A DNA stretch of 64,000 nucleotides, taken from assembly GCA_000002445.1 (NCBI GenBank), contig CM000208.1, forward strand, positions 3,232,001-3,296,000, given 5' to 3'. The notes below the pieces were generated by a model. It saw only the letters and a program-made list of their open reading frames with translations, had not been told where the DNA came from and did no database searches. Each line of letters begins with the position of its first letter. Positions within the stretch are counted from its first letter, which is position 1. This document shows positions 1-64,000 of the stretch, piece after piece. A program made the position numbers and the translations under genes. This DNA is from Trypanosoma brucei (Eukaryota).

Positions 1-180
1 CACAGGCATTTAAAAAAAAAAAAGGTTCAATTTTACTGGTTTGAACGAGGGAGGTGTAAAGGAAGGAATGCAGAAACAAAAAAAACATGCCGATGGAAGC
101 AAACGTGGCACACAGGGGCGTGTGTCTTCGTTCCCTAACTGAATAAACACACGAACACAAAAATAGGAACATATGCATGC

Positions 181-204
181 ATATATATATATATATATAT
201 ATAT
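181..204. repeat. (AT)12 microsatellite
   Basis: Direct read: atatatatatatatatatatatat. Confidence 0.95.
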
Positions 205-1092
205 TCCCTTGGCATTCCCCCCTGCACCACGTTTAGACATTTACCAGATCACCCAGATGAAACCATGACAAGTGAAACCGCAATTGCATAAAAGCGGTTT
301 CCATGACATGGTTGCAGCAATTTTACAATGGAAAAAAGCAAGCAACGGTTTGCAACACCGTTCAACAAAGAACGAGGGAAAACCTGGAAAGAAGGCGACG
401 GTCGATCACCTCCAAAATGACTTTCCGTCGTTTTCCCCTTCGAATTTTGTACCAACATGCATCTCCTCACCAATCAACATTTCCTTATTGTCATCTCCGA
501 ACAGTACCGACCGCCAAAGAGCAATAAAAATTTTGCTTTGGACATAAAAACAAAGAAACTTCCACCTTCCACCGGGAAACCGCAGTTACAGGACGACAAA
601 CGAAGTAGAAGAAAAGAGGATTTGGCATGGTAAGTTATTGTGAAAGTGGGGAACCCAGACAGGGTACCCTCTAGAACCCATTCACGCACGCACACCCTCG
701 CCGTAACCCATATTACAACATTTATGTGAGCATAAGCAATGTTACAGAGAAAGCAGGAAGGCGCAAATAAAGTAGTGCTTCAAGACGGAAAAACAATGTC
801 GTTGAAATGTCGCAGTGGCCTTCACAGGGCCTCGTAATGAACTCTCTGCCCCCAGCACTCACCACACAACACAAATAAGGGGAAAGGAGATACACGGTTC
901 TCCCCTTGTTACGAGCACTTCCAACACATACAAAAGCAACCAACCCTGTCACTCAAGCATGAAGCAGCACACGATACGATCGGAGTTTGCCAGACACACA
1001 CACACACATATACCAAAGCAAAACACTGCTAATTTTAGGTGATTGACCACGGTTTCAACCGTTGATTGTTTTTTTTCCCCTTGCTCGGTATG

Positions 1093-2196
1093 CTACTCGC
1101 CCGATCCGCTCAAGCGGATCATTGCACCTGTTGGGGACTGCCATTTCTCGTCATCCCACGAAATATTCCCATTGTTGAGAGAAAGGCCACCGTTTCTGGA
1201 AATGGAGGCATCGTTTTGTAAACTTTCGATGTGTTCATCATCCGCTACGTCAAAAGTCCACGTACGTCCGGTACAAGTCTCTTTCTTGTTAGAGCCACTC
1301 TCAGATTGTTTTTGCTGTGTATGCACGTGTTGATTATATACATTTGAATGGGGAGCAGTGGCTGATGGATAAACAACACTCTCAAACTGGTAGAGTCTCG
1401 GTGCTGATGTGTATGGTTGCTCCTCGACAGAGAAGGAACTATAACTGCCTCGGTTCCTATCTAAGCCATCAACGCGATTTGTAGATGATGTGTACGGGCC
1501 AGAACCTGTGCCGGGAACACTCTGAGAGTGGATAGATGACGGAAGAGTATACCCTCCATTGTTGTCGGCGATTGTGGGGGGAAACATGTTAACAGAGGCA
1601 CCCAAACGCAACGGCATTCCCACCATGCCCGTTTCACCAGGAATTTGAGCCATTGGTGCTCTTGAACTCATCGTATACACCTGTTGGTTCGGGCACCTTG
1701 CTTTGCTTATGGTGGCAAATTGTACACGAAGTGGATTGGTTTGGGGAGGAACCGTGTGCTTCTCATGGAGAGCATAAATGGCGCTCGAGGCCATCTCATC
1801 CGTTCGATAACGCACCCATGCGCTCCCCTTTGAACGTCCCATGGAATCACGCATGATCTTAACCTCTAAAAGCTCTCCATAGGGTTCAAAAACCGGTCGC
1901 AGTTGTTTTTCTGTTGCGACAGCAGGTACCTGCCCTACAAAGAGCTTGCTTCCAACACGAGTATGCCTATTACCCCTGGAAACAGGGTATTGCTGGGCGT
2001 GATGGACCATGTTCGTCATATGCCCGGTGCTGAAGGTTCTTGACTGTCGGTGCGTTACGGCTCCATGTGAATCTGCACGCCCCACATCATTGTCGCAGTG
2101 TTTTGGGGAATAGCCCATACCTGTATCATCGTTGACGTTGCCTATGCTGGGGCTGCTGAACACACACTGAGGATTCGCCAATGGTGAAAAATTCAT
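1093..2196 (-). CDS. RNA-binding protein with a single RRM domain
   Basis: 367-aa ORF with a true ATG (plus 2194-2196 = cat). RNP-2-like LFVGQV and RNP-1-like KGSAWVRY motifs span about 70 residues typical of an RRM. N-terminal half is low-complexity, S/T/G/N-rich. Confidence 0.7.
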   Translation of the reverse strand: MNFSPLANPQCVFSSPSIGNVNDDTGMGYSPKHCDNDVGRADSHGAVTHRQSRTFSTGHMTNMVHHAQQYPVSRGNRHTRVGSKLFVGQVPAVATEKQLRPVFEPYGELLEVKIMRDSMGRSKGSAWVRYRTDEMASSAIYALHEKHTVPPQTNPLRVQFATISKARCPNQQVYTMSSRAPMAQIPGETGMVGMPLRLGASVNMFPPTIADNNGGYTLPSSIHSQSVPGTGSGPYTSSTNRVDGLDRNRGSYSSFSVEEQPYTSAPRLYQFESVVYPSATAPHSNVYNQHVHTQQKQSESGSNKKETCTGRTWTFDVADDEHIESLQNDASISRNGGLSLNNGNISWDDEKWQSPTGAMIRLSGSGE

Positions 2197-4253
2197 TCCT
2201 TCCTACCTTATCCACTTTCTTCACGCTAAACGTTTCGCCCCACTCTTCCTCTGGCGCGCGCACTTACTCAACTAGTAAATTTCGGGATAGTTAACAACTC
2301 TCAGTCGACCTCGAAACTCCAAAGAGAAAGGATCCTAAGAAACATAAAAGAGACAAAGCATAGAAAAGCTTGAACTCACAGGGCAGTACGAAGTGCCTGG
2401 AAGGCTCAGTGAGTGTGCTCAAGCTTAAATCGCACCACGCAGAAAGGATGAAAAGGGCACGTATAATTGAAAAGCAACCCCCTTTTCCCCTTATGTGCCC
2501 CTCGCTTTGGGAATGGATTATGAAGTGGTCTTGAAAGGCAACGAAAGGCCTTCATAGTCCCATGACGGTGCGTCAGCGAAGCAACATCGTCGCGTCAGGG
2601 TATGTCAACCTGTGCTCAATGGCAATAGTTACCAGGAAGCACCTCCATGGCATCCTAGCAAGCTTGCATAAGCGTTTAATATAATCACCCACAAGCACAG
2701 GGATTAGTCTGCTGTGTTTAACCAAAAACCCCTCGAATTGACATTACCTCAGTTGCAGTGGCGGGGTGGCGAGAGACAAAAGTAAAAACACAAGAATGCA
2801 CAAACACAAGCAGCGAAACTAACAACGAAAACACAGAGGGTCCAACGTGTCTTACGCAGATAGAAAATACAAAACGGTTATATTTTCATCCAAAACTAAC
2901 CATCCACTCAATTTGCGCTTCCTCAAACATGAAGTATGAGCACAATTTACTCAAAAGCACTGTGGCTGAAAGAAGGGGGCGAGCGGAGGAACGATATTCC
3001 CTTCACTCTGAAAGACGCCACCATAGATACCCATAGTGTTCACATAATGTGGACAACGCAGGGGGAGAAGGTTGGCACAATCACTCCTCCAACCCCCCGA
3101 CAAACTGATCGGTCCAAAGCAATAACAGCTAAGGCAGCGAAAAATGCACCACATAACTTTACATGGCCCCTTACGCACTCACCGGGAATGGCGCAGAAGT
3201 GCCCCTGGTAGCACCACTTGTCAAAAATGCACTGACATGGTTACCGCCGCCCAATTAGGCTCTTTGTTCTGGTTCTAGCAAAGGTCATCAAGATGTCGCA
3301 CAATTGCGCAACTCCTCAACGTGCAGTAATACACGCATCCTTTGGGGTAGTGCGCACATATCGACGACGGTGGCCTCCATACCCCTAAAACTACAAACAA
3401 ATATCCCACGTTCTGTACAGAAGATCACAGTTTGGGTTGCCTAAAACCGTAACCACACGACGTGACGAATGTTTAAGCCGGTGATCTGTCCTGAAAGTTA
3501 TAACACCAGTTGAAGAAACACCGCATCCTTAAATAACAGAAATAGTACACCTAGCATCATTTGTTGTAAAAATCACAGGGAGAGAAAGTGATCACTGACA
3601 AACAAAAAATTGCAAAAGGAGGTTTTATGCTTCAAAACTCTCTCCCCCTATACCTACGGAACAACAACTGAGCAACCAGTTTGCTCCCGCATTGGATCGA
3701 ATCCAATGCCTTGTTTAAATAAACCTGCACTTCTGTGGGTGTTGAATAGCACGGACTGAACTAAAAAAAACGAGTGTCCAAATGCGCGAAAAGCCGTATC
3801 CAACAAAATCAACCTATGATAGTATCTGGGAGTAATCGCTTCTGCCTGTTTATTCAATTCCATCACCGTACGCAGCACAAGAACTTGTGTGCATGTTATT
3901 CAGGACCAATGCCAAATGCGCTTACGAACCAAAGAAAACACCAAGAGTATGTGGGTGGTGTGTCCTTTCCACCGCGTACATGACGTGCTCCCCAAGCACG
4001 CAACGAGTATCGCCTACTTAGCTAGGTACAGAGGTGGTGTCGATTTGCTTTAGGGAGGAGCTACGGCTACAGGACATCAGTACACTGAACACACATCAGC
4101 AACGCACAAGGCCGCACACGTCACACGTACGTCAAACCACTAGAGGATCGGGGCTACTGTGACCTTTCTAGCTAACGATGGTCACGACAACGCCCAACTA
4201 CAAATAGTGTAATAGACTTACACACCGATGTTTTGTAAAAGCCAGTAATTTAC

Positions 4254-7200
4254 TTAGGCAGTTCCTGTGCACTGAACATGGTACACCCTTTCTTCCGGCA
4301 CCAAAGCACACTTAATCGCCAGTGAAAACGTACAAAATGAAACGTCCGTGTGATCACGTCTGGGGTTGTATGACACCGTGAATGTACCGTGACTCCCAGC
4401 AGGTCCAGTAATTTTCAGAGGCTCTAACTTCCACCCATTCTCAGTAAACGTCTCACTCCAGCCACCAACAATGCATTCAAAAGAGCTTCCTGCCTTGAGG
4501 CTACCAACGGATATTGATCTTGTTTGTTCTGCTGCGAAATAGAGTCGGACCGGGTCAATGGCAGACGCACCAGTTTCCGGGAAGGGGTTTTTCCGGAAAC
4601 CAGTGTACGGTGCACTCTCTCCCGCCGCCAATTCCTTACATGAGGGAAATGTTAGAAACACAGGCAAGTCGCACCCACGACCTTCCACAAGGATGGTTTG
4701 AACAGACGAGCCATCTGAAACGCGAAGATGCAAGGAAACCATTCCAACTACTTGTGGGGTGAACACAATCGTTTTGGGGACCTTTGTCCTTCCTGGTATG
4801 ACAAACTGATCGCACTCAAAGGTAAAAGAACAGCCTTCTGGCCACGCAGGAGTCTTTCCCTCCCCAGTAATAAACGCAACGTTCACTTCAAGAGGCAAAT
4901 TGCTCATATTGTGGAAAAAGAGTTGCTGCCGAGATTCCTGTCCAACCTGAGCGGGTTCTAGAACGATCACCTCAATGGACTTTGTTTGCTCCCCGAGCTC
5001 TCGATCGCCAGTTACAAGCAAATCGGCGGGCTCACATGATCCTTGCAACGATAACGTCACGTCATTTGAGCATGCGGAGGAAAAAACTACCTCCTCTCTG
5101 TAATAGCCGCACTCTGCGGGTGTAAAGCAAACGGTTACCGCACATTCTTCATCGTGAGAAAGGATAAACTGAGGTGGCTTGGAAACGAAGAACGGTGAAT
5201 ATGCAGCCACTGGGCGCATTTGCAAATACATGGACCCTTCCCCAGTGTAGCGAAGCAGGAAAACTCGTTCAACACGAGAGTTTAGCGGCACCTTCCCAAA
5301 ATCAACACTTTGCTTGACAGCACTCGGTGATATTTCTAGTGTTAGTGACTGCTCGACACCGCGACGTTCGTTCTTCTTCGCACCGCGTTTCGATGCCTTC
5401 CTCAAAACTGCCTTCTGGTGGACGCGGGAGACTAGGCTCACGGATAGCGTGGGTTTGACAACAACACAATTAATTTGAAGCATCACAACTTGTTCACTAG
5501 CCGCCTCCCCTACCACGCACTTTAAGAAGAAGCTGGAATGTCTGCTCCACCCCTCACCGGAGGAATTACACTCCCATGCCTTGTATAGTTCGTTTAAGCA
5601 AGCTTCTTCGCTATCTGTCACCTTTTCCAGCGGTGGTGTATGTTCCCGTTCCCTTCCTCTCCGGGATATGCGCTTGGTACTTGGCCGAGGCATTGTCTCC
5701 TCCAAGGGTGGTGTGGACGGCTGCGCAAGAGGTGCGAAGAATACAACAATAGGACAATGTTCTCCTCCTTGAAGGGTCCCGAACGAAGGACTTGCCCTTA
5801 GGTATTCAAGAGGGGAGGAAATGAAGAACGATTGTTGAGCATTCCCATTGTTCTGCAACGTTACTGAGTAATTGATCTCACCACCCAATGGGCATGCTGG
5901 AAGATCGATACATGACTTTGAGAACCGTACAGGATACTCGCATCCGCAGCCAGTCAGTTGAATGGCACGTGAAACATCGTATTCGTTGGTAATATTGACA
6001 ACGTGAGTGAACTGGCCAAGCGTTGGCGGTCGCACTCCCACCTTGAACTCCATCACCTCTTTCGGTAGCAACGTAACGATTGGGTATGGAGCAACCTTCA
6101 CGTTATCAGGAAGTGTTAAGAATCCAAGAGTTTGGGGGAGATCGGACAAATTTTCTACCCTCAGCGGCTGTACTATCTCTTCGCAGACGCTTCGCGAACC
6201 AAAGTGCAGTTCATTCGTGCTAACCCCGAACCCCCGCTCAGTTAACCTCGCATTCAGTTTTACTGAAAGGGGCGTTTTCTGATCACGGACTGACATCAGA
6301 ATTACGCTTTGAACTGTGTGTCCAAGACCTCTTTGAGGAGTGAAAAAAACGCAAATTTCGGAAGTGCTCTTTGCTTGAACACATACCGACTTTGGTGAAA
6401 AAGAGAGCGACGAAGACAACGTTGGTGGGACCTCCGGAATAACTGTTGTCAGCACGTTTGTTGTATTTTGAATCGTTATCTTTTCGCAGTACGTGGTTTC
6501 AAAAAAACACCACTCGAAGTCTATTTCAGCTGCCGAGGAGACGTGCACAGGAAGTGAACCTCCAGTCCCTCTTACTTGAATTTTTTTGACAGCCGCCGAC
6601 CCGTCTACATCGTAGCGGATTTCAATGTCACCATCAATAACAACATCTTCATGAGGAGAAAATATTACATCAAAGTAACTAGCGGAATACGGTTCAATGG
6701 TCAGAGTGTAACCAGCGGGGTTAAACACCACGACAGATTCTTCTTTTCCGTTGATAGGATTCTTATGAAGCACATCTGTCCAGTCGCGCACCGACCCACC
6801 AACCGATACTGTAGCTGCAAGGGCACCGTCATTCCTCAGAGTAACCCTTTTGGACAATTTCTCTCCGAATATCACACAACCATAATCAAGTTTGTCAGGG
6901 GAAGCAGAAACAACTGATTTACGACGAAAAGCCCTCACCGGGACAACGAAAACACCTTGTTCTGTCCGAAATACGATGGTTGTTTCTAAATCGTCTTCCT
7001 TCGAGGGGGTAAACCGAATGTTCACACTCCAAGACAGTCCGGAGGGAAGTTTCGGCGGAAGACGATATTCATACTGGAGGACCTCTTTATATTTTGGGGA
7101 GACGGGTAAAATCCTGAAGGCGTACAACTTGTTCGTGCAGTTTGTTAACGTTACCTTCTTGGTGTACGTTTGGCCGACTACAATATCTCTAAAATCTACA

Positions 7201-7394
7201 GTCCTAGGGGTTACAGTGAACAATCCTTCTGCTTGTGAACGGTCTTGCTGCTGAGCGCATGTCAGTCCGTAATCTTTAACACTCCTTTGCCGATGGTTCA
7301 CCTTCGGACGGTCAGGTAACCTTTCTTCAACCTCATCTATAATCCTGTAGCGGTCGTCTCGCAGGCCACCATCCTTAAATGCAATGAAATCCAT
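4254..7394 (-). CDS. Large (about 1046 aa) protein with multiple ASH/MSP(PapD)-like beta-sandwich repeats; candidate flagellar/ciliary protein (hydin/CFAP65/CFAP74-like architecture)
   Basis: Long uninterrupted minus-strand ORF. The track's first codon is GTG (plus 7401-7403 = cac); the first ATG is at 7394..7392 (MDFIAFKDGG...), 11 nt after a CAG acceptor. The protein carries at least 7 repeats of the pattern hydrophobic-T-L/I-x-N-x-(G/T/S)-x..., for example VTLTNCTNKLYAFRI, VTLRNDGALAATVSV, ITIQNTTNVLTTVI, VTLQNNGNAQQSFFI. This pattern is characteristic of ASH/MSP Ig-like domains of ciliary proteins. Confidence 0.6.
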   Translation of the reverse strand: MDFIAFKDGGLRDDRYRIIDEVEERLPDRPKVNHRQRSVKDYGLTCAQQQDRSQAEGLFTVTPRTVDFRDIVVGQTYTKKVTLTNCTNKLYAFRILPVSPKYKEVLQYEYRLPPKLPSGLSWSVNIRFTPSKEDDLETTIVFRTEQGVFVVPVRAFRRKSVVSASPDKLDYGCVIFGEKLSKRVTLRNDGALAATVSVGGSVRDWTDVLHKNPINGKEESVVVFNPAGYTLTIEPYSASYFDVIFSPHEDVVIDGDIEIRYDVDGSAAVKKIQVRGTGGSLPVHVSSAAEIDFEWCFFETTYCEKITIQNTTNVLTTVIPEVPPTLSSSLSFSPKSVCVQAKSTSEICVFFTPQRGLGHTVQSVILMSVRDQKTPLSVKLNARLTERGFGVSTNELHFGSRSVCEEIVQPLRVENLSDLPQTLGFLTLPDNVKVAPYPIVTLLPKEVMEFKVGVRPPTLGQFTHVVNITNEYDVSRAIQLTGCGCEYPVRFSKSCIDLPACPLGGEINYSVTLQNNGNAQQSFFISSPLEYLRASPSFGTLQGGEHCPIVVFFAPLAQPSTPPLEETMPRPSTKRISRRGREREHTPPLEKVTDSEEACLNELYKAWECNSSGEGWSRHSSFFLKCVVGEAASEQVVMLQINCVVVKPTLSVSLVSRVHQKAVLRKASKRGAKKNERRGVEQSLTLEISPSAVKQSVDFGKVPLNSRVERVFLLRYTGEGSMYLQMRPVAAYSPFFVSKPPQFILSHDEECAVTVCFTPAECGYYREEVVFSSACSNDVTLSLQGSCEPADLLVTGDRELGEQTKSIEVIVLEPAQVGQESRQQLFFHNMSNLPLEVNVAFITGEGKTPAWPEGCSFTFECDQFVIPGRTKVPKTIVFTPQVVGMVSLHLRVSDGSSVQTILVEGRGCDLPVFLTFPSCKELAAGESAPYTGFRKNPFPETGASAIDPVRLYFAAEQTRSISVGSLKAGSSFECIVGGWSETFTENGWKLEPLKITGPAGSHGTFTVSYNPRRDHTDVSFCTFSLAIKCALVPEERVYHVQCTGTA

Positions 7395-7403
7395 TACTTG
7401 CAC

Positions 7404-7440
7404 TCTGACAGAGCAAAAAAAAAAGAAAAAATAGGAATAA
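7404..7440 (-). promoter_or_regulatory. Polypyrimidine tract plus AG trans-splice acceptor for the downstream large gene
   Basis: Minus strand reads TTATTCCTATTTTTTCTTTTTTTTTTGCTCTGTCAG|AGTGCAAGTAATGGATTTC. This is a U-rich tract and the first AG 11 nt upstream of the ATG, the canonical kinetoplastid SL-addition architecture. Confidence 0.5.
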
Positions 7441-10400
7441 ATGCGCGGTTGACATGCTACTGCAGTGAGTCAGTGAGTAGCACAGAAATACACAAAAATT
7501 GTCAGTTTGATATAACGGCCTACGAAGTGAAACATTCAAAAAAGGTAGGACCGATACAGGACGCGATACCAGGTATATTCGCCTCTCAGAGGCAGTGCAA
7601 TAATGGGTAACATTTAAAAATAGAAAAAGAGATTATAGGGCAGAAGCACCAATAGTTTAGAAAACCTCGCGGCAACAAACTAGCAACATCACATCCTTTA
7701 CGTATAAGCGACGCCACTCCAATACCTAATACAAGCCTTCATTTCACAAGGGTGACCTCGGAGAAACTCCCACAGGTGTTGACGTGGAAGCACTAAGGGG
7801 AAAGGGAGGTGACACTACTTGAAACACAGACCCTCTCCATACCAGTGTACTGTCATCACACTTGTGCGTACCATTAAGCCAGAAACACATACGATAATTG
7901 CGTGACAGTATTAACGTTCTGATTGAGTGTGAAAGACGTAAATAAAACGGGCGATGCACTAATATCAGCAACAAATGAATGTTATCCGTCCTATACGCGA
8001 GGAAAATTTGCTACCGAAGCTGACGCAACACCAACGCCCAATAGCAGACCAAAGATCAACACCAGCCAGTATTATCCCTGGGATTGTTGAGCGCTAGCCC
8101 ACCCAGGCCAATGAGACAACACGCGTCCGCACCCTCACCCTTTTTTGACGCGGCAGTAAACACTGCCTTCCGCGGAAAAGCACAACTCCTGTACAATGTG
8201 GGTAACCACTTGAAGTGAAAACACCTACGCTGGGCAAGGGCTGGTGAAGCTCCACTCGCACTTCTACCACGTAGGAGTGCAACCCCGACAACCCCCTGAG
8301 GGGGCGTCGGGCACACCCGTGGCTCTACTGGCCACAGCATCAGAGGGACAGGGTCGACACCGCGACGAACCAGCCGACTCTGGTGAAGGTGCTCCGGGGA
8401 AGCAGGGTCACCTCCTGCACTTCTGTGGAATACGAGCTCCGACGGTGGAAGAGAAGAAAATCACTTTAAACACACAGGTCTCCAGCACATAACCCCTGAT
8501 AGCTACGCAAGCAAAGGTAGAGTGGGCGGTTTCAGCACCGAAAGCAGGGGTACCGCAGAGGGTCCAATGTGCTCAGGAGGGTTGGAAAGGACGATCACCG
8601 GGGCGACGCCCAGCAATGCAGGAACGGATGTTGGTTCAGGCCATGTGGCCCGAGAGCACCCTGCCCCTGCGAACCGCGAATCATAAAGAACATAGGTCGG
8701 CATGCCAATGGGAAAGTAAGAATCGGCAGTGCGGTGGCAGCCAGATGAAACAAAAAAATGAAGGAGGTGGAAACGGAGCGACACACCGCGGAGCACAGAG
8801 GACTGAAGCGTTATGGTGGACCACCCCGCGCCAAATCAACCGGATCACAGTCTGGTAGCTTTTGATGTCACCGTTGGCCGCCGTATTTGGGGAGCACACC
8901 AGGCTTCTGCACGGCATTATGTCAGGCAAAGAAAAGGGCGGCCCAGCCACGACGCCATGAACAGGCCCATGCAAAGATAAAGGAACGGCTCAGGACTTCG
9001 CCTAACTGTTTGAACAGTATCAACGGAGCAAAAAACCCAGTCATCCGAGGGGTGGCAGCACCGGGCGTCCCACGGGAAAGGAGCAGGACGATCTCCAGCA
9101 CAGGAGAGGAAAGTATCAAATCCAGAGAACGATGCAGAAAGGCGCCTCGGGGGGAGGGATGAGGGGAAAATGTCCCGGAAGAGAAGCCATAAAACACGTA
9201 CGAAGCAGCCTTCAATGGAAGGGAGGGCGGCGTCTTTCAGTTGCCTCCACCGTTGAGAAACAGCTGGGAACCACACGGCGTCTGTGTATGCCCAACGAGC
9301 TGGCTTAAGCACAGAGCCCATGACGAATGGGGCTGCACCAGTAAAAAGGCAACAGATGCAGATGTTAGAAAGGATGTGCCGAGAGAAACCGACGAAAACG
9401 CCTCTACTGAACAGCAGCGAGGATGCTAGACGCCAAAGAAGCGACGCCGAAATTGTTTCCGTACGACCGAGTCGATGTTGGCAGTGTGGGAACGACCTAC
9501 TGGATCGACAGCGGGTTAGGTTGACGTATGCTTCAAGGATTTAAAAAAATTGCTTGACTTCGTTTTGGCATGCGCAAAAACAATCAACCGAAGTCCACAA
9601 TTCAGAAAGGGACCGGGGAAGGGAAAGCGTGGGGGGACTATAGTACGGCCAAATGCACAAACGAGAGAACCTGGTGCGAAATGCCCACACACGCATCAAG
9701 TAACGCCGAACACTGCCATGCGCAAAACGTTTGGGCGACTGGCAGCCAGGAGTTTTTTTAACTTGATTGGTTGTCTGTTACGAAAAAGTAAAAAGCGCTA
9801 TCGCTTACGGCACTCACCGACAAACTGCACAGCTCAGTTTCTTGGAAACGTAATCACGAGCAGAACACCACAGTGAGTTGCCGTTGTGCGACCATAAACT
9901 TTTCATATGCGTTCGGTTCCGTGAACCATGGATTGGACTGCCCCCGCCCCTCGTGGAGCTCGCCGCCGATTCAAATACCTTCCAATCGATAAGCAAGTTT
10001 TTGTCACACATCACGACCATGTAGCGTTCCCCCTCGCAGGCTACAGGGCACCCGAAACATCACGGGTACGTTGCAAGAAGCACGGGCAGCGTGGTACAAA
10101 ATGTGCGGACCACACCCGTAACGAGACCGAAACCTGAAAACACCGGCACGCGCAGCCCACCCTCCGACAAAGTTGCTGGCTGCCTCTCCACCCAAAAATA
10201 AAAATAACGTGCACCAACTATCATGAAGATGTTGCGGCGGCAGGTGCCGGCTCTCATAGCACATATAATGAATGAGGTGGGAGGTACCCCTTCCGCTGCC
10301 CAATGGTGCCGAAGATGGGGAGGGACTTTCTGTTTGAGTTCCCCACCTACAGGAAGCAGTTGCGGCGGATGGCCAACAAGGGCCGCTTTCAAGTGCAGGA

Positions 10401-12908
10401 AGAAAAATAATTCCCCTCGTCACACTCCGGAGGTGATGGCATTGGTGACCGACCTTGTTCCACTCGGTGGTGGACGCTCTGCCGCCCTCGAGAAGAAAAT
10501 ATTAGAGTGCGTGCATGCGATTCGCTTTCGGTAAGCACAAGCGGCAACGGAACTGGATCACAAGGTCGAATAAGTTTGGTACCCCCGAAGGCGGTTGCAA
10601 CCTCAGAGTAGTTCCTTTTTGCTTCACTTTCTCCTTTTCCGTCGTTAGAGGGAAGGCGAACTTCCGCGACGGTTGGCGAGCAGAGTGGGGTCTACACTCA
10701 TTCCCATAGTGCTTCCCCGACGCGCTGACAACGATCTACGGTGACACGGTGCTGCGCTTGCCAACAAACTAGGGTAAAGGAACTGTGCTTGAAAAATGAT
10801 TGGCAACTAAAGGCTATTTTCCTAGAGGCCTCTTGCCGGAACTTGCGGGCGCGAAGTGGTGTGCAGTTGGCGGGATGAGCCCCCGGAAAAGGCGCACACT
10901 TCCAAGCATGTCGTCCTTTTAGGCGCCGGCCTTGCGACCACACCCTCAAACGTTGCTCCGCGTTGTGCTTGTGCGCGTTTCGGTGACCTTGGTGGTCGTG
11001 ATCTAAACAAAAGTGTACAATAAGAGTAAATTCTGGCGTATGTTGAGTGTGCCGCTTCCAGCACCTTTTTCATGCACTCTGGTGACGTTTTCCACCGCAT
11101 CGGGAGTGGGATGCGCAATGAAGGTGGCAACGGTGGAAAGCGCTGCGAAGAGGATTGGGGTAGAGGAAGTGCCAGAGGGATACGACGAAGGAATAAGAAA
11201 ATGAGGCTCTGCCTAGTTCAAGAAACGGACCCGACATGGGATGAAAAGTGTACAAGTGGTGGCGGGATAAAGGAACACGGGAACGCCGAAGATGACGGGC
11301 TGCACAGGGAAGGGAGGAGCAGATGGTGGGGAAACCGCATGAACTTATCACCCTTCAATTTTCACAGCCACGTGTCGGGCTCCGGTGGGGTTGGGAGGGG
11401 AAAGGGGGATGGGGAATAAATATCGCAGAATTACCGCACCCCTCGTCCTGGATGAATCCGGTTCCTTGGCCACGTTGGAACGTTGAACCGAATAGACCGT
11501 GTAAACTGCGCGCCATCAGGCGGCTCGAGGCTACGGCACTTTCAAACACAGCGAAAGTGGCGATCCCGAAGCAGACAAGGGATTTGTTCTGCAAGGAATA
11601 AAAGGAATTCCACACCTCGTTACACAAAGTGGCGTCTCCACCTTCCACACCCGGGGAAAGTAACTTTGGGGCGCCGGAGCATCACTGCTTTTGTGCTGCC
11701 TCAGTTCCACCCGCTTTCTCACAACGTCTCCGTGGTAAACATATTTCGTAACCCGCTATCCCTGCTGATGCTCACAGCTGCATCGGCCTCCAAAGGATGG
11801 AGGTTGGAATGGGCTGTTGTAAACTCTCCTCCGCCTGTAGGGTCCCAAATTCGGAAGGATTGAAGTCTCAGTGGTCTGACCCAACGTAATATCTGCATAT
11901 GCCCCCCTTCGGTGATTTAGCGGCACATTGGGTAGGAGAGACTGATTGGACGACTACAAGCTCCAGCCAACGAATTCGATTGGATTTGGTGGCCGTAAGG
12001 GCTCTAATTGCCTGGAACAATTGCTTTAGAGAGCTTTTTGGGAAAATGCCTCCCTAACCCCAACGACATCAAACTACGCACGGGGAGGGGGAAACTATTT
12101 ACGGCGAAAGCGGGCTCGAGAGTCACTGGCTTTGCGAATAGCAGTTCACACCTGCCCTGCGGATGTGCATGATTTGGTGGGAAAGGTGGAAAGTTGGAAA
12201 TGCTGCCACTATGCGGTTCGAGGGTCAGGAGGATCCGCTGTCATATGATCAAGTGATGTGTCTGAGAAGGAGGGAGAAGAGGAAGGGGATGCCAGAAAGG
12301 CCGATTCGCCGCGGCCCACGCGCTGCAACATGAGAACTCTTTGCTTAAACAGCGTGGGACCCGCAGTGAGAAAGTATGGTGGGAGGGTGGGCTTTGGTTT
12401 TTCCAACTTCCTGCGAAGAGATCGACCGTTACAACTTTGTGTCAATCCATCTGGTGCCGACCTACTCTTATTAACATTTCCGCCGTTTCGGTTTGTCCTC
12501 ACTACTTCTGATGAGAGAACAACCGCAAAGGGCATTGACTACGCTCCAAATGAAAGATAATTAAAAAAGAGAGCACAGGGAGAATGAAATGCAGCGACGG
12601 GCACTGTGCGGAACAACCGCCACTGCCGCATTCGTACCAATATATGCGTAATTTGAGCAATGCTACTCCAGTGGAAGGATGAAGGGAGGGGAGAAGGTTT
12701 GTTCCCCACCACCTCCACCGGTCCGTTACTCAAACACAACGTCCCGAGGACAGCTATGTTTGAAAGTAAGAAAATGTCGATAAATGGGGTTAGATGGATC
12801 TTAACAACACATAAAGAAATAAATTACGGGGGAATAGGAACTGGAGCATTAGTCCCAGCCAAATACCCCCATATCGTCACCCATTTCCTTCATCCCCCGC
12901 AGTACTTC

Positions 12909-14057
12909 TCATACCCGAGGTGGAATGAGTGACTCGGAGGGGCCGAGATACTTCACCCCACACCCGACAGGGGACTGCAGTAACATCTCAAACGGCTTCT
13001 TCGGGTGGTCAATCAGCTTCTTATATTCGTCGGGAAGCGATACAACCTTGACTTTCTCAAGTAACTCGCGGTCTCCGAAGAAAAACTTCTCGAATGGTGT
13101 TGGGAAGTGCTCCATGAGCATAGCCACGGCTTCAGGAAGGTCCTCCTTAAGAACAAACAAGAAACAGTTCGCCCCGGCATCGAAGGTGTAAGCCAGTGCT
13201 GTGCGGCCCTTCTTCGCATTGTAGGCTTTCACGAGGCGGATCATCGCGTAGCTGTCCTCCGTCGCATACGTAATCTTCGGTTCGGTGGTCGCGCATATCT
13301 CCTGCAGGTCGTCCGATTCAAGCATTGCAATCTCTGCAAAGGTTGCGAAATCCCTCGCCTTTATAGCTCTCGAGGCAATTTTCATGCGCTCCGGTACGGT
13401 TTCTGAGATGCGCTTCTTCATCAAAGGCGACGTTTTGAGGGACTGCTGCATGCCCTTGGTGCTGGAGACATCCTTCTGTGCCCCTTTAAGGACAGCGCAC
13501 ATCACCTGTATCTCGGGCCAATGCGTTTCGTCAACAAATTGTGTGGCCACACAGTCGCTACCATCAGGTTTCTCCCCCTTGTTCCATATAACGAAACCCC
13601 CAAAGGCACTGCGGCAGGCGCTGCCAGATCCAAGGCGAGCAAGCATTGAGACGTTAGTGGTGGACTTGAAAGCACGGATGAGCGCCGCCGACATGGCGCA
13701 GTAGCCGCTAGCGGAAGAGGCCATCCCAGCGGCAGTTGGGAAGTTGTTCTCCGATACGATGTTCACCTTTTTGTTTTTCAGGTCTTCGGGGCATGTGCTC
13801 CTGAGATGAAGGAGCATCGACTGGACCCGTGGAGTCTTTCCCACATCAACCTCGGTGCCGTTCAGTCGCAACGTGTCTGTCTCGATGTCGTCCCTGAGTT
13901 CCACGGAGGTTTTGCTACGAAACGGGCTTGCGGAGAGCGTGATGCTAAAAGAGTCATTTGTGGGGAGTATCAGCGTCTCTCCACCCTCACGCTTACCCCA
14001 GTACTTGATAAAAGCGATGTTGATGGGTGCCTCGACGGTGACACACTGGTCGGACAT
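12909..14057 (-). CDS. MVD: Diphosphomevalonate (mevalonate-5-pyrophosphate) decarboxylase, GHMP kinase family
   Basis: Translation contains the MVD N-terminal signature VEAPINIAFIKYWGKR and the GHMP ATP-binding loop PTAAGMASSASGYCAMSAA. The likely true start is the ATG at 14057..14055 (MSDQCVTVEAP...). The ORF-track start at 14165 adds a 36-aa hydrophobic non-conserved extension. Confidence 0.9.
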   Translation of the reverse strand: MSDQCVTVEAPINIAFIKYWGKREGGETLILPTNDSFSITLSASPFRSKTSVELRDDIETDTLRLNGTEVDVGKTPRVQSMLLHLRSTCPEDLKNKKVNIVSENNFPTAAGMASSASGYCAMSAALIRAFKSTTNVSMLARLGSGSACRSAFGGFVIWNKGEKPDGSDCVATQFVDETHWPEIQVMCAVLKGAQKDVSSTKGMQQSLKTSPLMKKRISETVPERMKIASRAIKARDFATFAEIAMLESDDLQEICATTEPKITYATEDSYAMIRLVKAYNAKKGRTALAYTFDAGANCFLFVLKEDLPEAVAMLMEHFPTPFEKFFFGDRELLEKVKVVSLPDEYKKLIDHPKKPFEMLLQSPVGCGVKYLGPSESLIPPRV

Positions 14058-14259
14058 GGCGCCGCTTTGCCACGCAGCAATTAATTCTTCCCTCGCTTTA
14101 CCTACGCTGAGGTCAGTAAGAAAGGGGAAGTAAGTACTGAGGAGAAAAAGTGATTGAGAAAACAATTTAAAAGCTACAAGCTCCGTTCACATTACGATTT
14201 CCCCCCTCTTTTTGCGGATAGGAAACGCCACGCCTGGGTCGAATCTGCGACCCGCAATG

Positions 14260-15285
14260 CTAGGCCACACTCCGGCAGGAACGCAAGATGGTGGCCACCC
14301 TGTTATGTGCGGCGAAGGAGGCTTGTGGTACACTTGGCGGGGTCAGCGGAGCCACCGAGGCCTCAGCCTCCCAACCAAATCCTACAAGAGCCGCTAACGC
14401 ATCTTCGGCATCGGCGTGCTTCTCCGTGCTTTTTGACACCATGCGCCGACCTGTCAGCAGGGCCAACGCAAAGTCGGCATCGTCAGGATGGAACAACTCC
14501 ACGACTGTAGCGAATGAGCCACCGTTGGAAGCAAAACTGAAAGCGTAATCCGCAACGGGACCAACGTGTCTGGTGAGTTTCGATAGCAGCCCCGCGGGGT
14601 CGCAAGTGGACAGCGGCACCGGCACCGCGTTTCGTATCCGTGCGCTCGCTAGTGGGGTATTGCCCTGCACAAAGCCTTCACTAGATGGGCCGCTAACGTC
14701 GGTGGCTGCCGTTGTTTCACCACGAAGCAGTGCCGTCAACTCTCCATCCGTCTCACGAATGCCTTCCGTCGTCCTCTCCAACGATTCTTGCGCGCGGCAG
14801 TACGACTCCTGGAGCTCCAACAGTCTTTGCAGCAACTCCCCGCCCTCAGCCGCCTGCTCGCTAGTTTCCAACATTTCCGGAATGGCACGTACAAGCAGCT
14901 CATCCATTTGCAAGTCGCGGGGCATCAGGTGGTTCTTTGGGAGATTTGGATTCATTTCCAACTTAGTTTTCTCCTCTTGTACGCCCCCCGCGGCGCCCTC
15001 TAGAGTAGCCACTGCAGCCGTTTGTTTCTTGAACACGTTGGAGTGTATTTCGATGGCATGATTCTTCAGCCGTTCGCCATCAAGGTGGTCTACCGCCAGC
15101 CGCGCCGCTGAACTCTGGTGGAAACGAACCCAGTAAAATGACCGTTGCCGGGAAGCATCGTATCGCATTTTCAACTCATCAATGTCCCCAATAATACGCA
15201 ACCATTCGTGCACATCTTCAGCGAGTACCGCCGAGAGGTCATCAACAAAGACGTGCACAACCCTTGCGTCACCTCGATCGGCCAT
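14260..15285 (-). CDS. Conserved hypothetical protein (possible N-terminal RRM-like fold, C-terminal coiled-coil/helical region)
   Basis: 342-aa ORF from the ATG at 15285..15283 (MADRGDARVVHVFVDD...). The segment VVHVFVDDLS...SFYWVRFHQSSAARLAVDHLDGERLKNHAIEIH resembles a beta-alpha-beta RRM-like module. No stronger homology is recognisable by eye. The track ORF is extended 38 codons upstream. Confidence 0.5.
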   Translation of the reverse strand: MADRGDARVVHVFVDDLSAVLAEDVHEWLRIIGDIDELKMRYDASRQRSFYWVRFHQSSAARLAVDHLDGERLKNHAIEIHSNVFKKQTAAVATLEGAAGGVQEEKTKLEMNPNLPKNHLMPRDLQMDELLVRAIPEMLETSEQAAEGGELLQRLLELQESYCRAQESLERTTEGIRETDGELTALLRGETTAATDVSGPSSEGFVQGNTPLASARIRNAVPVPLSTCDPAGLLSKLTRHVGPVADYAFSFASNGGSFATVVELFHPDDADFALALLTGRRMVSKSTEKHADAEDALAALVGFGWEAEASVAPLTPPSVPQASFAAHNRVATILRSCRSVA

Positions 15286-15637
15286 TGCTTTCAGGAATAG
15301 GGAAGGAGAGGGATTGTCGCGCACACGGGCAGGGAGAGGGGCAACAGTTGGTTCACAGAAAGATGTACAGAACAACGGAGGCCCGCAGTACGTGCTCAAA
15401 CTGGCATAGGGACCATGCGTTTAAGAACACCAAATTGAAATAAAGGAAACAAAAAAGTATAATTAGGTGTAAAGAGGGAGTAGGACAAAAGGGGAAACAT
15501 AGGTGCTATCCCCTGGTGGTGGTGACCCTAGCAACGAAGAACGAGCCACAGTTATTCCACAGTTAATGTTTACAACAAATCAAACGCATTTATTTTGTAT
15601 ATAACATTGTCTATGTATTTTCCTTTACGAATTATTT

Positions 15638-17220
15638 CTACGAATTAGCCTTTTCAGCCTCCTCAGTTTTTTTGTTTCCCCCCGTTTCGCTACCTTCGCT
15701 GTCCGCATTGGAGTGAGGTGCACTCGCCTCACGCAACATTATGCAGTAGACGGCAAGCCAGCACGGAATTGCAAGACCAAGGAATGCGAATATCACAAGA
15801 AGAGCATTACGTAGCTGATACTTGCTGACGCAGTGTCCATCCGTGCTATTACCCGTTTTGTTTATCCACTTGCATAAATTGTCAATGTCGTTTCTGCACT
15901 GGGTGTTATTACCATGCGCCGGACATCCTCTCGAGAAGGCATTGTCAGAGAGATAACCAGCAAGTGTTGGTGACGGGAAATCGCCTAGCAAGTGAATAAG
16001 AAGAACGGAGTAACTCACGGCATATGCCCTTTGATCCCATGGGACCACTGTTAGTATTGCTGAGTTAATGGGTGCTGTGACTGCAAAGAGAGTAAACACC
16101 GAAACCACCAGAAGCGATGTAAACAGCCAAGTAACTTCCATGAACAATGCAGCAAGTCCTACGGGGACGCTGACGGCAATCATGACGACGCAAAAAAGCT
16201 GACACTTCATAGTGCCTGAAGAGCCAAGGCTCCCTCCAAGTTTGTCCACTACAACGCCTCCGACGATGGATCCAATGATACCGGTAAGTGCTGTGGTACC
16301 GCCCATGATCATTGATGCCGTCATGTTGGTAAGCTCCATCGGCCCATCAACTAGAAAAGGTATTGACCATACCGAGAGGCCGCCGATTACAAAGCAGTAC
16401 ATTGCGTAACCGAAGACAACAAGGAGATACCGTGCGTTCGTGAAAATTGAAAGGCAGCCTTATGTACCGGGAGGTATTCGTTGTCGCGTTTCTGGCGCAT
16501 GTTGTATCGTTTGGGGAGGAATACGATAAGTAGCAAAATCGGAATGGCGACGATCGCAAGGGAGAGAAAGGTTACACGCCAGCCCTCCAGACCCCCTACG
16601 GAACCATACGTACCCATCACACCACCGGCAGCCATACCAACCGCTGTCCCGACGGGGATCATAGAGTAGAACGTGCCTATCCACGATGTCCGTGACTCGG
16701 GTGGTGCAATGGCATCAATCACCGTCACTGTGAAACCAACAAAGGCGGCCTCTCCCACCCCATCAAAGATTCTGCAGGCGAGAAGGAACTCATACGAGCG
16801 TGCCAGGCCGGTTCCAACTAAAGAAGCAACCCATACAATGATGCCTACGGCGATGATCCACTTGGATTGTACGACACCTCCGAGCCCAGCGAACAGGGGA
16901 CAGGCGACCATGAAGCCAATCATGAAGCCTGAGAAAAGCAAGCCGGCCTTCGTATCCGTCAGAACATTCGATGACCCCGCGATGGTCGGATCACCCTTAA
17001 TGACGACTAAACAACCGGCAATGGCTCCGCGGTCGTAATACGTGACGAAGTTGAGAAGCGTGAAGATGGAAAGAACAATGCGAGGTGTCATGAGCCGCCC
17101 CCACCGTGATACAGGTTCCTCGGCAGTAGGATCAACCTCCTCAGGTGTAGTTTGCACTTCTTCATGTTCGTTCGTTTCGTGGGGATCGTTCCTTTGCGTT
17201 TTATCTTCGGAAGCCATCAT
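15638..17220 (-). CDS. Major facilitator superfamily (MFS) transporter, about 510 aa, interrupted by a 1-nt frameshift (possible pseudogene or sequencing indel)
   Basis: Two overlapping minus ORFs, 16387..17220 and 15638..16402. Each encodes about six hydrophobic helices with MFS-type glycine-rich TM motifs (GFMIGFMVACPLFAGLGG; GIIGSIVGGVVVDKLGG). The first ends in an out-of-frame tail (KAAFQFSRTHGISLLSSVTQCTAL*). The second frame is open back to a TAA and reads ...FTNARYLLVVFGYAMYCFVIGG. Adding one T to the T4 run (plus A4 at 16442-16445) fuses them into a continuous 12-TM protein with a basic central loop (KRYNMRQKRDNEYLP). Confidence 0.6.
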
Positions 17221-17494
17221 TCACTACTGTAGTCGAAAAAAGAGGCGGGGTATGGGAAGCTTTGTCCGCTGCTTAGCGGTAAGCGTAGCAATGGATTGAA
17301 ACAAATGAGAGGGCGAGGTGGGTGTTGTGTGAAAGGCGTGGCGCTTTGTTTTCACTTTCTGTTAATAAGCGGTTTGCACAAATGAATCTAAGTGTATTGT
17401 TGATCAACAACTAAAGGAAATAAATAAGTCACGAACGAATAACATCAAGGGAAGCTCCCATGAACTTGAAAGAATTATCTGTCAGTTGGGCAGG

Positions 17495-20332
17495 TCAGCA
17501 GCCTGTGATCCCTCTCAGCGCATGTAGGGCAGAGACAACACGGTGTGTTGGAGGGAGAATGTCAACCAGAGCCCAGGCAGCACGCGCCCACTCACCCTGC
17601 TTTTCTGTATTGTTGATGTGAAGATAGAAGACGGAATTGTTCCACGCCTCGACCGTAAAATATTCCAAAAGGAGTAGGGCGAAAGCGGAGGAGTTATTGG
17701 CGGTTACGCCCCTTTCCCCAACCGCACCGTAGCGCCCAAGAAAGGTGCCGACGGTAATACCCATCACGGGAAGAGAAAGGAAACTCATGAGGTGCTGCAC
17801 TACGCACATTTGCTCTTTTCTGTCGGATCCCAAAGTGAAGGCTTTGTACAGGCAAGAGAGGTTCTTTGTAAGGGTTTCAGCAACCGCTTCCTCTTCACCT
17901 GCCCGAACCTCAGTGGAAGCCGCAACTCTTTCCATTAAGTCGAGCGAGGCTTTCGCAAACAGCCCCATGGCGAATTCTCGTAAATAGGAACATTCTGTTG
18001 TGACACGGGATGCCTCGAACGTGGCGGCCTCTGCCAGCGCCTCGTAAACATTATACGGCACAGGGATAGTGGAAAGCTCCCTCACTATCTCATCCATTTC
18101 CTGCGGTGTTTCGATCGATGGGCCACGCAAATGCCACTCAGACTTACTCAGCAAAAATGTCACACGACATTCCGCGGTATAAGTTGTTGAGATAAGATCC
18201 CTACACGCGTTAAGGTGTTTCTCAAGATCCGCCAAGTCAATCAGTGGATTACCTGTTGAAAACAACCGAAACTCGTCCTCCAACATGCACAAGATGGCAG
18301 CCAACAACGGTGACTGTGTGCCCGCTTCCCTAGGCGACGGATCTTGCTCTGCAATGCAAGCGGCTGCTCGAAATAAGGCAATACTTGTGGCGCTAGCTTC
18401 GAGTGTGAACTCTGAACCTAGTAAAAGGAAAGCTTGCGTCCACCACATTACTTCGTCATGTGTTAGTTTCAGCGTGGCAGAGCCCTCCGAGAGAATGTTT
18501 TGAATCCGCTGCGTGAGTTTGTACAAGTCGTCATCAGAGTGCGCGCAACTTCTATTGATAGCCGTGGTGACATACACCCGTAGAACCTCAAGTTCTGTCC
18601 TGACATCTGCGAAGGGTACTGGCGAGAGGAGAGCTTGCAAGGCGGCCAACGAGGCAACGTTGAGGCAGTTCCGCTTTAGGCAGCAGTTGATAGCAGTGCA
18701 CAAGGCTGGGATTACCAACTCCGAGGGTTCACATGCCACCAGTTGGTGTATTTCCTCTTTCATGCATGTCTCGCTTCCTTCCATCACAAATATTTTGAAT
18801 AACAACGCGTGGGCGAAGACACAACGTGGTTTTCGCTCTGTGTACCTAAGCAGAATGTCCTTTGGTTTTGCCAGCATGTTCACTTGCTGTCCTTGCTCCA
18901 CAGACTCCACATATTTTGTGCATAGGTGAAGCTGCAGAGCATTGATCTCAGAGTCGCTTGCACAATCTGCAAGGCGGATCGCTGCCTCAAGACTTTCCAC
19001 TGCCTCTCCGTGGCTAAATTCTGCGTTGTCGCTAAGTTCCCAGAGCCATTTAAAGCAATAGCGTCGATATTTCGGATCCTCGAAGTCCAAACACTCATTT
19101 CGCATTATTTGCAGGGCGGAACGACAAGACTCGGTATCTTTACTGTGAAGGAGGAGCTGAACAAGTCGAAACGTGACACCCTCGGCAGCCGAAGTGCCCT
19201 TGGTCCTGTTCTGTAGTAACTGCATGCTTTCGACTGAACCGCTTTCCATTGTTGTGAACAGCTTCTGAAAGTCAAAACAGACAGCCACCGCGTCATCGAC
19301 GGTGACGTCGAGTCTCTGGACATATTCGCGGAGTTGAACAGACGCCTCCTTTTCCATACCTGCTGCTGCGGTAGCTTTTAGACGCAATAAAGCGGATGTA
19401 TTGGATTGCAGTGCGGAGTCTGCCTCCACCGCCCAACGAACCGCTTCTGACGCGTTCCCTTCCCGGAGCCACGATAACGCCATCTGCTCTAGCGTTGCCC
19501 CACGAAGCATTGGCAGGCGGCAGGGTGCGTCACTTCCTCCATTCTCTTTGAGGTAATTTTGAACGTTAATCGAAGACATAAGCATGTCGCGTATGAAACA
19601 CTCATTTGGAGGCTCCACCTCAGCACTGCCTACCGTGAAAACGAAGTGGAAGAATGTCTCGAGCAAAGTGCGGTGAAGCGTGTTGTCTCGCAACAGCATT
19701 TGCGCAAGCCTTTCACATGACTGTGACGACTCAAACAGGTGCCCGAGGTTCCACATCACCTCCATCTTTGTGTATTCAAATTCCCAACTCAAATTACGGT
19801 GTTTGAGGTGTGGCAACCGTTGTACTACTCCGGGTGGTATGTGGGGAACGATGGTTTCAACAGCGGCAAGAAGTGCCTTAGAACCCTCTGGCATATGATT
19901 CAGAGAGAGGTCACGCGACGTCTTCAGACACATTAGTATGCATTGCTCTGCTTCCCTTGGATGGTGAGTAAAGTAACTGTGTCGAACACTCTCCTCCGAG
20001 TACACAAAATTACCAAGAAGGAACGACCTAGTCGCAAACTCACGCAACGCTACCTTCAGTCTTCGCTCATGCTCTCTACTGTGGTCCGTGCACCGCATTG
20101 TGACGTTCCAACATGCGCTTCCGAGAAGTCGCAGTTCTTCCAGCACCTTCACTGGGAGCGGAGAATCACTGCTTTGATTTGCGGCTGCCCCCTCAACCGC
20201 ACTTGTGGCGATTTTAATATCTGATAGCATATCCTCACAATTGGCGAGGTCCTCACCTTTCCCATGGGTGGTGAATCGATGAAGCACACCATCGAGTTTG
20301 GAGCACAACTGCTTTGTGTCTATCATCTGCGC
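17495..20332 (-). CDS. Large conserved hypothetical protein (about 945 aa, predominantly alpha-helical)
   Basis: Long minus ORF. The track start at 20578 passes through a pyrimidine-rich hydrophobic stretch (FLFLGCYTYCVFLLLL) that looks like the upstream polypyrimidine region. The first plausible ATG after it is at 20332..20330 (MIDTKQLCSKLDG...). I recognise no domain. Confidence 0.55.
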   Translation of the reverse strand, partial: AQMIDTKQLCSKLDGVLHRFTTHGKGEDLANCEDMLSDIKIATSAVEGAAANQSSDSPLPVKVLEELRLLGSACWNVTMRCTDHSREHERRLKVALREFATRSFLLGNFVYSEESVRHSYFTHHPREAEQCILMCLKTSRDLSLNHMPEGSKALLAAVETIVPHIPPGVVQRLPHLKHRNLSWEFEYTKMEVMWNLGHLFESSQSCERLAQMLLRDNTLHRTLLETFFHFVFTVGSAEVEPPNECFIRDMLMSSINVQNYLKENGGSDAPCRLPMLRGATLEQMALSWLREGNASEAVRWAVEADSALQSNTSALLRLKATAAAGMEKEASVQLREYVQRLDVTVDDAVAVCFDFQKLFTTMESGSVESMQLLQNRTKGTSAAEGVTFRLVQLLLHSKDTESCRSALQIMRNECLDFEDPKYRRYCFKWLWELSDNAEFSHGEAVESLEAAIRLADCASDSEINALQLHLCTKYVESVEQGQQVNMLAKPKDILLRYTERKPRCVFAHALLFKIFVMEGSETCMKEEIHQLVACEPSELVIPALCTAINCCLKRNCLNVASLAALQALLSPVPFADVRTELEVLRVYVTTAINRSCAHSDDDLYKLTQRIQNILSEGSATLKLTHDEVMWWTQAFLLLGSEFTLEASATSIALFRAAACIAEQDPSPREAGTQSPLLAAILCMLEDEFRLFSTGNPLIDLADLEKHLNACRDLISTTYTAECRVTFLLSKSEWHLRGPSIETPQEMDEIVRELSTIPVPYNVYEALAEAATFEASRVTTECSYLREFAMGLFAKASLDLMERVAASTEVRAGEEEAVAETLTKNLSCLYKAFTLGSDRKEQMCVVQHLMSFLSLPVMGITVGTFLGRYGAVGERGVTANNSSAFALLLLEYFTVEAWNNSVFYLHINNTEKQGEWARAAWALVDILPPTHRVVSALHALRGITGC

Positions 20333-20749
20333 AACACGAAATGTGCTTCTCCCGCACCTTCCCTTTTTGAGGTGCAAAGTGTCCCGACACGATAATAATA
20401 ACAAAAAAACACAGTACGTATAGCAACCAAGGAAGAGAAAAAGAAGAGGAAGAACAAATGTATCTCCATCTTTGCACCTCACAATGTTGGGATGAACCAC
20501 CGAATTAAATAGTGCATATAACAAAAAACACCGAGACAAGAACATGAGGGGGGGGGGGAAAAACAGCCGAGCGCACAAACGACCACGCCACTGCCACCTC
20601 TATGGAGCAGTTGTTCACACGGTCGCATTCCGAACGCATATGTAAGTAATTCACTGCATTCATCTGAATATAAGAGGGATGGGTAATGTCGTCGATAAGG
20701 TTTGTTCACGTTGAAGAATGTCTTCATCTTACATTTCGATTATTTGATA

Positions 20750-21226
20750 CTACAATGTCTTCTGAGCGGCGATCGCCTCTTTTGCAGCTGCCAGTTCTTC
20801 TTCAGCTAACAGTTCGTTCTCTCGCTCCCTAACCATCTGCAAAACTTGTTTTGACACGCGGTGTTCACGTACCTTGCGCTCAAGGACGGGAGTTGTCGGT
20901 CCCACCGTGTAGGCGTGATAGACAAAGGACAACCATATGTTACCGAACATCACAGCAGAGAAGAAAACCATTGTCATGACGAATGTCTTCCACAACTGCA
21001 GTTGGGTCTTCCGCCAGATCCATCGTACGCGGTTTGTACGAAAGGGTTTCGTCAGACGGCCAATTTTGTTCATCACCAACATACGAAAGAACATGGAGCG
21101 CCGGGCAAGTGTGTCCTTAACTGGTCCAGTGCCAGGTCCCCACATTCCAGGCTGGTCGGTGTACTTCGATGGTGTAGGGGCGAGATGCCCACGATTCATG
21201 GCGCGCCGCTGGCACCGACTAAACAT
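20750..21226 (-). CDS. Small hypothetical membrane protein (single predicted TM helix, C-terminal coiled-coil)
   Basis: 158-aa ORF with a true ATG (plus 21224-21226 = cat). One strongly hydrophobic segment FVMTMVFFSAVMFGNIWLSFVYHAY is flanked by basic residues. The charged helical C-terminus is ELLAEEELAAAKEAIAAQKTL. Family unknown. Confidence 0.45.
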   Translation of the reverse strand: MFSRCQRRAMNRGHLAPTPSKYTDQPGMWGPGTGPVKDTLARRSMFFRMLVMNKIGRLTKPFRTNRVRWIWRKTQLQLWKTFVMTMVFFSAVMFGNIWLSFVYHAYTVGPTTPVLERKVREHRVSKQVLQMVRERENELLAEEELAAAKEAIAAQKTL

Positions 21227-21907
21227 AACGAAAACTGTTCAGGTGCTATCTGTAATAGGTATCAACCCAAGTGGCTGTCAGAGGAACGAGTCGTTTACAC
21301 TCAGTGAAGAGAAGAAGGTTTAAGGTACAAGTTGCATTGCGTAAGGTGCAGGTGCCAAACTAGGGGAACACAACTGAGCAGATGTATGAAAGAATAATGT
21401 AATTGAAGTGCCACAGACTCAGTAAACTAAAGGTTCCCGTGGTCGGAATATACTGAAGCACAAAAGGCTACATTTGGAAGAGAGGAGGAAGGTTACATGC
21501 ATACATATATGATAACCAGTACAAGAGCGTGGCTCGCCACCAAACCATAGAATTTACAACAACGAAGGACCACAAACAGTTCCCACTGGCGCACGAGCAA
21601 TAAGACAAGGTAGCAAAAAAAAAAAGAAGGCGAGCGCATGGTTTGCCTCATGGACTGAATTCGTCGCAGCGCACGTGGTGTATGAAATAAGAAAGCATGA
21701 GCGATACAATTGCAATACGAGTCAAGATAGAGACCGCTTTATGCAGACCCGACGTGAGACTACTTAATTATGTTTGACCTCTGTTTCCTCATAGCCCGCA
21801 CCTCCCACTGTACTTTGTTCATGTGCACCACATTGCGTCACAACAATATCCGTTATAACTACATCGTTTTTATTTCATCCAAATTGATGAGCTCAGTCAT
21901 AATGTCC

Positions 21908-24106
21908 CTAAAACCGCCTTCGCGGAGGAGCTTTGGGTTTGTTCACAGTGTTTGCACAGCGTGGAATGTGTCGCTCCGCGACGTCCGGGGCAAACTTCCT
22001 CCCGCAGTGTGGACAGGGCGTGTAATGGCTGTTCTCACTATAGGTTGGGGGTGGAAGATTGCGCAAATTGCCGCCAGACTTCAGCACCTTGTCCACCATT
22101 CGCGCCTCCTTCAAGGATCGTCTGAATGCTTCGCTTTCGGCACGCCAATCTTTTTTCGGTGGCGCTGGGGCACTGGCGGTAGTATCGATCTTTTTGGCAA
22201 AACTCATGGCTTCGGTGCCTGCAAGACGCTGAGCCCGCATGTTGAACACCTTTCGCTGCTTCTGCGATGCGCATACGCGCTCGTGCCGCTGCAGTGCCTC
22301 TGGGGCAAACTTTCTGCCGCACTTCTGGCACTCCAGGCGCTCCCCAACTTCTGCCGCCTCGTAGTCAGTTGCCGTATAGGATTCCTGCGTGCATTTCTTC
22401 GGGGAAGAGGGTGAGAGATTGCCACGCCCCCTTGAGGGTACTTTGGGGCCACCGCGGTTATCCTCACTGCCTCCTATTTTAGTGTTTGCTTGCCTGAACC
22501 CTCCCGCTGAGTGTCGCTTGTCATCATTTGTTGTTGATGGCGGCGCCGTCGACAAAGCTCTCTGAGGAGCAGAAACTTCCTTAACCCCATGCGGAGTTAA
22601 CGTACATTCTGCTGCCGGAGGACCCTCACTAACGTCTTCGATAGTTTTCCTCTCAAGGACTTCGCCACATTCTTCGCAGTACTTCGCCGAGAGCTCCTCA
22701 ACAGTTTCACCACACCCTTTACAATACATAACTTCTTTGGTGGTTTTAGCGGGGGTTCGCGCTCCACCTACGGCAAGAGGCTCCGCGTCACCTAGGGCTC
22801 CTCCGCAGTTGTCACAGAAGTTACTATCAGCATCACATATAGCTCTACATGCTGGACAAGTCAGTACCCGCACAGTCGGTGCATTAACATTCTCAGCTCC
22901 TTCGCCCCGTTCGTCCGCTGATGCACCATTAACTGGCACTCCACACGTGCCGCAGAACCTAGATCCCTGGGGTATCGACTCTCCACATTGCGCACACGGT
23001 TTCGCAAGGTTCTTGGACGCCAGGTTAGCGCCGCATTCCCTGCAGTACTTTGCATTTTTATCATATTCAACGGCACTACACCGCGGGCACTCGCGCCCAT
23101 CCGCATCGACCGTTCCACCCTTCGGCAAACGTTTTAACTTTGGATTAATGTTAGAAAGTCTTCTGTTATGGTCTGTACCTATCGCAGAACCCCGCGATTG
23201 TGATCGTTCGGCGGTATCTGTAGCACCCCCCACATGGCTCCCCGTATTCGGTTGAGGGACCTTTCCTGTGGGAGGGCGAGATTGGGGTGCACTCGGTGCT
23301 GGGGGCGGTCTTGCCGTAGAACCGGGCTTGCAGGAGCGGAGATGCACCACCAAGCGATCCGCAAGAAACTTTCGACCGCAGTTGGGGCAAGGTTCCAAGT
23401 TTCTAACAAACTCAGCAAATTGTGCATCATTGTGCTCCTCAACATTACCACAACCCTCTCCCTTCCAGTTAAAGGAATCTGGATGCTTTGGTGGCTTGCC
23501 GCGTGTCTCCACATCTGCCGCCTCCCATTGCGCTAACTTCTTTGCGTAACATTGGGGCACGTGAATTCCGATAGAACTCGTCCCAAACTGCTGACCACAA
23601 AGGTAACATATTGGAAGCTGGGGCTTGGCTCCGGGGCCCATAGAAGCGGTCCGTTTCCCCTGTCCTCCCCGCTGACTATCCCTTGAGGGTGACGCGCCCC
23701 TACCGCTGGAAGCCAAGCTTCTGGTGCTTCCCGCTCTACTGCGGTTGGCACTTGCAGATGGGCAGCGACTGTCACCCTTACAACCGCGTAGGTGAACCGG
23801 AAGTCGATCGGGAAGGAACTTCCGTCCGCATCTATCACAAGGTACGAGATTGTTCGTAAATTCTTGGAACTGCTCATCCATCAGTTTCTCCGCACTCACT
23901 CCCGATCCCTGCCAGTTGACAGTGTCGGGGTGTTTGGGTCGCTTTCCGCGCGTGGCGGGGTCTGCCACTTCCCACTGCGCTACCTTCTTTGCGTAACACT
24001 GTGGTATGTGGATGCCTATTGAGGCGCTACCGAACTGTTGACCACATAGATAGCAGACACGCATCTGCGGCCGAGGCGCCGGCCCCTTGCTACGGGACGA
24101 CAGCAT
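21908..24106 (-). CDS. Multi-zinc-finger protein: repeated C2HC-type fingers (zf-C2HC_2 / ZC2HC1-like) plus four zinc-ribbon CxxC...CxxC modules
   Basis: 732-aa ORF with a true ATG. Repeated CYLCGQQFG[ST]xSIGIH[IV]PQC and CxxCGRKFxxDRLxVHLRxC motifs match C2HC fingers, and two more occur at the C-terminus (CQKCGRKFAPEALQRHERVC, CPHCGRKFAPDVAERHIPRC). The centre has four CxxC-x(8-12)-CxxCG zinc ribbons (CPRCSAVEYDKNAKYCRECGANL etc.). An approximately 150-aa N-terminal module is tandemly duplicated (see finding). Confidence 0.75.
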   Translation of the reverse strand: MLSSRSKGPAPRPQMRVCYLCGQQFGSASIGIHIPQCYAKKVAQWEVADPATRGKRPKHPDTVNWQGSGVSAEKLMDEQFQEFTNNLVPCDRCGRKFLPDRLPVHLRGCKGDSRCPSASANRSRAGSTRSLASSGRGASPSRDSQRGGQGKRTASMGPGAKPQLPICYLCGQQFGTSSIGIHVPQCYAKKLAQWEAADVETRGKPPKHPDSFNWKGEGCGNVEEHNDAQFAEFVRNLEPCPNCGRKFLADRLVVHLRSCKPGSTARPPPAPSAPQSRPPTGKVPQPNTGSHVGGATDTAERSQSRGSAIGTDHNRRLSNINPKLKRLPKGGTVDADGRECPRCSAVEYDKNAKYCRECGANLASKNLAKPCAQCGESIPQGSRFCGTCGVPVNGASADERGEGAENVNAPTVRVLTCPACRAICDADSNFCDNCGGALGDAEPLAVGGARTPAKTTKEVMYCKGCGETVEELSAKYCEECGEVLERKTIEDVSEGPPAAECTLTPHGVKEVSAPQRALSTAPPSTTNDDKRHSAGGFRQANTKIGGSEDNRGGPKVPSRGRGNLSPSSPKKCTQESYTATDYEAAEVGERLECQKCGRKFAPEALQRHERVCASQKQRKVFNMRAQRLAGTEAMSFAKKIDTTASAPAPPKKDWRAESEAFRRSLKEARMVDKVLKSGGNLRNLPPPTYSENSHYTPCPHCGRKFAPDVAERHIPRCANTVNKPKAPPRRRF

Positions 24107-24774
24107 CCCCTGACAATCTAAATAATATACACGTGATGCGCCGCAAAACTAAACTGTGTTCACGCGGGTTAGTCCGCAGTTGCACGCACTGCTATAGAAC
24201 AAAGGGAGGTGTTATGCAGAGTTCAAATGGAAAAAAAAAGGCGCAGTACACATTTTCTTTAGCATATGTAACTGTTTTGGTTTATAAAGTCTAGTAAAGA
24301 GAAACCACTGCACAAACTGTTGCCAATTGAACCCGATAAGTACAGCGCCACAAACAGTCTACTGATGCGGGACAGTGAATGAAAGGAGATATTGAGTACA
24401 ATCCAGACGCTACTTAGCAGTGGACGGACTTAAGAATGGCACTAACTTTCAACGGAACAAAAAAAGTCTTGTTGAAGTGGAACGCTCCTTTTTCCGATCC
24501 AACACTGATGGCTTCCCCCTCCTTCCTCCGAGTGGCACTGCAACCCCGCCTAAAACAATGGGGGTTAGAAAAAGGGAATAAAGGTGCTATTTCCCCTACC
24601 GACTCCAATAGCACCTAACTAAACGATTTTCGCTATCCCTAACTTATCTTTACAATTCCCAAGCATTCACCGCTACAAAAGGACAAAATCCCCTACGCTA
24701 CCTACAAGTGGGGTGAAGAGGTATCTCCAGACCGAAATGCTTGCTGAATGGCAACGCTGTCCTAACGACAACTA

Positions 24775-26232
24775 CTAATGAATAGCCACAGGTCCGGGAT
24801 TCTTCACATTAGAGGGATATTTGGCACCCTCCAACGGACGAATACGGAACTGCTGCCCTGGATAGATCTCTTGCGCAAGCGCCTCCAAACCGTCTGTGCG
24901 ACCAAAACCGGGTTCCGCCTTTGCGCGGTGGATTCCAAACTTCTTAGCATTCTCCTCCTCTAAATCAAACGCGGCTTTGTCAGCTGCTTCCAGGGCCTTG
25001 TAGGACACGTCAAGCTCATGCAATGGAGGGAGCTTCACTTTGCCCTTCTCAATTGCAGCAGCCTCCGCTATTGTGTGTGGGGCATACGCGATTCGTTCCC
25101 ATGATGCAAGACGATCGAAAAGAGTGCTACGACGATTCACCTGATCGAGTTCATAAGTAACAATCCAGTTGTCATCAAACCACGGGTTTGGAACCACCCA
25201 CGGTAAAAGTTTTCCAAAAAATCGTCCTATGCCACGGTAACATGGGACGACGAGGCGCGCGTCGAAGTGGGATGCAATGTCGCGGAACGCCTCAACATGC
25301 GTTAAAGTCTGGGGTCCTCCCAGATCAAACTTGTAGCGCACGGCCCGTCGGGACATGGAACAACGGACAACAGCTCGGGCAGCGTCAACAACCCAAGTTG
25401 GTTGCACTAGAGAGTTCGGAAAGCACGCAGGATAGATGTAGCGGCCCAACCCTCGGTAGCGGTAATTCTTCCCGTACAGCGGTCCGAAGCGAATAATCGT
25501 GGCGTCCGGATGGTTTGCGCCCACAGCGTCTTCGGCTCGAGCGCGAAAGTCGCAGTAGTTGGACTCTGAGGCAAATGTTGCGTCCAATCCATTGCAGAAT
25601 ATGACACGCTCCGCCCGTACGCTGCGCGCTGTCCAACTTACGTTTGTTGACCCCGTCAGAAAGACGTCGTGATGGCTGTTGTTAGCGTATTCAGCGTGGT
25701 AATCAACAGCGAAAACGAGGGTGTCACTTCCATTGGCCGCAACGTTAACCTGGATGCGGTCGGTTACATCGCACTCATGAAGTTCAATTTTTTCAGGGTA
25801 TTTTTGCAGCAAGAGATCCAAATCCGACCCCTCTGGTATCAGTGTGGGGTACCGCGTAGTGGCACGCACTTTCTCAATGTCTTTGTGCTCACAAAACTCA
25901 CGCACAATTTCTCCACCGAGGTACCCGCTAGCCCCGAACACTGTTACCCGTTTCGCCGGTTTTGGGTTAAGCCTACGTCGTTCGTGTGGCAACCGGACGG
26001 CGGGATTAGGGACAAGCATCGCCGCCCAGTAAGGACCTCGCTCGTACCCAAACTCACCACCGGTCGTTTTTGGCTTCCGAGTGGGGTACATCTGCTCAAG
26101 ATCCTTTCGATCAAGAAACATGGACTCCGGTTGATGTCCATATGGGTCCCAGAAATAGCGTACAGGGCCCACAACGGGCGCCACTGTGCACGGTATGCCT
26201 CCCGTGACGCGCTCTCCTACACGGCGCAACAT
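24775..26232 (-). CDS. NAD(P)-binding Rossmann-fold protein of the NmrA/atypical-SDR epimerase family, probably mitochondrial (NDUFA9/complex I 39-kDa-like)
   Basis: 485-aa ORF with a true ATG. The N-terminus MLRRVGERVTGG... looks like a mitochondrial presequence. A Rossmann loop VTVFGASGYLGGEIV follows about 100 aa in. Downstream motifs (IRFGPLYGKNYRYRGL, NGLDATF) resemble NDUFA9-type proteins. An A16 run (T16 on the coding strand) plus an AG lie immediately upstream of the ATG. Confidence 0.6.
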   Translation of the reverse strand: MLRRVGERVTGGIPCTVAPVVGPVRYFWDPYGHQPESMFLDRKDLEQMYPTRKPKTTGGEFGYERGPYWAAMLVPNPAVRLPHERRRLNPKPAKRVTVFGASGYLGGEIVREFCEHKDIEKVRATTRYPTLIPEGSDLDLLLQKYPEKIELHECDVTDRIQVNVAANGSDTLVFAVDYHAEYANNSHHDVFLTGSTNVSWTARSVRAERVIFCNGLDATFASESNYCDFRARAEDAVGANHPDATIIRFGPLYGKNYRYRGLGRYIYPACFPNSLVQPTWVVDAARAVVRCSMSRRAVRYKFDLGGPQTLTHVEAFRDIASHFDARLVVPCYRGIGRFFGKLLPWVVPNPWFDDNWIVTYELDQVNRRSTLFDRLASWERIAYAPHTIAEAAAIEKGKVKLPPLHELDVSYKALEAADKAAFDLEEENAKKFGIHRAKAEPGFGRTDGLEALAQEIYPGQQFRIRPLEGAKYPSNVKNPGPVAIH

Positions 26233-26246
26233 GCCGCCTCAATGCC

Positions 26247-26262
26247 AAAAAAAAAAAAAAAA
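26247..26262 (-). promoter_or_regulatory. T16 homopolymer on the coding strand plus AG, 8 nt upstream of the NDUFA9-like ATG (trans-splice signal)
   Basis: Plus-strand A16 at 26247-26262. Minus strand reads TTTTTTTTTTTTTTTTGGCATTGAGGCGGC-ATG. Confidence 0.45.
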
Positions 26263-26927
26263 CAGCGCCGCTTGTACTTCCACCCCTGCGTATGTGTCCG
26301 TGTACGTGCGCTCCGCCACGTTGCCTAACTATACTGTCCCGCGAGGTTCGTACCAGAAGCAAAGAAGGGATAATTTGCGATGATACAAAGAGAAAGTTAA
26401 CAGCTGACGGCGTGGAGGAATGCTTCGCCACAAAGGCGCGACAAACATCCGTATGTCCGTTGACGTTGAAATACTTAGGCTCATCTTCTTCAACGGCGAT
26501 TCGTTGTCGTCCCCCTCTGACTCCAACACACCCATCTTCTCAGAATTGGTGCATGCGAGTTTATTGCTCCTCCCATGGCCTTCCCATGTTCAATTATTCA
26601 CAAAGAATTTATGACCTTAGTGTTTTCTAGGTTCATACCGGTAAGAGATTAGATGCATAGTGTTCCCGCTTCCTTTCACTTTTTCCTCCTCGACGTATCT
26701 TCAAATAGGGTCAGTAGTGTATGCTGCTGTATGATTAACAGGACATGCTGTCACGTAAAATAGAATGAGAACACGACGCCTACCACTTTCCCAGACGAAC
26801 TACCTCCCCTTTCATTGTTGCTGTTCAGAGGTGGTAAACGAAAAGAGTGATGAGTGTAGAGCCGATGTGCATGAGCAACAAGATCAGACCCAGAGAAATG
26901 TGGCAGCAACCCGCCGGCCTCGCCATC

Positions 26928-29351
26928 CTATCTCTTCAGCACAATGGTCCAGTCGTCACTTATTGGAAGATCCGGGTTCCGCAGTACAAGGGACCCGTCC
27001 TCTATCTCACAGTCAACTTCCCGTCCCATAATGACTGACTGCGTTGGCACTTCTATCATGGCCACCTTCGGCTTTCCTTCGTACCCGAGAATGATAATCC
27101 TTTCCACCCTGTTCTTTGCGGTAAACATCGCATTCGCCGTCGAATTAGGGTGCACCGTGTTGACAAGGCGGCCATCAGTAAATGACAGCAGTCTGTGGAT
27201 GTATGCCCCCGACTCATAGTTAAATGACTCTCCGTCATCAATGAATAATTCTCCCGCACTATTGCCTTTATCGTTCAGCGCGACGTAGAGGGTGAAGGGA
27301 TCATGCTTGGTTCCGAATGTCCCTCTACGCATGCGCAACTTTGCTGGAATGATGTGGCCACCGCGGAGAAAAAACGGTATAGAGTCCATATCCACTTTGA
27401 CGCGGTGCTGGCCTGGCAGGACCACTTCACCAGTGGCATAAGAATACCATTTACTGCCGCTAGGAATGGGAATAACCTTTTCTGTCTCACCTTCGTTGAT
27501 GACAGGCGATGCAAGCAGCGACGGACCAAACATGAAAGTGTACTGTTCATCATAGAATTGTTCCTCATGGGGGAACTCATAAAAGAGGGGCCTCATGATA
27601 GTTGAGCCAGTCCTATGGCTGATGAAGAACTGTGTGTAGATGTAGGGGAGAAGCGAATAGCGAAGCGCCAGGGCGGCACGGATTCTGTCCGTCGCGGCCC
27701 CACCGAACATCCATGGTTCACGACGCTTCGTTTCCAAGTGTGAATGCGTCCGCATAAACGGGTAGAAAACGGCTGCCTGCATCCACCGCACGAAGAGTTC
27801 CTCGCTTGGATCAAAGAAGAAGCCACCCGCATCCGCACCAATGAAAACGTAGTTGGAGACCGAAAGGGACAGAAGTTCTGGGAAGGAATTCTGTAGGTGA
27901 TCCCACTTTGCCATGTTGTCTCCGGTCCACATGGCTGAATAACGCTGTGAGCCAGAGAAGAAGCTCCGTGTAAGAATGAAGGGCCGCTTCACGTGGTCAA
28001 GTCCTTTGCTGGACTCCAAGTGCCCCTGGTGTGCGCTCATCACGGTATACAGCGAATATATGTTGTGAATGTATTTGTTATCAACCAACTTCCCGCTATC
28101 ACTGGTGTGTTTGGCATCGCGACGAATTGTCTTTTCAGGTCCATCAAATATGGATGGTTCGTTCATATCAACCCATGTGTGAACATCATGGCTTCCCCCC
28201 TCATACCTATCGTGGTGAAAGAATGTGGCGTACCAGTCCCGTGTCCTTTTGTTATAAAAATCCGGCCACGAACTGCGACCCGGCCAGCATTGCCCAACGT
28301 AGGGCCCGTCCCCACTGCTGCTCTTCACGTAGTAATCACCCTGCATGGCCTCATCGTGTACAAAATAGCCCGGCTCGACCCTAACGTGAGGATCTTTGAT
28401 AGTTACAAGCTTTCGTCCTTTTGAGGCTAACGTCCCAACAAGCAACTTAGGGTCGGGAAATGTGTCCTTGTCCCACGTAAAATATTTTTTGTTATCAGTG
28501 TGTTCGATGTCAAGCCAGAGAACGTCGTAGGGAAGATTGTGTTGGTCGAAGCCTTGATCAACACCGAGCGAGTCCTCCGTACTGCGGTAATTCCACCTGC
28601 ACTGGTGAAAACCCAGGCTGAAGTATGGGGGAAGAATTGTAGGACCCGTGATAGAGGCATGTTGTTGTTGCACTAGGGCAGGTGTGGGGCCTGGAAAGAA
28701 GAATAAATCAACTAACCCAGCCTCAGCGTCCCACTGGCAACCCATCCCATTTTCGGACAGCACTTTTACCTTCATTCCGGCACTGTTGAGGAAGAGCACA
28801 CCAGTGGTTACTTTCACTGAGTGCGCGATGAGAAAGGGAATAGAACCATACAGTGGTTGGGGGTCGTTGATTTTATACTGAAATGCGTCTGTGTTGTACA
28901 TCAGATAGGTGACATCTCCCTTCAGAGCCAGATCCATAGAATGCTCCGGAATGCCGTAGAGACGCTGAGCAACTGGAAAGGAAAAGTTCACAGATGGTTC
29001 CTCTAGGTGATCCAATGATAGATCCACAGAGGTCAGCATGGAGCCAGCACACTGGTAATTTGCCTGGAATCTGTTTCCTTCCACTGTAGTGGTGATGGCA
29101 CAGTTCCCACTGGAAATTGTGCAACTAGCACCGTCGCACTTTGATTGAAGTTCCCCGACCACTGGTTCCCTTACCACTACCGAATCCACCTCATAAAACC
29201 AGTCCTTATTTGGCTTCAACACAAGACGGAGTATTCCCTCGCCATAGTCCGAGGCATCAAGGTTGAACTCGGAATTCAGCTTCGTGATTTCTTTACTTCT
29301 GACAGTGGTGACGGAGAGGAAAATCAACGATAGCACAAGCGATAGCATCAT
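26928..29351 (-). CDS. ER alpha-glucosidase II catalytic (alpha) subunit, glycoside hydrolase family 31
   Basis: 807-aa ORF. The track's first codon is GTG; the true ATG-ATG is at 29351..29346 (MMLSLVLSLIFLSVTTVRS, a signal peptide). Diagnostic GH31 active-site region is DVLWLDIEHTDNKKYFTWD plus catalytic HTWVDMNEPS. Length and domain order match glucosidase II alpha. Confidence 0.9.
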   Translation of the reverse strand: MMLSLVLSLIFLSVTTVRSKEITKLNSEFNLDASDYGEGILRLVLKPNKDWFYEVDSVVVREPVVGELQSKCDGASCTISSGNCAITTTVEGNRFQANYQCAGSMLTSVDLSLDHLEEPSVNFSFPVAQRLYGIPEHSMDLALKGDVTYLMYNTDAFQYKINDPQPLYGSIPFLIAHSVKVTTGVLFLNSAGMKVKVLSENGMGCQWDAEAGLVDLFFFPGPTPALVQQQHASITGPTILPPYFSLGFHQCRWNYRSTEDSLGVDQGFDQHNLPYDVLWLDIEHTDNKKYFTWDKDTFPDPKLLVGTLASKGRKLVTIKDPHVRVEPGYFVHDEAMQGDYYVKSSSGDGPYVGQCWPGRSSWPDFYNKRTRDWYATFFHHDRYEGGSHDVHTWVDMNEPSIFDGPEKTIRRDAKHTSDSGKLVDNKYIHNIYSLYTVMSAHQGHLESSKGLDHVKRPFILTRSFFSGSQRYSAMWTGDNMAKWDHLQNSFPELLSLSVSNYVFIGADAGGFFFDPSEELFVRWMQAAVFYPFMRTHSHLETKRREPWMFGGAATDRIRAALALRYSLLPYIYTQFFISHRTGSTIMRPLFYEFPHEEQFYDEQYTFMFGPSLLASPVINEGETEKVIPIPSGSKWYSYATGEVVLPGQHRVKVDMDSIPFFLRGGHIIPAKLRMRRGTFGTKHDPFTLYVALNDKGNSAGELFIDDGESFNYESGAYIHRLLSFTDGRLVNTVHPNSTANAMFTAKNRVERIIILGYEGKPKVAMIEVPTQSVIMGREVDCEIEDGSLVLRNPDLPISDDWTIVLKR

Positions 29352-29592
29352 CACTGCTAGTTTTTCCTACTCAAGCAAACAACAATAGCGAAAAAATACT
29401 GAAAAAAAAATATATACATATATATGGCTGTGTATTGTTAGAACAGCGTTGATTAAGCTAACTTCAGTAACGGGAGGAGAACGATCACCTTGAAGGCATT
29501 GTAGTCCACATCCCTACTCCCACGTATGTGAAATTCAATAAACACACATATATACACGTGTATGTCCGTACGTGGATGAAGGATGCATATGC

Positions 29593-29621
29593 GTGTGTGT
29601 GTGTGTGTAGGGGGGGGGGGG
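29593..29621. repeat. (GT)8 followed by a G12 homopolymer
   Basis: Direct read: gtgtgtgtgtgtgtgt a gggggggggggg, between the PNKP-like gene and the glucosidase II start. Confidence 0.95.
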
Positions 29622-29796
29622 AACTTACGGCTAATTGATGCTGGTAATGGTGTGATTCCTTCTGCATCTGCGCCTCGCGCATCTACTGTATCCGCAATCC
29701 ACACAAATAGAGGTACGTACACAAAAATATTTTGGCTCGACCATCTGTGGGGTAAGTGCCGCCGATGTGTGAAAAAGGGAGATGCACGAAGATGTG

Positions 29797-31377
29797 TTAA
29801 CCATCCTCGTGACCCAGCACTTCCCGGCTCACCGTCGCTCCGTCAACGTACCTAAGCCCACAATTTATCGCAAAAAGCACATCTCTACGCCCCTGACACC
29901 CCATATCCCTGTGCTCTTCATCCGGATTTACCGTCAACCCTACGAGCAGGGAGTCCCTCTCCGCCCGCATTCCACCATTGAGTTGTGTAACGAAGAACTC
30001 CCACAAGCCGGAATGAGGGAGTACAAAGGGAATGGCGTCTCGTCTGCGCGATCCGCTGATGTTGGACACTGCAGAGATTACCACCGTCACGTCCGCCGTG
30101 AAGTGCTGCCTACATAATTCGGCGATAGGTATTAACTTCGTGTGAAGCGCGTAGTGGTTCCCATGGTGGAGAGCAGGGTAGTGGTCGAGTAGCACGATCC
30201 GATATCCCCTTTCCGACAGAGCACGCGCGACTTCAGGCAATTTTTCATCAACCAATGACCACAACGGTCCTTCATTGTGCGCACCGGGCTTTGCAGGTTC
30301 ACGCTTCAGCAACACATTGTCGATGATAAAAACAGCAATAAGACGCTCGGAATCTGTATGAGTGGACGTGCTAGGGCCCTCTCCCTCGCCACCGCGGCGG
30401 AACACACGATAAATCACTCGCTCATCTGGTACGTTCCAGATGCAACCCAGCACATTAAGTGATGTCATTCGTTTGTTTTGCGTAACAAAGTGGAGCGGTG
30501 GGGCATTACACACCTGAATTAAATTGTCTAACGTTTCCCTGATAATGACACCCTCACGTGGTGTACTCTTACCGCCTCTCAGTGTCACCAACGCCTCCTG
30601 CAGGAACCCATCAAATGCAGCATCACTCCTCGCACGTTTATTCACCTGCCCTGCGGACGTATCCGTGCTCGCTGGTGCCGTCGGAACACTACCAACAGTC
30701 AACCCCGAATCCGACAATGCTTGCTTCTTCGCTACTTTAGGCTGCGGTTCAGCGTCAGAAAGGCAAGACCCCTCGGCCAACGCTTGTGCGGGTGTAACTG
30801 AACGGTGCATGACCGTTAACCCTGATGGGATACGCTTGCTTGCCATTGCTTTGGAAGCCCGAGCAAAAATAGTGCAGTCTGTCGGAATGGCAGAGAGTGG
30901 AAATGCAAAGTTCCTCTCGTCAGCAAACAGCACAGGCACCAGCGCGAGGATCTCGCTCCTGCGGGTGGTTAATTTTCCAGTTTTGTGGTTCAGGAGCACG
31001 GCAGCTGTACTTGGTGAGAGTACAACTGGGGTATCGTCCTTTGCGCGAGCCGGGCGCAGCAACTGCAACGGAAGCCATACGTCCGTGACATTCACCCTTT
31101 TCGCGGCACAGAATCGCCCTAATGTTTCACCTTGCTCGCTTGGCAGCAACTGAAAGGTTTCGGCCATCCATTCAGCCCTTCGGGGCGTTGTAGAATTGAA
31201 AAGACAGAACCATTGCCAGTCACCACGAGAAACAAGGAAGCGGGAGAGGAGAGCAACTAAGGAGAAATCAGGACAACGTAACAACAAAGAACAAATCTCG
31301 TCAGAAGTAACAGCGATAAGAGTGGGAGAAGCGAAATCATTGAGGTATCCACGTGACGGGAAAGTGAGTCTTAACAT
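29797..31377 (-). CDS. Protein with a PNKP-type DNA 3'-phosphatase (HAD superfamily) domain; no kinase P-loop detected
   Basis: 526-aa ORF with a true ATG. The C-terminal third aligns by eye to the polynucleotide kinase/phosphatase phosphatase domain: IAVFIIDNVLLK versus human AGFDLDGTLI; GYRIVLLDHY versus GYKLVIFTNQ; DVLFAINCGLRYV versus DRLFALNLGLPFA. No Walker-A kinase motif follows. The second catalytic Asp of HAD motif I appears replaced. Confidence 0.5.
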   Translation of the reverse strand: MLRLTFPSRGYLNDFASPTLIAVTSDEICSLLLRCPDFSLVALLSRFLVSRGDWQWFCLFNSTTPRRAEWMAETFQLLPSEQGETLGRFCAAKRVNVTDVWLPLQLLRPARAKDDTPVVLSPSTAAVLLNHKTGKLTTRRSEILALVPVLFADERNFAFPLSAIPTDCTIFARASKAMASKRIPSGLTVMHRSVTPAQALAEGSCLSDAEPQPKVAKKQALSDSGLTVGSVPTAPASTDTSAGQVNKRARSDAAFDGFLQEALVTLRGGKSTPREGVIIRETLDNLIQVCNAPPLHFVTQNKRMTSLNVLGCIWNVPDERVIYRVFRRGGEGEGPSTSTHTDSERLIAVFIIDNVLLKREPAKPGAHNEGPLWSLVDEKLPEVARALSERGYRIVLLDHYPALHHGNHYALHTKLIPIAELCRQHFTADVTVVISAVSNISGSRRRDAIPFVLPHSGLWEFFVTQLNGGMRAERDSLLVGLTVNPDEEHRDMGCQGRRDVLFAINCGLRYVDGATVSREVLGHEDG

Positions 31378-31555
31378 AGCTCTCTCTCACGCACACTCCC
31401 CTGGCAGTTACCGGCGAAGCGCGTAACAGGCCCACGAACATATTCCACCTCGAGTGTCTTTCTCTTGGATAAGAACGCTACGAATAATTCGGTATCGCGA
31501 TCACTACCCTTAACGGACGAGAGTCGGGGAGGGATACCGGGGGAGCACGGTTCCG

Positions 31556-31939
31556 TTATTGATCTCGCTTTTCCCATGCTTCCACAAAGATATTGTAGTC
31601 AAGGAAGCCGTCACTAACAAAGTCCAACACGTCTTCGGAGATTTCCTCTTTGCGCGACTCCAGTATGCGAACAGCATTCTCCATCGATCCGATGCTCTGA
31701 CAGTTTTTCAGCACATGTTCATCTAAATCTGCATCAACGCGTTTGAGTAACTCCCTATGAATTTTATGTCGCTCGTGCTCATCAGAGACGGAGAAAAAGG
31801 GCGGTAACTTCGCCAACATGGCGTCCTGGTCCAGATTTACCATAAAATCCTCTATGGCACCCACCAGCTGATCAAATTGGGCATCTTCGGCGCTTCCGCA
31901 GTCGCCATATACAACGAACTCACCTTCCTCACTATCCAT
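31556..31939 (-). CDS. BART-domain protein (ARL2-binding protein / CFAP36-like)
   Basis: 127-aa ORF with a true ATG. DAQFDQLVGAIEDFMVNLDQDAMLAKLPPFF parallels the BART-domain start (DAEFDAVVGxLEDIIMDDEFQ...) of ARL2BP/CFAP36. Size and the acidic N-terminus fit. Confidence 0.5.
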   Translation of the reverse strand: MDSEEGEFVVYGDCGSAEDAQFDQLVGAIEDFMVNLDQDAMLAKLPPFFSVSDEHERHKIHRELLKRVDADLDEHVLKNCQSIGSMENAVRILESRKEEISEDVLDFVSDGFLDYNIFVEAWEKRDQ

Positions 31940-32905
31940 GTGGTTGTTAACTTTATTCTCGTTGGTTTAAGGTAATTCAAGCAAAAGAAAAGTAAGAGGA
32001 GAAAGTCGTGGAGACATTTAGAGACAAAAAGACATATCAAGATGAGCGTAGCGATATCAAACATCCGACGGAAAGTAGGGCAGGTGCGAGGATTACTAAC
32101 AAAAAAAAACGATGCGTGAACTTCGACTGCAAAAATGTGTCGTAGCACGTTTGGAACACGTTATCCTTATTCTGACTACAGTTAATCAACGGCGCATCCA
32201 CTGGCGTACTCCTGCCACAATCTCGGACCGCCATAACCCTCCAGTCGGCGAATGCGTTTTATCTCTCTATCCTCATCCTCCAGCACTAGAGTTTTTTTTT
32301 TTGTGACCGCAGCATGGCGTACTTTGAAGCAGTGGGTAGCCAGGGAGGGGGAAGAGAGTTGTGACAGCCACCTCGCACCCGCAGGTATGCTGTATTTGCA
32401 CCTCCGACTTCTTAATCCCCCTAAAATGTACAGGACAATGTGGGGCTGATCGTCACCTCACCTCACTTCATCTCAACACACCCTCCCCACTACACGTGTT
32501 CATGAATAGGAGAGGAAAGTTACCATACACCGTGATGTCATACCTAGCACTCAATTCGCTGGCGACCCAAGCAAACAATGAAACCAAGGCATTGCAATGC
32601 ACAAAAACGATACGTAACCAAGGAAGGGTGCGGGGCACACACAATGTGCCTGGAGGTAACGTCCAACCGACACACAAGAGTTTTGGAAACTGCTTCTTGA
32701 TGTCCTCCAGCCCTTTTACACCCAAATGAAGGTGATAAACTTCCTCATTCCCCCGAAACATACAGTTCATATGAGACCAATTGATGAAAAACGAAGAGGT
32801 TGTGAACACATATGACCAACAATTAAATCCGTTTGCGCTGAGTCTTCACCTAAGGGGCGCTGACAGCCGTGAGAGACAAGGAATGCTTTGCAAAGCATTA
32901 CTTTC

Positions 32906-35125
32906 CTACTTGGGAGGGTTTAGAAGCTTCATCTCTTCGTACCGTGACCCCGGTTTGCGAGCGCCCCTGAAGGTTCCGTACGCACTCTCTGGACTCATCG
33001 GATGATGATCCTCCTCCCCTATGTCAACATATGCCGCGCCATCAGGATGATCCTTAGCCTCTATGGGTGACATCTCAAGGGACGTAACATTCAAAATCGT
33101 AGCGCCGTCATGTGACCTTCCTGCGGAGAGGCCGGCATTAAATGCACGGTTGTAATGGTTGTTAAAACTTTGATACCTATCGTACAACTCCCTCGGAATA
33201 CGGTAGAGGCGCGTGGGGTGCAACACCACTGCATCATAATCTGGGATGTAGCGCTGCAGTTGCAGTGCACCTTCCCCCAACCAGTCGAAAGAACGCTGCT
33301 TCAACAGGGAGTTGCAGGAGGCGACAAGTACCTCTACCCTACCACCCAGTATTAGGGTGAACACAGATGATTCAACACCATTACGATATAACACGGCGCG
33401 CTCCTCTGTGGCGCGGGAAATGAGATCATTTGTGGAATTCGGTGCGTCTCGTGTGCCTTCAGTGTTGCCCGCGATCACCGTGCCACTCAGAGGAGGGTAA
33501 GAATTAGAGGGAGCTTCACCGCTTGGTACGGGTGCAGGGAACGTGTACTGATCGATTCCGCACTCGTCAAGCAACATCTTTACATACCCTGGGTGCCAGA
33601 GGTAGAAAGGTGGAACCGAGCGGGTCAAGTAGTACGCAACAGCCCAAATCTGCGCCTCTGTCAGGGTGCCATCACTGCCGGGCTGTACGTAGTAGGAATA
33701 GAAGTTCACTCTTGGAACTTGTGCAGGCTCTGAAAGCGGGGGTGGAACGCCGCAGAGATCCAGCAGCACCTCTCTTTCCCCCAAAACACTGTTGGTGTGC
33801 GCTGGGAAGTCATAACTATCATACTCGTCGTATATTTCTCCCTTTATAAGGGTTTCTAGTACATCTTCTAGTGTCACAATACCAATGATTTCTGTGTCAC
33901 GTAAAGCGGTACACTGATTCAAAGTGACAGACATGCTCATACTAATATTCTCATCTGTCAGTAAACTAACGGTGTCTGTACCCGAGACAAACAGCATCTG
34001 CGTCTCCGCGTGCTGAAACATCCTCAGGACTGTTGGCAGGGGAGTGTCCTTGTGCACTGCAAGGGCTGTCCGTGCACTCCCGTTGACGAACTCACCGATT
34101 GTCAACGGCGTTGCACCTTCAATCAGCGGCGGCATCGACAGCAGGTCCTTCACAATCAGAACATCACGGTACCCTCCCAATGTCTCCTGCACGGGAATGC
34201 GAGACCGTCCGCTCCGCCACAGAGACTCAATCAAACACGGCGTGAGAACATCATCCACCCTCACGGTGGTCACATCTTCCATAGGCTTCATAATGTCGCA
34301 GACTTTCCTCTCCTGGAAGTCCATCGCGGCAATGAGCAGCTTCAGTTCAGACGTTGCGAGGCCACTGCGCTCACCGTGCGCTTCACAATGTAGAATCATT
34401 AGCTTCCGCAGTTCATTGCGATCGTATATTTGACCAGCGTCGTGCGGCACCAAGCGGTCCAACAGTAGACCCAGTGGCATTGCTACGGGATAAACAAGGA
34501 CCCTTGCCACACGCACCACTGAGCACCCCGCCGCTGCAATTGCCAATGAATACTTGGACTTGCATATGGACATAGGGACGATCTCGGTAAAGATAAGAAT
34601 AAGTAAGGTGCTTACAGCAAACAATGCGATGCCTGGTGCACCGCCATTATCCTTGCACGCTCCACTGATATAGCTGAACTTACAGAGCAGCTCTGTGAGG
34701 GCGCCTAGCTGTTGCACCACGATAACATTCATGAGCATATTCGAGATGATAAGCGTGCAGAGAGTCACATGGCCCTGGCGGCGCAGAGGAAGTATCCGTG
34801 AGGCGTGCGTCCTGTCCGGCTCTCGACCACTACTTGCAATTATGCTCAACGTCAGCGTGTCCATGCACAAAATACCGATGGTTAGCCCGGCAAATATGGC
34901 GGAGAACGAGAGACACACCAATATTAAGATTACGTGGTCCAAGATGGTGTAAATATGCCTTTCCGTTTTGCGAATAGAGGCACCGCCAGAAGAGCTTGAC
35001 TCAGGCTCTTCTATGCCGTGCTCCCTAGCAGCTGCGACAAGGGGCAGCTTGACCACATGAAGCAGCAGTAGAAACAGAACCCCAGAAAGGATAGCGCGCG
35101 AACATCGCCTTACGCCAAATACCAT
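32906..35125 (-). CDS. CNNM/ACDP-family putative Mg2+ transporter: DUF21 (CorC/CNNM) transmembrane domain plus CBS pair
   Basis: 739-aa ORF with a true ATG and a signal-like N-terminus. The DUF21 region ILVCLSFSAIFAGLTIGILCMDTLTL...VTLCTLIISNMLMNVIVV is followed by CBS-type repeats (DIMKPMEDVTTVRVDD...; GIVTLEDVLETLIKGEIYDE) and a long C-terminal cytosolic region, as in CNNM proteins. Confidence 0.8.
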   Translation of the reverse strand: MVFGVRRCSRAILSGVLFLLLLHVVKLPLVAAAREHGIEEPESSSSGGASIRKTERHIYTILDHVILILVCLSFSAIFAGLTIGILCMDTLTLSIIASSGREPDRTHASRILPLRRQGHVTLCTLIISNMLMNVIVVQQLGALTELLCKFSYISGACKDNGGAPGIALFAVSTLLILIFTEIVPMSICKSKYSLAIAAAGCSVVRVARVLVYPVAMPLGLLLDRLVPHDAGQIYDRNELRKLMILHCEAHGERSGLATSELKLLIAAMDFQERKVCDIMKPMEDVTTVRVDDVLTPCLIESLWRSGRSRIPVQETLGGYRDVLIVKDLLSMPPLIEGATPLTIGEFVNGSARTALAVHKDTPLPTVLRMFQHAETQMLFVSGTDTVSLLTDENISMSMSVTLNQCTALRDTEIIGIVTLEDVLETLIKGEIYDEYDSYDFPAHTNSVLGEREVLLDLCGVPPPLSEPAQVPRVNFYSYYVQPGSDGTLTEAQIWAVAYYLTRSVPPFYLWHPGYVKMLLDECGIDQYTFPAPVPSGEAPSNSYPPLSGTVIAGNTEGTRDAPNSTNDLISRATEERAVLYRNGVESSVFTLILGGRVEVLVASCNSLLKQRSFDWLGEGALQLQRYIPDYDAVVLHPTRLYRIPRELYDRYQSFNNHYNRAFNAGLSAGRSHDGATILNVTSLEMSPIEAKDHPDGAAYVDIGEEDHHPMSPESAYGTFRGARKPGSRYEEMKLLNPPK

Positions 35126-35947
35126 TAAAATTTTTAATAAGTTAACTTTCCTTCGCTTCCTTTCGCTCCACTCTCAGTTACCAATCCCGATCATCGGTTG
35201 AAGAAAGAACCTTGGTATATAAAGCATGGAGACACGATACAACTGCGTGCGGTAGTGGTCCCATCTACACGTCAGAGAGACGTTGAACGCAACAAGGGAG
35301 AAGTTATTACGGAACAACAAGAAATATTTACGGAGTCAAAGCCACCACTGGCGCCGGCCACCTACCAGTCCTCGTGGTGGTACCCGCTGAGGAAATCTCA
35401 GCGCCGCAACCCTCATATGCTCACATGAAGAGAAGCACATTTATATATAACATAAGTAAAAATATATGTGCTCTTCCCTTGCTTCTTCATTTTGCGCTCT
35501 TGTTACGGCGTTGTTCTTTATGTTATCATTTTTTTTTTTGTAAAACAGCACCTGCTTATCTACACCGCGAAAATAAATATGGAAGGGGGGACGGGCCGTC
35601 ACCCGCCAATCAGTCATGCGGTGCCAGCACTGATGCCGTAACAGGTCGTAATTACCACCACCACTACCAGACGCTTTCAACTCCTTTCCTTCCCTCTCCC
35701 AAGAACCTTTGCGCAAATACGATTAGATGCATGTCCTCATTTGCTTACGTTTCTTCATTCAATCCTTTCGCCCCCTCCCCTCTTGCCCTCTAATTAATTT
35801 TCTTCTTCCTCATTTCTCACTTTTTAGTTACTTAGATATCACTGCATTTTCTCCAAGTGGATTAGGATGGACGCCACACACACAGTGAAATGATAAACAA
35901 GAATAGAAAAAACAAAAATCTGTAGAAGAAACAATTCACGGTAAAAT

Positions 35948-35984
35948 AATAAATGGCATATATATATATATATATATATATATT
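35948..35984. repeat. (TA)n microsatellite, about 18 units
   Basis: Direct read in the intergenic region between the CNNM and PP5 genes. Confidence 0.95.
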
Positions 35985-36588
35985 GCAATCTGACAAAGGA
36001 CAAACACACAACGAAGACAGCGGCAACTGGAGATTGAGAAAGGAGTAGCTTCAGGTGGTATGTGCATTTCATATGGACAATAGTGTGAAAAATGCACGAA
36101 ACAGGTCCCCATAAACCAGCCCCTACAGCCGTCCGATGGAGAAATCGAATAGGGGAGATACAAACGGCTGCGAGCCACTTAGACATTGATTAGGCACAGG
36201 TGAGCCAACAAACTATAAGAATAGGAAAAGAAGAACAAGCACGAGAGTGAAATACAACCCCTGTTAGTGGTGATGTTATTTTTTCCCCCCATCCCACTTC
36301 AAGTAGTGCACTTGACCTAATAGTTGCAGAACGCACCTCCTGCGCACGGAAGATGTCTGAAGAACAGAGGCCCCAACGAATGGACGATGACTGTGCAGGA
36401 AGAGAAGGCATATCTCAACGATGCTTACACACATGCATATATACACAAATACACATGCATATACGCATCCTAACTAATATATTTCCCAATGATATTTCCC
36501 CCGCCGCCCCTTGTCACGGGTGCATTGGCTTTGGTCACAGCTCTCCCCTGCGATGTCTCGCTTTCCCTCCATTCCTTTTTACTCTTCC

Positions 36589-38008
36589 TCAAAACAGGCC
36601 AAATCCTGTGGCGTAATGCATTGGCCGTTTCCCAGGATGCGGCACGTGCGTGAATGTTGTGAATCTTGGTTTCATGTCACCGCCGGTAAAACGGATGAAT
36701 GCTCCCTTGTTGCCCATTTGGTCACAATAGTTTGGTGCGCTGAAGACTGTAATGCATTTGCCACCGTGTTCTATCTCGTACCCCTCGTCCTTTACCTCAT
36801 GAGAGCGTACGAGCAGTTTAAGGTTGTTATTGTTTAGGAACGTCTCGGTTACGTCCGGCCCGAAAGACAGGCAGCTCACCCCACGCTTACTTGGGGCTCG
36901 CCCAGGCATCGGCTGTGGATCGGACCACAGGCTTTCGCAGATTAGACCGCTCTCAGGTATATCACGGAATCGGTTAGGGTGTTGCAGGTCATCCAATGTC
37001 ACCTTATCCGAGGAGTAAAGACCGCCGTGCACTACAAACACCTCGTTGTTAATAATGTGACCGATTGGAAGACTGTTGAATACCTCCGTGAAGAGGCGAA
37101 ACATTTCGCTGTTGTACTTTTGGGTTACTTCCCCTTCAAACCCATACATTCGGTTCATGGAAACACCCTCATGGTTCCCACGAGATAAGAAAAAGTGATC
37201 CGGGTAAAGTACTTTGTACGCAAACAGCGTCATGATATTTTCAAATGAGTACGAACCGCGGTCCACAAAGTCACCGTTGAAAAGGTACCGGTTCGTTTCC
37301 AAGGGATTCCCGTTCAACTTGAATATATTGAGGAGATCGTAATACTGCCCGTGCGTGTCACCACACACTGTTATTTCTTCACCAACTGGCACGTTGATGG
37401 ACACAAAGTTAGGGCATTTTTTCAGAATCTTCTGCACCTCCAACAGGATAAATATGACGTCGTGCCGGTCAATGAGTTTCTCTAACCTGAAATGCTCCTT
37501 CATCGCTTCCACGAATTCTACGGTGACGGTTTCATTTTCGATACGAGGCCCATCGTAATCAGCACGCACACTGCCCAGTTTAATTGTCTGCGACAGAGGT
37601 GCCTCGTCTGGAGTCATAATGGCATTTTCAAAGTTGATTCGGCGTATTTCCTTCTTACAAAACTCCACCTTCGCCTGCGCATCGGAATTTTGTGGTGCCA
37701 AATCCACAACTTTCTTGTAGTTTGTCAGCGCCTGCTTGTGTTTTCCAAGGCTCAGATACGCGGATGCCTTGTGGTAATAGGCCTTTGCGAAGGTTGGCTC
37801 TATCCCTAACGCCGCATCAGCGTCAGCAAGCGCCGCACCGGGAAGCTCAGCTCTAAGCTCTGCAAGTGCACGGTTGCAAAACAATGTTGGCGTTTTTGTC
37901 AGTTCGATAGCCTTCGTATACATGTCAATGGCAAGGTGCCACTTGCGCTCACTAAAGGCTGCGTTTCCCAGCTGCTTCAGCTTGTCTGCTTCCTCTACCC
38001 CGGCCATC
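36589..38008 (-). CDS. PP5: Serine/threonine protein phosphatase 5 (TPR domain plus PPP catalytic domain)
   Basis: True start is the ATG at 38008..38006 (MAGVEEADKLKQLGNAAF...). The track ORF extends 110 codons upstream through a (TA)n tract (YIYIYIY). Three TPR repeats are followed by PPP signatures GDTHGQYYDL, GDFVDRG, GNHE and SAPNYC. Confidence 0.9.
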
Positions 38009-38076
38009 GCAACACGACCTTCCAGCCAATGCTTCAAGAAGCAAAGGAAAAGAAAGAACACGTATTTAGCTGAGTC

Positions 38077-38099
38077 ATATATATATATATATATATATA
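38077..38099. repeat. (AT)n microsatellite, about 11 units, about 70 nt upstream of the PP5 ATG
   Basis: Direct read. Lies just 5' of the polypyrimidine tract and AG preceding PP5. Confidence 0.95.
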
Positions 38100-38824
38100 C
38101 AATAATCATAGTAATAGAGAGGATATGCAAAGAGAATGATTTAAAGAATGCTAATGTGTTGGCATTTGCACGCACTCTCTCGGAAAAGTTGATAATGACC
38201 CCCCGTTCCCGCCACCGGCCAGTCCCTAACGCGAAGCTGTGGTGACCCACTTTGCATCCATGGCGCGTTAATAGAGGGAGGAAGGTGAGACCAGCAAAGC
38301 ACGCCTGAGAAATAGGAAATGAGTCGAGGAACTTCAAATAGTCGAAACCAACCCCACATGCATTACGGCAACCACGAAACGGAAGACTTCCTCGAGAACT
38401 CTACACTGCTAAAAAAAAACGTAAAAAGACAGCCGTCAGTAACGGCGGTTAGAGGGCCTCTCAAAACGACTTCCCGTGTTGCGACCCTAATCATGAAACA
38501 CAAGATCATCAAGATCCCAAATCTCCGAGGCACACACGCCCACCACCGTAAACAACATACGTATACATACACATATGAGCGAAACCGACAACATCACGTG
38601 TGGGGGACCTCACAAAAATAGTTTTGGGAATCACGAAGAGCAGCATCTGTCGGCACATGCAATAAGTAACCCACACAGTCGTGGACCTCCCAGCACCGCC
38701 TCAATTACAGTAAATTAACGTGAGGAAGTAAGGTCCTCCGGAATGTAGAGAAAAATCGTCGTAGCAAGAACCTGCGGCTGCACGCCAACCGTAGTCCACA
38801 TGTGTGGGCTAAAGATGTTTCGGC

Positions 38825-40915
38825 CTACACAACGCCCATGCTACCGTTAACGGGCGTTGCACCATAGGTGGGGTGTGCAAAGTTGGTTGTGTTGTAGTAT
38901 TGGCAATCGAAAAATCGCTCTAGCTCACCGCGCTGCAGCCGCTCCGTTGTTTCCTCAAGCGCGTCAAATACGTAGTCTGGGAAGTGGTTGGAAAACATCG
39001 ATGGGGAGCACACCACGGTTTGCACGTCGTCCGGAGTCTCGAATGTAGGGACAAACACGTTCTCCCGCTTGCTACAACAACAACATGGGATGCAGCAACA
39101 GCTTTTAGGAGTCCACCGCACCACGGCCTTGCGTAGGTGCACCAGCGTATATGGGGGAAACAGTTTCCTCTGATCCATAGGGAGTACGCACGCTTTGGAC
39201 TGCAACTGCGCTCGCACTGCCCTGCTTTCCTCTGAAGATAACGGTTCACACCTGCCCGCCGAGCTGTTCCGCCTTCCTAGAATGCATCTGTTCGCGAAAA
39301 TCAACGGTTTCGACATGTTGCAGCTCTCCAGCACGTCCAGCACTGATTCCCGGAGATCGTCAAAAGTGTGAGAGGCCGTCCGTGGGATTACATCGTTTCC
39401 GACAAAGCAGGCTAAGATAAAATCTTTGCTGTAGTGCGCAAGAGCCGGTGACATCAGCCCCCCAGGTGGTGAATACGCAAGGCATCGCAACCGCTCCCGT
39501 ACGCCCTCTTCTGTGGCGTAGAGCAAGATGCTAAGTACCGCGGCAACACCAGCACCAAGCGAGTGCCCCAGGACGACGAGTCTGTAGCTATTGAGCCCAC
39601 CATGCAGCACCGCCTCGAGCACACCCGACTCCCTCAGCTCGCGCAACACGTATTCAGCAGACCGTTTTATCCCCCCGTGAACATAATAGTCGTTGGCGCA
39701 CGCGCGTTCACTATTCGCCAGATCGGGAATAAACAGTGGCTCCGGGGTAGCCGTCACATCGGTTATGCAGTCGACAAATGAGAGCGTCCCACGGATTGCA
39801 ACAACAATGGATGCCGTCTCTCGGTCCAAAGCGACGTAGAACACAGGGCGAAAGAGAGCATTCCTCCAATTAGAAAGGATAATATCTTCCTCTGCAAGGC
39901 CACTCACCTTGAGGGCAGCCGTCAGATCGCAGAAGCAACCCGCCCCCTGGTGCGAGTTTGCACGCTTGCGGCAGCACATCTTTGGGTCGCTGCAGCACAA
40001 CTTCGGTAGGCCAGTACAGAGGTTCATATGAAGATACAGAAGACACCCATAAGCGGCCATGTAAAAACGGCTGTACTGCCGCAGTTCCACCACACACTGC
40101 CGTTGCTGTGAGGTTAGCAAAGGGAAGTAGCGGGCCTGGCTACTAACGCGCTCTTTGCACCCATCATCTGGTGGCGGAAAGCGAACGTGCGCCACACGCT
40201 CAAGAAGCACCCGCCGCTGTGCGTCGTGTAGCAGGATCATGCCCGCAAATATGTCGCTGGGCACCAAATCATAACCTTGAAAGAACGCAGCTAGAGTAGC
40301 TGCTGCATCCTCAAACACGTCATCGTCGTCTTCTGCTGGACGGAAGCAACAGCAACAAAGGAGGCGACACCGCCTGCCCCACAACATCTTGTACTCCTCT
40401 GAGTCCCCCCACTTGCGACCCCCATTGGGGTCGAATGAAAGGAGGAGGGAGATGACATGCAGCAGCGAAACCACGATATTGACGAGCAGAGATGCGTACA
40501 GGGAGCGTCTTGAAAATGGATCGCACATTTTCATAAACCCGTCATACAAGGAATACTTCAAAACAACGGAACTGAGCGGCAAACAACTTAGCGCCGTTGC
40601 TGTCGTCAAATAAAGAAGCGTGCCCACATGACGCCGCTTCGACACATGGAATGGACCACCACGACAACTCAGCAACGCACTAGCAAGGTGAAACGAAGCG
40701 CCAACACAGCTGATGATTCCAAGGGCGTACACACACCGTTCGTATTTTGGAGGAACTCCTGGGCATCCCTTCATGTCAACACTGAACCATCCGCCAAAGC
40801 GCGATAGTATAAGGGTCCCACTAGTAGTGAGAGCGGAGAAAAATACGAAGCTGGATAGAAAAAAATCATCAGTTCCAGTGCGCCACTTCCTTCCTAACCA
40901 TTGCAACGCCGGCAT
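38825..40915 (-). CDS. Membrane-anchored class-3 lipase (diacylglycerol-lipase-like, alpha/beta hydrolase)
   Basis: 696-aa ORF with a true ATG. Several N-terminal hydrophobic helices are followed by a lipase_3 core with the nucleophile elbow VLGHSLGAGVAAVLSILL and the upstream IVVAIRGTLS motif, the architecture of sn-1 DAG lipases. Confidence 0.7.
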   Translation of the reverse strand: MPALQWLGRKWRTGTDDFFLSSFVFFSALTTSGTLILSRFGGWFSVDMKGCPGVPPKYERCVYALGIISCVGASFHLASALLSCRGGPFHVSKRRHVGTLLYLTTATALSCLPLSSVVLKYSLYDGFMKMCDPFSRRSLYASLLVNIVVSLLHVISLLLSFDPNGGRKWGDSEEYKMLWGRRCRLLCCCCFRPAEDDDDVFEDAAATLAAFFQGYDLVPSDIFAGMILLHDAQRRVLLERVAHVRFPPPDDGCKERVSSQARYFPLLTSQQRQCVVELRQYSRFYMAAYGCLLYLHMNLCTGLPKLCCSDPKMCCRKRANSHQGAGCFCDLTAALKVSGLAEEDIILSNWRNALFRPVFYVALDRETASIVVAIRGTLSFVDCITDVTATPEPLFIPDLANSERACANDYYVHGGIKRSAEYVLRELRESGVLEAVLHGGLNSYRLVVLGHSLGAGVAAVLSILLYATEEGVRERLRCLAYSPPGGLMSPALAHYSKDFILACFVGNDVIPRTASHTFDDLRESVLDVLESCNMSKPLIFANRCILGRRNSSAGRCEPLSSEESRAVRAQLQSKACVLPMDQRKLFPPYTLVHLRKAVVRWTPKSCCCIPCCCCSKRENVFVPTFETPDDVQTVVCSPSMFSNHFPDYVFDALEETTERLQRGELERFFDCQYYNTTNFAHPTYGATPVNGSMGVV

Positions 40916-42631
40916 TCTACGAAATAGACGTGAGGAGAAGAACGCAAACTTTCAATAACTGCAAGAATGGACACACCAGCGTGTTAAGCAACCAGTGGAT
41001 GCAGCAGAACCCTGGTACACCATGCACAATAACCCCCCGAGTAAAAGCAACATTAATGGCTAAACCGAAACCCAGTGGCTGTCATTCACCACCGCTCAAC
41101 GCAAAATGCACCCTTCCCGACTTACGGTAGACGGCAAATAAAGTATCAGCAACATCATATGAATTAGAACAGTGTCCCAGGTAGATATTGCACCATGCCT
41201 CGTCCGTGTGGCAACTTAAAGTGCGACACGCAGCGGGCATATTAACAACCGAGCATTAACATAACCATAGCACATGTGTACGCAAGTACGAGCAAGCACA
41301 ACAAACACCTGGTGGCACAATAAGGAATATCACAGGGAAGAAACTAGAAGAAAGGAGGATAGACGGTGTGTACACAAGGCACCGACATACTCGCCTCGCC
41401 TCTTGGAAAGCCACCACCCACAACGCACCACCAAAAAGGCATGCCGTGGCTACGGGCCTCCTCAGAAATAGAAGGTAACACTGAAGAAACAGCAATGGGG
41501 GAAATTACTGCAGGTACGTGTCAGTCAAGTACAGCACTCTCGCTGAAAGCGTTGGTATCAATCAGCACTAAGTTGTCACTCAGTCGCGCACTACAACTTC
41601 TGTCCTCATACACAGCCATGCAGCAGAACATCTCCACCACATGTATCACCCCACAATGCATGCAAAGCACGGTGTGGGGCGGTTGTATGGGCGTCGATAC
41701 AGCAACAGTGAATAAAGATGCAGTGTAAACACACATAGCAGGAAGGAGTTAGGGACGGTAAATGCCGGTACAATCAACACCGCTGCTCAACATTTGTACA
41801 CATTCAAGAGTCCTCATTGGATGTGTCGGTCCGCCTGTCGTTAGACAGTTTCTCATCGTCGCAGCGGTGTCGTGCCCATAACATGTCACATTTCGCATAG
41901 TCCAATGATCCAAGAGTCAAAAGAGAAGGGAAAAAAGAGTAACGAGGGGAAGAAGGGAGGAATCAGATAGATTGGTAAACGCAAAGTTGGTTTCTCGCTC
42001 ATGATGGGTCGTCAGTGCGCACTACAACTGCAGTCACATCACGCAGAGTAAACGCTATTGGAATATCTCCGCCTCCTGAAATCGCCCCACAACGATTTCT
42101 GCACATGTGAGGCGTTAGACAGAGACGTTGTACTTGATATCAGTGTAAAATAAGGACCATGTTGGCACGGAAAAGACAAGACAATGCAGTTGTCATGACA
42201 TCTTTTCACTGATGCATCCCCTATTCGCATAACTGTTACGTAAACATAATCACACATTACTCATAACACAAGTTGCTAGGACAAGCGACTTCACTACACG
42301 GTGTTGCTACGGAAACATACCTCACTGTGCTAACATACACTGCATCAGAATGCGATTACATGCATCTCAGCGTCACCTGGAAATCTGGGATACAATCGCA
42401 TCATACACTTGTCTAGTTTCGTAAGCAATGAGTTCTTGGTCACATACCACAGGTAATGTACTCTCTCAAATGAAAATATTGTGATGAGCACCGCTCGAGT
42501 ATTCTGCAATGATTCCGTTTGTCGACTCACAATGTGACGATGGAAAAGAATGAGGATATCAAGTTATTGCATTTTAGGTTTTCATGTCAACTAGAAAATC
42601 AGAGAGCCGACACCACATCCCCTCAGTATCT

Positions 42632-44515
42632 CTACGCAACTAGCTCCGTATCCATTGCCTTCACCGCCGGAATACAATATTCAAATGAAAGCAGAACAAT
42701 ACCAATATCCCACGCGTCGTCACAGGGCCCCAAGTTGTTTTCGTGTATAAACGGTAATTCACATTTTTGGTTCGGTATTTGTGAGGTGCGCTTGGAACGG
42801 CTCCGTCCAACTTCAATTAATCCCTCATAAACGCCAGGCTGTAGGTGAGAAACTCTCGTTACCATTTCACCACTGTTGAGTGAATAAGGTGTACGGTTAG
42901 TTTCTACAACATGTGGCATGTGTTGGTCCTCAGTTCCGGGGATGCATAACGTTGCAGGGGAATCTTTTGCGTCTGCAAGTGGCGACAGTGCCTCACAATA
43001 GGGGAGAGGGTGACCACAGCACCCAATAAAACTGTTGATGAAGGAAGCCGCGGAGCACTTTGATGAAATAGATAAAAATATATCAATAACTTGCTTTAAG
43101 AAGTCACATTCGACTGAAGTTTGCTTGCAATGCTCACTGGACCAGGAGTACATCATTTCCACGGCTGCGTTGATTTCAACAAAAAGTAAAGGTTTTTTAT
43201 CTCGGTGAAGAGAGTCTGTTGAAGGCAATGAAACGCGACCAAAGTTTACCGTCACGTGCTGATGTGGAAATACACGCCATTCCCCCAACTCTTGGAGAAC
43301 AAAGATGACTCCTCCACAAAGAGGTCCTTCCTGCCGGGAAGCAGACACCACATTTTCCGTATTTCCATATTCGGGTATAAAGCATGCCCCCACAAGAGAC
43401 TCATTGGAAATAGGGTATCTTTGCAACACCTCAGCTTCAGAAAGGACAAACCACGGAGGGCAGAGATGCAAGAAGAAACCGCAACAGTCAAAGTGAAAAG
43501 GAAGATTGCGTACCGTGCCACCATGTCGCAAGCATAGTTTGCGTTCGGATATTTCGGTCATTGTGAACCAACAGCATGGCGTTGAAGCTAAGTGGATTTG
43601 GGCATCATCATTTTCCTCCATATCTTCATTGTCCATACGATTCTCAAGCTGTACAGGCTCTCCTGTAGCAGCCCAGTAGTTCAGGACCCGGCCTGCATGA
43701 AACGAAGAGTAATTAGCGGAATAACGTCTCTGATTTGCCCGATCACTGAAATCCACATTCATCAATGTGATATCCTCCTCAACATGAAATTGGTGAATGT
43801 CTTGCATTCGTGGAAGGAAATATTTTGAAAACGGTCCACGAAACGGAACAATCCATGCACGCCAATAACCAGTTGAATCGGAACTAGAAGCTGGCAGCTC
43901 TATCTCTGAGGACGAAAAAATATCATCAAAAAACCATCCATCTTTCTCCCACACAATATGACCTGAATAAGGTGTCTCCACAGCAGAAACTGTCGAGACA
44001 GATTCAGCAGCAAGTGATGGTTTGCTTTCCAATGCTGCTACCATATTCTGATCCATTAGATTTGATCCTTTAGACAGTTGGTGAAGAAACTGCAACCCTC
44101 CTTCGGTGCGTCGGAGCTCTTTCTGAAGCAAACGAGTCCTCATACAATCAGCAATATTCAGCCGCTGTTCGCAACGAAAGAGTTGAATAATGATTGGTGT
44201 CGGTGATGCACCGGGAACCTCCGAGGGTTCCACGCTAACCTTCGTAGTAGACAACAGCAATGACTGAGCGGAACTGCTCCCCACACACCAATCACGCATT
44301 GATGGAACAGGGTTTGCTGAAATCGTGGGGTACCTGAAATTCCCGTCATTTATATAATTCAGAAGCGTTTCTTGCACCCCTTCCGGACAGTAGTAGCAAG
44401 GCGTAGCAGACAGAGGCAAAAGGGAATTCGGCGCCACGGTGGGACATCGTGTCTCTCCTGTTCTCTTAAGAAAATCTCCCCTCTTCCGCAATACAATATA
44501 CCCCCATCGCAGCAT
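42632..44515 (-). CDS. Conserved hypothetical protein
   Basis: The track ORF starts at 44686, but its first 57 codons run through (TA)n/T-rich sequence and a pyrimidine tract plus AG (TTTATTTCCTTCCATAG). The first ATG after that acceptor is at 44515..44513 (MLRWGYIVLRKRGD...). No domain recognised; Cys-rich C-terminal half. Confidence 0.5.
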   Translation of the reverse strand: MLRWGYIVLRKRGDFLKRTGETRCPTVAPNSLLPLSATPCYYCPEGVQETLLNYINDGNFRYPTISANPVPSMRDWCVGSSSAQSLLLSTTKVSVEPSEVPGASPTPIIIQLFRCEQRLNIADCMRTRLLQKELRRTEGGLQFLHQLSKGSNLMDQNMVAALESKPSLAAESVSTVSAVETPYSGHIVWEKDGWFFDDIFSSSEIELPASSSDSTGYWRAWIVPFRGPFSKYFLPRMQDIHQFHVEEDITLMNVDFSDRANQRRYSANYSSFHAGRVLNYWAATGEPVQLENRMDNEDMEENDDAQIHLASTPCCWFTMTEISERKLCLRHGGTVRNLPFHFDCCGFFLHLCPPWFVLSEAEVLQRYPISNESLVGACFIPEYGNTENVVSASRQEGPLCGGVIFVLQELGEWRVFPHQHVTVNFGRVSLPSTDSLHRDKKPLLFVEINAAVEMMYSWSSEHCKQTSVECDFLKQVIDIFLSISSKCSAASFINSFIGCCGHPLPYCEALSPLADAKDSPATLCIPGTEDQHMPHVVETNRTPYSLNSGEMVTRVSHLQPGVYEGLIEVGRSRSKRTSQIPNQKCELPFIHENNLGPCDDAWDIGIVLLSFEYCIPAVKAMDTELVA

Positions 44516-45760
44516 CAGTCGAGGTAGACACGGAAATGCACTCCGCAGAGCCTCCGCCAAACTATGGAAGGAAATAAATGTCATTACAGTGCAGAGGCCC
44601 CTTCCCCACCCTACTTGTGACAAGAACAGAACACATGCATCACACATGCAAAAGATAAAAATATATACGTCGACACAAAGTACCATATATTAACAGCGCA
44701 CATAATCATGAACTCATGAACGCAGCGATATTCATATCCTGCAAGAACAAAGAATATACCCAATGAAAAGGTATCAATCATCTTTTGACTGGAACCAGGC
44801 TACTTTGATCCAACCCTATCAAACTGGTATGGGTAAAAACGTACCAGTTATTATGACACCTAGATAACACCATGTATTTGAGTGTTGATTATTTAGCCGT
44901 TCACACCAATCACCAATGGCAGAAGTCCGTAGAGTAACTGGCAAAACCAAATCAGTTGTGTTCACGCGTAGCATATACACCATACCGTGCAACTAATAAC
45001 GGTACCGATATGCCATTCACACTCACACATCCCACAGATTCTCCACGCTATCTGTCACCGTGCTTGGCACTTTCACAAGTTCCATCTGCTTCAGCTATGC
45101 TACTTCAGTACCACTAATTGTACAAACATATTCCGTGGCGTATGCCCACACAGACACACACACGTGATAATCCTACTGAAAAGAGGCAATGTGAAGAAGT
45201 AAAAACACCGATGAAAGCAATACAAAAACAGCGAGTGGGGAAGGCGACCTACCCGAAAAGAAACATTAAAACGCACATTAACTTTTTTCTAATGGAAAAC
45301 AATGGGTATCATATCAATGGACGAAAATAATTAAAAAAAGAATAACAATGCAGGGCAGTGAGCAGAACCATACAATGAGTCAAATGGGAATGCAGCAGCA
45401 GCCAACCACGGTTGCAGCAAACATGTCGCCTCGATGTCTCAATCATAACCCACGTATGGTAGTCTGTGTTACCCTTGGGTTCATACGCCCTCCTAAAGAA
45501 ACAAGTTGTAAAATGTTATACTACGCCGGAAACTATTTATTATTATATCCACTCTCTCCACAGAACCAATCACTCTCTCGTTATTAACACACTAAATTAC
45601 GGAATAAAAGTTAGACATTAGTGTCACAGCGCTCTTCAGATGTTAAGGGGTTTCGATATTAGCGAATAGAATGAGGAGTAAAAAGAGAGTCAAACATATC
45701 AAATCATAAATAACAAATAACCAAATATGAGAAGAAGGGGAAGAATAAAGCATCATGTAC

Positions 45761-46107
45761 TCATTTAGTTATATCAGACACCACCTGCCCACCATGACGC
45801 CGCACGAAATCCAGACGGCGGGGCACCAGGAATGCCTTCCCTTTGCCAAGTCGGAAAAAGATGGCAACGGCAAGAAGCCCGCTTAGCATGCCAATAACGC
45901 TACCAGCCACTACATCACCGCTGTGGTGACGATTGTCGCGTAACCGACGAAGTTGCGGGAGAATGCACGGTCTCGGCATGTGTTTTTTCTCTTAATACCT
46001 TGCAATATTTTTCCACTACATGATAGCTGCATCGCAACTGTTATTGAAGGTGCGGTTTGGTGCGGAAAAGATGTGGTGAAGGCCTCAATCCGCATAATGG
46101 ATTGCAT
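45761..46107 (-). pseudogene. Remnant of a PAP2 / lipid phosphate phosphatase gene (catalytic motif C3 intact, upstream part frameshifted or degenerate)
   Basis: ORF 45761..45979 encodes LRRLRDNRHHSGDVVAGSVIGMLSGLLAV, a perfect PAP2 motif 3 (SRxxxxxHxxxDVxxGxxxG). In a different frame, about 44 codons upstream (ORF 45910..46107), lies SFPHQTAPS where motif 2 (SFxSGH) should be, at the expected spacing. An in-frame TAA sits 4 codons upstream of the first frame's start. No membrane N-terminal half is found. Confidence 0.35.
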
Positions 46108-46518
46108 CCTGCCGTCGCATGCCGCTAGCGTTATTTCATCTCTTCCCTTTCTTCTGCCGAGTTGTTAGAGCTGCATTTAAGCCTTATGTACCTTTACTTT
46201 TTTTTTCTATTCTTAAAGAACACTCAGCCCTCCTTATAGTCTTAGCGGTTGAGCAGGAAATCAGCATAAATAAAGAAGTGCGTCAATACTTGCCATATTG
46301 GCTGTTGCGACGAGAGGAAAGTGGAAATTTTTGTTTCTCTGCAGTAATACTGCACGTTTTCCTCCTTTCTTTTCCTTGATTTTTTTCAGTAGAGTACTAA
46401 TTAATAATAGGTGTTTAGTAGTTTCCTGGTTACTCATAATAATAATAAGTGAATAATATGTCAACAGAGGGAGGGGGAACGAGTGATGATAAAAAAAAAA
46501 GGAGGATTTCAGCATTAC

Positions 46519-47514
46519 TCACAGATATTCCAACGAGTAACCGAACACCATCTTTATTGCATCGAAGAAGTTTGCTCTCCACCCTTCCTTCACGTTCTGC
46601 AGTTCACCCTCCGGAATGCCCACCTGAGCAAACTCCAGCAACGTCACCCCCTGTTCTTCTTGTTCCAGCGACATGACAACGGAGCTGTGGATGCCGCTCG
46701 GCCAACTGCGAAGCCTCCATTGCATCTTAATTAATGAATTTGGCACCACTTCAACAAAGAAACCCGTGATGACTCCACCAAGGAAGTCAAATATGCCTCC
46801 CGAGCGGGGGTCGATCTTCGCGGGGGCACGCGTGTATACTGAGGCTCGCTGCTCATTCATAAGCACAGTGAAGAGCTCCTCAACAGGAATTCTCCACCGC
46901 ATCTTCCACGAAAAGTTTGTGGACGATACATTACCACCTGCTGAGCTCGTTGTAGGTTTTTCGTGGGTGCTTGCCGACTTGTTATTCTGTGGAGGTGGGG
47001 GCGGCAGCGATGATCCGTTCTTCAGGTTCTTACCGATTTGATAGGTCTCAAACAACTCTTCGAAGTATTTGGTGATGACGCCACGGACTGCTGCACGACC
47101 CTTCGCACGCACGACAGCCTCAGCCCTCTGCGTCTCATCTTTGTTATCCGTTGTCGTAACCACGATATCGTACTCGTCGCGGAAGCTATCGTGATCAACC
47201 TCTGGAACAGTCATCTTACCCGACACCTCCTTCTCACCGGACCACTTCAATGTTAGTTTAAGTTCAAAGTAACACATCATCTTTCCTTTGCGCTGTGCAA
47301 CCGTCACGTCTCCAGAGATTTCACTCACCTCCGAAATGTGAAGGTTGTAACCATCGTCATCGCTGCATAACTTGAAGTTGTTAAGTCTGCGCTTGAGTTC
47401 CTCATGGCAGTCGTTGGAGAGGTCCCGTTCTTCCCAGTGCCAAGCGTTCACATTCTGTCCATCCTTACGGTCATTCACAATCCAGCGCGGATCTCCTTCA
47501 CCTATACGCGCCAT
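46519..47514 (-). CDS. AHA1: Activator of Hsp90 ATPase (AHA1)
   Basis: The track start is a TTG. The true ATG is at 47514..47512 (MARIGEGDPRWIVNDRKDGQNVNAWHWEE...), the AHA1 N-domain signature. The C-terminal AHSA1/START-like domain is VYTRAPAKIDPRSGGIFDFLGGVITGFFVEVVP. Confidence 0.85.
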   Translation of the reverse strand: MARIGEGDPRWIVNDRKDGQNVNAWHWEERDLSNDCHEELKRRLNNFKLCSDDDGYNLHISEVSEISGDVTVAQRKGKMMCYFELKLTLKWSGEKEVSGKMTVPEVDHDSFRDEYDIVVTTTDNKDETQRAEAVVRAKGRAAVRGVITKYFEELFETYQIGKNLKNGSSLPPPPPQNNKSASTHEKPTTSSAGGNVSSTNFSWKMRWRIPVEELFTVLMNEQRASVYTRAPAKIDPRSGGIFDFLGGVITGFFVEVVPNSLIKMQWRLRSWPSGIHSSVVMSLEQEEQGVTLLEFAQVGIPEGELQNVKEGWRANFFDAIKMVFGYSLEYL

Positions 47515-47542
47515 GCTCTGCCACAAAGTTGGTTAAGCTGTG

Positions 47543-47563
47543 ATATATATATATATATATATT
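47543..47563. repeat. (AT)n microsatellite, about 10 units, 30 nt upstream of the AHA1 ATG
   Basis: Direct read. Confidence 0.95.
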
Positions 47564-48313
47564 TCTCCTCGTTGGACTGTTCTGCCTCGTTAGACTTGAC
47601 TCCTCTTTGACACCGTTTCACTTAGCGCCCGGAAGATTTGAAAATATCTTCTCCCTTCTTGTCTTTTTTTTTCCTAGTTGTTATGAGATAAGATCTTTCT
47701 ACTTCCTTTTTTGTCTTGTTTAAACGCCCCTCTACCTCTTGAATCCTTTTGACCACTTTACACGCCGCTATCGAATAGGAAAAATTTTCACATAGGGGAA
47801 AACGGTATACTTCTTTTCACCTGTTTAAAGTAGTTCTTTTGCTTTATTCCGCACCTGCACACAAGTATATACCATGCGCACACGCGTGTGTATGAGTACA
47901 ACCTCGTTACCTTCTTATGTGCTTCTGTTGCCGTTCAAAGTTAATTTCCGCAGCTCCCGCTTTTAGCGACACCCACACCCCACCGGTGTACAGCGGTGCC
48001 CGCACAGTAACGTTGTTGCTGATTTCCTTTCAGTTCGTTTCGGTTTAACGGCGCTCGATGGGACCGGTGGAAGCATTAATAAACAAAAAAAGAAGGCAGA
48101 AACAATCCGGGTGAACTGATGTGTCACGCGACATTGCTTCTGTCGCACAAAACCTTAATTGGCTTCTTTTCTATTTTTCCCCTCCATTCCTTTACCGCTT
48201 CTTTTCACCCAATTTCACTATTTTTTCCCCCCAGTGGATGCAATCTTTCCTAGGCACAGATGGGCATTCATTAAGTGTCGCGCCGACTATTTGCTCCCTT
48301 CCCTTCAAAATCT

Positions 48314-49447
48314 TCAACATTTATTTTCAACCTCTTCATCAACATTGTTCTCCTCCGTCTCCACATTCGAGCAATCAATGGCGTCACCATCCTCGTTGTT
48401 GTTGCTTTCGCCGCCGTTGCCATTACTGGCGGCTTCTTCACCGCTTATGTTGGCACCTTCATTGTTACAATTGACTTCCATGGGACAGGAGACAGAATCC
48501 GACTCGGTTTTCATGGGCAACGTCGCGGATTTCTCGGGTTCCGTGTCTTCCCCCCCTTCGATCTTTCGCCGGGAGTGGCGATGGCCCTTTTCACCCTCCT
48601 CGTCGGACGAACTTTCTTCGCTTCCCGAAATGGAGCCCGTACGCCCCTCCTTTAGATTGCGCTCCGCCAGTTTACGTTCGTACTTTTCGGCGTCACGGCG
48701 GACGACGTCAAGAAACTGCTTTCGTTGTACCTCGCGCAGTTTCAGTGTCTCCTCAGGTGGTTGAGGGTTTGCCGGCGGGCGGGTGTACGGCGCTGGACGA
48801 CCGAGTGGCCCGCCAGCATAAACACCGCGCGGTGCACCCCACGGCTGCTGCGGGGGCGGGGGGACGTACGCCATTGGGGCTGTTGGTGGCATGACATGCA
48901 TACCTGGAGCCGCAGCTGGTGCCTGAGGAAGGAGACTCGCCATAAGCACCTGTTGCTGCTCTGCAGTGAGGTTGTTTACATCTATGGCGCCCTGCTGCAG
49001 GAGCTGAAGGAGAAGAGTGGCACCCTGTTGCTGCTGCTGTTGAACCATACCAGGCAAGAAACTCGCAGGAACAGACACGGCAGGCACTTGAGGTTGTGAA
49101 GGAACTTGTGGATGCTGACCCGCGCTGCTCGCAGTATTGCTGGCGGCGGGCGCAGGGGTCGGGTTGTTGTTGTACCCTTCAGGCCTGCCAACGTTACCCT
49201 TGCTAATACCAACCTTTATTTTCCTTCCAGCTAGTGTGAATCCGTTGTACTTCATCGCTCGCGCACGATCATCCTCGGTGGCAAAATCAATAAAACCGTA
49301 GCGATACGGATCCTCGTCACGACCATTAAGGGAACAATCAACAATAGTGCCACATTGGGAAAAGACCTGACGGAGAACCTCCAACGTCACACTTCTGTCA
49401 ATATTACCAATGTAACAGCCAAACCGCTGCTGTCCAACATGCGCCAT
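48314..49447 (-). CDS. RNA-binding protein with an N-terminal RRM, Q/P-rich low-complexity centre and acidic C-terminal tail
   Basis: 377-aa ORF with a true ATG. RNP-2 is CYIGNI and RNP-1 is RYGFIDFA within the first 85 residues. A poly-Q/Pro-rich region and an Asp/Glu/Asn-rich tail follow. I have an unverified recollection that a T. brucei RBP (RBP29) lies between AHA1 and the L7-like gene on chr10; treat this as a hypothesis. Confidence 0.75.
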   Translation of the reverse strand: MAHVGQQRFGCYIGNIDRSVTLEVLRQVFSQCGTIVDCSLNGRDEDPYRYGFIDFATEDDRARAMKYNGFTLAGRKIKVGISKGNVGRPEGYNNNPTPAPAASNTASSAGQHPQVPSQPQVPAVSVPASFLPGMVQQQQQQGATLLLQLLQQGAIDVNNLTAEQQQVLMASLLPQAPAAAPGMHVMPPTAPMAYVPPPPQQPWGAPRGVYAGGPLGRPAPYTRPPANPQPPEETLKLREVQRKQFLDVVRRDAEKYERKLAERNLKEGRTGSISGSEESSSDEEGEKGHRHSRRKIEGGEDTEPEKSATLPMKTESDSVSCPMEVNCNNEGANISGEEAASNGNGGESNNNEDGDAIDCSNVETEENNVDEEVENKC

Positions 49448-50534
49448 CCGTTCGGCGCTTGCCTTTGTGTGTACTTAGAACTTAGGCAGACACCAAGAAA
49501 GGAAGGTCTCGGTTGAGTGCAACAATTCAAAATAGGGACCTCTGTTTCCCCGCAGTCGTTCCCACCCCTCAAAAAAAAAAAAATACCACCACCACCACCA
49601 ACAATAACAACAAACACCCCACCCTTACTTTTTGTATTTGCCTTCTTAGTTATTTTCTGATTTGTCACTTTCCTCCGTTAATCTTTTTTATCCTAATGCC
49701 CTCTGCGATTACCTTTTCGTCTTGCTTTGATGGTTTAGCTATCTATTTTCTAGGCTCCGCTCCGCCTTTAGTCGTTACCCTGCGCCTTATTATTAGTTAT
49801 GTCTATTATCACCACAGCTGTTACTGTTATTGTCCGATTTCGTAGATAAACCTAGTACCAGACTTCAGAAATTACCTTGTGGAAGCTAGCTCCTAGCATA
49901 AGGGTTGAAAGCAAAATAAATTTTAAAAAAGCAAACAGAGAAGTGTGGGTAGTAAGAAGGGAAATGATATAACAGTGAGGTGCAAAGAATAAAAAGGAAA
50001 AGGAGAACGGTAGCACTATCGATACTCCCCATCACTTTTCCTCCTTCTCCCTTTATAGTCCCAAGTATTGTACTTTTGTGGGGGAAAGGCAGGCCAAGGA
50101 GCTGAAGTGGGGGTGGGGGGAAAGGTGATGATGAAATGCTGATGTCAACAACAGTATATATAAACTGATGTGCAATTTTTTTTATAAATTATTTCGCTGC
50201 CGTACAAGAAATGCACATATTACACGATTATATTACAAAACACCGGTGTCGATGAGGCGACTTTCACCAATCTCAGCACTCCTACTCTCCCTCTTTCCTT
50301 TGCAATCCCTTTATTTTCCTCCCTTCTTTGAAATGCTGTTGAATATTAAACACTTTAAAACTTCGGTGACACTGGTGGTGAACGCTTTTCTCCTCTCCTC
50401 TCTCCTCCACATTCACACAACCCCACACGCGTACACCGTTATGTAATCGGAGAAAAGAAAGTACCGAACATGATATAAGTCCATCTGCAGCTTCCAGATC
50501 CGTAGACCAGCCATACGAGGGCAGGCGTGTACAT

Positions 50535-51431
50535 TTACGATGTTTTTTGCGAAGACTGCGATGACTCCTCTACGGCCTTCCGCTTGCCTACAGCCCTTTT
50601 CTCGCGTCTAGCCGAAGCCTTCAACTCCTGTGCCAGGTAAGCGGCAAAGGACTCCTTGTTCATAACTTCCATCTTCTGATACACGTTACGATGCCGCTCC
50701 ATGAATAACTGCCGTGGTGGGTGGAAATCAAAGGGAGCTATGTGCTTGAGAACATCCCTCACATGCTCCGTTTTGTTGATGATAACGTCACATAGATCCT
50801 CAATACACAGCACGTTGTACTCCCCGAGTGCCTTTTCTAGCATGAGATTGCCATTGATGAGTCGTTTTGTTTTTGTTTCTTCATTCCAAAGAGCCCCACG
50901 TGTACGTAGCAACTCGTTTAGTTGCGCTGGTTCGGGGTGGCCAACAACAGAAAAGGGGCCTAACTGCTTTACAAGTGGGTCGGTGAAGGGGTTCAAACAT
51001 AAAAGTCGTGCAGAGTAAAGTTTCCTAAGCCCTAACCGGCCGAAGGCCAAAGCAACTTCATGTGGTATCAACTTACCGCGCGCCCGGACAATCAGTACGA
51101 CCCGCGAGTCTTCAAGGGACTTTCCGTACTCCTCTTCTCCCATTCGCCCTTTCTTACCTGTTGCCTTCTCACCGATCTTTTGAAACAAACGCCCTTGCTT
51201 TTCCCTCAGTTGGGCGCGTTTTAATATCGTCTGCGCACTGATAAATTTCTTTGTGCTGAGCTTTCGCTTCCTCTTAGCGTCTATTTTGGCCTTGTGTCGC
51301 TCACGCCGCTCCTGCAGTTTGTCACGCCGGAGCACGCGATCTACGCGGAGCTGCTCGACAGATTTGCGCTGCAGAAGAATGGTTTCCTTCACACGCTCTC
51401 CCGGGAGCCATTTAGGAGGGTTTTTACCCAT
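50535..51431 (-). CDS. uL30-family protein (ribosomal protein L7 / ribosome-biogenesis RLP7-like)
   Basis: The track start is a TTG in intergenic (TA)-rich sequence. The true ATG is at 51431..51429 (MGKNPPKWLPGERVKETILLQRK...). A Lys-rich N-terminal region is followed by the L30 fold (RVVLIVRARGKLIPHEVALAFGRLGLRKLYSARLL). The N- and C-terminal extensions are longer than a canonical L7. Confidence 0.65.
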   Translation of the reverse strand: MGKNPPKWLPGERVKETILLQRKSVEQLRVDRVLRRDKLQERRERHKAKIDAKRKRKLSTKKFISAQTILKRAQLREKQGRLFQKIGEKATGKKGRMGEEEYGKSLEDSRVVLIVRARGKLIPHEVALAFGRLGLRKLYSARLLCLNPFTDPLVKQLGPFSVVGHPEPAQLNELLRTRGALWNEETKTKRLINGNLMLEKALGEYNVLCIEDLCDVIINKTEHVRDVLKHIAPFDFHPPRQLFMERHRNVYQKMEVMNKESFAAYLAQELKASARREKRAVGKRKAVEESSQSSQKTS

Positions 51432-52572
51432 AGCAACTGCACAAACTGAATATATATGTATAGAAATATATATGTGTATGTATGCAACGCTGAAACTTTG
51501 GATGAAGCACGAAGCCGAAATGGGGCGCCCTCTCAACGGGAGATGTTACGCTAGCCTTCACTAATACATTGTTTTTTTTAAATACGAGTATGAGAAGTTT
51601 AGATGGAAAATGTGAAGAAGGAAGAAGCAGCTAAATCGAATAGAGTAACAGCAAGGGATAAACACAGGCGAATGTGCAGCGGTTACGGCGGGGAGCCAAT
51701 CCATGAACGAGTGCTCGAGAAAGTAAAGTATACGCACACACAAAAAAGACAAAAACAGCACGTTGCCGCTGTACCCGCTCCAGTTTCTGTTGTTTATCGC
51801 CTCCCTTCCTTTTGTTTATTTTTTTTATTATTACATTTGCCCTTCTACCGTGCGACGCCCCCACCGACAGCAACAAACAAAAAGGCGTGCGGAGTATGAT
51901 AATAATATATGTGAAACACGTGCACTTGCGAGCGGGTAGAATAATTTAACATTTTTTTTTTAGTCGTACGTAACACGAGAAAATCATATGCGACACACAC
52001 CACCACAAAGAAAAAAAAACAAGAAACGAAAAGAGTAAGACAACAATAAGAAGACGATCAGTAGCCGCACATCTATTTGCCAACCTGGTACAAAAACCTC
52101 ACAATAAGGACGAACATCAACGTAACGAAAAGTGGAATAAACTAATTTTTTCTCCCCTTTTGTTTGATATGAAGAAAAAAACTTGGGAAGAGGAGGGAGG
52201 TCATACAAATAAAAAGGAAATGGTTGGTGCAAAACGACGATCGGTTCTCCATCATGCTTCCTCCCATCTCCCATCACTTGCCTCATATGAAAGCACTGGA
52301 ATAAACTAATGCATATTTCAGTGGCATTAGCACCCCAGTCGGCATTTGCTGCGGCAACGGTATTCGGCTCCCGCTACTTTCGCTTATCTGAGTCAACCAA
52401 CATTCAGCTAAACATTATGGTCAACTCCCCCTCTTCCTCCACGTATTAGGTAAAACGCATTTTGCCTCATGCCATTGGCAGAGCTGAATTAGCGTGTATA
52501 AAAAAAAATATATGAACTTTTACATGGACTTGTGTATTTTATTAAAGGGAAAAGGTGGGGAAGACGATCCCC

Positions 52573-54357
52573 TTAGTGGCGCAGAAGCTTAAGTTCAAGA
52601 GATATTTGCCCCTCAGGATCGAGATTCATATCACCACGTATAATATCACCGGGGGCTGCCGCAACCTGGCTAAGCATGATTCGCAAAGTTCCCATGAGTC
52701 GGTCCTTTACAAGGTCATTTTTGTCAAGTATGGATATGTGCAGCACATCGCTGCGAATGTCGTACACCTCCAATGCCGCCTCAAAGTTGAAATCAGGGTT
52801 GAGGGTTGAACTAATATACGGGGATTTGCGTGTTTGCTTGCGCAGCTGTAACTTGACGTATGGGTCGGAGACCCCAATAGTTTCTTTGTTCTTCAGATTC
52901 CTGCAGCGTTGCACCGTGACGAAAAGCGTTCCACCCCCGTGGTTTTCAACACCATCATCGTTCGGCACCGTCGAGCGAGTGCTTGGAGGTACGATCGCAT
53001 CGCTTGTCGACTTCAAACTATTCGCAAATGATTCCGATACCGCACGCGACGGCGCCTGTTGGGGAGCGGAACCTGTTGTAGTTGTCCCACCGGTGTTATA
53101 CGGTAAAAACTCAGGCATGATTAATAGCTTCGAGCGAACTGTTGTCCTTGAACCGGATGTTTTCGACATCATGCAGGTGTATTCGCGGCCTTTGCTCTCC
53201 ACCAAGGACTTCACAGGCACAACACACTCACCAATTAGAACGTCGTACCCAGGCACATCAAAATACATCCAAAAATGCAAGGTGAGTTCTGTGTCGTACA
53301 AAATGAAACTAAATACGTCACTAAACGTCGTGTCCAACCCGCTGTAGATATTGCTTTTCAGAAGCCTCTTCTTCGGGTCTTCACCGGACATCAACAGTTT
53401 GATGTAATACGGCGTCTTCGCCCGGTCAGACACGTAGCGGTGGTACCACTCGTTTGCCCGCAGAAAGCGAATGCGTAGAGTTCCCATAGCAGAGTCAGCA
53501 AGAGAAGTGTCCATTTCATATCCCTGTACTATTGGAAAGGTCCACCTTTTGGGATATTGCATCATACCAACCAATGTCTTCCGGAAGAAATTGTCCAGAA
53601 AGGAACCCACGGCTGGTACGGCATCCAATGCCACTCCACCTGCTGAAATGTCGAAATTGAGCATCCATAGTTTCATAATCGAAACAGACATGTTCCCGAA
53701 GCAGGGCCACACGGAAACATATGGAAATAGCACAACTCTTGTTTGCATGCTGAGTTGCAACCGACGCACGTGGACGTTCATATCCGGACCTGGCATATCT
53801 AAATGAATAACAATGTCCATATCACTGTCCCATGTCATCGTAACATCCAATATCGACTCCTTCTCCCGACTGGGATGATACTGGATACCGGTGATTACGA
53901 ATGGTTGGCTGCCCATAGTGCACTGTTTGAGATTCATGCTGTAAATAAAAGAAGGCTTATAGGTCTCAAGAAGTGGTTCAAGGCAATTCTTCACCGTTGT
54001 CGCTGTCGCTTCGGAGATAGGTTTCCACATTTCGTTAATGAGGGAGTTCAACCACTGGACATTGTTCGCGCTGGGGTTGATGAGCCACTCAGGTAAATCC
54101 CTTTCAAGAACTGTTTTCATGAACTCCTTGTCCCTCATAAGACGGTGGGCATGAAGAATGTTGAATGCCGTTCTTTTGCCCTCCTTTCGAATCAGATACG
54201 ACACCGCACCGACGACCAGAGCAACTTCCACGAGCAAAACGAGTCCAATGGAATAGATGCATCGCAGTACAAGCCACGCAATTACCACCGCCAGAAAGAT
54301 GTGACTGGGGTTATTGAGCTCACCGAAGCGCTGCATCAGTTCATTTGCCTTTTCCAT
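52573..54357 (-). CDS. Extended-synaptotagmin / tricalbin-like protein: N-terminal TM hairpin, SMP lipid-transfer domain, C-terminal C2 domain
   Basis: The track start is a TTG. The first ATG is at 54357..54355 (MEKANELMQRF...). A hydrophobic anchor is IFLAVVIAWLVLRCIYSIGLVLLVEVALVVGAVSYLI. The SMP start is EWLINPSANNVQWLNSLINEMWKPI. The C-terminal C2 domain is GTLFVTVQRCRNLKNKETIGVSDPYVKLQL...ISILDKNDLVKDRLMG. Confidence 0.75.
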   Translation of the reverse strand: MEKANELMQRFGELNNPSHIFLAVVIAWLVLRCIYSIGLVLLVEVALVVGAVSYLIRKEGKRTAFNILHAHRLMRDKEFMKTVLERDLPEWLINPSANNVQWLNSLINEMWKPISEATATTVKNCLEPLLETYKPSFIYSMNLKQCTMGSQPFVITGIQYHPSREKESILDVTMTWDSDMDIVIHLDMPGPDMNVHVRRLQLSMQTRVVLFPYVSVWPCFGNMSVSIMKLWMLNFDISAGGVALDAVPAVGSFLDNFFRKTLVGMMQYPKRWTFPIVQGYEMDTSLADSAMGTLRIRFLRANEWYHRYVSDRAKTPYYIKLLMSGEDPKKRLLKSNIYSGLDTTFSDVFSFILYDTELTLHFWMYFDVPGYDVLIGECVVPVKSLVESKGREYTCMMSKTSGSRTTVRSKLLIMPEFLPYNTGGTTTTGSAPQQAPSRAVSESFANSLKSTSDAIVPPSTRSTVPNDDGVENHGGGTLFVTVQRCRNLKNKETIGVSDPYVKLQLRKQTRKSPYISSTLNPDFNFEAALEVYDIRSDVLHISILDKNDLVKDRLMGTLRIMLSQVAAAPGDIIRGDMNLDPEGQISLELKLLRH

Positions 54358-54909
54358 GGTTGCTCGAGGGTACCACACCGACTCTTTTGATAAATATGGC
54401 AATTTCGCTGGTTCGAATGGGTATATATATATGTATCTGGATTCAACTCAAACACCGAACTGAACACAGAAGGAACCTAACCGGATCCTTTCCGCGTTAC
54501 CGTCCCTCCCCGTTTGCGCTCAAATATCAGAAGCTGCCGTCGGGGGTCTTCCTATTTTTCCCGTCCCTTTGGTGTTATCCCCTGTCTTTCTTGTTAACAG
54601 AGCTTGCTCACCCTCGCTCTCCCCCCCCTTTCGTTTTGTTCTTATATTTAGCTGTTTTTTCCTAATATGAGATGGTATTGCTTGTGCCTTCACCGTGATG
54701 GTGAATGCAAGTAACGACAAAATTCATTGCGAAAAAGTGCCACATAAAGAGAAGTTGCAGAAGGGAGAGAACTTTACACTCAGTAGAATAATACGTGTGC
54801 ACCAAACCATCTCTATGTCAATATACCGACTTGGGGAGTCCCAGCACCTCCATGACACACCAGAGTACAAAGAAACTCTTCTTCACTCCCTACTTTCATA
54901 TCGTTACAG

Positions 54910-55797
54910 CTAATCGAAGTGGGCAGTTACCCATTCGGCCGCAGTATTGATTTCAAGTAGCACATCTGCCGCCGCGCATAACCACCACAAACTGCCCGAA
55001 CTCACTGAACTGGAGGGCAGCCGCTCCTTCCATGCAAATAGTTTGTTAGTGCGGCATGGCGAAATGAAAAGCGCCCAATTAGCGTTGTGAAGCTGCCTTA
55101 AACCTAATGTAGCAGTAGAAATAGTTGATCTCCCAACTTCAGAAAATAGCTGTTCCAGGAGTTTCTTTCCTTCTGGAACGCGCACAACCGACGGATCAGC
55201 GCCCACTACGAAGCAAACGACACCACCACGACTCCTATGGAGACCACTTTGGCTACGATTGGACACACGCATGCCGGCCTCAATAATCGACGAAATGTTC
55301 GGCACGTGAACTATGGTGGGAGGCGTAAGTTCGTTACTGTCATCCCCCGCTGCAACCGGGAACCGACGGGCTTTCAAACGATATGAGCGGGTCGAGTCGT
55401 AACCGTCGAAAGGACGCATTGGCACTACCCACTGCCACCGCCCCGTTCCAATGAGCTGTTCCATCACTTCCGTTTCACTCCCTTCTGTTCCCTCAGGGAA
55501 GTTTATGATTAACGCATCCGTTGGAGCGACTGATAGTTCTATCTGATTATTCTTCTCAGCACCCTTAGCAACCTGATGCTGTGGGAGAAAATGCATTCGC
55601 AACGTGTAAGTCGGGCTGATTGTCACAGTGTTACCATCCGAAGACAGTGGATGAACGATGTTTTCGTCGCTTGAGGAACCACTCAACTGTGAATACCCTT
55701 GCATGGTGCAGCAATATAGGACGTAGGAGTGTACAAAAAAAAGCATCACGACGACTAGTGGGCGTCCATCAAAGAAGTAACGCCACGGCACCGGCAT
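54910..55797 (-). CDS. Hypothetical protein with N-terminal signal anchor
   Basis: The track start is a TTG. The first ATG is at 55797..55795 (MPVPWRYFFDGRPLVVVMLFFVHSYVLYCC...). The hydrophobic N-terminus suggests a secretory-pathway or membrane protein. No recognisable domain. Confidence 0.45.
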   Translation of the reverse strand: MPVPWRYFFDGRPLVVVMLFFVHSYVLYCCTMQGYSQLSGSSSDENIVHPLSSDGNTVTISPTYTLRMHFLPQHQVAKGAEKNNQIELSVAPTDALIINFPEGTEGSETEVMEQLIGTGRWQWVVPMRPFDGYDSTRSYRLKARRFPVAAGDDSNELTPPTIVHVPNISSIIEAGMRVSNRSQSGLHRSRGGVVCFVVGADPSVVRVPEGKKLLEQLFSEVGRSTISTATLGLRQLHNANWALFISPCRTNKLFAWKERLPSSSVSSGSLWWLCAAADVLLEINTAAEWVTAHFD

Positions 55798-56077
55798 TCC
55801 CCTGCGGACCTCCAAACACGTCTCCACCAACAGGAAAACATATCAAATGCCATCCGTAGATAAATCAAAAGGGTTATGCAACATGAGGAAATAGTGGGAG
55901 CGGGGCTGTGAAACGGAGTAAATGAACTTGAGAACAAGTGCACGCAGCAGCATATGAAAAGAAGCAACCATCGTTTGGGGTTCCACAAACCTCTCCCTGA
56001 CCAAATCAAGGGTATTATTACACCTTCATTTGCACAAAACTTCGCATTTATGGACCCTTCAAGAGCCTTTTTTTCCC

Positions 56078-56731
56078 TTAGTTCAAGTGATCATCGGGGG
56101 AGAGCAACCGCTTCCGCTGCCTTCGCAGATGCTCTGCGAATCCTTCATCATCGGCTTCCATCTCAGCCACAGCCTTCGGCTCTTCGAAAGCAGGGCTGTC
56201 CTCTTTTCGCCCGCCACGCATCTCACGTAGTACCTCATCTTTCACGAAACTGGGTACGGTGGGGGAAGCAAGAATTTGACCAGCCTCAAACCAATAGTTT
56301 TCGCCCGTCGGAGAACCATCATGTGTGTGCCGACGCGTATTTTCATCCTCCGTGTGCGCCCGCATCAACCGCTCCGATGCTACACCACTCATATAACGTG
56401 ACAACTTCTCACTGTAGTGTGTTTGTTGATACCGTGTTAAACCACGTGGGTCCTGATCCCCAATGAGGCGCTGGGCCTCACGCATGAACAAACGGAACTC
56501 TGGTTTATCATTCATGATGCTCTCGAAGTAAGCTGCCGCCTCTTTGGTATGCCTTCCTTCCTCAACTGCCCTCGAGATGTGTGTTTGCATCCACTCACTA
56601 CTCGTGTCACGCTCAACAGCGTCCGAAACCGGTCGTTGACCTCCACATTCCGGAGCACCGTGTGGAGACCATTGTGAGTTACATCTGTGTTGCGGACCGA
56701 ATCGAACGGTAAAAACTCGGTGACACCGCAT
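56078..56731 (-). CDS. Hypothetical protein (217 aa), possible mitochondrial presequence
   Basis: True ATG (plus 56729-56731 = cat). The N-terminus MRCHRVFTVRFGP is basic, Arg-rich and non-acidic. The remainder is hydrophilic with His/Glu/Arg-rich segments. No domain recognised. Confidence 0.4.
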   Translation of the reverse strand: MRCHRVFTVRFGPQHRCNSQWSPHGAPECGGQRPVSDAVERDTSSEWMQTHISRAVEEGRHTKEAAAYFESIMNDKPEFRLFMREAQRLIGDQDPRGLTRYQQTHYSEKLSRYMSGVASERLMRAHTEDENTRRHTHDGSPTGENYWFEAGQILASPTVPSFVKDEVLREMRGGRKEDSPAFEEPKAVAEMEADDEGFAEHLRRQRKRLLSPDDHLN

Positions 56732-57213
56732 TTAAACCGAAAGATGCCTCTAACAATACTCGCGTATTCGTGCTTTTTTTCCCCCCTCCCCTTGTAGCGA
56801 CGTGAGGAATAAACCCTTGCGCTTGACTTATTCTTAGCGCACCCGCAGATGAGCGGTCCACTGCGCAGAGGCTGGACGCATTTATAGGTATACACATACG
56901 TGCGCCATAACCGAGTCAATGTTCAAAGATGAGAAAGTGAAACAAAATAAAACTACGTAGAGTAACAATGCGGAAAAACACCCGCCGCCGCCACAAACAC
57001 CACAAATTTCCTTCAGGTAACCCTAAATAATTAACCCCAACAAAGTTACCAGACACACACTCAAAAAAAAAAAAAAATGTCACAGGCAGGGTGAGAAAAG
57101 ACACCATTTAACGGGAGGTGGTTGTTCTCTCAACCTTCCGCGCACTTTAGCACTCAGCTGTTCATTTTTCAAACCCCTCAAAACGTTACTACAAGTGATA
57201 AATCCATACGCAT

Positions 57214-57555
57214 TCACTCCCGAAGCGAGAAGTGAGTAGGAGAAACGTTATACTTATAAATGTAAACGTCTGGTCGGTGGTGCTTACGATGGGCTTCAAT
57301 TTCTTCCTCAAAGTACGGCTCCTGCGCAAAGCTACTGGGAAGGGGATCGCCAAAGTTTGACCGCGCGAGTTTTGCGAAGGCACCCTGTTTTTTCTCTGTC
57401 GTGTGAGGAGCCCAACTTACGCGCCTTGCGTGACTGATGGCCTCCTTACTAAAAAAATCTTCCGTGCGCACGGAAAGACACCGTGTGGCTGCTGTCAGCG
57501 ATGAACCGTAGCAACTCACCGCCACAGATCGCAGACGCACGCCTCGCAGGACCAT
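57214..57555 (-). CDS. Small hypothetical protein (113 aa), possible mitochondrial targeting peptide
   Basis: True ATG (plus 57553-57555 = cat). The N-terminus is MVLRGVRLRSVAVSCYGSSLTAATRCLSV. It is short, unconserved by eye, and could be spurious. Confidence 0.3.
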   Translation of the reverse strand: MVLRGVRLRSVAVSCYGSSLTAATRCLSVRTEDFFSKEAISHARRVSWAPHTTEKKQGAFAKLARSNFGDPLPSSFAQEPYFEEEIEAHRKHHRPDVYIYKYNVSPTHFSLRE

Positions 57556-58190
57556 CTACAACTTTCCCTCGTTCCATTTGTTTGACATTGTGTCATTTTA
57601 GAAAAAAATAATAAAAATGAATAAGCAAACAGCTGCAACTATGCCATAAACTGACGGCACATATCACACAACCACAGTGGAGACGAAAGAAGTAAACAAA
57701 TGGAAGTGGCACAACACCACCACCAAAAAAAAAATAAGCAACTGTTAGGAGCGGGTGGAGGAGATCGATGGCAGCATCAAATGTTACACGCACAAAAAAG
57801 ACAAACACGCGGCACCCAACCCCCGGCCCTCACGTGGTGACAACTGAACTTTCTGTACAACTCAGAAATAAAGGATTAATTACGGAACCGCCTCGTGGCA
57901 ATCCACACATCCGTCATTCATTAAAATATGCAACAAACGGTGTAGTCATCAGAACCACGCACCCGAAGGTGCTCAACTGCTCATTTAGTTGCGCAGATTG
58001 TGAAAGGACTTCGGAACCGTCTGCTCAAACTATTTTCCCATCCTTCATCGCCGTTTAAGGGGTCGCTTTGCCTCAGAATGTCGTTGCATAACAAAGAGAA
58101 GGAAAGAAAAGGAAAAATAAGATACTTTGGGGTATCTCTCTATTCTCAAAAGTAGCTATGAGTGCGTTATAGTAAGCACAAACAGAAATT

Positions 58191-58212
58191 ATATATATAT
58201 ATATATATATAT
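58191..58212. repeat. (AT)11 microsatellite
   Basis: Direct read in the long gene-free interval downstream of GSK3. Confidence 0.95.
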
Positions 58213-59141
58213 GTACTCCCATGTTCACGCACCTGAAAGTGAGACAATGACACGGTTGGGAGAAGAGAGGGGAAGACAACAACAAAATATTAATCATGGG
58301 GCCCAGCAAAAAAAAAAAAAACAGCTTTACAGAGGGAAATACAGAAGAACAAGTAGGGAAACAGCAGTAAAGCACCAACACACATACACATCACAAGAGG
58401 TAAAACGAATAAATACAAAAACAAGTACCATCACCACGCACAATCAAATACGGCAAATCGTTTAAGCACAGAAAAAGAGGCGACGCACTTTTCTTTCTTT
58501 ATTTTCTTAATTTTTTTCTTGTTTATTGTTGTTGTTGTTGTCTTTATTCTCACCCCCGCCCTTTCTTTCTTTCCCTCACATTTTCGGAGTCTCCTGTATT
58601 GAAAATGAGAGAAGGGAGGTAAGGGTAAAACCCACCAAAAGGGTGGAGACATGCCCACCCGCTTAAACCCACAAAAGGTGTAAAACTCAAAGGAGTTGAA
58701 CAAGACACATACACATGAAGCATAGCCGTGGTAAATGCGACAGGGAAGAAACAGAGGCACATATCGAATAGAATTTTCTTTTTTTTTTTTTCTCGCTCAG
58801 TGATGGCGTAACCTCACCCCCCTCTGTGTTTTATATAAAAGCAAGAGAGTTGAAAGGGTACACATTCAGGGAAAGGAAGGGAAGAGAAAGGGAGGAGAAG
58901 GGGAACCCACTACCACGAATCCCCTTGAAATATATTCTTTCCAAAATAGACACAATCTAAAGGTGCCGCTGGAATTGCATACATGCTTCCATGTTCGTTC
59001 GTCTGCGGGAAAAAAGTCCAAAAGTAACACTCTTCTTTATATTCCCCACCCTCATTTACCACTACTTTCCACCATCCTTTGTTGTTTCACATAATCAAAA
59101 GGCACTGATAGAAAAAAAAGTGAATATATCCGACACGTTGG

Positions 59142-59146
<5 letters not shown>

Positions 59147-59177
<31 letters not shown>
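59147..59177. repeat. (AT)n microsatellite, about 15 units
   Basis: Direct read. Confidence 0.95.
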
Positions 59178-59183
<6 letters not shown>

Positions 59184-59666
59184 TTATTTATATGTATGCA
59201 TGTGCAAGTTTAACAGGAGTACCTTTGTGAGCGCGCAAGGAGTTTCCTTCAACCATCACCACGGCACGCTTCATTGCCCTAAACGACAGCGTCATGCGTT
59301 TCACCCAAGTACCGCCAGCCAAAATCCCACCTACAGCAATTATACTTTTATATTCATATCCTTCTTAATCTTTTTTAGCTCCTCTCTTCCCCACACCACA
59401 TAAGAGTCACATTGTACACTGTTAGTTGCTTCGTTCACCTCACACCGCACCTCACCTCACCTCGCCTTTCCTTCTCCCCCTTTCCTTCCTTTCCCTTTTC
59501 TCGTCTCACATTGCAAGTTTACAGTACCCGATGAAACAAAACGGTCACAAGAGAAGGAAGCGAAGAAGAATAATAACAAAAAAAGAAAGGAGGAAAAGGC
59601 AACGGCAAGGAGCTCATCCATTCAACAATAGTAATAATGATAATATTAAAAATAAGAGGCGGGGTC

Positions 59667-59667
<1 letters not shown>

Positions 59668-59697
<30 letters not shown>
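59668..59697. repeat. (GTT)10 trinucleotide microsatellite, (AAC)n on the minus strand
   Basis: Direct read. It generates an artefactual poly-Q ORF (59519..59971). Confidence 0.95.
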
Positions 59698-59698
<1 letters not shown>

Positions 59699-61153
59699 TG
59701 AGGAGGTGAAGTGAAAAGCACATATACAGAGAGGGAGATCAAAACCAGTCTTTTCTCCTTTTCCCTCAGTACACATCCTCGATCGGTGGCGGTAGTGCGT
59801 GATAAGGAAAACAAAAACCGCAAACATTACAAAAATGAGAAACCGGAAGCACTGAAAATTGTCGGTGTGTACAAACGAACGCCAGACGCAGTGGTACACA
59901 GACCCTACCGAACCTACGTATGTAACCAGACATGCATATATTAATATATTTATATATATGCGTAAGAGCAAGCGTGTAAATGTAATATAAATATATTAAG
60001 AGACTGTTGCTCCTTCCTCTCATGCATAAATCCGGTAAAGAGATGTGGGGAATAATAACTCCCCTCCCTTCACTCTCCACACATAGGCTCAAGGAAACAA
60101 CTACAGAGGTACATGCAACACCCCTGAAGTTGTCAATTACGTTCAAGCACCGAAGTTTTAAAGCCGTGAGTGAAAATTTAAGTGAGAAAACGAGACATAA
60201 AAAAAAATGTGCAGATGCAAGAAGTGCTACAGGAATGCTGAGACGTCAGAATGATTCATCTTCCATTTGTCTCTGCGTACAACCTCAAAAATCCCCCACC
60301 ACACAGTAAAACAATGAAAAGATTGAAACAAGAGAAGAAAAAGAAGTGATTGCAGAGAAACAACGTCAGAATATTAAATACAAGAAACAAAAGGAGAAAA
60401 CGAAACTGTCAAAATCCGCGTCAAGTTGCAAATAGAGAAGGATACGAAAAGTCACTCGTTGCCCTTCATACCTTTCCTCTTCTTTCCTTTTCTCTTTCCA
60501 CTGCACTAGCTATTCTGGATGACATTACATCGTACATGTGAGGAAAGGCGTGGGTTTGTGTGACTGCTACGCCAAACTCTCGGGTCCTCTGTCGTCACCT
60601 TCCCTCACTCCTCTGGAAAAAAAAACCCAAACAAACGAACAAAAAACCGCCCATTCTTTTGTCTTTTTTCTTATTAATTTATGTGCATTCCTTCTTTTCC
60701 TTTCTCTCAGTTCAGTTCACTTCACTCCCTCTTTCGTTCCCTTCTCTTAACCTCCTCGCCGAACATTAACAATCCCTGTACATCATATTAATAAAGCACT
60801 CCGAAACCTTGTCCCCATTTCCATCTTGCCGCCTCCCTTTTTCTTTTCTTCCCGTGCCACACCTACTTGCTTCATTTTTCTCTAACATATCAACTGTTTC
60901 CATTTGTATCCATGCCTTTGCGCCAGAATTTATTTACTCTCCTGTGTTCGTACTCTAATCATCTATATCTCTCTCTCTTCTCTTTAGAACTAAAACACCA
61001 ACACGAAATAACAAAGATACGCTGCGTATACATTACAATTTCACACTCTTCTCGCTATTAACTCAACAAATCACACCCAAAACATACTGCAGCATCCCTT
61101 CCCTTTTCGGTCCTTTTTCCAACACCTTCGAACACAACTTAAAACACGACCAT

Positions 61154-62212
61154 TTACTTCTTCAGCAGATACTCCCGCTGCGCCTCCGTCATGGCCTCCA
61201 CTTCATCAGGAGTGAACTGATACAAATGCGCTGGGAGGGGATTACCACTGGGAAGCTTCGTTGTTGGCTCCCGCAGCTCATTGAAAAAGGGATGACAGAG
61301 TGCATCCAGAGGTGTAATGCGCTGATCAGGTACGTACTTAAATATTTTTCCGCACAAATCGTACACCTCGGCAGGAAGTGGCTGCTTGAAGACGTTCTCC
61401 CACGGTGTTGCTTTGGCATTTGCATTAATCTCTGTGCTACTCCCATTCAATTTGTGCAATTCCTCCTTCGTTGGTTTTCCAAGTATTTTAACAATCTCAC
61501 GCAACTGCCCAGAAGTGTTCTCACCGCAGAATATCGGTTCACCAAGAAGCATTTCGGCAAATATACAGCCAACCGACCATATATCCACGGCAGTGGTGTA
61601 GAACTGATTGCCAAATATGAGCTCCGGAGCGCGATAGTAACGCGAGCAAATGTAGGCCACATTGGGCTCATCTGCCGCAAGCCTCTTGGCACTTCCAAAG
61701 TCACACAGTTTCAATTCCCCCGTTTGCTCGTCAACGAGAACATTATGTGGCTTGATGTCACGGTGGCAAATGTTGATCACGGGGATGTGAAGACAGGCGA
61801 TACTCCGAAGCAATTGGAACATGAACACCTTCACCAGTATTAGTGGAGGATTTGTCATGCGACGGTAATAGTTCCGGCACGTGCGGTGCAGCGTTTCGGG
61901 GACAAATTCCATCACCACATTGAGATAAACATCGTTGCGCCGTCCTTCCCCACCGACTGTGTAGAAGTAATTCTTCAACATCACAATGTTAGGATGGCGA
62001 AGTCGTGCTAAATGCTGCATAATTTGCAACTCTCGGTTTTTGAAGCGCGGATCTTGTATCACCTTCTTAATTGCTACTAGTGACCCCGTGCTTTTGTCGC
62101 GTGCAAGTTGAACGGTGCCAAACGTTCCCTGTCCTGCCACTCGCTCCACGGTGTACTTTTCCATCTCCTTGTAACTGCGGTCGTCCGCAGCATCGGTAAG
62201 GTTGAGCGACAT
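61154..62212 (-). CDS. GSK3: Glycogen synthase kinase 3 (CMGC kinase; matches my recollection of T. brucei GSK3-short, 352 aa)
   Basis: True ATG (plus 62210-62212 = cat). Full protein kinase domain: glycine loop GQGTFGTV, VAIKK, HRDIKPHN, DFG, the GSK3-specific SYICSRYYRAPE activation segment with the conserved Tyr, and the C-terminal GSK3 motif. Confidence 0.95.
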   Translation of the reverse strand: MSLNLTDAADDRSYKEMEKYTVERVAGQGTFGTVQLARDKSTGSLVAIKKVIQDPRFKNRELQIMQHLARLRHPNIVMLKNYFYTVGGEGRRNDVYLNVVMEFVPETLHRTCRNYYRRMTNPPLILVKVFMFQLLRSIACLHIPVINICHRDIKPHNVLVDEQTGELKLCDFGSAKRLAADEPNVAYICSRYYRAPELIFGNQFYTTAVDIWSVGCIFAEMLLGEPIFCGENTSGQLREIVKILGKPTKEELHKLNGSSTEINANAKATPWENVFKQPLPAEVYDLCGKIFKYVPDQRITPLDALCHPFFNELREPTTKLPSGNPLPAHLYQFTPDEVEAMTEAQREYLLKK

Positions 62213-62340
62213 GTAGTGAATAGTGCGATTTTGAAAACAACAACAACACCAAAAAAATAATTTGATAAAGGAATAAATAAATAGAATAAATAGTGATAAT
62301 CAATCAGTGAGAGAGGAAGCAAAAGCCGCCGATGTCAAAC
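62213..62340 (-). promoter_or_regulatory. Approximately 128-nt pyrimidine-rich, AG-free tract directly abutting the GSK3 start codon (presumed trans-splicing polypyrimidine signal)
   Basis: Plus strand 62213-62339 contains no CT dinucleotide, so the coding strand has no AG. The coding strand is about 65% pyrimidine (U-rich) and ends ...TTCAAAATCGCACTATTCACTAC-ATG. Confidence 0.5.
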
Positions 62341-63926
62341 TGATATTATGCCAATGACCCAACGTTAGTGGGCGTGACCGACGACCTACTTGCCCCTTTC
62401 TTTCTTTCTTTTTGTGTTGTTTTATTTTAGTTTGGTGTTATTGTTGCTGTTTTTCGACCAGTCAAGGGAACGCCTAACTTATCTACACCCCGTTCGTTGA
62501 ATACCTTTCCCTGCTATTTTCTTTTTCAGTTTTTTTTTTTTTAAATCCCCCTTGGAGGTGTTTGTTCACTCCTTAACTCTTCTCTCTAACCGCTGCTACT
62601 GTTGTTTCCTTCTGTGCAAATATTTGCTTACCTTCTTTTTTTCCTGTTATTTTGCTTTTGATTCAATTCTCGTGTGGTTGTTCGCTTATGTTAAGTTGTA
62701 TATTAATTTCTTTGTTCCCCTTGTTTTGATCTGGTTCTTTATTTTCTTCTTCCCTGTACTGTCCCCTAAAGATTATTCGAAAAACAGCCGGTGGATCCAC
62801 ACGGCGGACGTAAAAGAATGAAGGTGAGGAAAGTGGTTTTAATGCCGCTACATAGATAGTTTAAAGCACATGCACAGACATACGTGTGGTGGTATCAACC
62901 AGGGTGATGAATTAGAGCGGAAAAACAATAGCAAACAAGCAAGCAAGATTGAAAAAGAAGAAAAAAAGGGAGGGAGTGAAAAATAGTTTCGCAACAAGAG
63001 CAATTAAATACAGAACAAAAGGTAGTGGCTAACCAGAAAAGAAAAGGAAATACCATAATCAACCGGTGAAGGAGAAAGGCACCAGAAAGATAAAGACAAA
63101 GAAAGAACAAGGGGGAAGGAAGAGGAAAAGCGTTGGTTGGAACTATCCGCATGCTGAGAATAACGTTCACTACACCGTTGCGACGCAGTTTACCACTGGT
63201 TTAGGGAAAGCCAGGCGACCAGCACATAACCGTCTCTGGCACAACAAAAAAGACAGTGACATAAACACGAAAAACACGGAAGACGCCACACTATAACCTC
63301 ACTCTTCACTCAACAACACCACCACCAACAAAAAAAAAAAAACAAACCAAATTAAGTCGGAAAACATTAAAAAGTAAAAAAGAAAAAAGAAAAAAACAGT
63401 TATGGCACTTTAGCCCTCCCCTTCCCGCCTCCCCCATCAAAATTACCTTTTAAATCCTTCTTGTGTACCTTCCCATTAATTCCTAATCTTTACCCCTTTA
63501 TCGTTCTTCATCTTACTTTCTGTATTATTCTTCGACTTCTAAGAGAAATAAATTTTCTCTTATATTCACTCACTCCTCTAATCGTTATTCCATTCCCTTT
63601 ATTTTCTGTTGTTTCTTATCGCCCGTTACTCACGCGGAGTGGCTTTCATATACATGCATGCGGTCACAAAACCAAAAAAAAACAAGAGGGAAGAAATAAC
63701 ACACGGCTACGTTTGAAATATTTTTATTGTTGGCATCATCATTCCCCATGGTTACATATTGACAACAACGCAAAACAAAAGGGACCACGGAAGCAAAACA
63801 AAGAAGCAACAATTTTATTTGACAATATCTATAGCACCGCCCCCCCCTCCTCTTGCTCTTCCTTCCTTCCTTTATTTCTTCTTTTCACTCTTTTACATTC
63901 TTCTGATTCGCTTTTGTTACTAACGT

Positions 63927-63957
<31 letters not shown>

Positions 63958-63958
63958 G
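63927..63958. repeat. (TA)n microsatellite, interrupted, about 15 units
   Basis: Direct read. Confidence 0.9.
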
Positions 63959-64000
63959 ATAATAATAATAAGGGAATAAGGAAGAAGCAACCTCCGCTCT

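What the first reader, a model, noticed from the sequence alone, without database searches (positions are those of the whole stretch)
15638..17220. MFS transporter split by a single-nucleotide frameshift at a homopolymer
Two adjacent minus-strand ORFs (16387..17220 and 15638..16402, overlapping by 16 nt) encode the N- and C-terminal six-helix halves of one MFS transporter. I translated the junction by hand. The upstream frame decays into KAAFQFSRTHGISLLSSVTQCTAL*. The downstream frame is open back to a TAA and reads ...FTNARYLLVVFGYAMYCFVIGG. Adding one T to the T4 run (plus-strand aaaa at 16442-16445) yields a continuous ...NEYLPVHKAAFQFFTNARYLLVVFGYAMYCF... protein of about 510 aa. Either this strain carries a recently inactivated transporter gene, or the assembly has a homopolymer indel. 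Other explanations such as programmed frameshifting are far less likely.
Basis: seen in the sequence. Interest (0 to 1): 0.5.

Follow-up and report, generated by a model that had tools for sequence, protein, structure and literature searches.

The report
One-base break in trypanosome transporter gene
A Trypanosoma brucei membrane-transporter gene is split in two by one missing base in this reference sequence; every other copy I could read is intact, so it is an ordinary assembly error or strain-specific dead allele, not new biology.

Summary
ORFs 16387..17220(-) and 15638..16402(-) are the two halves of one 527-aa Spinster-like MFS transporter. Adding one base restores the frame.

The window is T. 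b. brucei TREU927 chromosome 10. The C-terminal ORF is exactly GenBank XP_827842.1, "transporter, putative".

Six other T. brucei-group copies, including the syntenic gene in T. b. gambiense and T. b. equiperdum IVM-t1, are in frame. None has a T5/A5 run. They read CTTCAATTGTTT ("A type") or TTTCACATTTTC ("B type"). The window reads TTTCAATTTTC.

So this is not a homopolymer-length change. The missing base lies in the few bases where the window switches from A-type to B-type paralogue sequence. The two types differ by compensating one-base indels, so a left-A/right-B hybrid is one base short.

The gene sits in a 7.6-kb duplicated block that also broke two other assemblies at or beside this gene. 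TREU927 appears to lack an annotated second copy.

I lean towards a chimeric consensus of collapsed paralogues or haplotypes (0.5). A real gene-conversion-derived null allele is the main rival (0.4). Programmed frameshifting is rejected. Interest is low.

The parts
16387..17220 (-). N-terminal ORF of 277 aa. Residues 1 to about 258 are authentic MFS sequence (TM1-TM6, the central loop and the start of the pre-TM7 helix). The last 18 or so residues (SRTHGISLLSSVTQCTAL) are an out-of-frame tail.
   Evidence: Pfam MFS_1 85.3 bits over profile positions 3-186 of 347. This exact protein is not in the 15-billion-sequence collection.
15638..16402 (-). C-terminal ORF of 254 aa, identical to GenBank EAN78730.1 / XP_827842.1 "transporter, putative" of T. 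b. brucei TREU927. Its ATG corresponds to Met274 of the full protein, in the middle of TM7.
   Evidence: Exact match. TM7 is helix 263-292 in the AF2 model of the orthologue.
16439..16459 (-). The junction. Minus strand reads GCTGCC TTTCAATTTTCACG. GCTGCC (16458-16453) is A/W type. From 16452 onward the sequence is B type. This stretch is 14 nt where both types have 15 nt. The T4 run is at 16446-16443.
   Evidence: The exact window junction is found in none of 12 fetched loci. The B-type junction is in 4 independent copies plus OVI left of its gap. The A-type junction is in 2 copies plus OVI right of its gap.
16346..16545 (-). B-type tract inside an otherwise W/A-type gene, interrupted by the 4-nt A-type patch at 16456-16453.
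   Evidence: At the 26 fixed W-versus-B differences the window reads BBBBBB WWW B ? BBBBBBBBB WWWWWW.
10277..17899 (-). A 7.6-kb segmentally duplicated block: the last ~135 codons of the ZIP4 homologue, then MFS, RBP27 and mevalonate-diphosphate decarboxylase. It is present at a second (B) locus beside SSNA1/SRP19/pyruvate kinase in other strains.
   Evidence: blastn. Gene content.
17495..20326 (-). Upstream neighbour, a ZIP4/SPO22-homologue gene (EAN78731). Its unique 5' part marks this as the W locus.
14260..15285 (-). Downstream neighbour RBP27 (EAN78729, locus tag Tb10.05.0020).
12909..14057 (-). Mevalonate-diphosphate decarboxylase (EAN78728).

Best explanation
The two ORFs are one gene for a 12-helix Spinster-like MFS transporter on T. 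brucei TREU927 chromosome 10. The reading frame is broken by a net loss of one base in the short helix just before TM7.

The loss lies in the few bases where this copy changes from the A/W-type variant to the B-type paralogue variant:
- A/W type: ...GCTGCC CTTCA-ATTGTTT...
- B type: ...GCCACT TTTCACATT-TTC...

In a gapped alignment the two in-frame variants differ by compensating one-base indels. A sequence that follows one template on the left and the other on the right is therefore exactly one base short. That is what the window shows (TTTCAATTTTC).

I think the switching was most likely done by the assembly. The consensus was probably built from reads of collapsed paralogues and/or the two haplotypes of this diploid strain. 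On this reading the gene is intact in the organism and encodes a normal 527-aa transporter.

Shown: the gene identity, its fold, the in-frame state of all other copies, and the mosaic junction. Inferred: that the assembler, rather than the cell, made the hybrid.
For: 1. All six other resolvable copies are in frame. They are otherwise 98-99% identical at DNA level and have no further lesion. They include the syntenic gene downstream of ZIP4 in PacBio-assembled T. b. equiperdum IVM-t1, and the T. b. gambiense copy I take to be syntenic.
2. All 26 fixed W/B differences in the 7.6-kb repeat lie in this gene. The window flips from W to B type 4 nt from the missing base.
3. The window's 14-nt junction equals the A/B gapped alignment with the gap taken at both indel columns.
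4. Other assemblies fail at or next to this gene. T. equiperdum OVI has an N10 gap at the same bases, with B type on its left and A type on its right. The T. b. gambiense ZIP4 locus ends in a 739-N gap where the MFS gene should start, and the MFS contig is placed about 100 kb away after a 100-N gap. Jackson et al. 2010 (PMC2854126) report a 110-kb "inversion" at chromosome 10 3250-3350 kb and note that rearrangements often coincide with gaps.
5. TREU927 protein accessions run EAN78778 (MVD-B) then EAN78779 (the 139-aa ZIP4 fragment), with no RBP27-B or MFS-B between them. No full-length TREU927 protein of this family exists in the database. The two assemblies with only one MFS locus (TREU927, OVI) have mixed A/B sequence there. 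The two that resolve the loci separately have pure A type, in frame, at the W locus.
6. Base rate: ICORN correction turned 98 frameshifted L. infantum gene models into intact ORFs (PMC3245030).
7. The family is conserved, with no length variation at this spot, from Trypanosoma to Leishmania.
Against: - TREU927 is a finished Sanger-era reference. Single-base errors outside long homopolymers are rare there.
- No reads could be inspected.
- Position 16452 (T) does not fit a single clean A-left/B-right switch. Two switches, or an unseen TREU927 A-type allele with T at that site, are needed.
- Gene conversion between the copies is evidently frequent in vivo. For example, the IVM-t1 W copy is B-like at 16835-16824, and the IVM-t1 B copies carry the W-type C-terminal tail. 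A real mosaic is therefore equally natural.
- The absence of MFS-B and RBP27-B from TREU927 is inferred only from accession order.
Confidence: 0.5

Rival explanations
1. The same hybrid junction is real. A gene-conversion or allelic-recombination event in the TREU927 lineage, between A-type and B-type templates paired with two one-base bulges, left a one-base deficit. This created a strain-specific or haplotype-specific null allele of a duplicated, and so dispensable, transporter gene. It would be a very young pseudogene.
For: - The frameshift is in the deposited finished sequence, and the annotators kept only the 254-aa half.
- The missing base is not in a homopolymer, so it is not a typical sequencing error.
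- All copies are patchworks of each other, which shows active conversion.
- A redundant paralogue exists in related strains.
- Frameshifting indels between T. brucei-group genomes are reported to be numerous (PMC4288722).
Against: - There is no second lesion and no sign of decay anywhere in 1,584 nt.
- The junction was found in none of the 12 fetched loci.
- If TREU927 truly lacks MFS-B, this strain would have no intact copy of a gene conserved across trypanosomatids.
- The site coincides with assembly failures in other genomes.
Confidence: 0.4
2. One reading: a simple homopolymer-length change (T5 to T4), made either by sequencing or by replication slippage, in an allele that read CAATTTTTC (..FQFF..).
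For: - Adding a T restores the frame.
- An ungapped A-left/B-right crossover would give T5, which could then slip to T4.
Against: - No T5 allele exists in any fetched copy.
- The B type natively has T4.
- Phe at that residue is seen in none of the 14 aligned homologues, which have L, I or V.
- It needs two events where a single gapped template switch suffices.
- T4-T5 runs are not error-prone in Sanger data (general knowledge).
Confidence: 0.07
3. The split is functional. Either the frame is restored on the mRNA or ribosome (a -1 slip on UUUU, or U insertion), or the two halves are made as separate polypeptides that assemble, as split LacY can.
For: - A -1 slip at CAA UUU|U would give FQFF.
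- Split MFS halves can complement each other in E. coli (general knowledge).
Against: - There is no X XXY YYZ heptamer.
- The downstream RNA fold has z = -1.04.
- All orthologues and paralogues are in frame.
- The C-terminal ORF starts in the middle of TM7.
- The halves are not separately conserved anywhere.
- U-insertion editing is confined to the mitochondrion in kinetoplastids (general knowledge).
Confidence: 0.02

Closest known systems
T. b. gambiense DAL972 CBH16628.1 / XP_011778892.1, "major facilitator superfamily protein (MFS), putative" (527 aa), and the unannotated syntenic ORF in T. b. equiperdum IVM-t1 (CM010681.1)
   Same: Same gene. The repaired window protein is 98% identical over its full length. 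The same downstream neighbours RBP27 and MVD are present, and in IVM-t1 the same upstream ZIP4 gene.
   Different: Those copies are in frame and pure A type at the junction (CTTCAATTGTTT). The window has a B-type tract at 16545-16346 and is one base short.
B-locus paralogues: T. b. gambiense CBH16544.1, T. b. equiperdum RHW69064.1 and RHW69079.1, and Logan contig ERR7929162_2209
   Same: 93-98% identical 527-aa proteins within a 7.6-kb duplicated block. The window matches their sequence from 16452 to 16346 apart from one missing C.
   Different: They lie at a different locus, downstream of SSNA1 and a 139-aa ZIP4 fragment. The gambiense and Logan copies have a different C-terminal tail. All are in frame.
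Spinster family MFS transporters (human SPNS1, human SPNS2, Hyphomonas HnSpns)
   Same: They are the best sequence hits among solved structures: SPNS1 9boi E = 1.5e-24, SPNS2 1e-19, HnSpns 6e8j 1e-8. They are also the best structural hits (Foldseek E about 1e-14, TM-score 0.77-0.82 normalised to target length). The TM1 D-R pair and the TM4 R...E are conserved.
   Different: Only 21-23% identity. The kinetoplastid proteins carry a Cys-rich extracellular beta-hairpin insert between TM11 and TM12, which gives weak OATP Pfam hits. The motif-A Asp/Arg in the TM2-TM3 loop is not conserved. The substrate is unknown.
Frameshifted gene models in Sanger-era trypanosomatid references that were later repaired (ICORN correction of Leishmania genomes)
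   Same: A single internal frameshift in an otherwise perfect, conserved gene (PMC3245030).
   Different: Here the deficit is tied to a paralogue or haplotype switch rather than a simple miscall, and it has not been shown to be an error.

Membership tests
Major facilitator superfamily (Pfam MFS_1, PF07690) | Profile match above the curated threshold that spans both six-helix halves | tested here: met
   The repaired 527-aa protein scores 99.7 bits against a cut-off of 33.4, residues 55-407, profile positions 3-337 of 347. The N-terminal half alone covers profile positions 3-186.
Major facilitator superfamily (Pfam MFS_1, PF07690) | Twelve transmembrane helices as two six-helix bundles joined by a cytoplasmic loop | tested here: met
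   AF2 model of the 98%-identical orthologue P0001: pLDDT 88.8, pTM 0.87. TM1-6 span residues 46-233, the loop is 234-251, a short helix is 252-261, and TM7-12 span 263-500. The frameshift maps to about residues 258-260.
Major facilitator superfamily (Pfam MFS_1, PF07690) | Motif A (G-x-x-x-D-R/K-x-G-R-R/K) in the TM2-TM3 loop. This motif is common but not obligatory, and I recall it from general knowledge. | tested here: inconclusive
   The query reads AGLGGVVQSKW where SPNS1 reads GYLGDRYNRKY. The Gly and Lys are kept; the Asp and Arg are not.
Spinster (SPNS) subfamily of MFS | Closest relatives by sequence and by fold are Spinster proteins | tested here: met
   phmmer against PDB sequences ranks SPNS1, SPNS2 and HnSpns on top. 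In the Foldseek search of PDB the top 16 hits are all SPNS2, SPNS1 or HnSpns. JGI names two related hits "Spinster family".
Spinster (SPNS) subfamily of MFS | Conserved charged residues: a TM1 Asp-Arg pair and a TM4 Arg...Glu. The residue roles are recalled from the HnSpns and SPNS2 structure papers. | tested here: met
   D63 and R64 are invariant, and R150 and E157 are at least 90% conserved, in 47 homologues. They align to the SPNS1 sequences YMDRFTVAG and RGLVGVGEA.
Spinster (SPNS) subfamily of MFS | Lysolipid or sphingosine-1-phosphate transport activity | not testable with these tools
   No functional data were found. A full-text search for Spinster with T. brucei returned nothing.
Genuine (unitary) pseudogene | ORF disrupted relative to intact orthologues | tested here: met
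Genuine (unitary) pseudogene | Lesion confirmed in independent reads or assemblies of the same strain | not testable with these tools
   TREU927 is not in the gene-position index. No reads were available.
Genuine (unitary) pseudogene | Further degenerative changes or relaxed constraint | tested here: not met
   There is no other stop or indel. Against the T. b. gambiense A/W copy there are 14 codons with an amino-acid change and 9 with a silent change, most of them inside the converted tract.
Programmed -1 ribosomal frameshift | Slippery heptamer, a downstream structure, and conservation of the shift in orthologues | tested here: not met
   The sequence CAA UUU UCA is not X XXY YYZ. The downstream fold has z = -1.04. 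All other copies and species are in frame.
Assembly artefact (collapsed paralogue or haplotype consensus) | The lesion coincides with a switch between paralogue variants inside a near-identical repeat, and other assemblies break there | tested here: met
Assembly artefact (collapsed paralogue or haplotype consensus) | Excess read depth, or reads that carry the missing base | not testable with these tools
   No read data. The only indirect hint is that RBP27-B and MFS-B are missing from the TREU927 accession series.

The most novel reading that the evidence does not exclude
The frameshift is real and homozygous, and TREU927 really lacks the B-locus copy, as its accession order suggests. This fully tsetse-transmissible reference strain would then be a natural knockout of a Spinster-like transporter conserved across all trypanosomatids, which would show the transporter to be dispensable through the whole life cycle. 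A still less likely alternative is that the frame is rescued by a -1 slip on the U run.
Probability: 0.07. Interest if true: 0.35.

Novelty: already known. Interest (0 to 1): 0.1.

Why it matters
It matters mainly as an annotation and quality issue. XP_827842.1 (254 aa, "transporter, putative") is a fragment that starts in the middle of TM7. It should not be used as a gene model, an RNAi or knockout target, or an orthology seed.

The true product is a 527-aa Spinster-like MFS transporter. The case also shows how two in-frame paralogue or allele variants with compensating indels can yield a frameshift whenever a template switch falls between the indels. The switch may be made by a cell or by an assembler.

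It flags the 7.6-kb MFS-RBP27-MVD duplication on chromosome 10 as a place where several T. brucei-group assemblies are unreliable. It opens no larger biological question.

Tried and rejected
1. The 254-aa T. equiperdum OVI protein (SCU69297.1) looked like independent confirmation of the split. I rejected it: the OVI scaffold has an N10 gap at the junction, with two different in-frame variants on either side.
2. I tried to fetch TREU927's own loci (the W copy and the B locus) by exact protein look-up. TREU927 is not in the gene-position index.
3. I looked for Logan read-assembly contigs that cover the junction in a TREU927-like strain. I found only a B-type contig (ERR7929162) and a 1.4-kb MVD contig.
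4. I searched the literature for the gene ID, pseudogene status or a functional study. Nothing specific turned up. Useful by-products were the locus tag Tb10.05.0020 for the neighbouring RBP27 gene, the chromosome 10 110-kb inversion note and the ICORN base rate.
5. Programmed frameshift: no slippery site, and no significant downstream structure.
6. A second MFS copy inside the 64-kb window: none found by tblastn or self-blastn.
7. I treated the T. b. gambiense A copy as a possible third locus. It is more simply the W-locus contig mis-scaffolded across gaps.

Full report
**Observation.** The two minus-strand ORFs are at the stated coordinates and overlap by 16 nt. Frame 0 ends ...LPVHKAAFQFSRTHGISLLSSVTQCTAL*. 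The second frame is open from a TAA (minus strand, 16462-16460) and reads *GCLSIFTNARYLLVVFGYAMYCFVIGG.... Inserting one T into the run gives one uninterrupted ORF of 527 aa, not about 510. The repaired protein matches Pfam MFS_1 at 99.7 bits (cut-off 33.4) across residues 55-407, so the match crosses the junction. The N-terminal ORF alone covers only the first half of the profile.

**What the sequence is.**
- The C-terminal ORF is letter-for-letter GenBank EAN78730.1 / XP_827842.1, "transporter, putative", of Trypanosoma brucei brucei TREU927. It lies on a 4,054,025-bp record, which I take to be chromosome 10 from the Tb10 locus tags.
- The neighbours are EAN78728 (mevalonate-diphosphate decarboxylase), EAN78729 (RBP27, locus tag Tb10.05.0020) and EAN78731 (a ZIP4/SPO22 homologue).
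- The N-terminal 277-aa product is in no database. The public annotation therefore carries only a fragment.

**What the protein is.**
- The repaired protein is 98% identical over its full length to a 527-aa T. b. gambiense protein. It has full-length homologues at 40-63% identity in T. congolense, T. vivax, T. cruzi, Leishmania and other kinetoplastids.
- Among solved structures the best sequence matches are human SPNS1 (E = 1.5e-24), SPNS2 (1e-19) and the bacterial Spinster homologue HnSpns (1e-8).
- An AlphaFold2 model of the orthologue is confident (pLDDT 88.8, pTM 0.87). It shows TM1-6 (residues 46-233), a loop (234-251), a short helix (252-261), TM7-12 (263-500) and a Cys-rich beta-hairpin insert between TM11 and TM12.
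- Its top 16 Foldseek hits in the PDB are all SPNS2, SPNS1 or HnSpns.
- The TM1 D63-R64 pair is invariant across 47 homologues, and R150 and E157 in TM4 are at least 90% conserved.
- It is therefore a Spinster-like MFS transporter of unknown substrate.
- The frame breaks at about residues 258-260, in the short helix just before TM7. The annotated 254-aa protein starts at Met274, in the middle of TM7. It cannot be an independent functional unit.

**Other copies.** The gene lies in a 7.6-kb block (window 10277-17899) made of the ZIP4 3' end, MFS, RBP27 and MVD. In other strains the block is duplicated at a second "B" locus next to SSNA1/SRP19/pyruvate kinase. I recovered six other copies:

| Copy | Source |
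|---|---|
| A (taken as W locus) | T. b. gambiense (CBH16628) |
| B locus | T. b. gambiense (CBH16544) |
| B locus, two copies | T. b. equiperdum IVM-t1 |
| B type | Logan read-assembly contig ERR7929162 |
| Syntenic W locus | T. b. equiperdum IVM-t1 (PacBio) |

- The IVM-t1 W locus is colinear with window 28327..9495 at 99.1% identity. Its MFS ORF is intact at 527 aa although it is not annotated.
- All six copies are in frame.
- At the junction, A/W-type copies read GCTGCC CTTCAATTGTTT ACG. B-type copies read GCCACT TTTCACATTTTC ACG. The window reads GCTGCC TTTCAATTTTC ACG. That exact sequence occurs in none of the 12 fetched loci.
- No copy has a five-base run, and the B type natively has T4.
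- Across 14 homologues from Trypanosoma to Leishmania there is no length variation between the conserved His and Asn. Restoring the C (FHIF) or the G (FQLF) fits, while adding a T (FQFF) does not.

**The mosaic.**
- All 26 positions that consistently distinguish W from B copies in the 7.6-kb repeat lie inside this gene (16545-15734).
- At those positions the window reads BBBBBB WWW B ? BBBBBBBBB WWWWWW. The '?' is the missing base, 4 nt from the W-to-B switch between 16453 and 16452.
- Aligned with gaps, the two variants differ by compensating one-base indels (CA-ATTG versus CACATT-). Any sequence that follows the A type up to the first indel and the B type past the second is exactly one base short. 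The window's 14-nt junction is that hybrid.
- The only misfit is 16452 (T, B-like). It needs either a second switch or a TREU927 A-type allele with T at that site.
- A template switch of this kind can be made by a cell, through gene conversion with bulged heteroduplex repair. It can equally be made by an assembler building a consensus from mixed paralogue or haplotype reads.

**Assembly context.**
- The T. equiperdum OVI scaffold has an N10 gap at these bases, with B type to its left and A type to its right. That gap is why OVI also has a "254-aa" gene model, so OVI does not confirm the frameshift.
- In T. b. gambiense the ZIP4 locus ends in a 739-N gap where the MFS gene should begin. The MFS-RBP27-MVD contig sits about 100 kb away after a 100-N gap.
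- This coincides with the 110-kb "inversion" at chromosome 10 3250-3350 kb described by Jackson et al. 2010, who caution that such rearrangements often coincide with gaps (PMC2854126).
- In TREU927 the B-locus accessions run EAN78778 (MVD-B) directly to EAN78779 (the 139-aa ZIP4 fragment). There is no second RBP27 and no full-length MFS protein from TREU927 in the database.
- The two assemblies that contain only one MFS locus (TREU927, OVI) show mixed A/B sequence there. The two that resolve W and B separately show pure A type, in frame, at W.
- For Sanger-era trypanosomatid references, short-read correction converted 98 frameshifted L. infantum models into intact ORFs (PMC3245030).

**Weighing the explanations.**
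- I put a chimeric consensus, meaning the gene is intact in the organism, at 0.5.
- I put a real, very recent, strain-specific or haplotype-specific null allele made by gene conversion at 0.4.
- For the real allele: TREU927 is a finished sequence, the missing base is not in a homopolymer, conversion between copies is evidently active in vivo, and a duplicated gene can be lost.
- Against the real allele: there is no other lesion in 1,584 nt, the junction is unique to this record, and the strain would have no intact copy of a pan-trypanosomatid gene if the B copy is truly absent.
- I give a simple T5-to-T4 slip 0.07.
- I give programmed frameshifting, mRNA repair or functional split halves 0.02. 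There is no slippery heptamer, the downstream fold has z = -1.04, every orthologue is in frame, and the C-terminal half begins inside TM7.
- Read pile-ups or a ZIP4-anchored PCR would settle the question.

**Novelty and interest.** This is a public, annotated reference locus. The phenomenon, a single frameshift in one copy of a duplicated conserved gene, is ordinary whichever explanation is right. The practical value is in correcting a misleading gene model and flagging an unreliable repeat region. Interest is 0.1.

Noticed in passing
window 10277-17899; loci L002, L005, L006: A 7.6-kb segmental duplication (ZIP4 3' fragment, MFS, RBP27, MVD) is present at a second locus beside SSNA1/SRP19/pyruvate kinase. 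In T. b. equiperdum IVM-t1 there are two B-type units about 15 kb apart. Outside the MFS gene the W and B copies show no fixed differences, so they appear homogenised. Inside the MFS gene there are 26 fixed differences.
   Followed up: partly
L008 13024-13762 and L001 3580-3680 (T. b. gambiense FN554973.1): In gambiense the ZIP4 locus ends in a 739-N gap where the MFS gene should start. The contig with MFS, RBP27 and MVD lies about 100 kb away after a 100-N gap. The published 110-kb chromosome 10 "inversion" (3250-3350 kb) may therefore be a scaffolding artefact at this repeat.
   Followed up: partly
TREU927 accessions EAN78778/EAN78779 (outside the window): MVD-B is followed directly by the 139-aa ZIP4 fragment in the accession series. 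TREU927 therefore has no annotated RBP27-B or MFS-B, and no full-length protein of this MFS family at all. Either a real 3-kb deletion or a collapsed assembly could explain this.
   Followed up: partly
L009 11107-12690 (T. b. equiperdum IVM-t1 CM010681.1): An intact 527-aa MFS ORF at the syntenic locus has no gene call in that assembly's annotation.
   Followed up: yes
L003 4912-4921 (T. equiperdum OVI CZPT02001192.1): An N10 scaffold gap with about 86 bp duplicated on either side, in two paralogue versions. This produces a spurious 254-aa MFS gene model (SCU69297.1).
   Followed up: yes
window 17495-20326 (-): The upstream gene is a homologue of the meiotic protein ZIP4/SPO22 (UniRef name). 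It is 943-1016 aa depending on the start codon chosen, and conserved at about 50% identity across Trypanosoma.
   Followed up: no
window 15779-15812: Three substitutions private to the window lie within 34 bp (15812 A, 15787 G giving Ala479 instead of Ser, and 15779 T). All other copies, including OVI, agree with one another there. This may be another small conversion patch or haplotype switch.
   Followed up: no
MFS residues about 429-468 (window about 15820-15935): Kinetoplastid Spinster-like proteins carry a Cys-rich extracellular beta-hairpin insert between TM11 and TM12, which gives weak Pfam OATP hits. The motif-A Asp/Arg in the TM2-TM3 loop is not conserved.
   Followed up: partly

What the first reader, a model, noticed from the sequence alone, without database searches (positions are those of the whole stretch)
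62161..62340. GSK3: no AG between the polypyrimidine tract and the annotated ATG; first acceptor-competent AG lies inside the CDS
The 128 nt immediately upstream of the GSK3 start on the coding strand contain no AG dinucleotide (no CT on the plus strand in 62213-62339). They form one continuous pyrimidine-rich tract. Further upstream the coding strand becomes purine-rich, so no alternative polypyrimidine tract is evident. Under the usual kinetoplastid rule (SL added at the first AG downstream of the poly-Y tract), the first candidate acceptor is the AG in codons 12-13 (CGC-AGT, plus 62174-62177). The first AUG after it is Met17 (MEKYTVERVAGQGTFG...), 7 residues before the kinase glycine loop. 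Either translation of GSK3 normally begins at Met17, or an atypical far-upstream acceptor is used, or both isoforms exist.
Basis: partly seen in the sequence, partly recalled or inferred. Interest (0 to 1): 0.5.

Follow-up and report, generated by a model that had tools for sequence, protein, structure and literature searches.

The report
GSK3 mRNA uses a distal splice site
The AG-free pyrimidine stretch before the Trypanosoma brucei GSK3 start codon is real, but published mapping shows the spliced leader is added 553 nt upstream at an ordinary acceptor and the protein starts at the annotated Met1, so this is an already-explained, ordinary gene model.

Summary
The window is T. brucei TREU927 chromosome 10 and the gene at 61154-62212(-) is GSK3-short (Tb927.10.13780). 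The core observation holds. No AG occurs on the coding strand in the 127 nt before the ATG, and the next AG lies in codon 13. GSK3 is the only one of 25 genes in the window with more than 20 nt between the last upstream AG and its ATG.

The claim that no other polypyrimidine tract exists upstream is wrong. Beyond a ~425-nt purine-rich stretch lies a ~370-nt pyrimidine-rich zone with a canonical acceptor AG at 62767/62766.

Published SL RNA-seq (Jensen 2014) puts 13,124 SL reads, 82% of the gene's total, exactly there, giving a 553-nt 5'UTR. TriTrypDB v5 has the same coordinate. Three SL-mapping studies kept the annotated start.

A phospho-Ser2 peptide was found in bloodstream forms (Nett 2009). 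Residues 1-16 are conserved across kinetoplastids with third-position substitution. The 553-nt leader contains no AUG.

Met1 is used, and the pyrimidine tract is simply part of a long 5'UTR. A minor internal splice site giving a Met17 isoform is not excluded, because 18% of SL reads were not located, but nothing supports it.

The parts
61154..62212 (-). CDS of GSK3-short (Tb927.10.13780), 352 aa, annotated Met1 at 62212-62210
   Evidence: ORF. It is 100% identical to T. brucei/T. equiperdum GSK3 (P0001). E=6e-162 to the Leishmania GSK3 structure 3e3p over residues 1-352. The CDS start used by Jensen 2014 equals the TriTrypDB start.
62213..62765 (-). Mapped 5'UTR, 553 nt. The first ~425 nt are purine-rich and the last 127 nt pyrimidine-rich. 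It contains no AUG.
   Evidence: Jensen 2014 Additional file 6 gives 5'UTR end chr10:3366257, length 553, 13,124 SL reads (81.95%), identical to TriTrypDB v5. The coordinate conversion was validated on 25 genes. There are 0 ATG against 5-10 expected, P(0)=0.006.
62766..62767 (-). Major trans-splice acceptor AG (context ...aatctttAG|gggacag; -3 = T)
   Evidence: The SL site converts to first mRNA nucleotide 62765. Logan contig L007 begins exactly at 62766.
62799..62836 (-). Polypyrimidine tract serving the major acceptor (38 nt, 31-nt spacer to the AG)
   Evidence: Identified with the Kolev-2010-style PPT definition. It lies within the published range: PPT starts 0-200 nt upstream, median 43.
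62850..63143 (-). Extended pyrimidine-rich intergenic zone upstream of the acceptor. It is the probable region of polyadenylation of the upstream gene Tb927.10.13790 (inferred).
   Evidence: AG-free runs 63143-63029 and 63029-62848, 70-88% pyrimidine. The median distance from poly(A) site to splice site is 142 nt in Kolev 2010; applying it here is inference.
62213..62339 (-). The flagged AG-free, pyrimidine-rich tract (127 nt). It lies inside the 5'UTR. Its best PPT is at 62299-62264.
   Evidence: It is present only in T. brucei-group genomes and is absent in T. vivax, T. cruzi, T. theileri and Leishmania. No significant RNA structure was found.
62175..62176 (-). First AG downstream of the tract, in codon 13 (AGT, Ser13). 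It is a candidate cryptic or minor acceptor with no evidence of use.
   Evidence: The PPT ends 87 nt upstream and -3 = C. Ser13 is encoded by AGY in all five species compared.
62162..62164 (-). Met17 codon (context aaggagATGg), invariant in 22 kinetoplastid orthologues

Best explanation
The gene is T. brucei GSK3-short. Its pre-mRNA is trans-spliced mainly at a canonical distal acceptor, AG 62767/62766. This is the first AG after an 80-nt AG-free stretch and lies 31 nt downstream of a 38-nt polypyrimidine tract. The tract sits at the 3' edge of a ~370-nt pyrimidine-rich intergenic zone.

The result is an unusually long (553 nt) but AUG-free 5'UTR. Scanning ribosomes therefore reach the annotated Met1 as the first AUG, and the full 352-aa protein is made.

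The AG-free pyrimidine-rich 127 nt before the ATG are simply the 3' part of this leader. The tract is specific to the T. brucei lineage. It resembles a splice signal on paper but is not the main one.

Shown: the splice site position and its dominance, use of the N-terminus in vivo, and coding constraint on codons 2-16.

Inferred: why the distal site wins (it is transcribed first, and its PPT-AG spacing of 31 nt is better than 87 nt), and that the proximal tract has no essential role.
For: 1. SL RNA-seq from pooled procyclic and slender bloodstream forms. For Tb927.10.13780 the 5'UTR end is chr10:3366257, length 553 nt, with 13,124 SL reads (81.95% of the gene's SL reads). TriTrypDB v5 has the identical coordinate (Jensen 2014, PMC4210626, Additional file 6).
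2. Coordinate conversion. With window = chr10 minus 3,303,492, every one of the 25 published SL sites for window genes falls directly after an AG, and the UTR length lands on an ATG. For GSK3 this gives AG 62767/62766.
3. Start codon. It is unchanged in Jensen 2014. The discrepancy versus the Cross/Siegel 2010 data set is 0, and there is no Ochsenreiter/Nilsson comment (Additional file 7). The gene is absent from Kolev 2010 Table S1 (532 ORFs with the splice site inside the ORF) and Table S3, both of which are stored complete.
4. Protein evidence. Phospho-Ser2 was detected on Tb10.61.3140 in bloodstream forms, with manual annotation (Nett 2009, PMC2716717, Table II and discussion).
5. N-terminal conservation. 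Residues 1-16 are conserved in 22 kinetoplastid orthologues: M1, D10 and S13 in at least 90%, E16 and M17 invariant.
6. Codon-level pattern. Differences in codons 2-16 concentrate at third positions (for example 1/1/13 versus T. theileri). Nucleotide identity is 0.58-0.73 in codons 2-16 but 0.18-0.29 in the 45 nt upstream of the ATG.
7. uAUG absence. The 553-nt leader has no ATG, and the 641-nt ATG-free run 62853-62212 is the longest on this strand in the window.
8. Assembled contigs. Six Logan contigs carrying the gene all extend 330-555 nt upstream of the ATG. None continues collinearly past 62766, and L007 starts exactly there.
9. Translation. The gene is well translated, with TE 1.8-2.9 (file 4).
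Against: - 18% of SL reads map to sites I could not retrieve, so a minor internal site cannot be excluded.
- By simple criteria the internal AG looks competent: a 36-nt T-rich PPT, C at -3, and 163 nt AG-free upstream.
- The pSer2 peptide was observed only once.
- No SL sequence was found in the Logan contigs. Several of them are chimeric at the purine-rich region, so they are only supportive.
- The sample type of those runs is unknown.
Confidence: 0.93

Rival explanations
1. Met17 is the normal start. The proximal pyrimidine tract is the real splice signal, the SL is added at the AG in codon 13, and the annotated first 16 codons are 5'UTR or intergenic.
For: There is no AG for 127 nt before the ATG and a T-rich PPT lies upstream of the codon-13 AG. 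Met17 is invariant and sits in a purine -3 / G +4 context. 532 T. brucei genes did have such misannotated starts (Kolev 2010).
Against: 82% of SL reads lie 553 nt upstream. The gene is not in Kolev Table S1. The start is unchanged in three studies. A pSer2 peptide was detected. Codons 2-16 are under coding constraint, with a sharp loss of conservation upstream of Met1. No contig on record encodes a Met17-start product.
Confidence: 0.01
2. Two isoforms exist. A minority of transcripts are trans-spliced at the codon-13 AG and translated from Met17. This gives a GSK3 that lacks the N-terminal 16 residues, including the phosphorylatable Ser2.
For: 18% of the gene's SL reads are not at the major site. 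The internal AG has a PPT within the published 0-200 nt range and no G at -3. Met17 is invariant. Alternative trans-splicing that changes N-termini is documented in T. brucei (Nilsson 2010, PMC2916883).
Against: No study consulted flags an internal site: the Ochsenreiter comment is 'none', and the gene is absent from Kolev S1 and S3. Minor sites usually cluster near the major one, and several AGs lie within 20 nt downstream of 62766. The PPT-AG spacer of 87 nt is longer than at most mapped sites in this window. The tract is absent from other trypanosomes while Met17 is conserved in all of them, so Met17 conservation cannot be explained by this mechanism. The P0001 cluster has a single member, and no Met17 product is on record.
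Confidence: 0.08
3. The proximal pyrimidine tract is a functional cis-element of the 5'UTR rather than a splice signal. It could be a binding site for pyrimidine-tract RNA-binding proteins that tune translation, or an unstructured landing zone before the AUG.
For: The absence of AG is mildly non-random given composition (P=0.03). GSK3 is the only one of 25 genes with this arrangement. GSK3 is among the transcripts whose translation efficiency and protein rise on DRBD18 knockdown (PMC10653379).
Against: The tract is not conserved outside the T. brucei group. No structure signal was found, with z-scores of -0.16 and +0.16. The DRBD18 effect has not been mapped to this element. Pyrimidine-rich low-complexity sequence is abundant in T. 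brucei non-coding DNA.
Confidence: 0.15
4. Leaky scanning on the full-length mRNA gives some initiation at Met17, because Met1 has a weak context (T at -3, T at +4).
For: The Met1 context is cacTacATGt and the Met17 context is aagGagATGg.
Against: An out-of-frame ATG at +19 opens a 38-codon ORF that would capture leaky ribosomes before Met17. No initiation-site profiling is available. Context rules in trypanosomes are poorly defined (own knowledge).
Confidence: 0.05

Closest known systems
Canonical T. brucei trans-splice acceptor sites (polypyrimidine tract + AG; Kolev 2010, Siegel 2010)
   Same: An AG lies at the junction, with T at -3 (no G). A 38-nt PPT starts 69 nt upstream, within the published 0-200 nt range and 7-79 nt length range. 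One dominant site carries 82% of reads.
   Different: The resulting 5'UTR of 553 nt is much longer than typical. The median is 89-130 nt and 80% are under 248 nt.
T. brucei genes with misannotated start codons (splice site inside the annotated ORF; 532 genes in Kolev 2010 Table S1, 573 CDS boundaries revised in Jensen 2014)
   Same: A pyrimidine tract is followed by a first AG inside the annotated ORF and a downstream in-frame Met. This is the sequence signature that led to those re-annotations.
   Different: Here the major splice site is upstream of the ATG. The gene is absent from those lists, the N-terminal extension is conserved, and it is seen as a phosphopeptide.
Alternative trans-splicing producing N-terminal protein isoforms (Nilsson 2010; own knowledge: dual targeting of some aminoacyl-tRNA synthetases)
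   Same: There are two potential acceptors, one upstream of the first AUG and one downstream of it, plus an in-frame downstream AUG.
   Different: No internal site is documented for GSK3, and no targeting signal or other known function is attached to residues 1-16 apart from pSer2.
Mammalian GSK3-beta N-terminal inhibitory phosphorylation (Ser9)
   Same: There is a phosphorylated serine in the short N-terminal extension before the kinase domain. Nett 2009 proposed pSer2 as a comparable inhibitory site.
   Different: There is no sequence homology between the N-terminal segments: the PDB human GSK3-beta alignments start at residue 18. The function of pSer2 is untested.

Membership tests
Canonical kinetoplastid SL trans-splice acceptor (for AG 62767/62766) | SL-containing reads join at this nucleotide | tested here: met
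   13,124 SL reads (82%) at chr10:3366257, which is window 62765 (Jensen 2014). This is taken from published data, not re-mapped by me.
Canonical kinetoplastid SL trans-splice acceptor (for AG 62767/62766) | AG dinucleotide immediately upstream of the junction, with no G at -3 | tested here: met
   The context is ctttAG|ggg and -3 = T.
Canonical kinetoplastid SL trans-splice acceptor (for AG 62767/62766) | Polypyrimidine tract within ~200 nt upstream | tested here: met
   A 38-nt PPT lies at 62836-62799, inside a ~370-nt zone that is 66-88% pyrimidine.
Misannotated start codon (true start downstream of annotated ATG) | Major splice site maps inside the annotated ORF | tested here: not met
   The major site is 553 nt upstream. 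The gene is absent from Kolev Table S1, and the start is unchanged in the Jensen, Cross and Ochsenreiter comparisons.
Misannotated start codon (true start downstream of annotated ATG) | Annotated N-terminal extension not conserved and not detected as peptide | tested here: not met
   Residues 1-16 are conserved with a third-position substitution pattern. A pSer2 peptide was detected.
Alternative trans-splicing giving an N-terminally truncated isoform | A reproducible minor SL site between Met1 and the downstream in-frame Met | not testable with these tools
   The per-site tables were truncated or not held (Kolev S4 and S12; the Nilsson and Siegel supplements). No contig on record encodes a Met17-start product.
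Alternative trans-splicing giving an N-terminally truncated isoform | In-frame AUG is the first AUG downstream of the internal acceptor | tested here: met
   The AG is at +36/+37 and the next ATG is at +48, which is Met17 in frame.
GSK3 (CMGC protein kinase) family | Full-length similarity to characterised GSK3 kinases, including the kinase domain and activation-loop Tyr | tested here: met
   Pfam PF00069 is present. The protein is 100% identical to annotated T. brucei-group GSK3. E=6e-162 to Leishmania GSK3 structures and 1e-107 to human GSK3-beta. pTyr187 lies in NVAYICS.

The most novel reading that the evidence does not exclude
The T. brucei-specific proximal pyrimidine tract acts as a weak second splice signal. 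A minority of GSK3 mRNAs then receive the SL at the codon-13 AG and are translated from the invariant Met17. The product would be a GSK3 isoform lacking the phosphorylatable Ser2, and so possibly escaping N-terminal regulation, perhaps in a stage-specific way.
Probability: 0.06. Interest if true: 0.45.

Novelty: already known. Interest (0 to 1): 0.1.

Why it matters
GSK3-short is an essential kinase and a validated drug target in T. brucei, so the correct N-terminus matters for recombinant constructs, structures and regulation studies. The evidence says the annotated 352-aa model is right.

The case is also a calibration point for sequence-only scans. In this window only 5 of 33 long AG-free pyrimidine-rich runs end at a major splice site. 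The 'first AG after a polypyrimidine tract' rule therefore cannot be applied to the tract nearest the ATG without looking further upstream.

The one mildly interesting residue is a 553-nt leader completely devoid of AUG. Similarly long AUG-free zones lie upstream of the T. vivax and T. cruzi orthologues, which fits selection to keep a long GSK3 leader scannable.

Tried and rejected
- Searched the six Logan contigs and three genome loci for the T. brucei SL 3' end (10-17 nt). None was found. The contigs are collinear only up to 62766 or are chimeric inside the purine-rich leader, so I used them only as supportive evidence.
- Looked up a Met17-start 336-aa product. None is on record.
- Looked up the T. 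congolense orthologue P0002 to test conservation of the tract in the nearest outgroup. It is not on record.
- Supplements. The Nilsson 2010 files held do not contain the gene. No Siegel 2010 supplements are held. Kolev 2010 Table S4 (all splice sites) and S12 are truncated. The supplements of PMC6907760 (2019 cell-cycle phosphoproteomics paper) contain neither the gene ID nor the N-terminal peptide in the held text. Parsons 2015 and Urbaniak 2013 are not held.
- RNA structure in the leader or around the tract. The z-scores were -0.16 and +0.16, so a structured element is rejected.
- Rfam scan of the window. Nothing was found near GSK3, only three snoRNAs at 41.4-42.1 kb.
- Considered the tract as a relic of an ancestral proximal acceptor. 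T. vivax, T. cruzi, T. theileri and Leishmania have purine-rich, AG-rich sequence there instead, so it looks like a T. brucei-lineage gain. This is not resolvable without T. congolense.

Full report
**What is there**

The ORF 61154-62212 on the minus strand encodes a 352-aa protein. It is 100% identical to the GSK3 annotated in T. brucei-group genomes and carries the Pkinase domain. It aligns end to end with the solved Leishmania GSK3 structures 3e3p and 7s6u (E about 1e-160), and from residue 18 with human GSK3-beta. Literature searches identify it as Tb927.10.13780, old ID Tb10.61.3140. All long ORFs in the window lie on the minus strand. An Rfam scan finds the chromosome-10 snoRNAs TB10Cs4H2-H4. 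Published chromosome coordinates convert to window coordinates by subtracting 3,303,492. With that offset, all 25 published splice sites for genes in the window land directly after an AG, and their UTR lengths land on an ATG. A 1-nt shift applies for the four lowest genes. The window is therefore T. brucei TREU927 chromosome 10, about 3.303-3.367 Mb.

**Checking the observation**

On the coding strand there is no AG between A62341/G62340 and A62176/G62175. The 127 nt before the ATG are 68.5% pyrimidine. The next AG is in codon 13 (AGT). The next ATG after it is in-frame Met17.

The arrangement is unusual locally. The other 24 genes in the window have 0-20 nt between the last upstream AG and their ATG, against 127 nt for GSK3. 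Given the tract's composition, 2.9 AGs are expected and P(0)=0.03.

Long AG-free pyrimidine-rich runs are nevertheless common. There are 33 runs of at least 100 nt on this strand. Only 5 end at a mapped major splice site, 9 end inside coding sequences, and the rest lie in intergenic or UTR sequence.

Small corrections apply:
- The tract is 127 nt, not 128.
- The upstream CAG is at 62342-62340.
- The glycine loop begins 10 residues after Met17.

Beyond the purine-rich stretch (62345-62770, 18-42% pyrimidine) the strand is 66-88% pyrimidine from 62776 to about 63150. That zone includes AG-free runs of 181 and 114 nt.

**Where the spliced leader is added**

Jensen et al. 2014 (PMC4210626) made SL RNA-seq libraries from procyclic and slender bloodstream forms. 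Their Additional file 6 lists, for Tb927.10.13780:
- 5'UTR end at chr10:3366257;
- 5'UTR length 553 nt;
- 13,124 SL reads at that end, which is 81.95% of the gene's SL reads;
- the same coordinate in TriTrypDB v5.

In window coordinates the first mRNA nucleotide is 62765 and the acceptor is AG 62767/62766 (context aatctttAG|gggacag). The site is canonical. It has T at -3 and an 80-nt AG-free stretch upstream. A 38-nt polypyrimidine tract at 62836-62799 leaves a 31-nt spacer to the AG. These values lie well inside the ranges reported by Kolev et al. 2010, where the PPT starts 0-200 nt upstream (median 43), is 7-79 nt long, and G is excluded at -3.

There is independent support from assemblies. 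Six Logan contigs that encode the protein extend 330-555 nt upstream of the ATG. None continues collinearly beyond 62766, and one (L007) starts exactly there. None contains SL sequence and several are chimeric, so I treat this as supportive only.

**Which start codon is used**

- Jensen's Additional file 7 compares start codons across studies. For this gene the TriTrypDB start equals their start (3365704). The discrepancy versus the Cross-lab data set (Siegel 2010) is 0, and there is no Ochsenreiter (Nilsson 2010) comment. Their pipeline did shorten CDSs when the major SL site was internal; 573 boundaries were changed.
- The gene is absent from Kolev 2010 Table S1 (532 ORFs with the splice site inside the ORF) and Table S3 (alternative processing). 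Both tables are held complete.
- Nett et al. 2009 (PMC2716717) report manually annotated phospho-Ser2 and phospho-Tyr187 on Tb10.61.3140 from bloodstream forms, and discuss pSer2 as a possible analogue of human Ser9. This is a peptide from residues 1-16.
- Residues 1-16 are conserved in 22 kinetoplastid orthologues, with consensus MSLNxAEAADERSxKEM.
- At the nucleotide level, differences from T. vivax, T. cruzi, T. theileri and L. martiniquensis in codons 2-16 concentrate at third positions (for example 1/1/13). Identity falls from 0.58-0.73 in codons 2-16 to 0.18-0.29 in the 45 nt upstream of the ATG.
- The 553-nt leader contains no ATG, against 5-10 expected (P(0)=0.006 under a first-order Markov model and <5e-5 by simple shuffling). 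The 641-nt ATG-free run ending at Met1 is the longest on this strand in the whole window. Met1 is therefore the first AUG of the major mRNA. This fits the known selection against upstream AUGs in T. brucei (Siegel 2010).
- The gene is efficiently translated, with TE 1.8-2.9.

**What the proximal pyrimidine tract is**

It is the 3' quarter of the 5'UTR. It occurs in the four T. brucei-group genomes examined, with only a T7/T8 length difference and one G/A change. T. vivax, T. cruzi, T. theileri and L. martiniquensis have purine-rich, AG-rich sequence immediately before the ATG instead. It shows no RNA-structure signal.

By a Kolev-style definition, the codon-13 AG has a 36-nt T-rich PPT (62299-62264) that ends 87 nt upstream, with C at -3. 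It is plausible on paper, but the spacer is longer than at most mapped sites in the window.

I could not retrieve where the remaining 18% of SL reads map. Minor sites normally cluster around the major site, and several AGs lie within 20 nt downstream of 62766. A look-up for a Met17-start product found nothing. Because Met17 is invariant also in species that lack the tract, its conservation cannot be attributed to an alternative-splicing isoform. I put the chance of a functional Met17 isoform at about 6%.

A regulatory role for the tract in translation is conceivable, since GSK3 protein and translation efficiency rise on DRBD18 knockdown. That role is untested and unsupported by conservation.

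**Comparison with known cases and verdict**

The locus works like, and qualifies as, an ordinary T. brucei gene with a canonical distal trans-splice acceptor. Only the long leader stands out: 553 nt against a median of about 90-130 nt, with 80% under 248 nt.

It superficially resembles the class of misannotated start codons but fails both defining tests, namely an internal major splice site and an unconserved, undetected N-terminus. Membership in the class of alternatively trans-spliced N-terminal isoforms could not be tested with the data available.

The main value is as a caution for sequence-only prediction of splice acceptors.

Noticed in passing
window 62213-62853 (-); L010 and L011 upstream of the GSK3 ATG: The ATG-free run ending at GSK3 Met1 (641 nt) is the longest on the coding strand in the 64-kb window. 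The corresponding ATG-free zones in T. vivax (791 nt, P=2e-4) and T. cruzi (344 nt, P=0.007) are also the longest in their loci. This suggests a conserved long uAUG-free GSK3 leader.
   Followed up: partly
window 57214-59504 (-): Jensen 2014 assigns Tb927.10.13770 (113 aa) a 1,949-nt 5'UTR from a splice site at 59504, with only 36% of reads. TriTrypDB has a 6-nt UTR. The long leader contains 39 ATGs, so the distal site more likely belongs to an unannotated transcript downstream of the GSK3 3'UTR.
   Followed up: no
window 41401-41463, 41630-41695, 42063-42128 (-): Three H/ACA-like snoRNAs (Rfam TB10Cs4H4, H3, H2; 79-88 bits) lie in the intergenic region, which also holds long AG-free pyrimidine-rich runs.
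   Followed up: no
window 62162-62164 (-), alignment A1: Glu16-Met17 are invariant in all 22 kinetoplastid GSK3-short orthologues, including species without the proximal pyrimidine tract. The reason for the invariant Met is unknown and is presumably structural.
   Followed up: partly
window 35125-35919, 44584-45175, 49447-49892 (-): Among the long leaders in the window, those with a dominant splice site (RBP29, 445 nt, 89% of reads; GSK3, 553 nt, 82%) have no uATG. Those with a weak 'major' site (13660, 794 nt, 23%; 13690, 591 nt, 36%) have 15-16 uATGs.
   Followed up: no
L004 1-1685, L005 1-360, L008 1-20, L009 1-28: The Logan contigs (ERR79291xx) join unrelated sequence to the GSK3 leader at different points in the purine-rich low-complexity stretch (62655-62739). 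In L004 the joined sequence includes a RING-finger gene. These are apparent assembly chimeras.
   Followed up: no
window below ~15,300: The published Tb927 v5 coordinates need an extra +1 shift for the four lowest genes (Tb927.10.13540-13570). This implies a 1-nt indel between the window sequence and the assembly version used in 2014.
   Followed up: no
window 62251-62257 (-); L001-L003: The T run in the proximal tract is T7 in the window but T8 in T. b. gambiense, T. equiperdum and GCA_003543875. A G/A polymorphism (cggcgg versus cgacgg) in some of those genomes does not create an AG.
   Followed up: no
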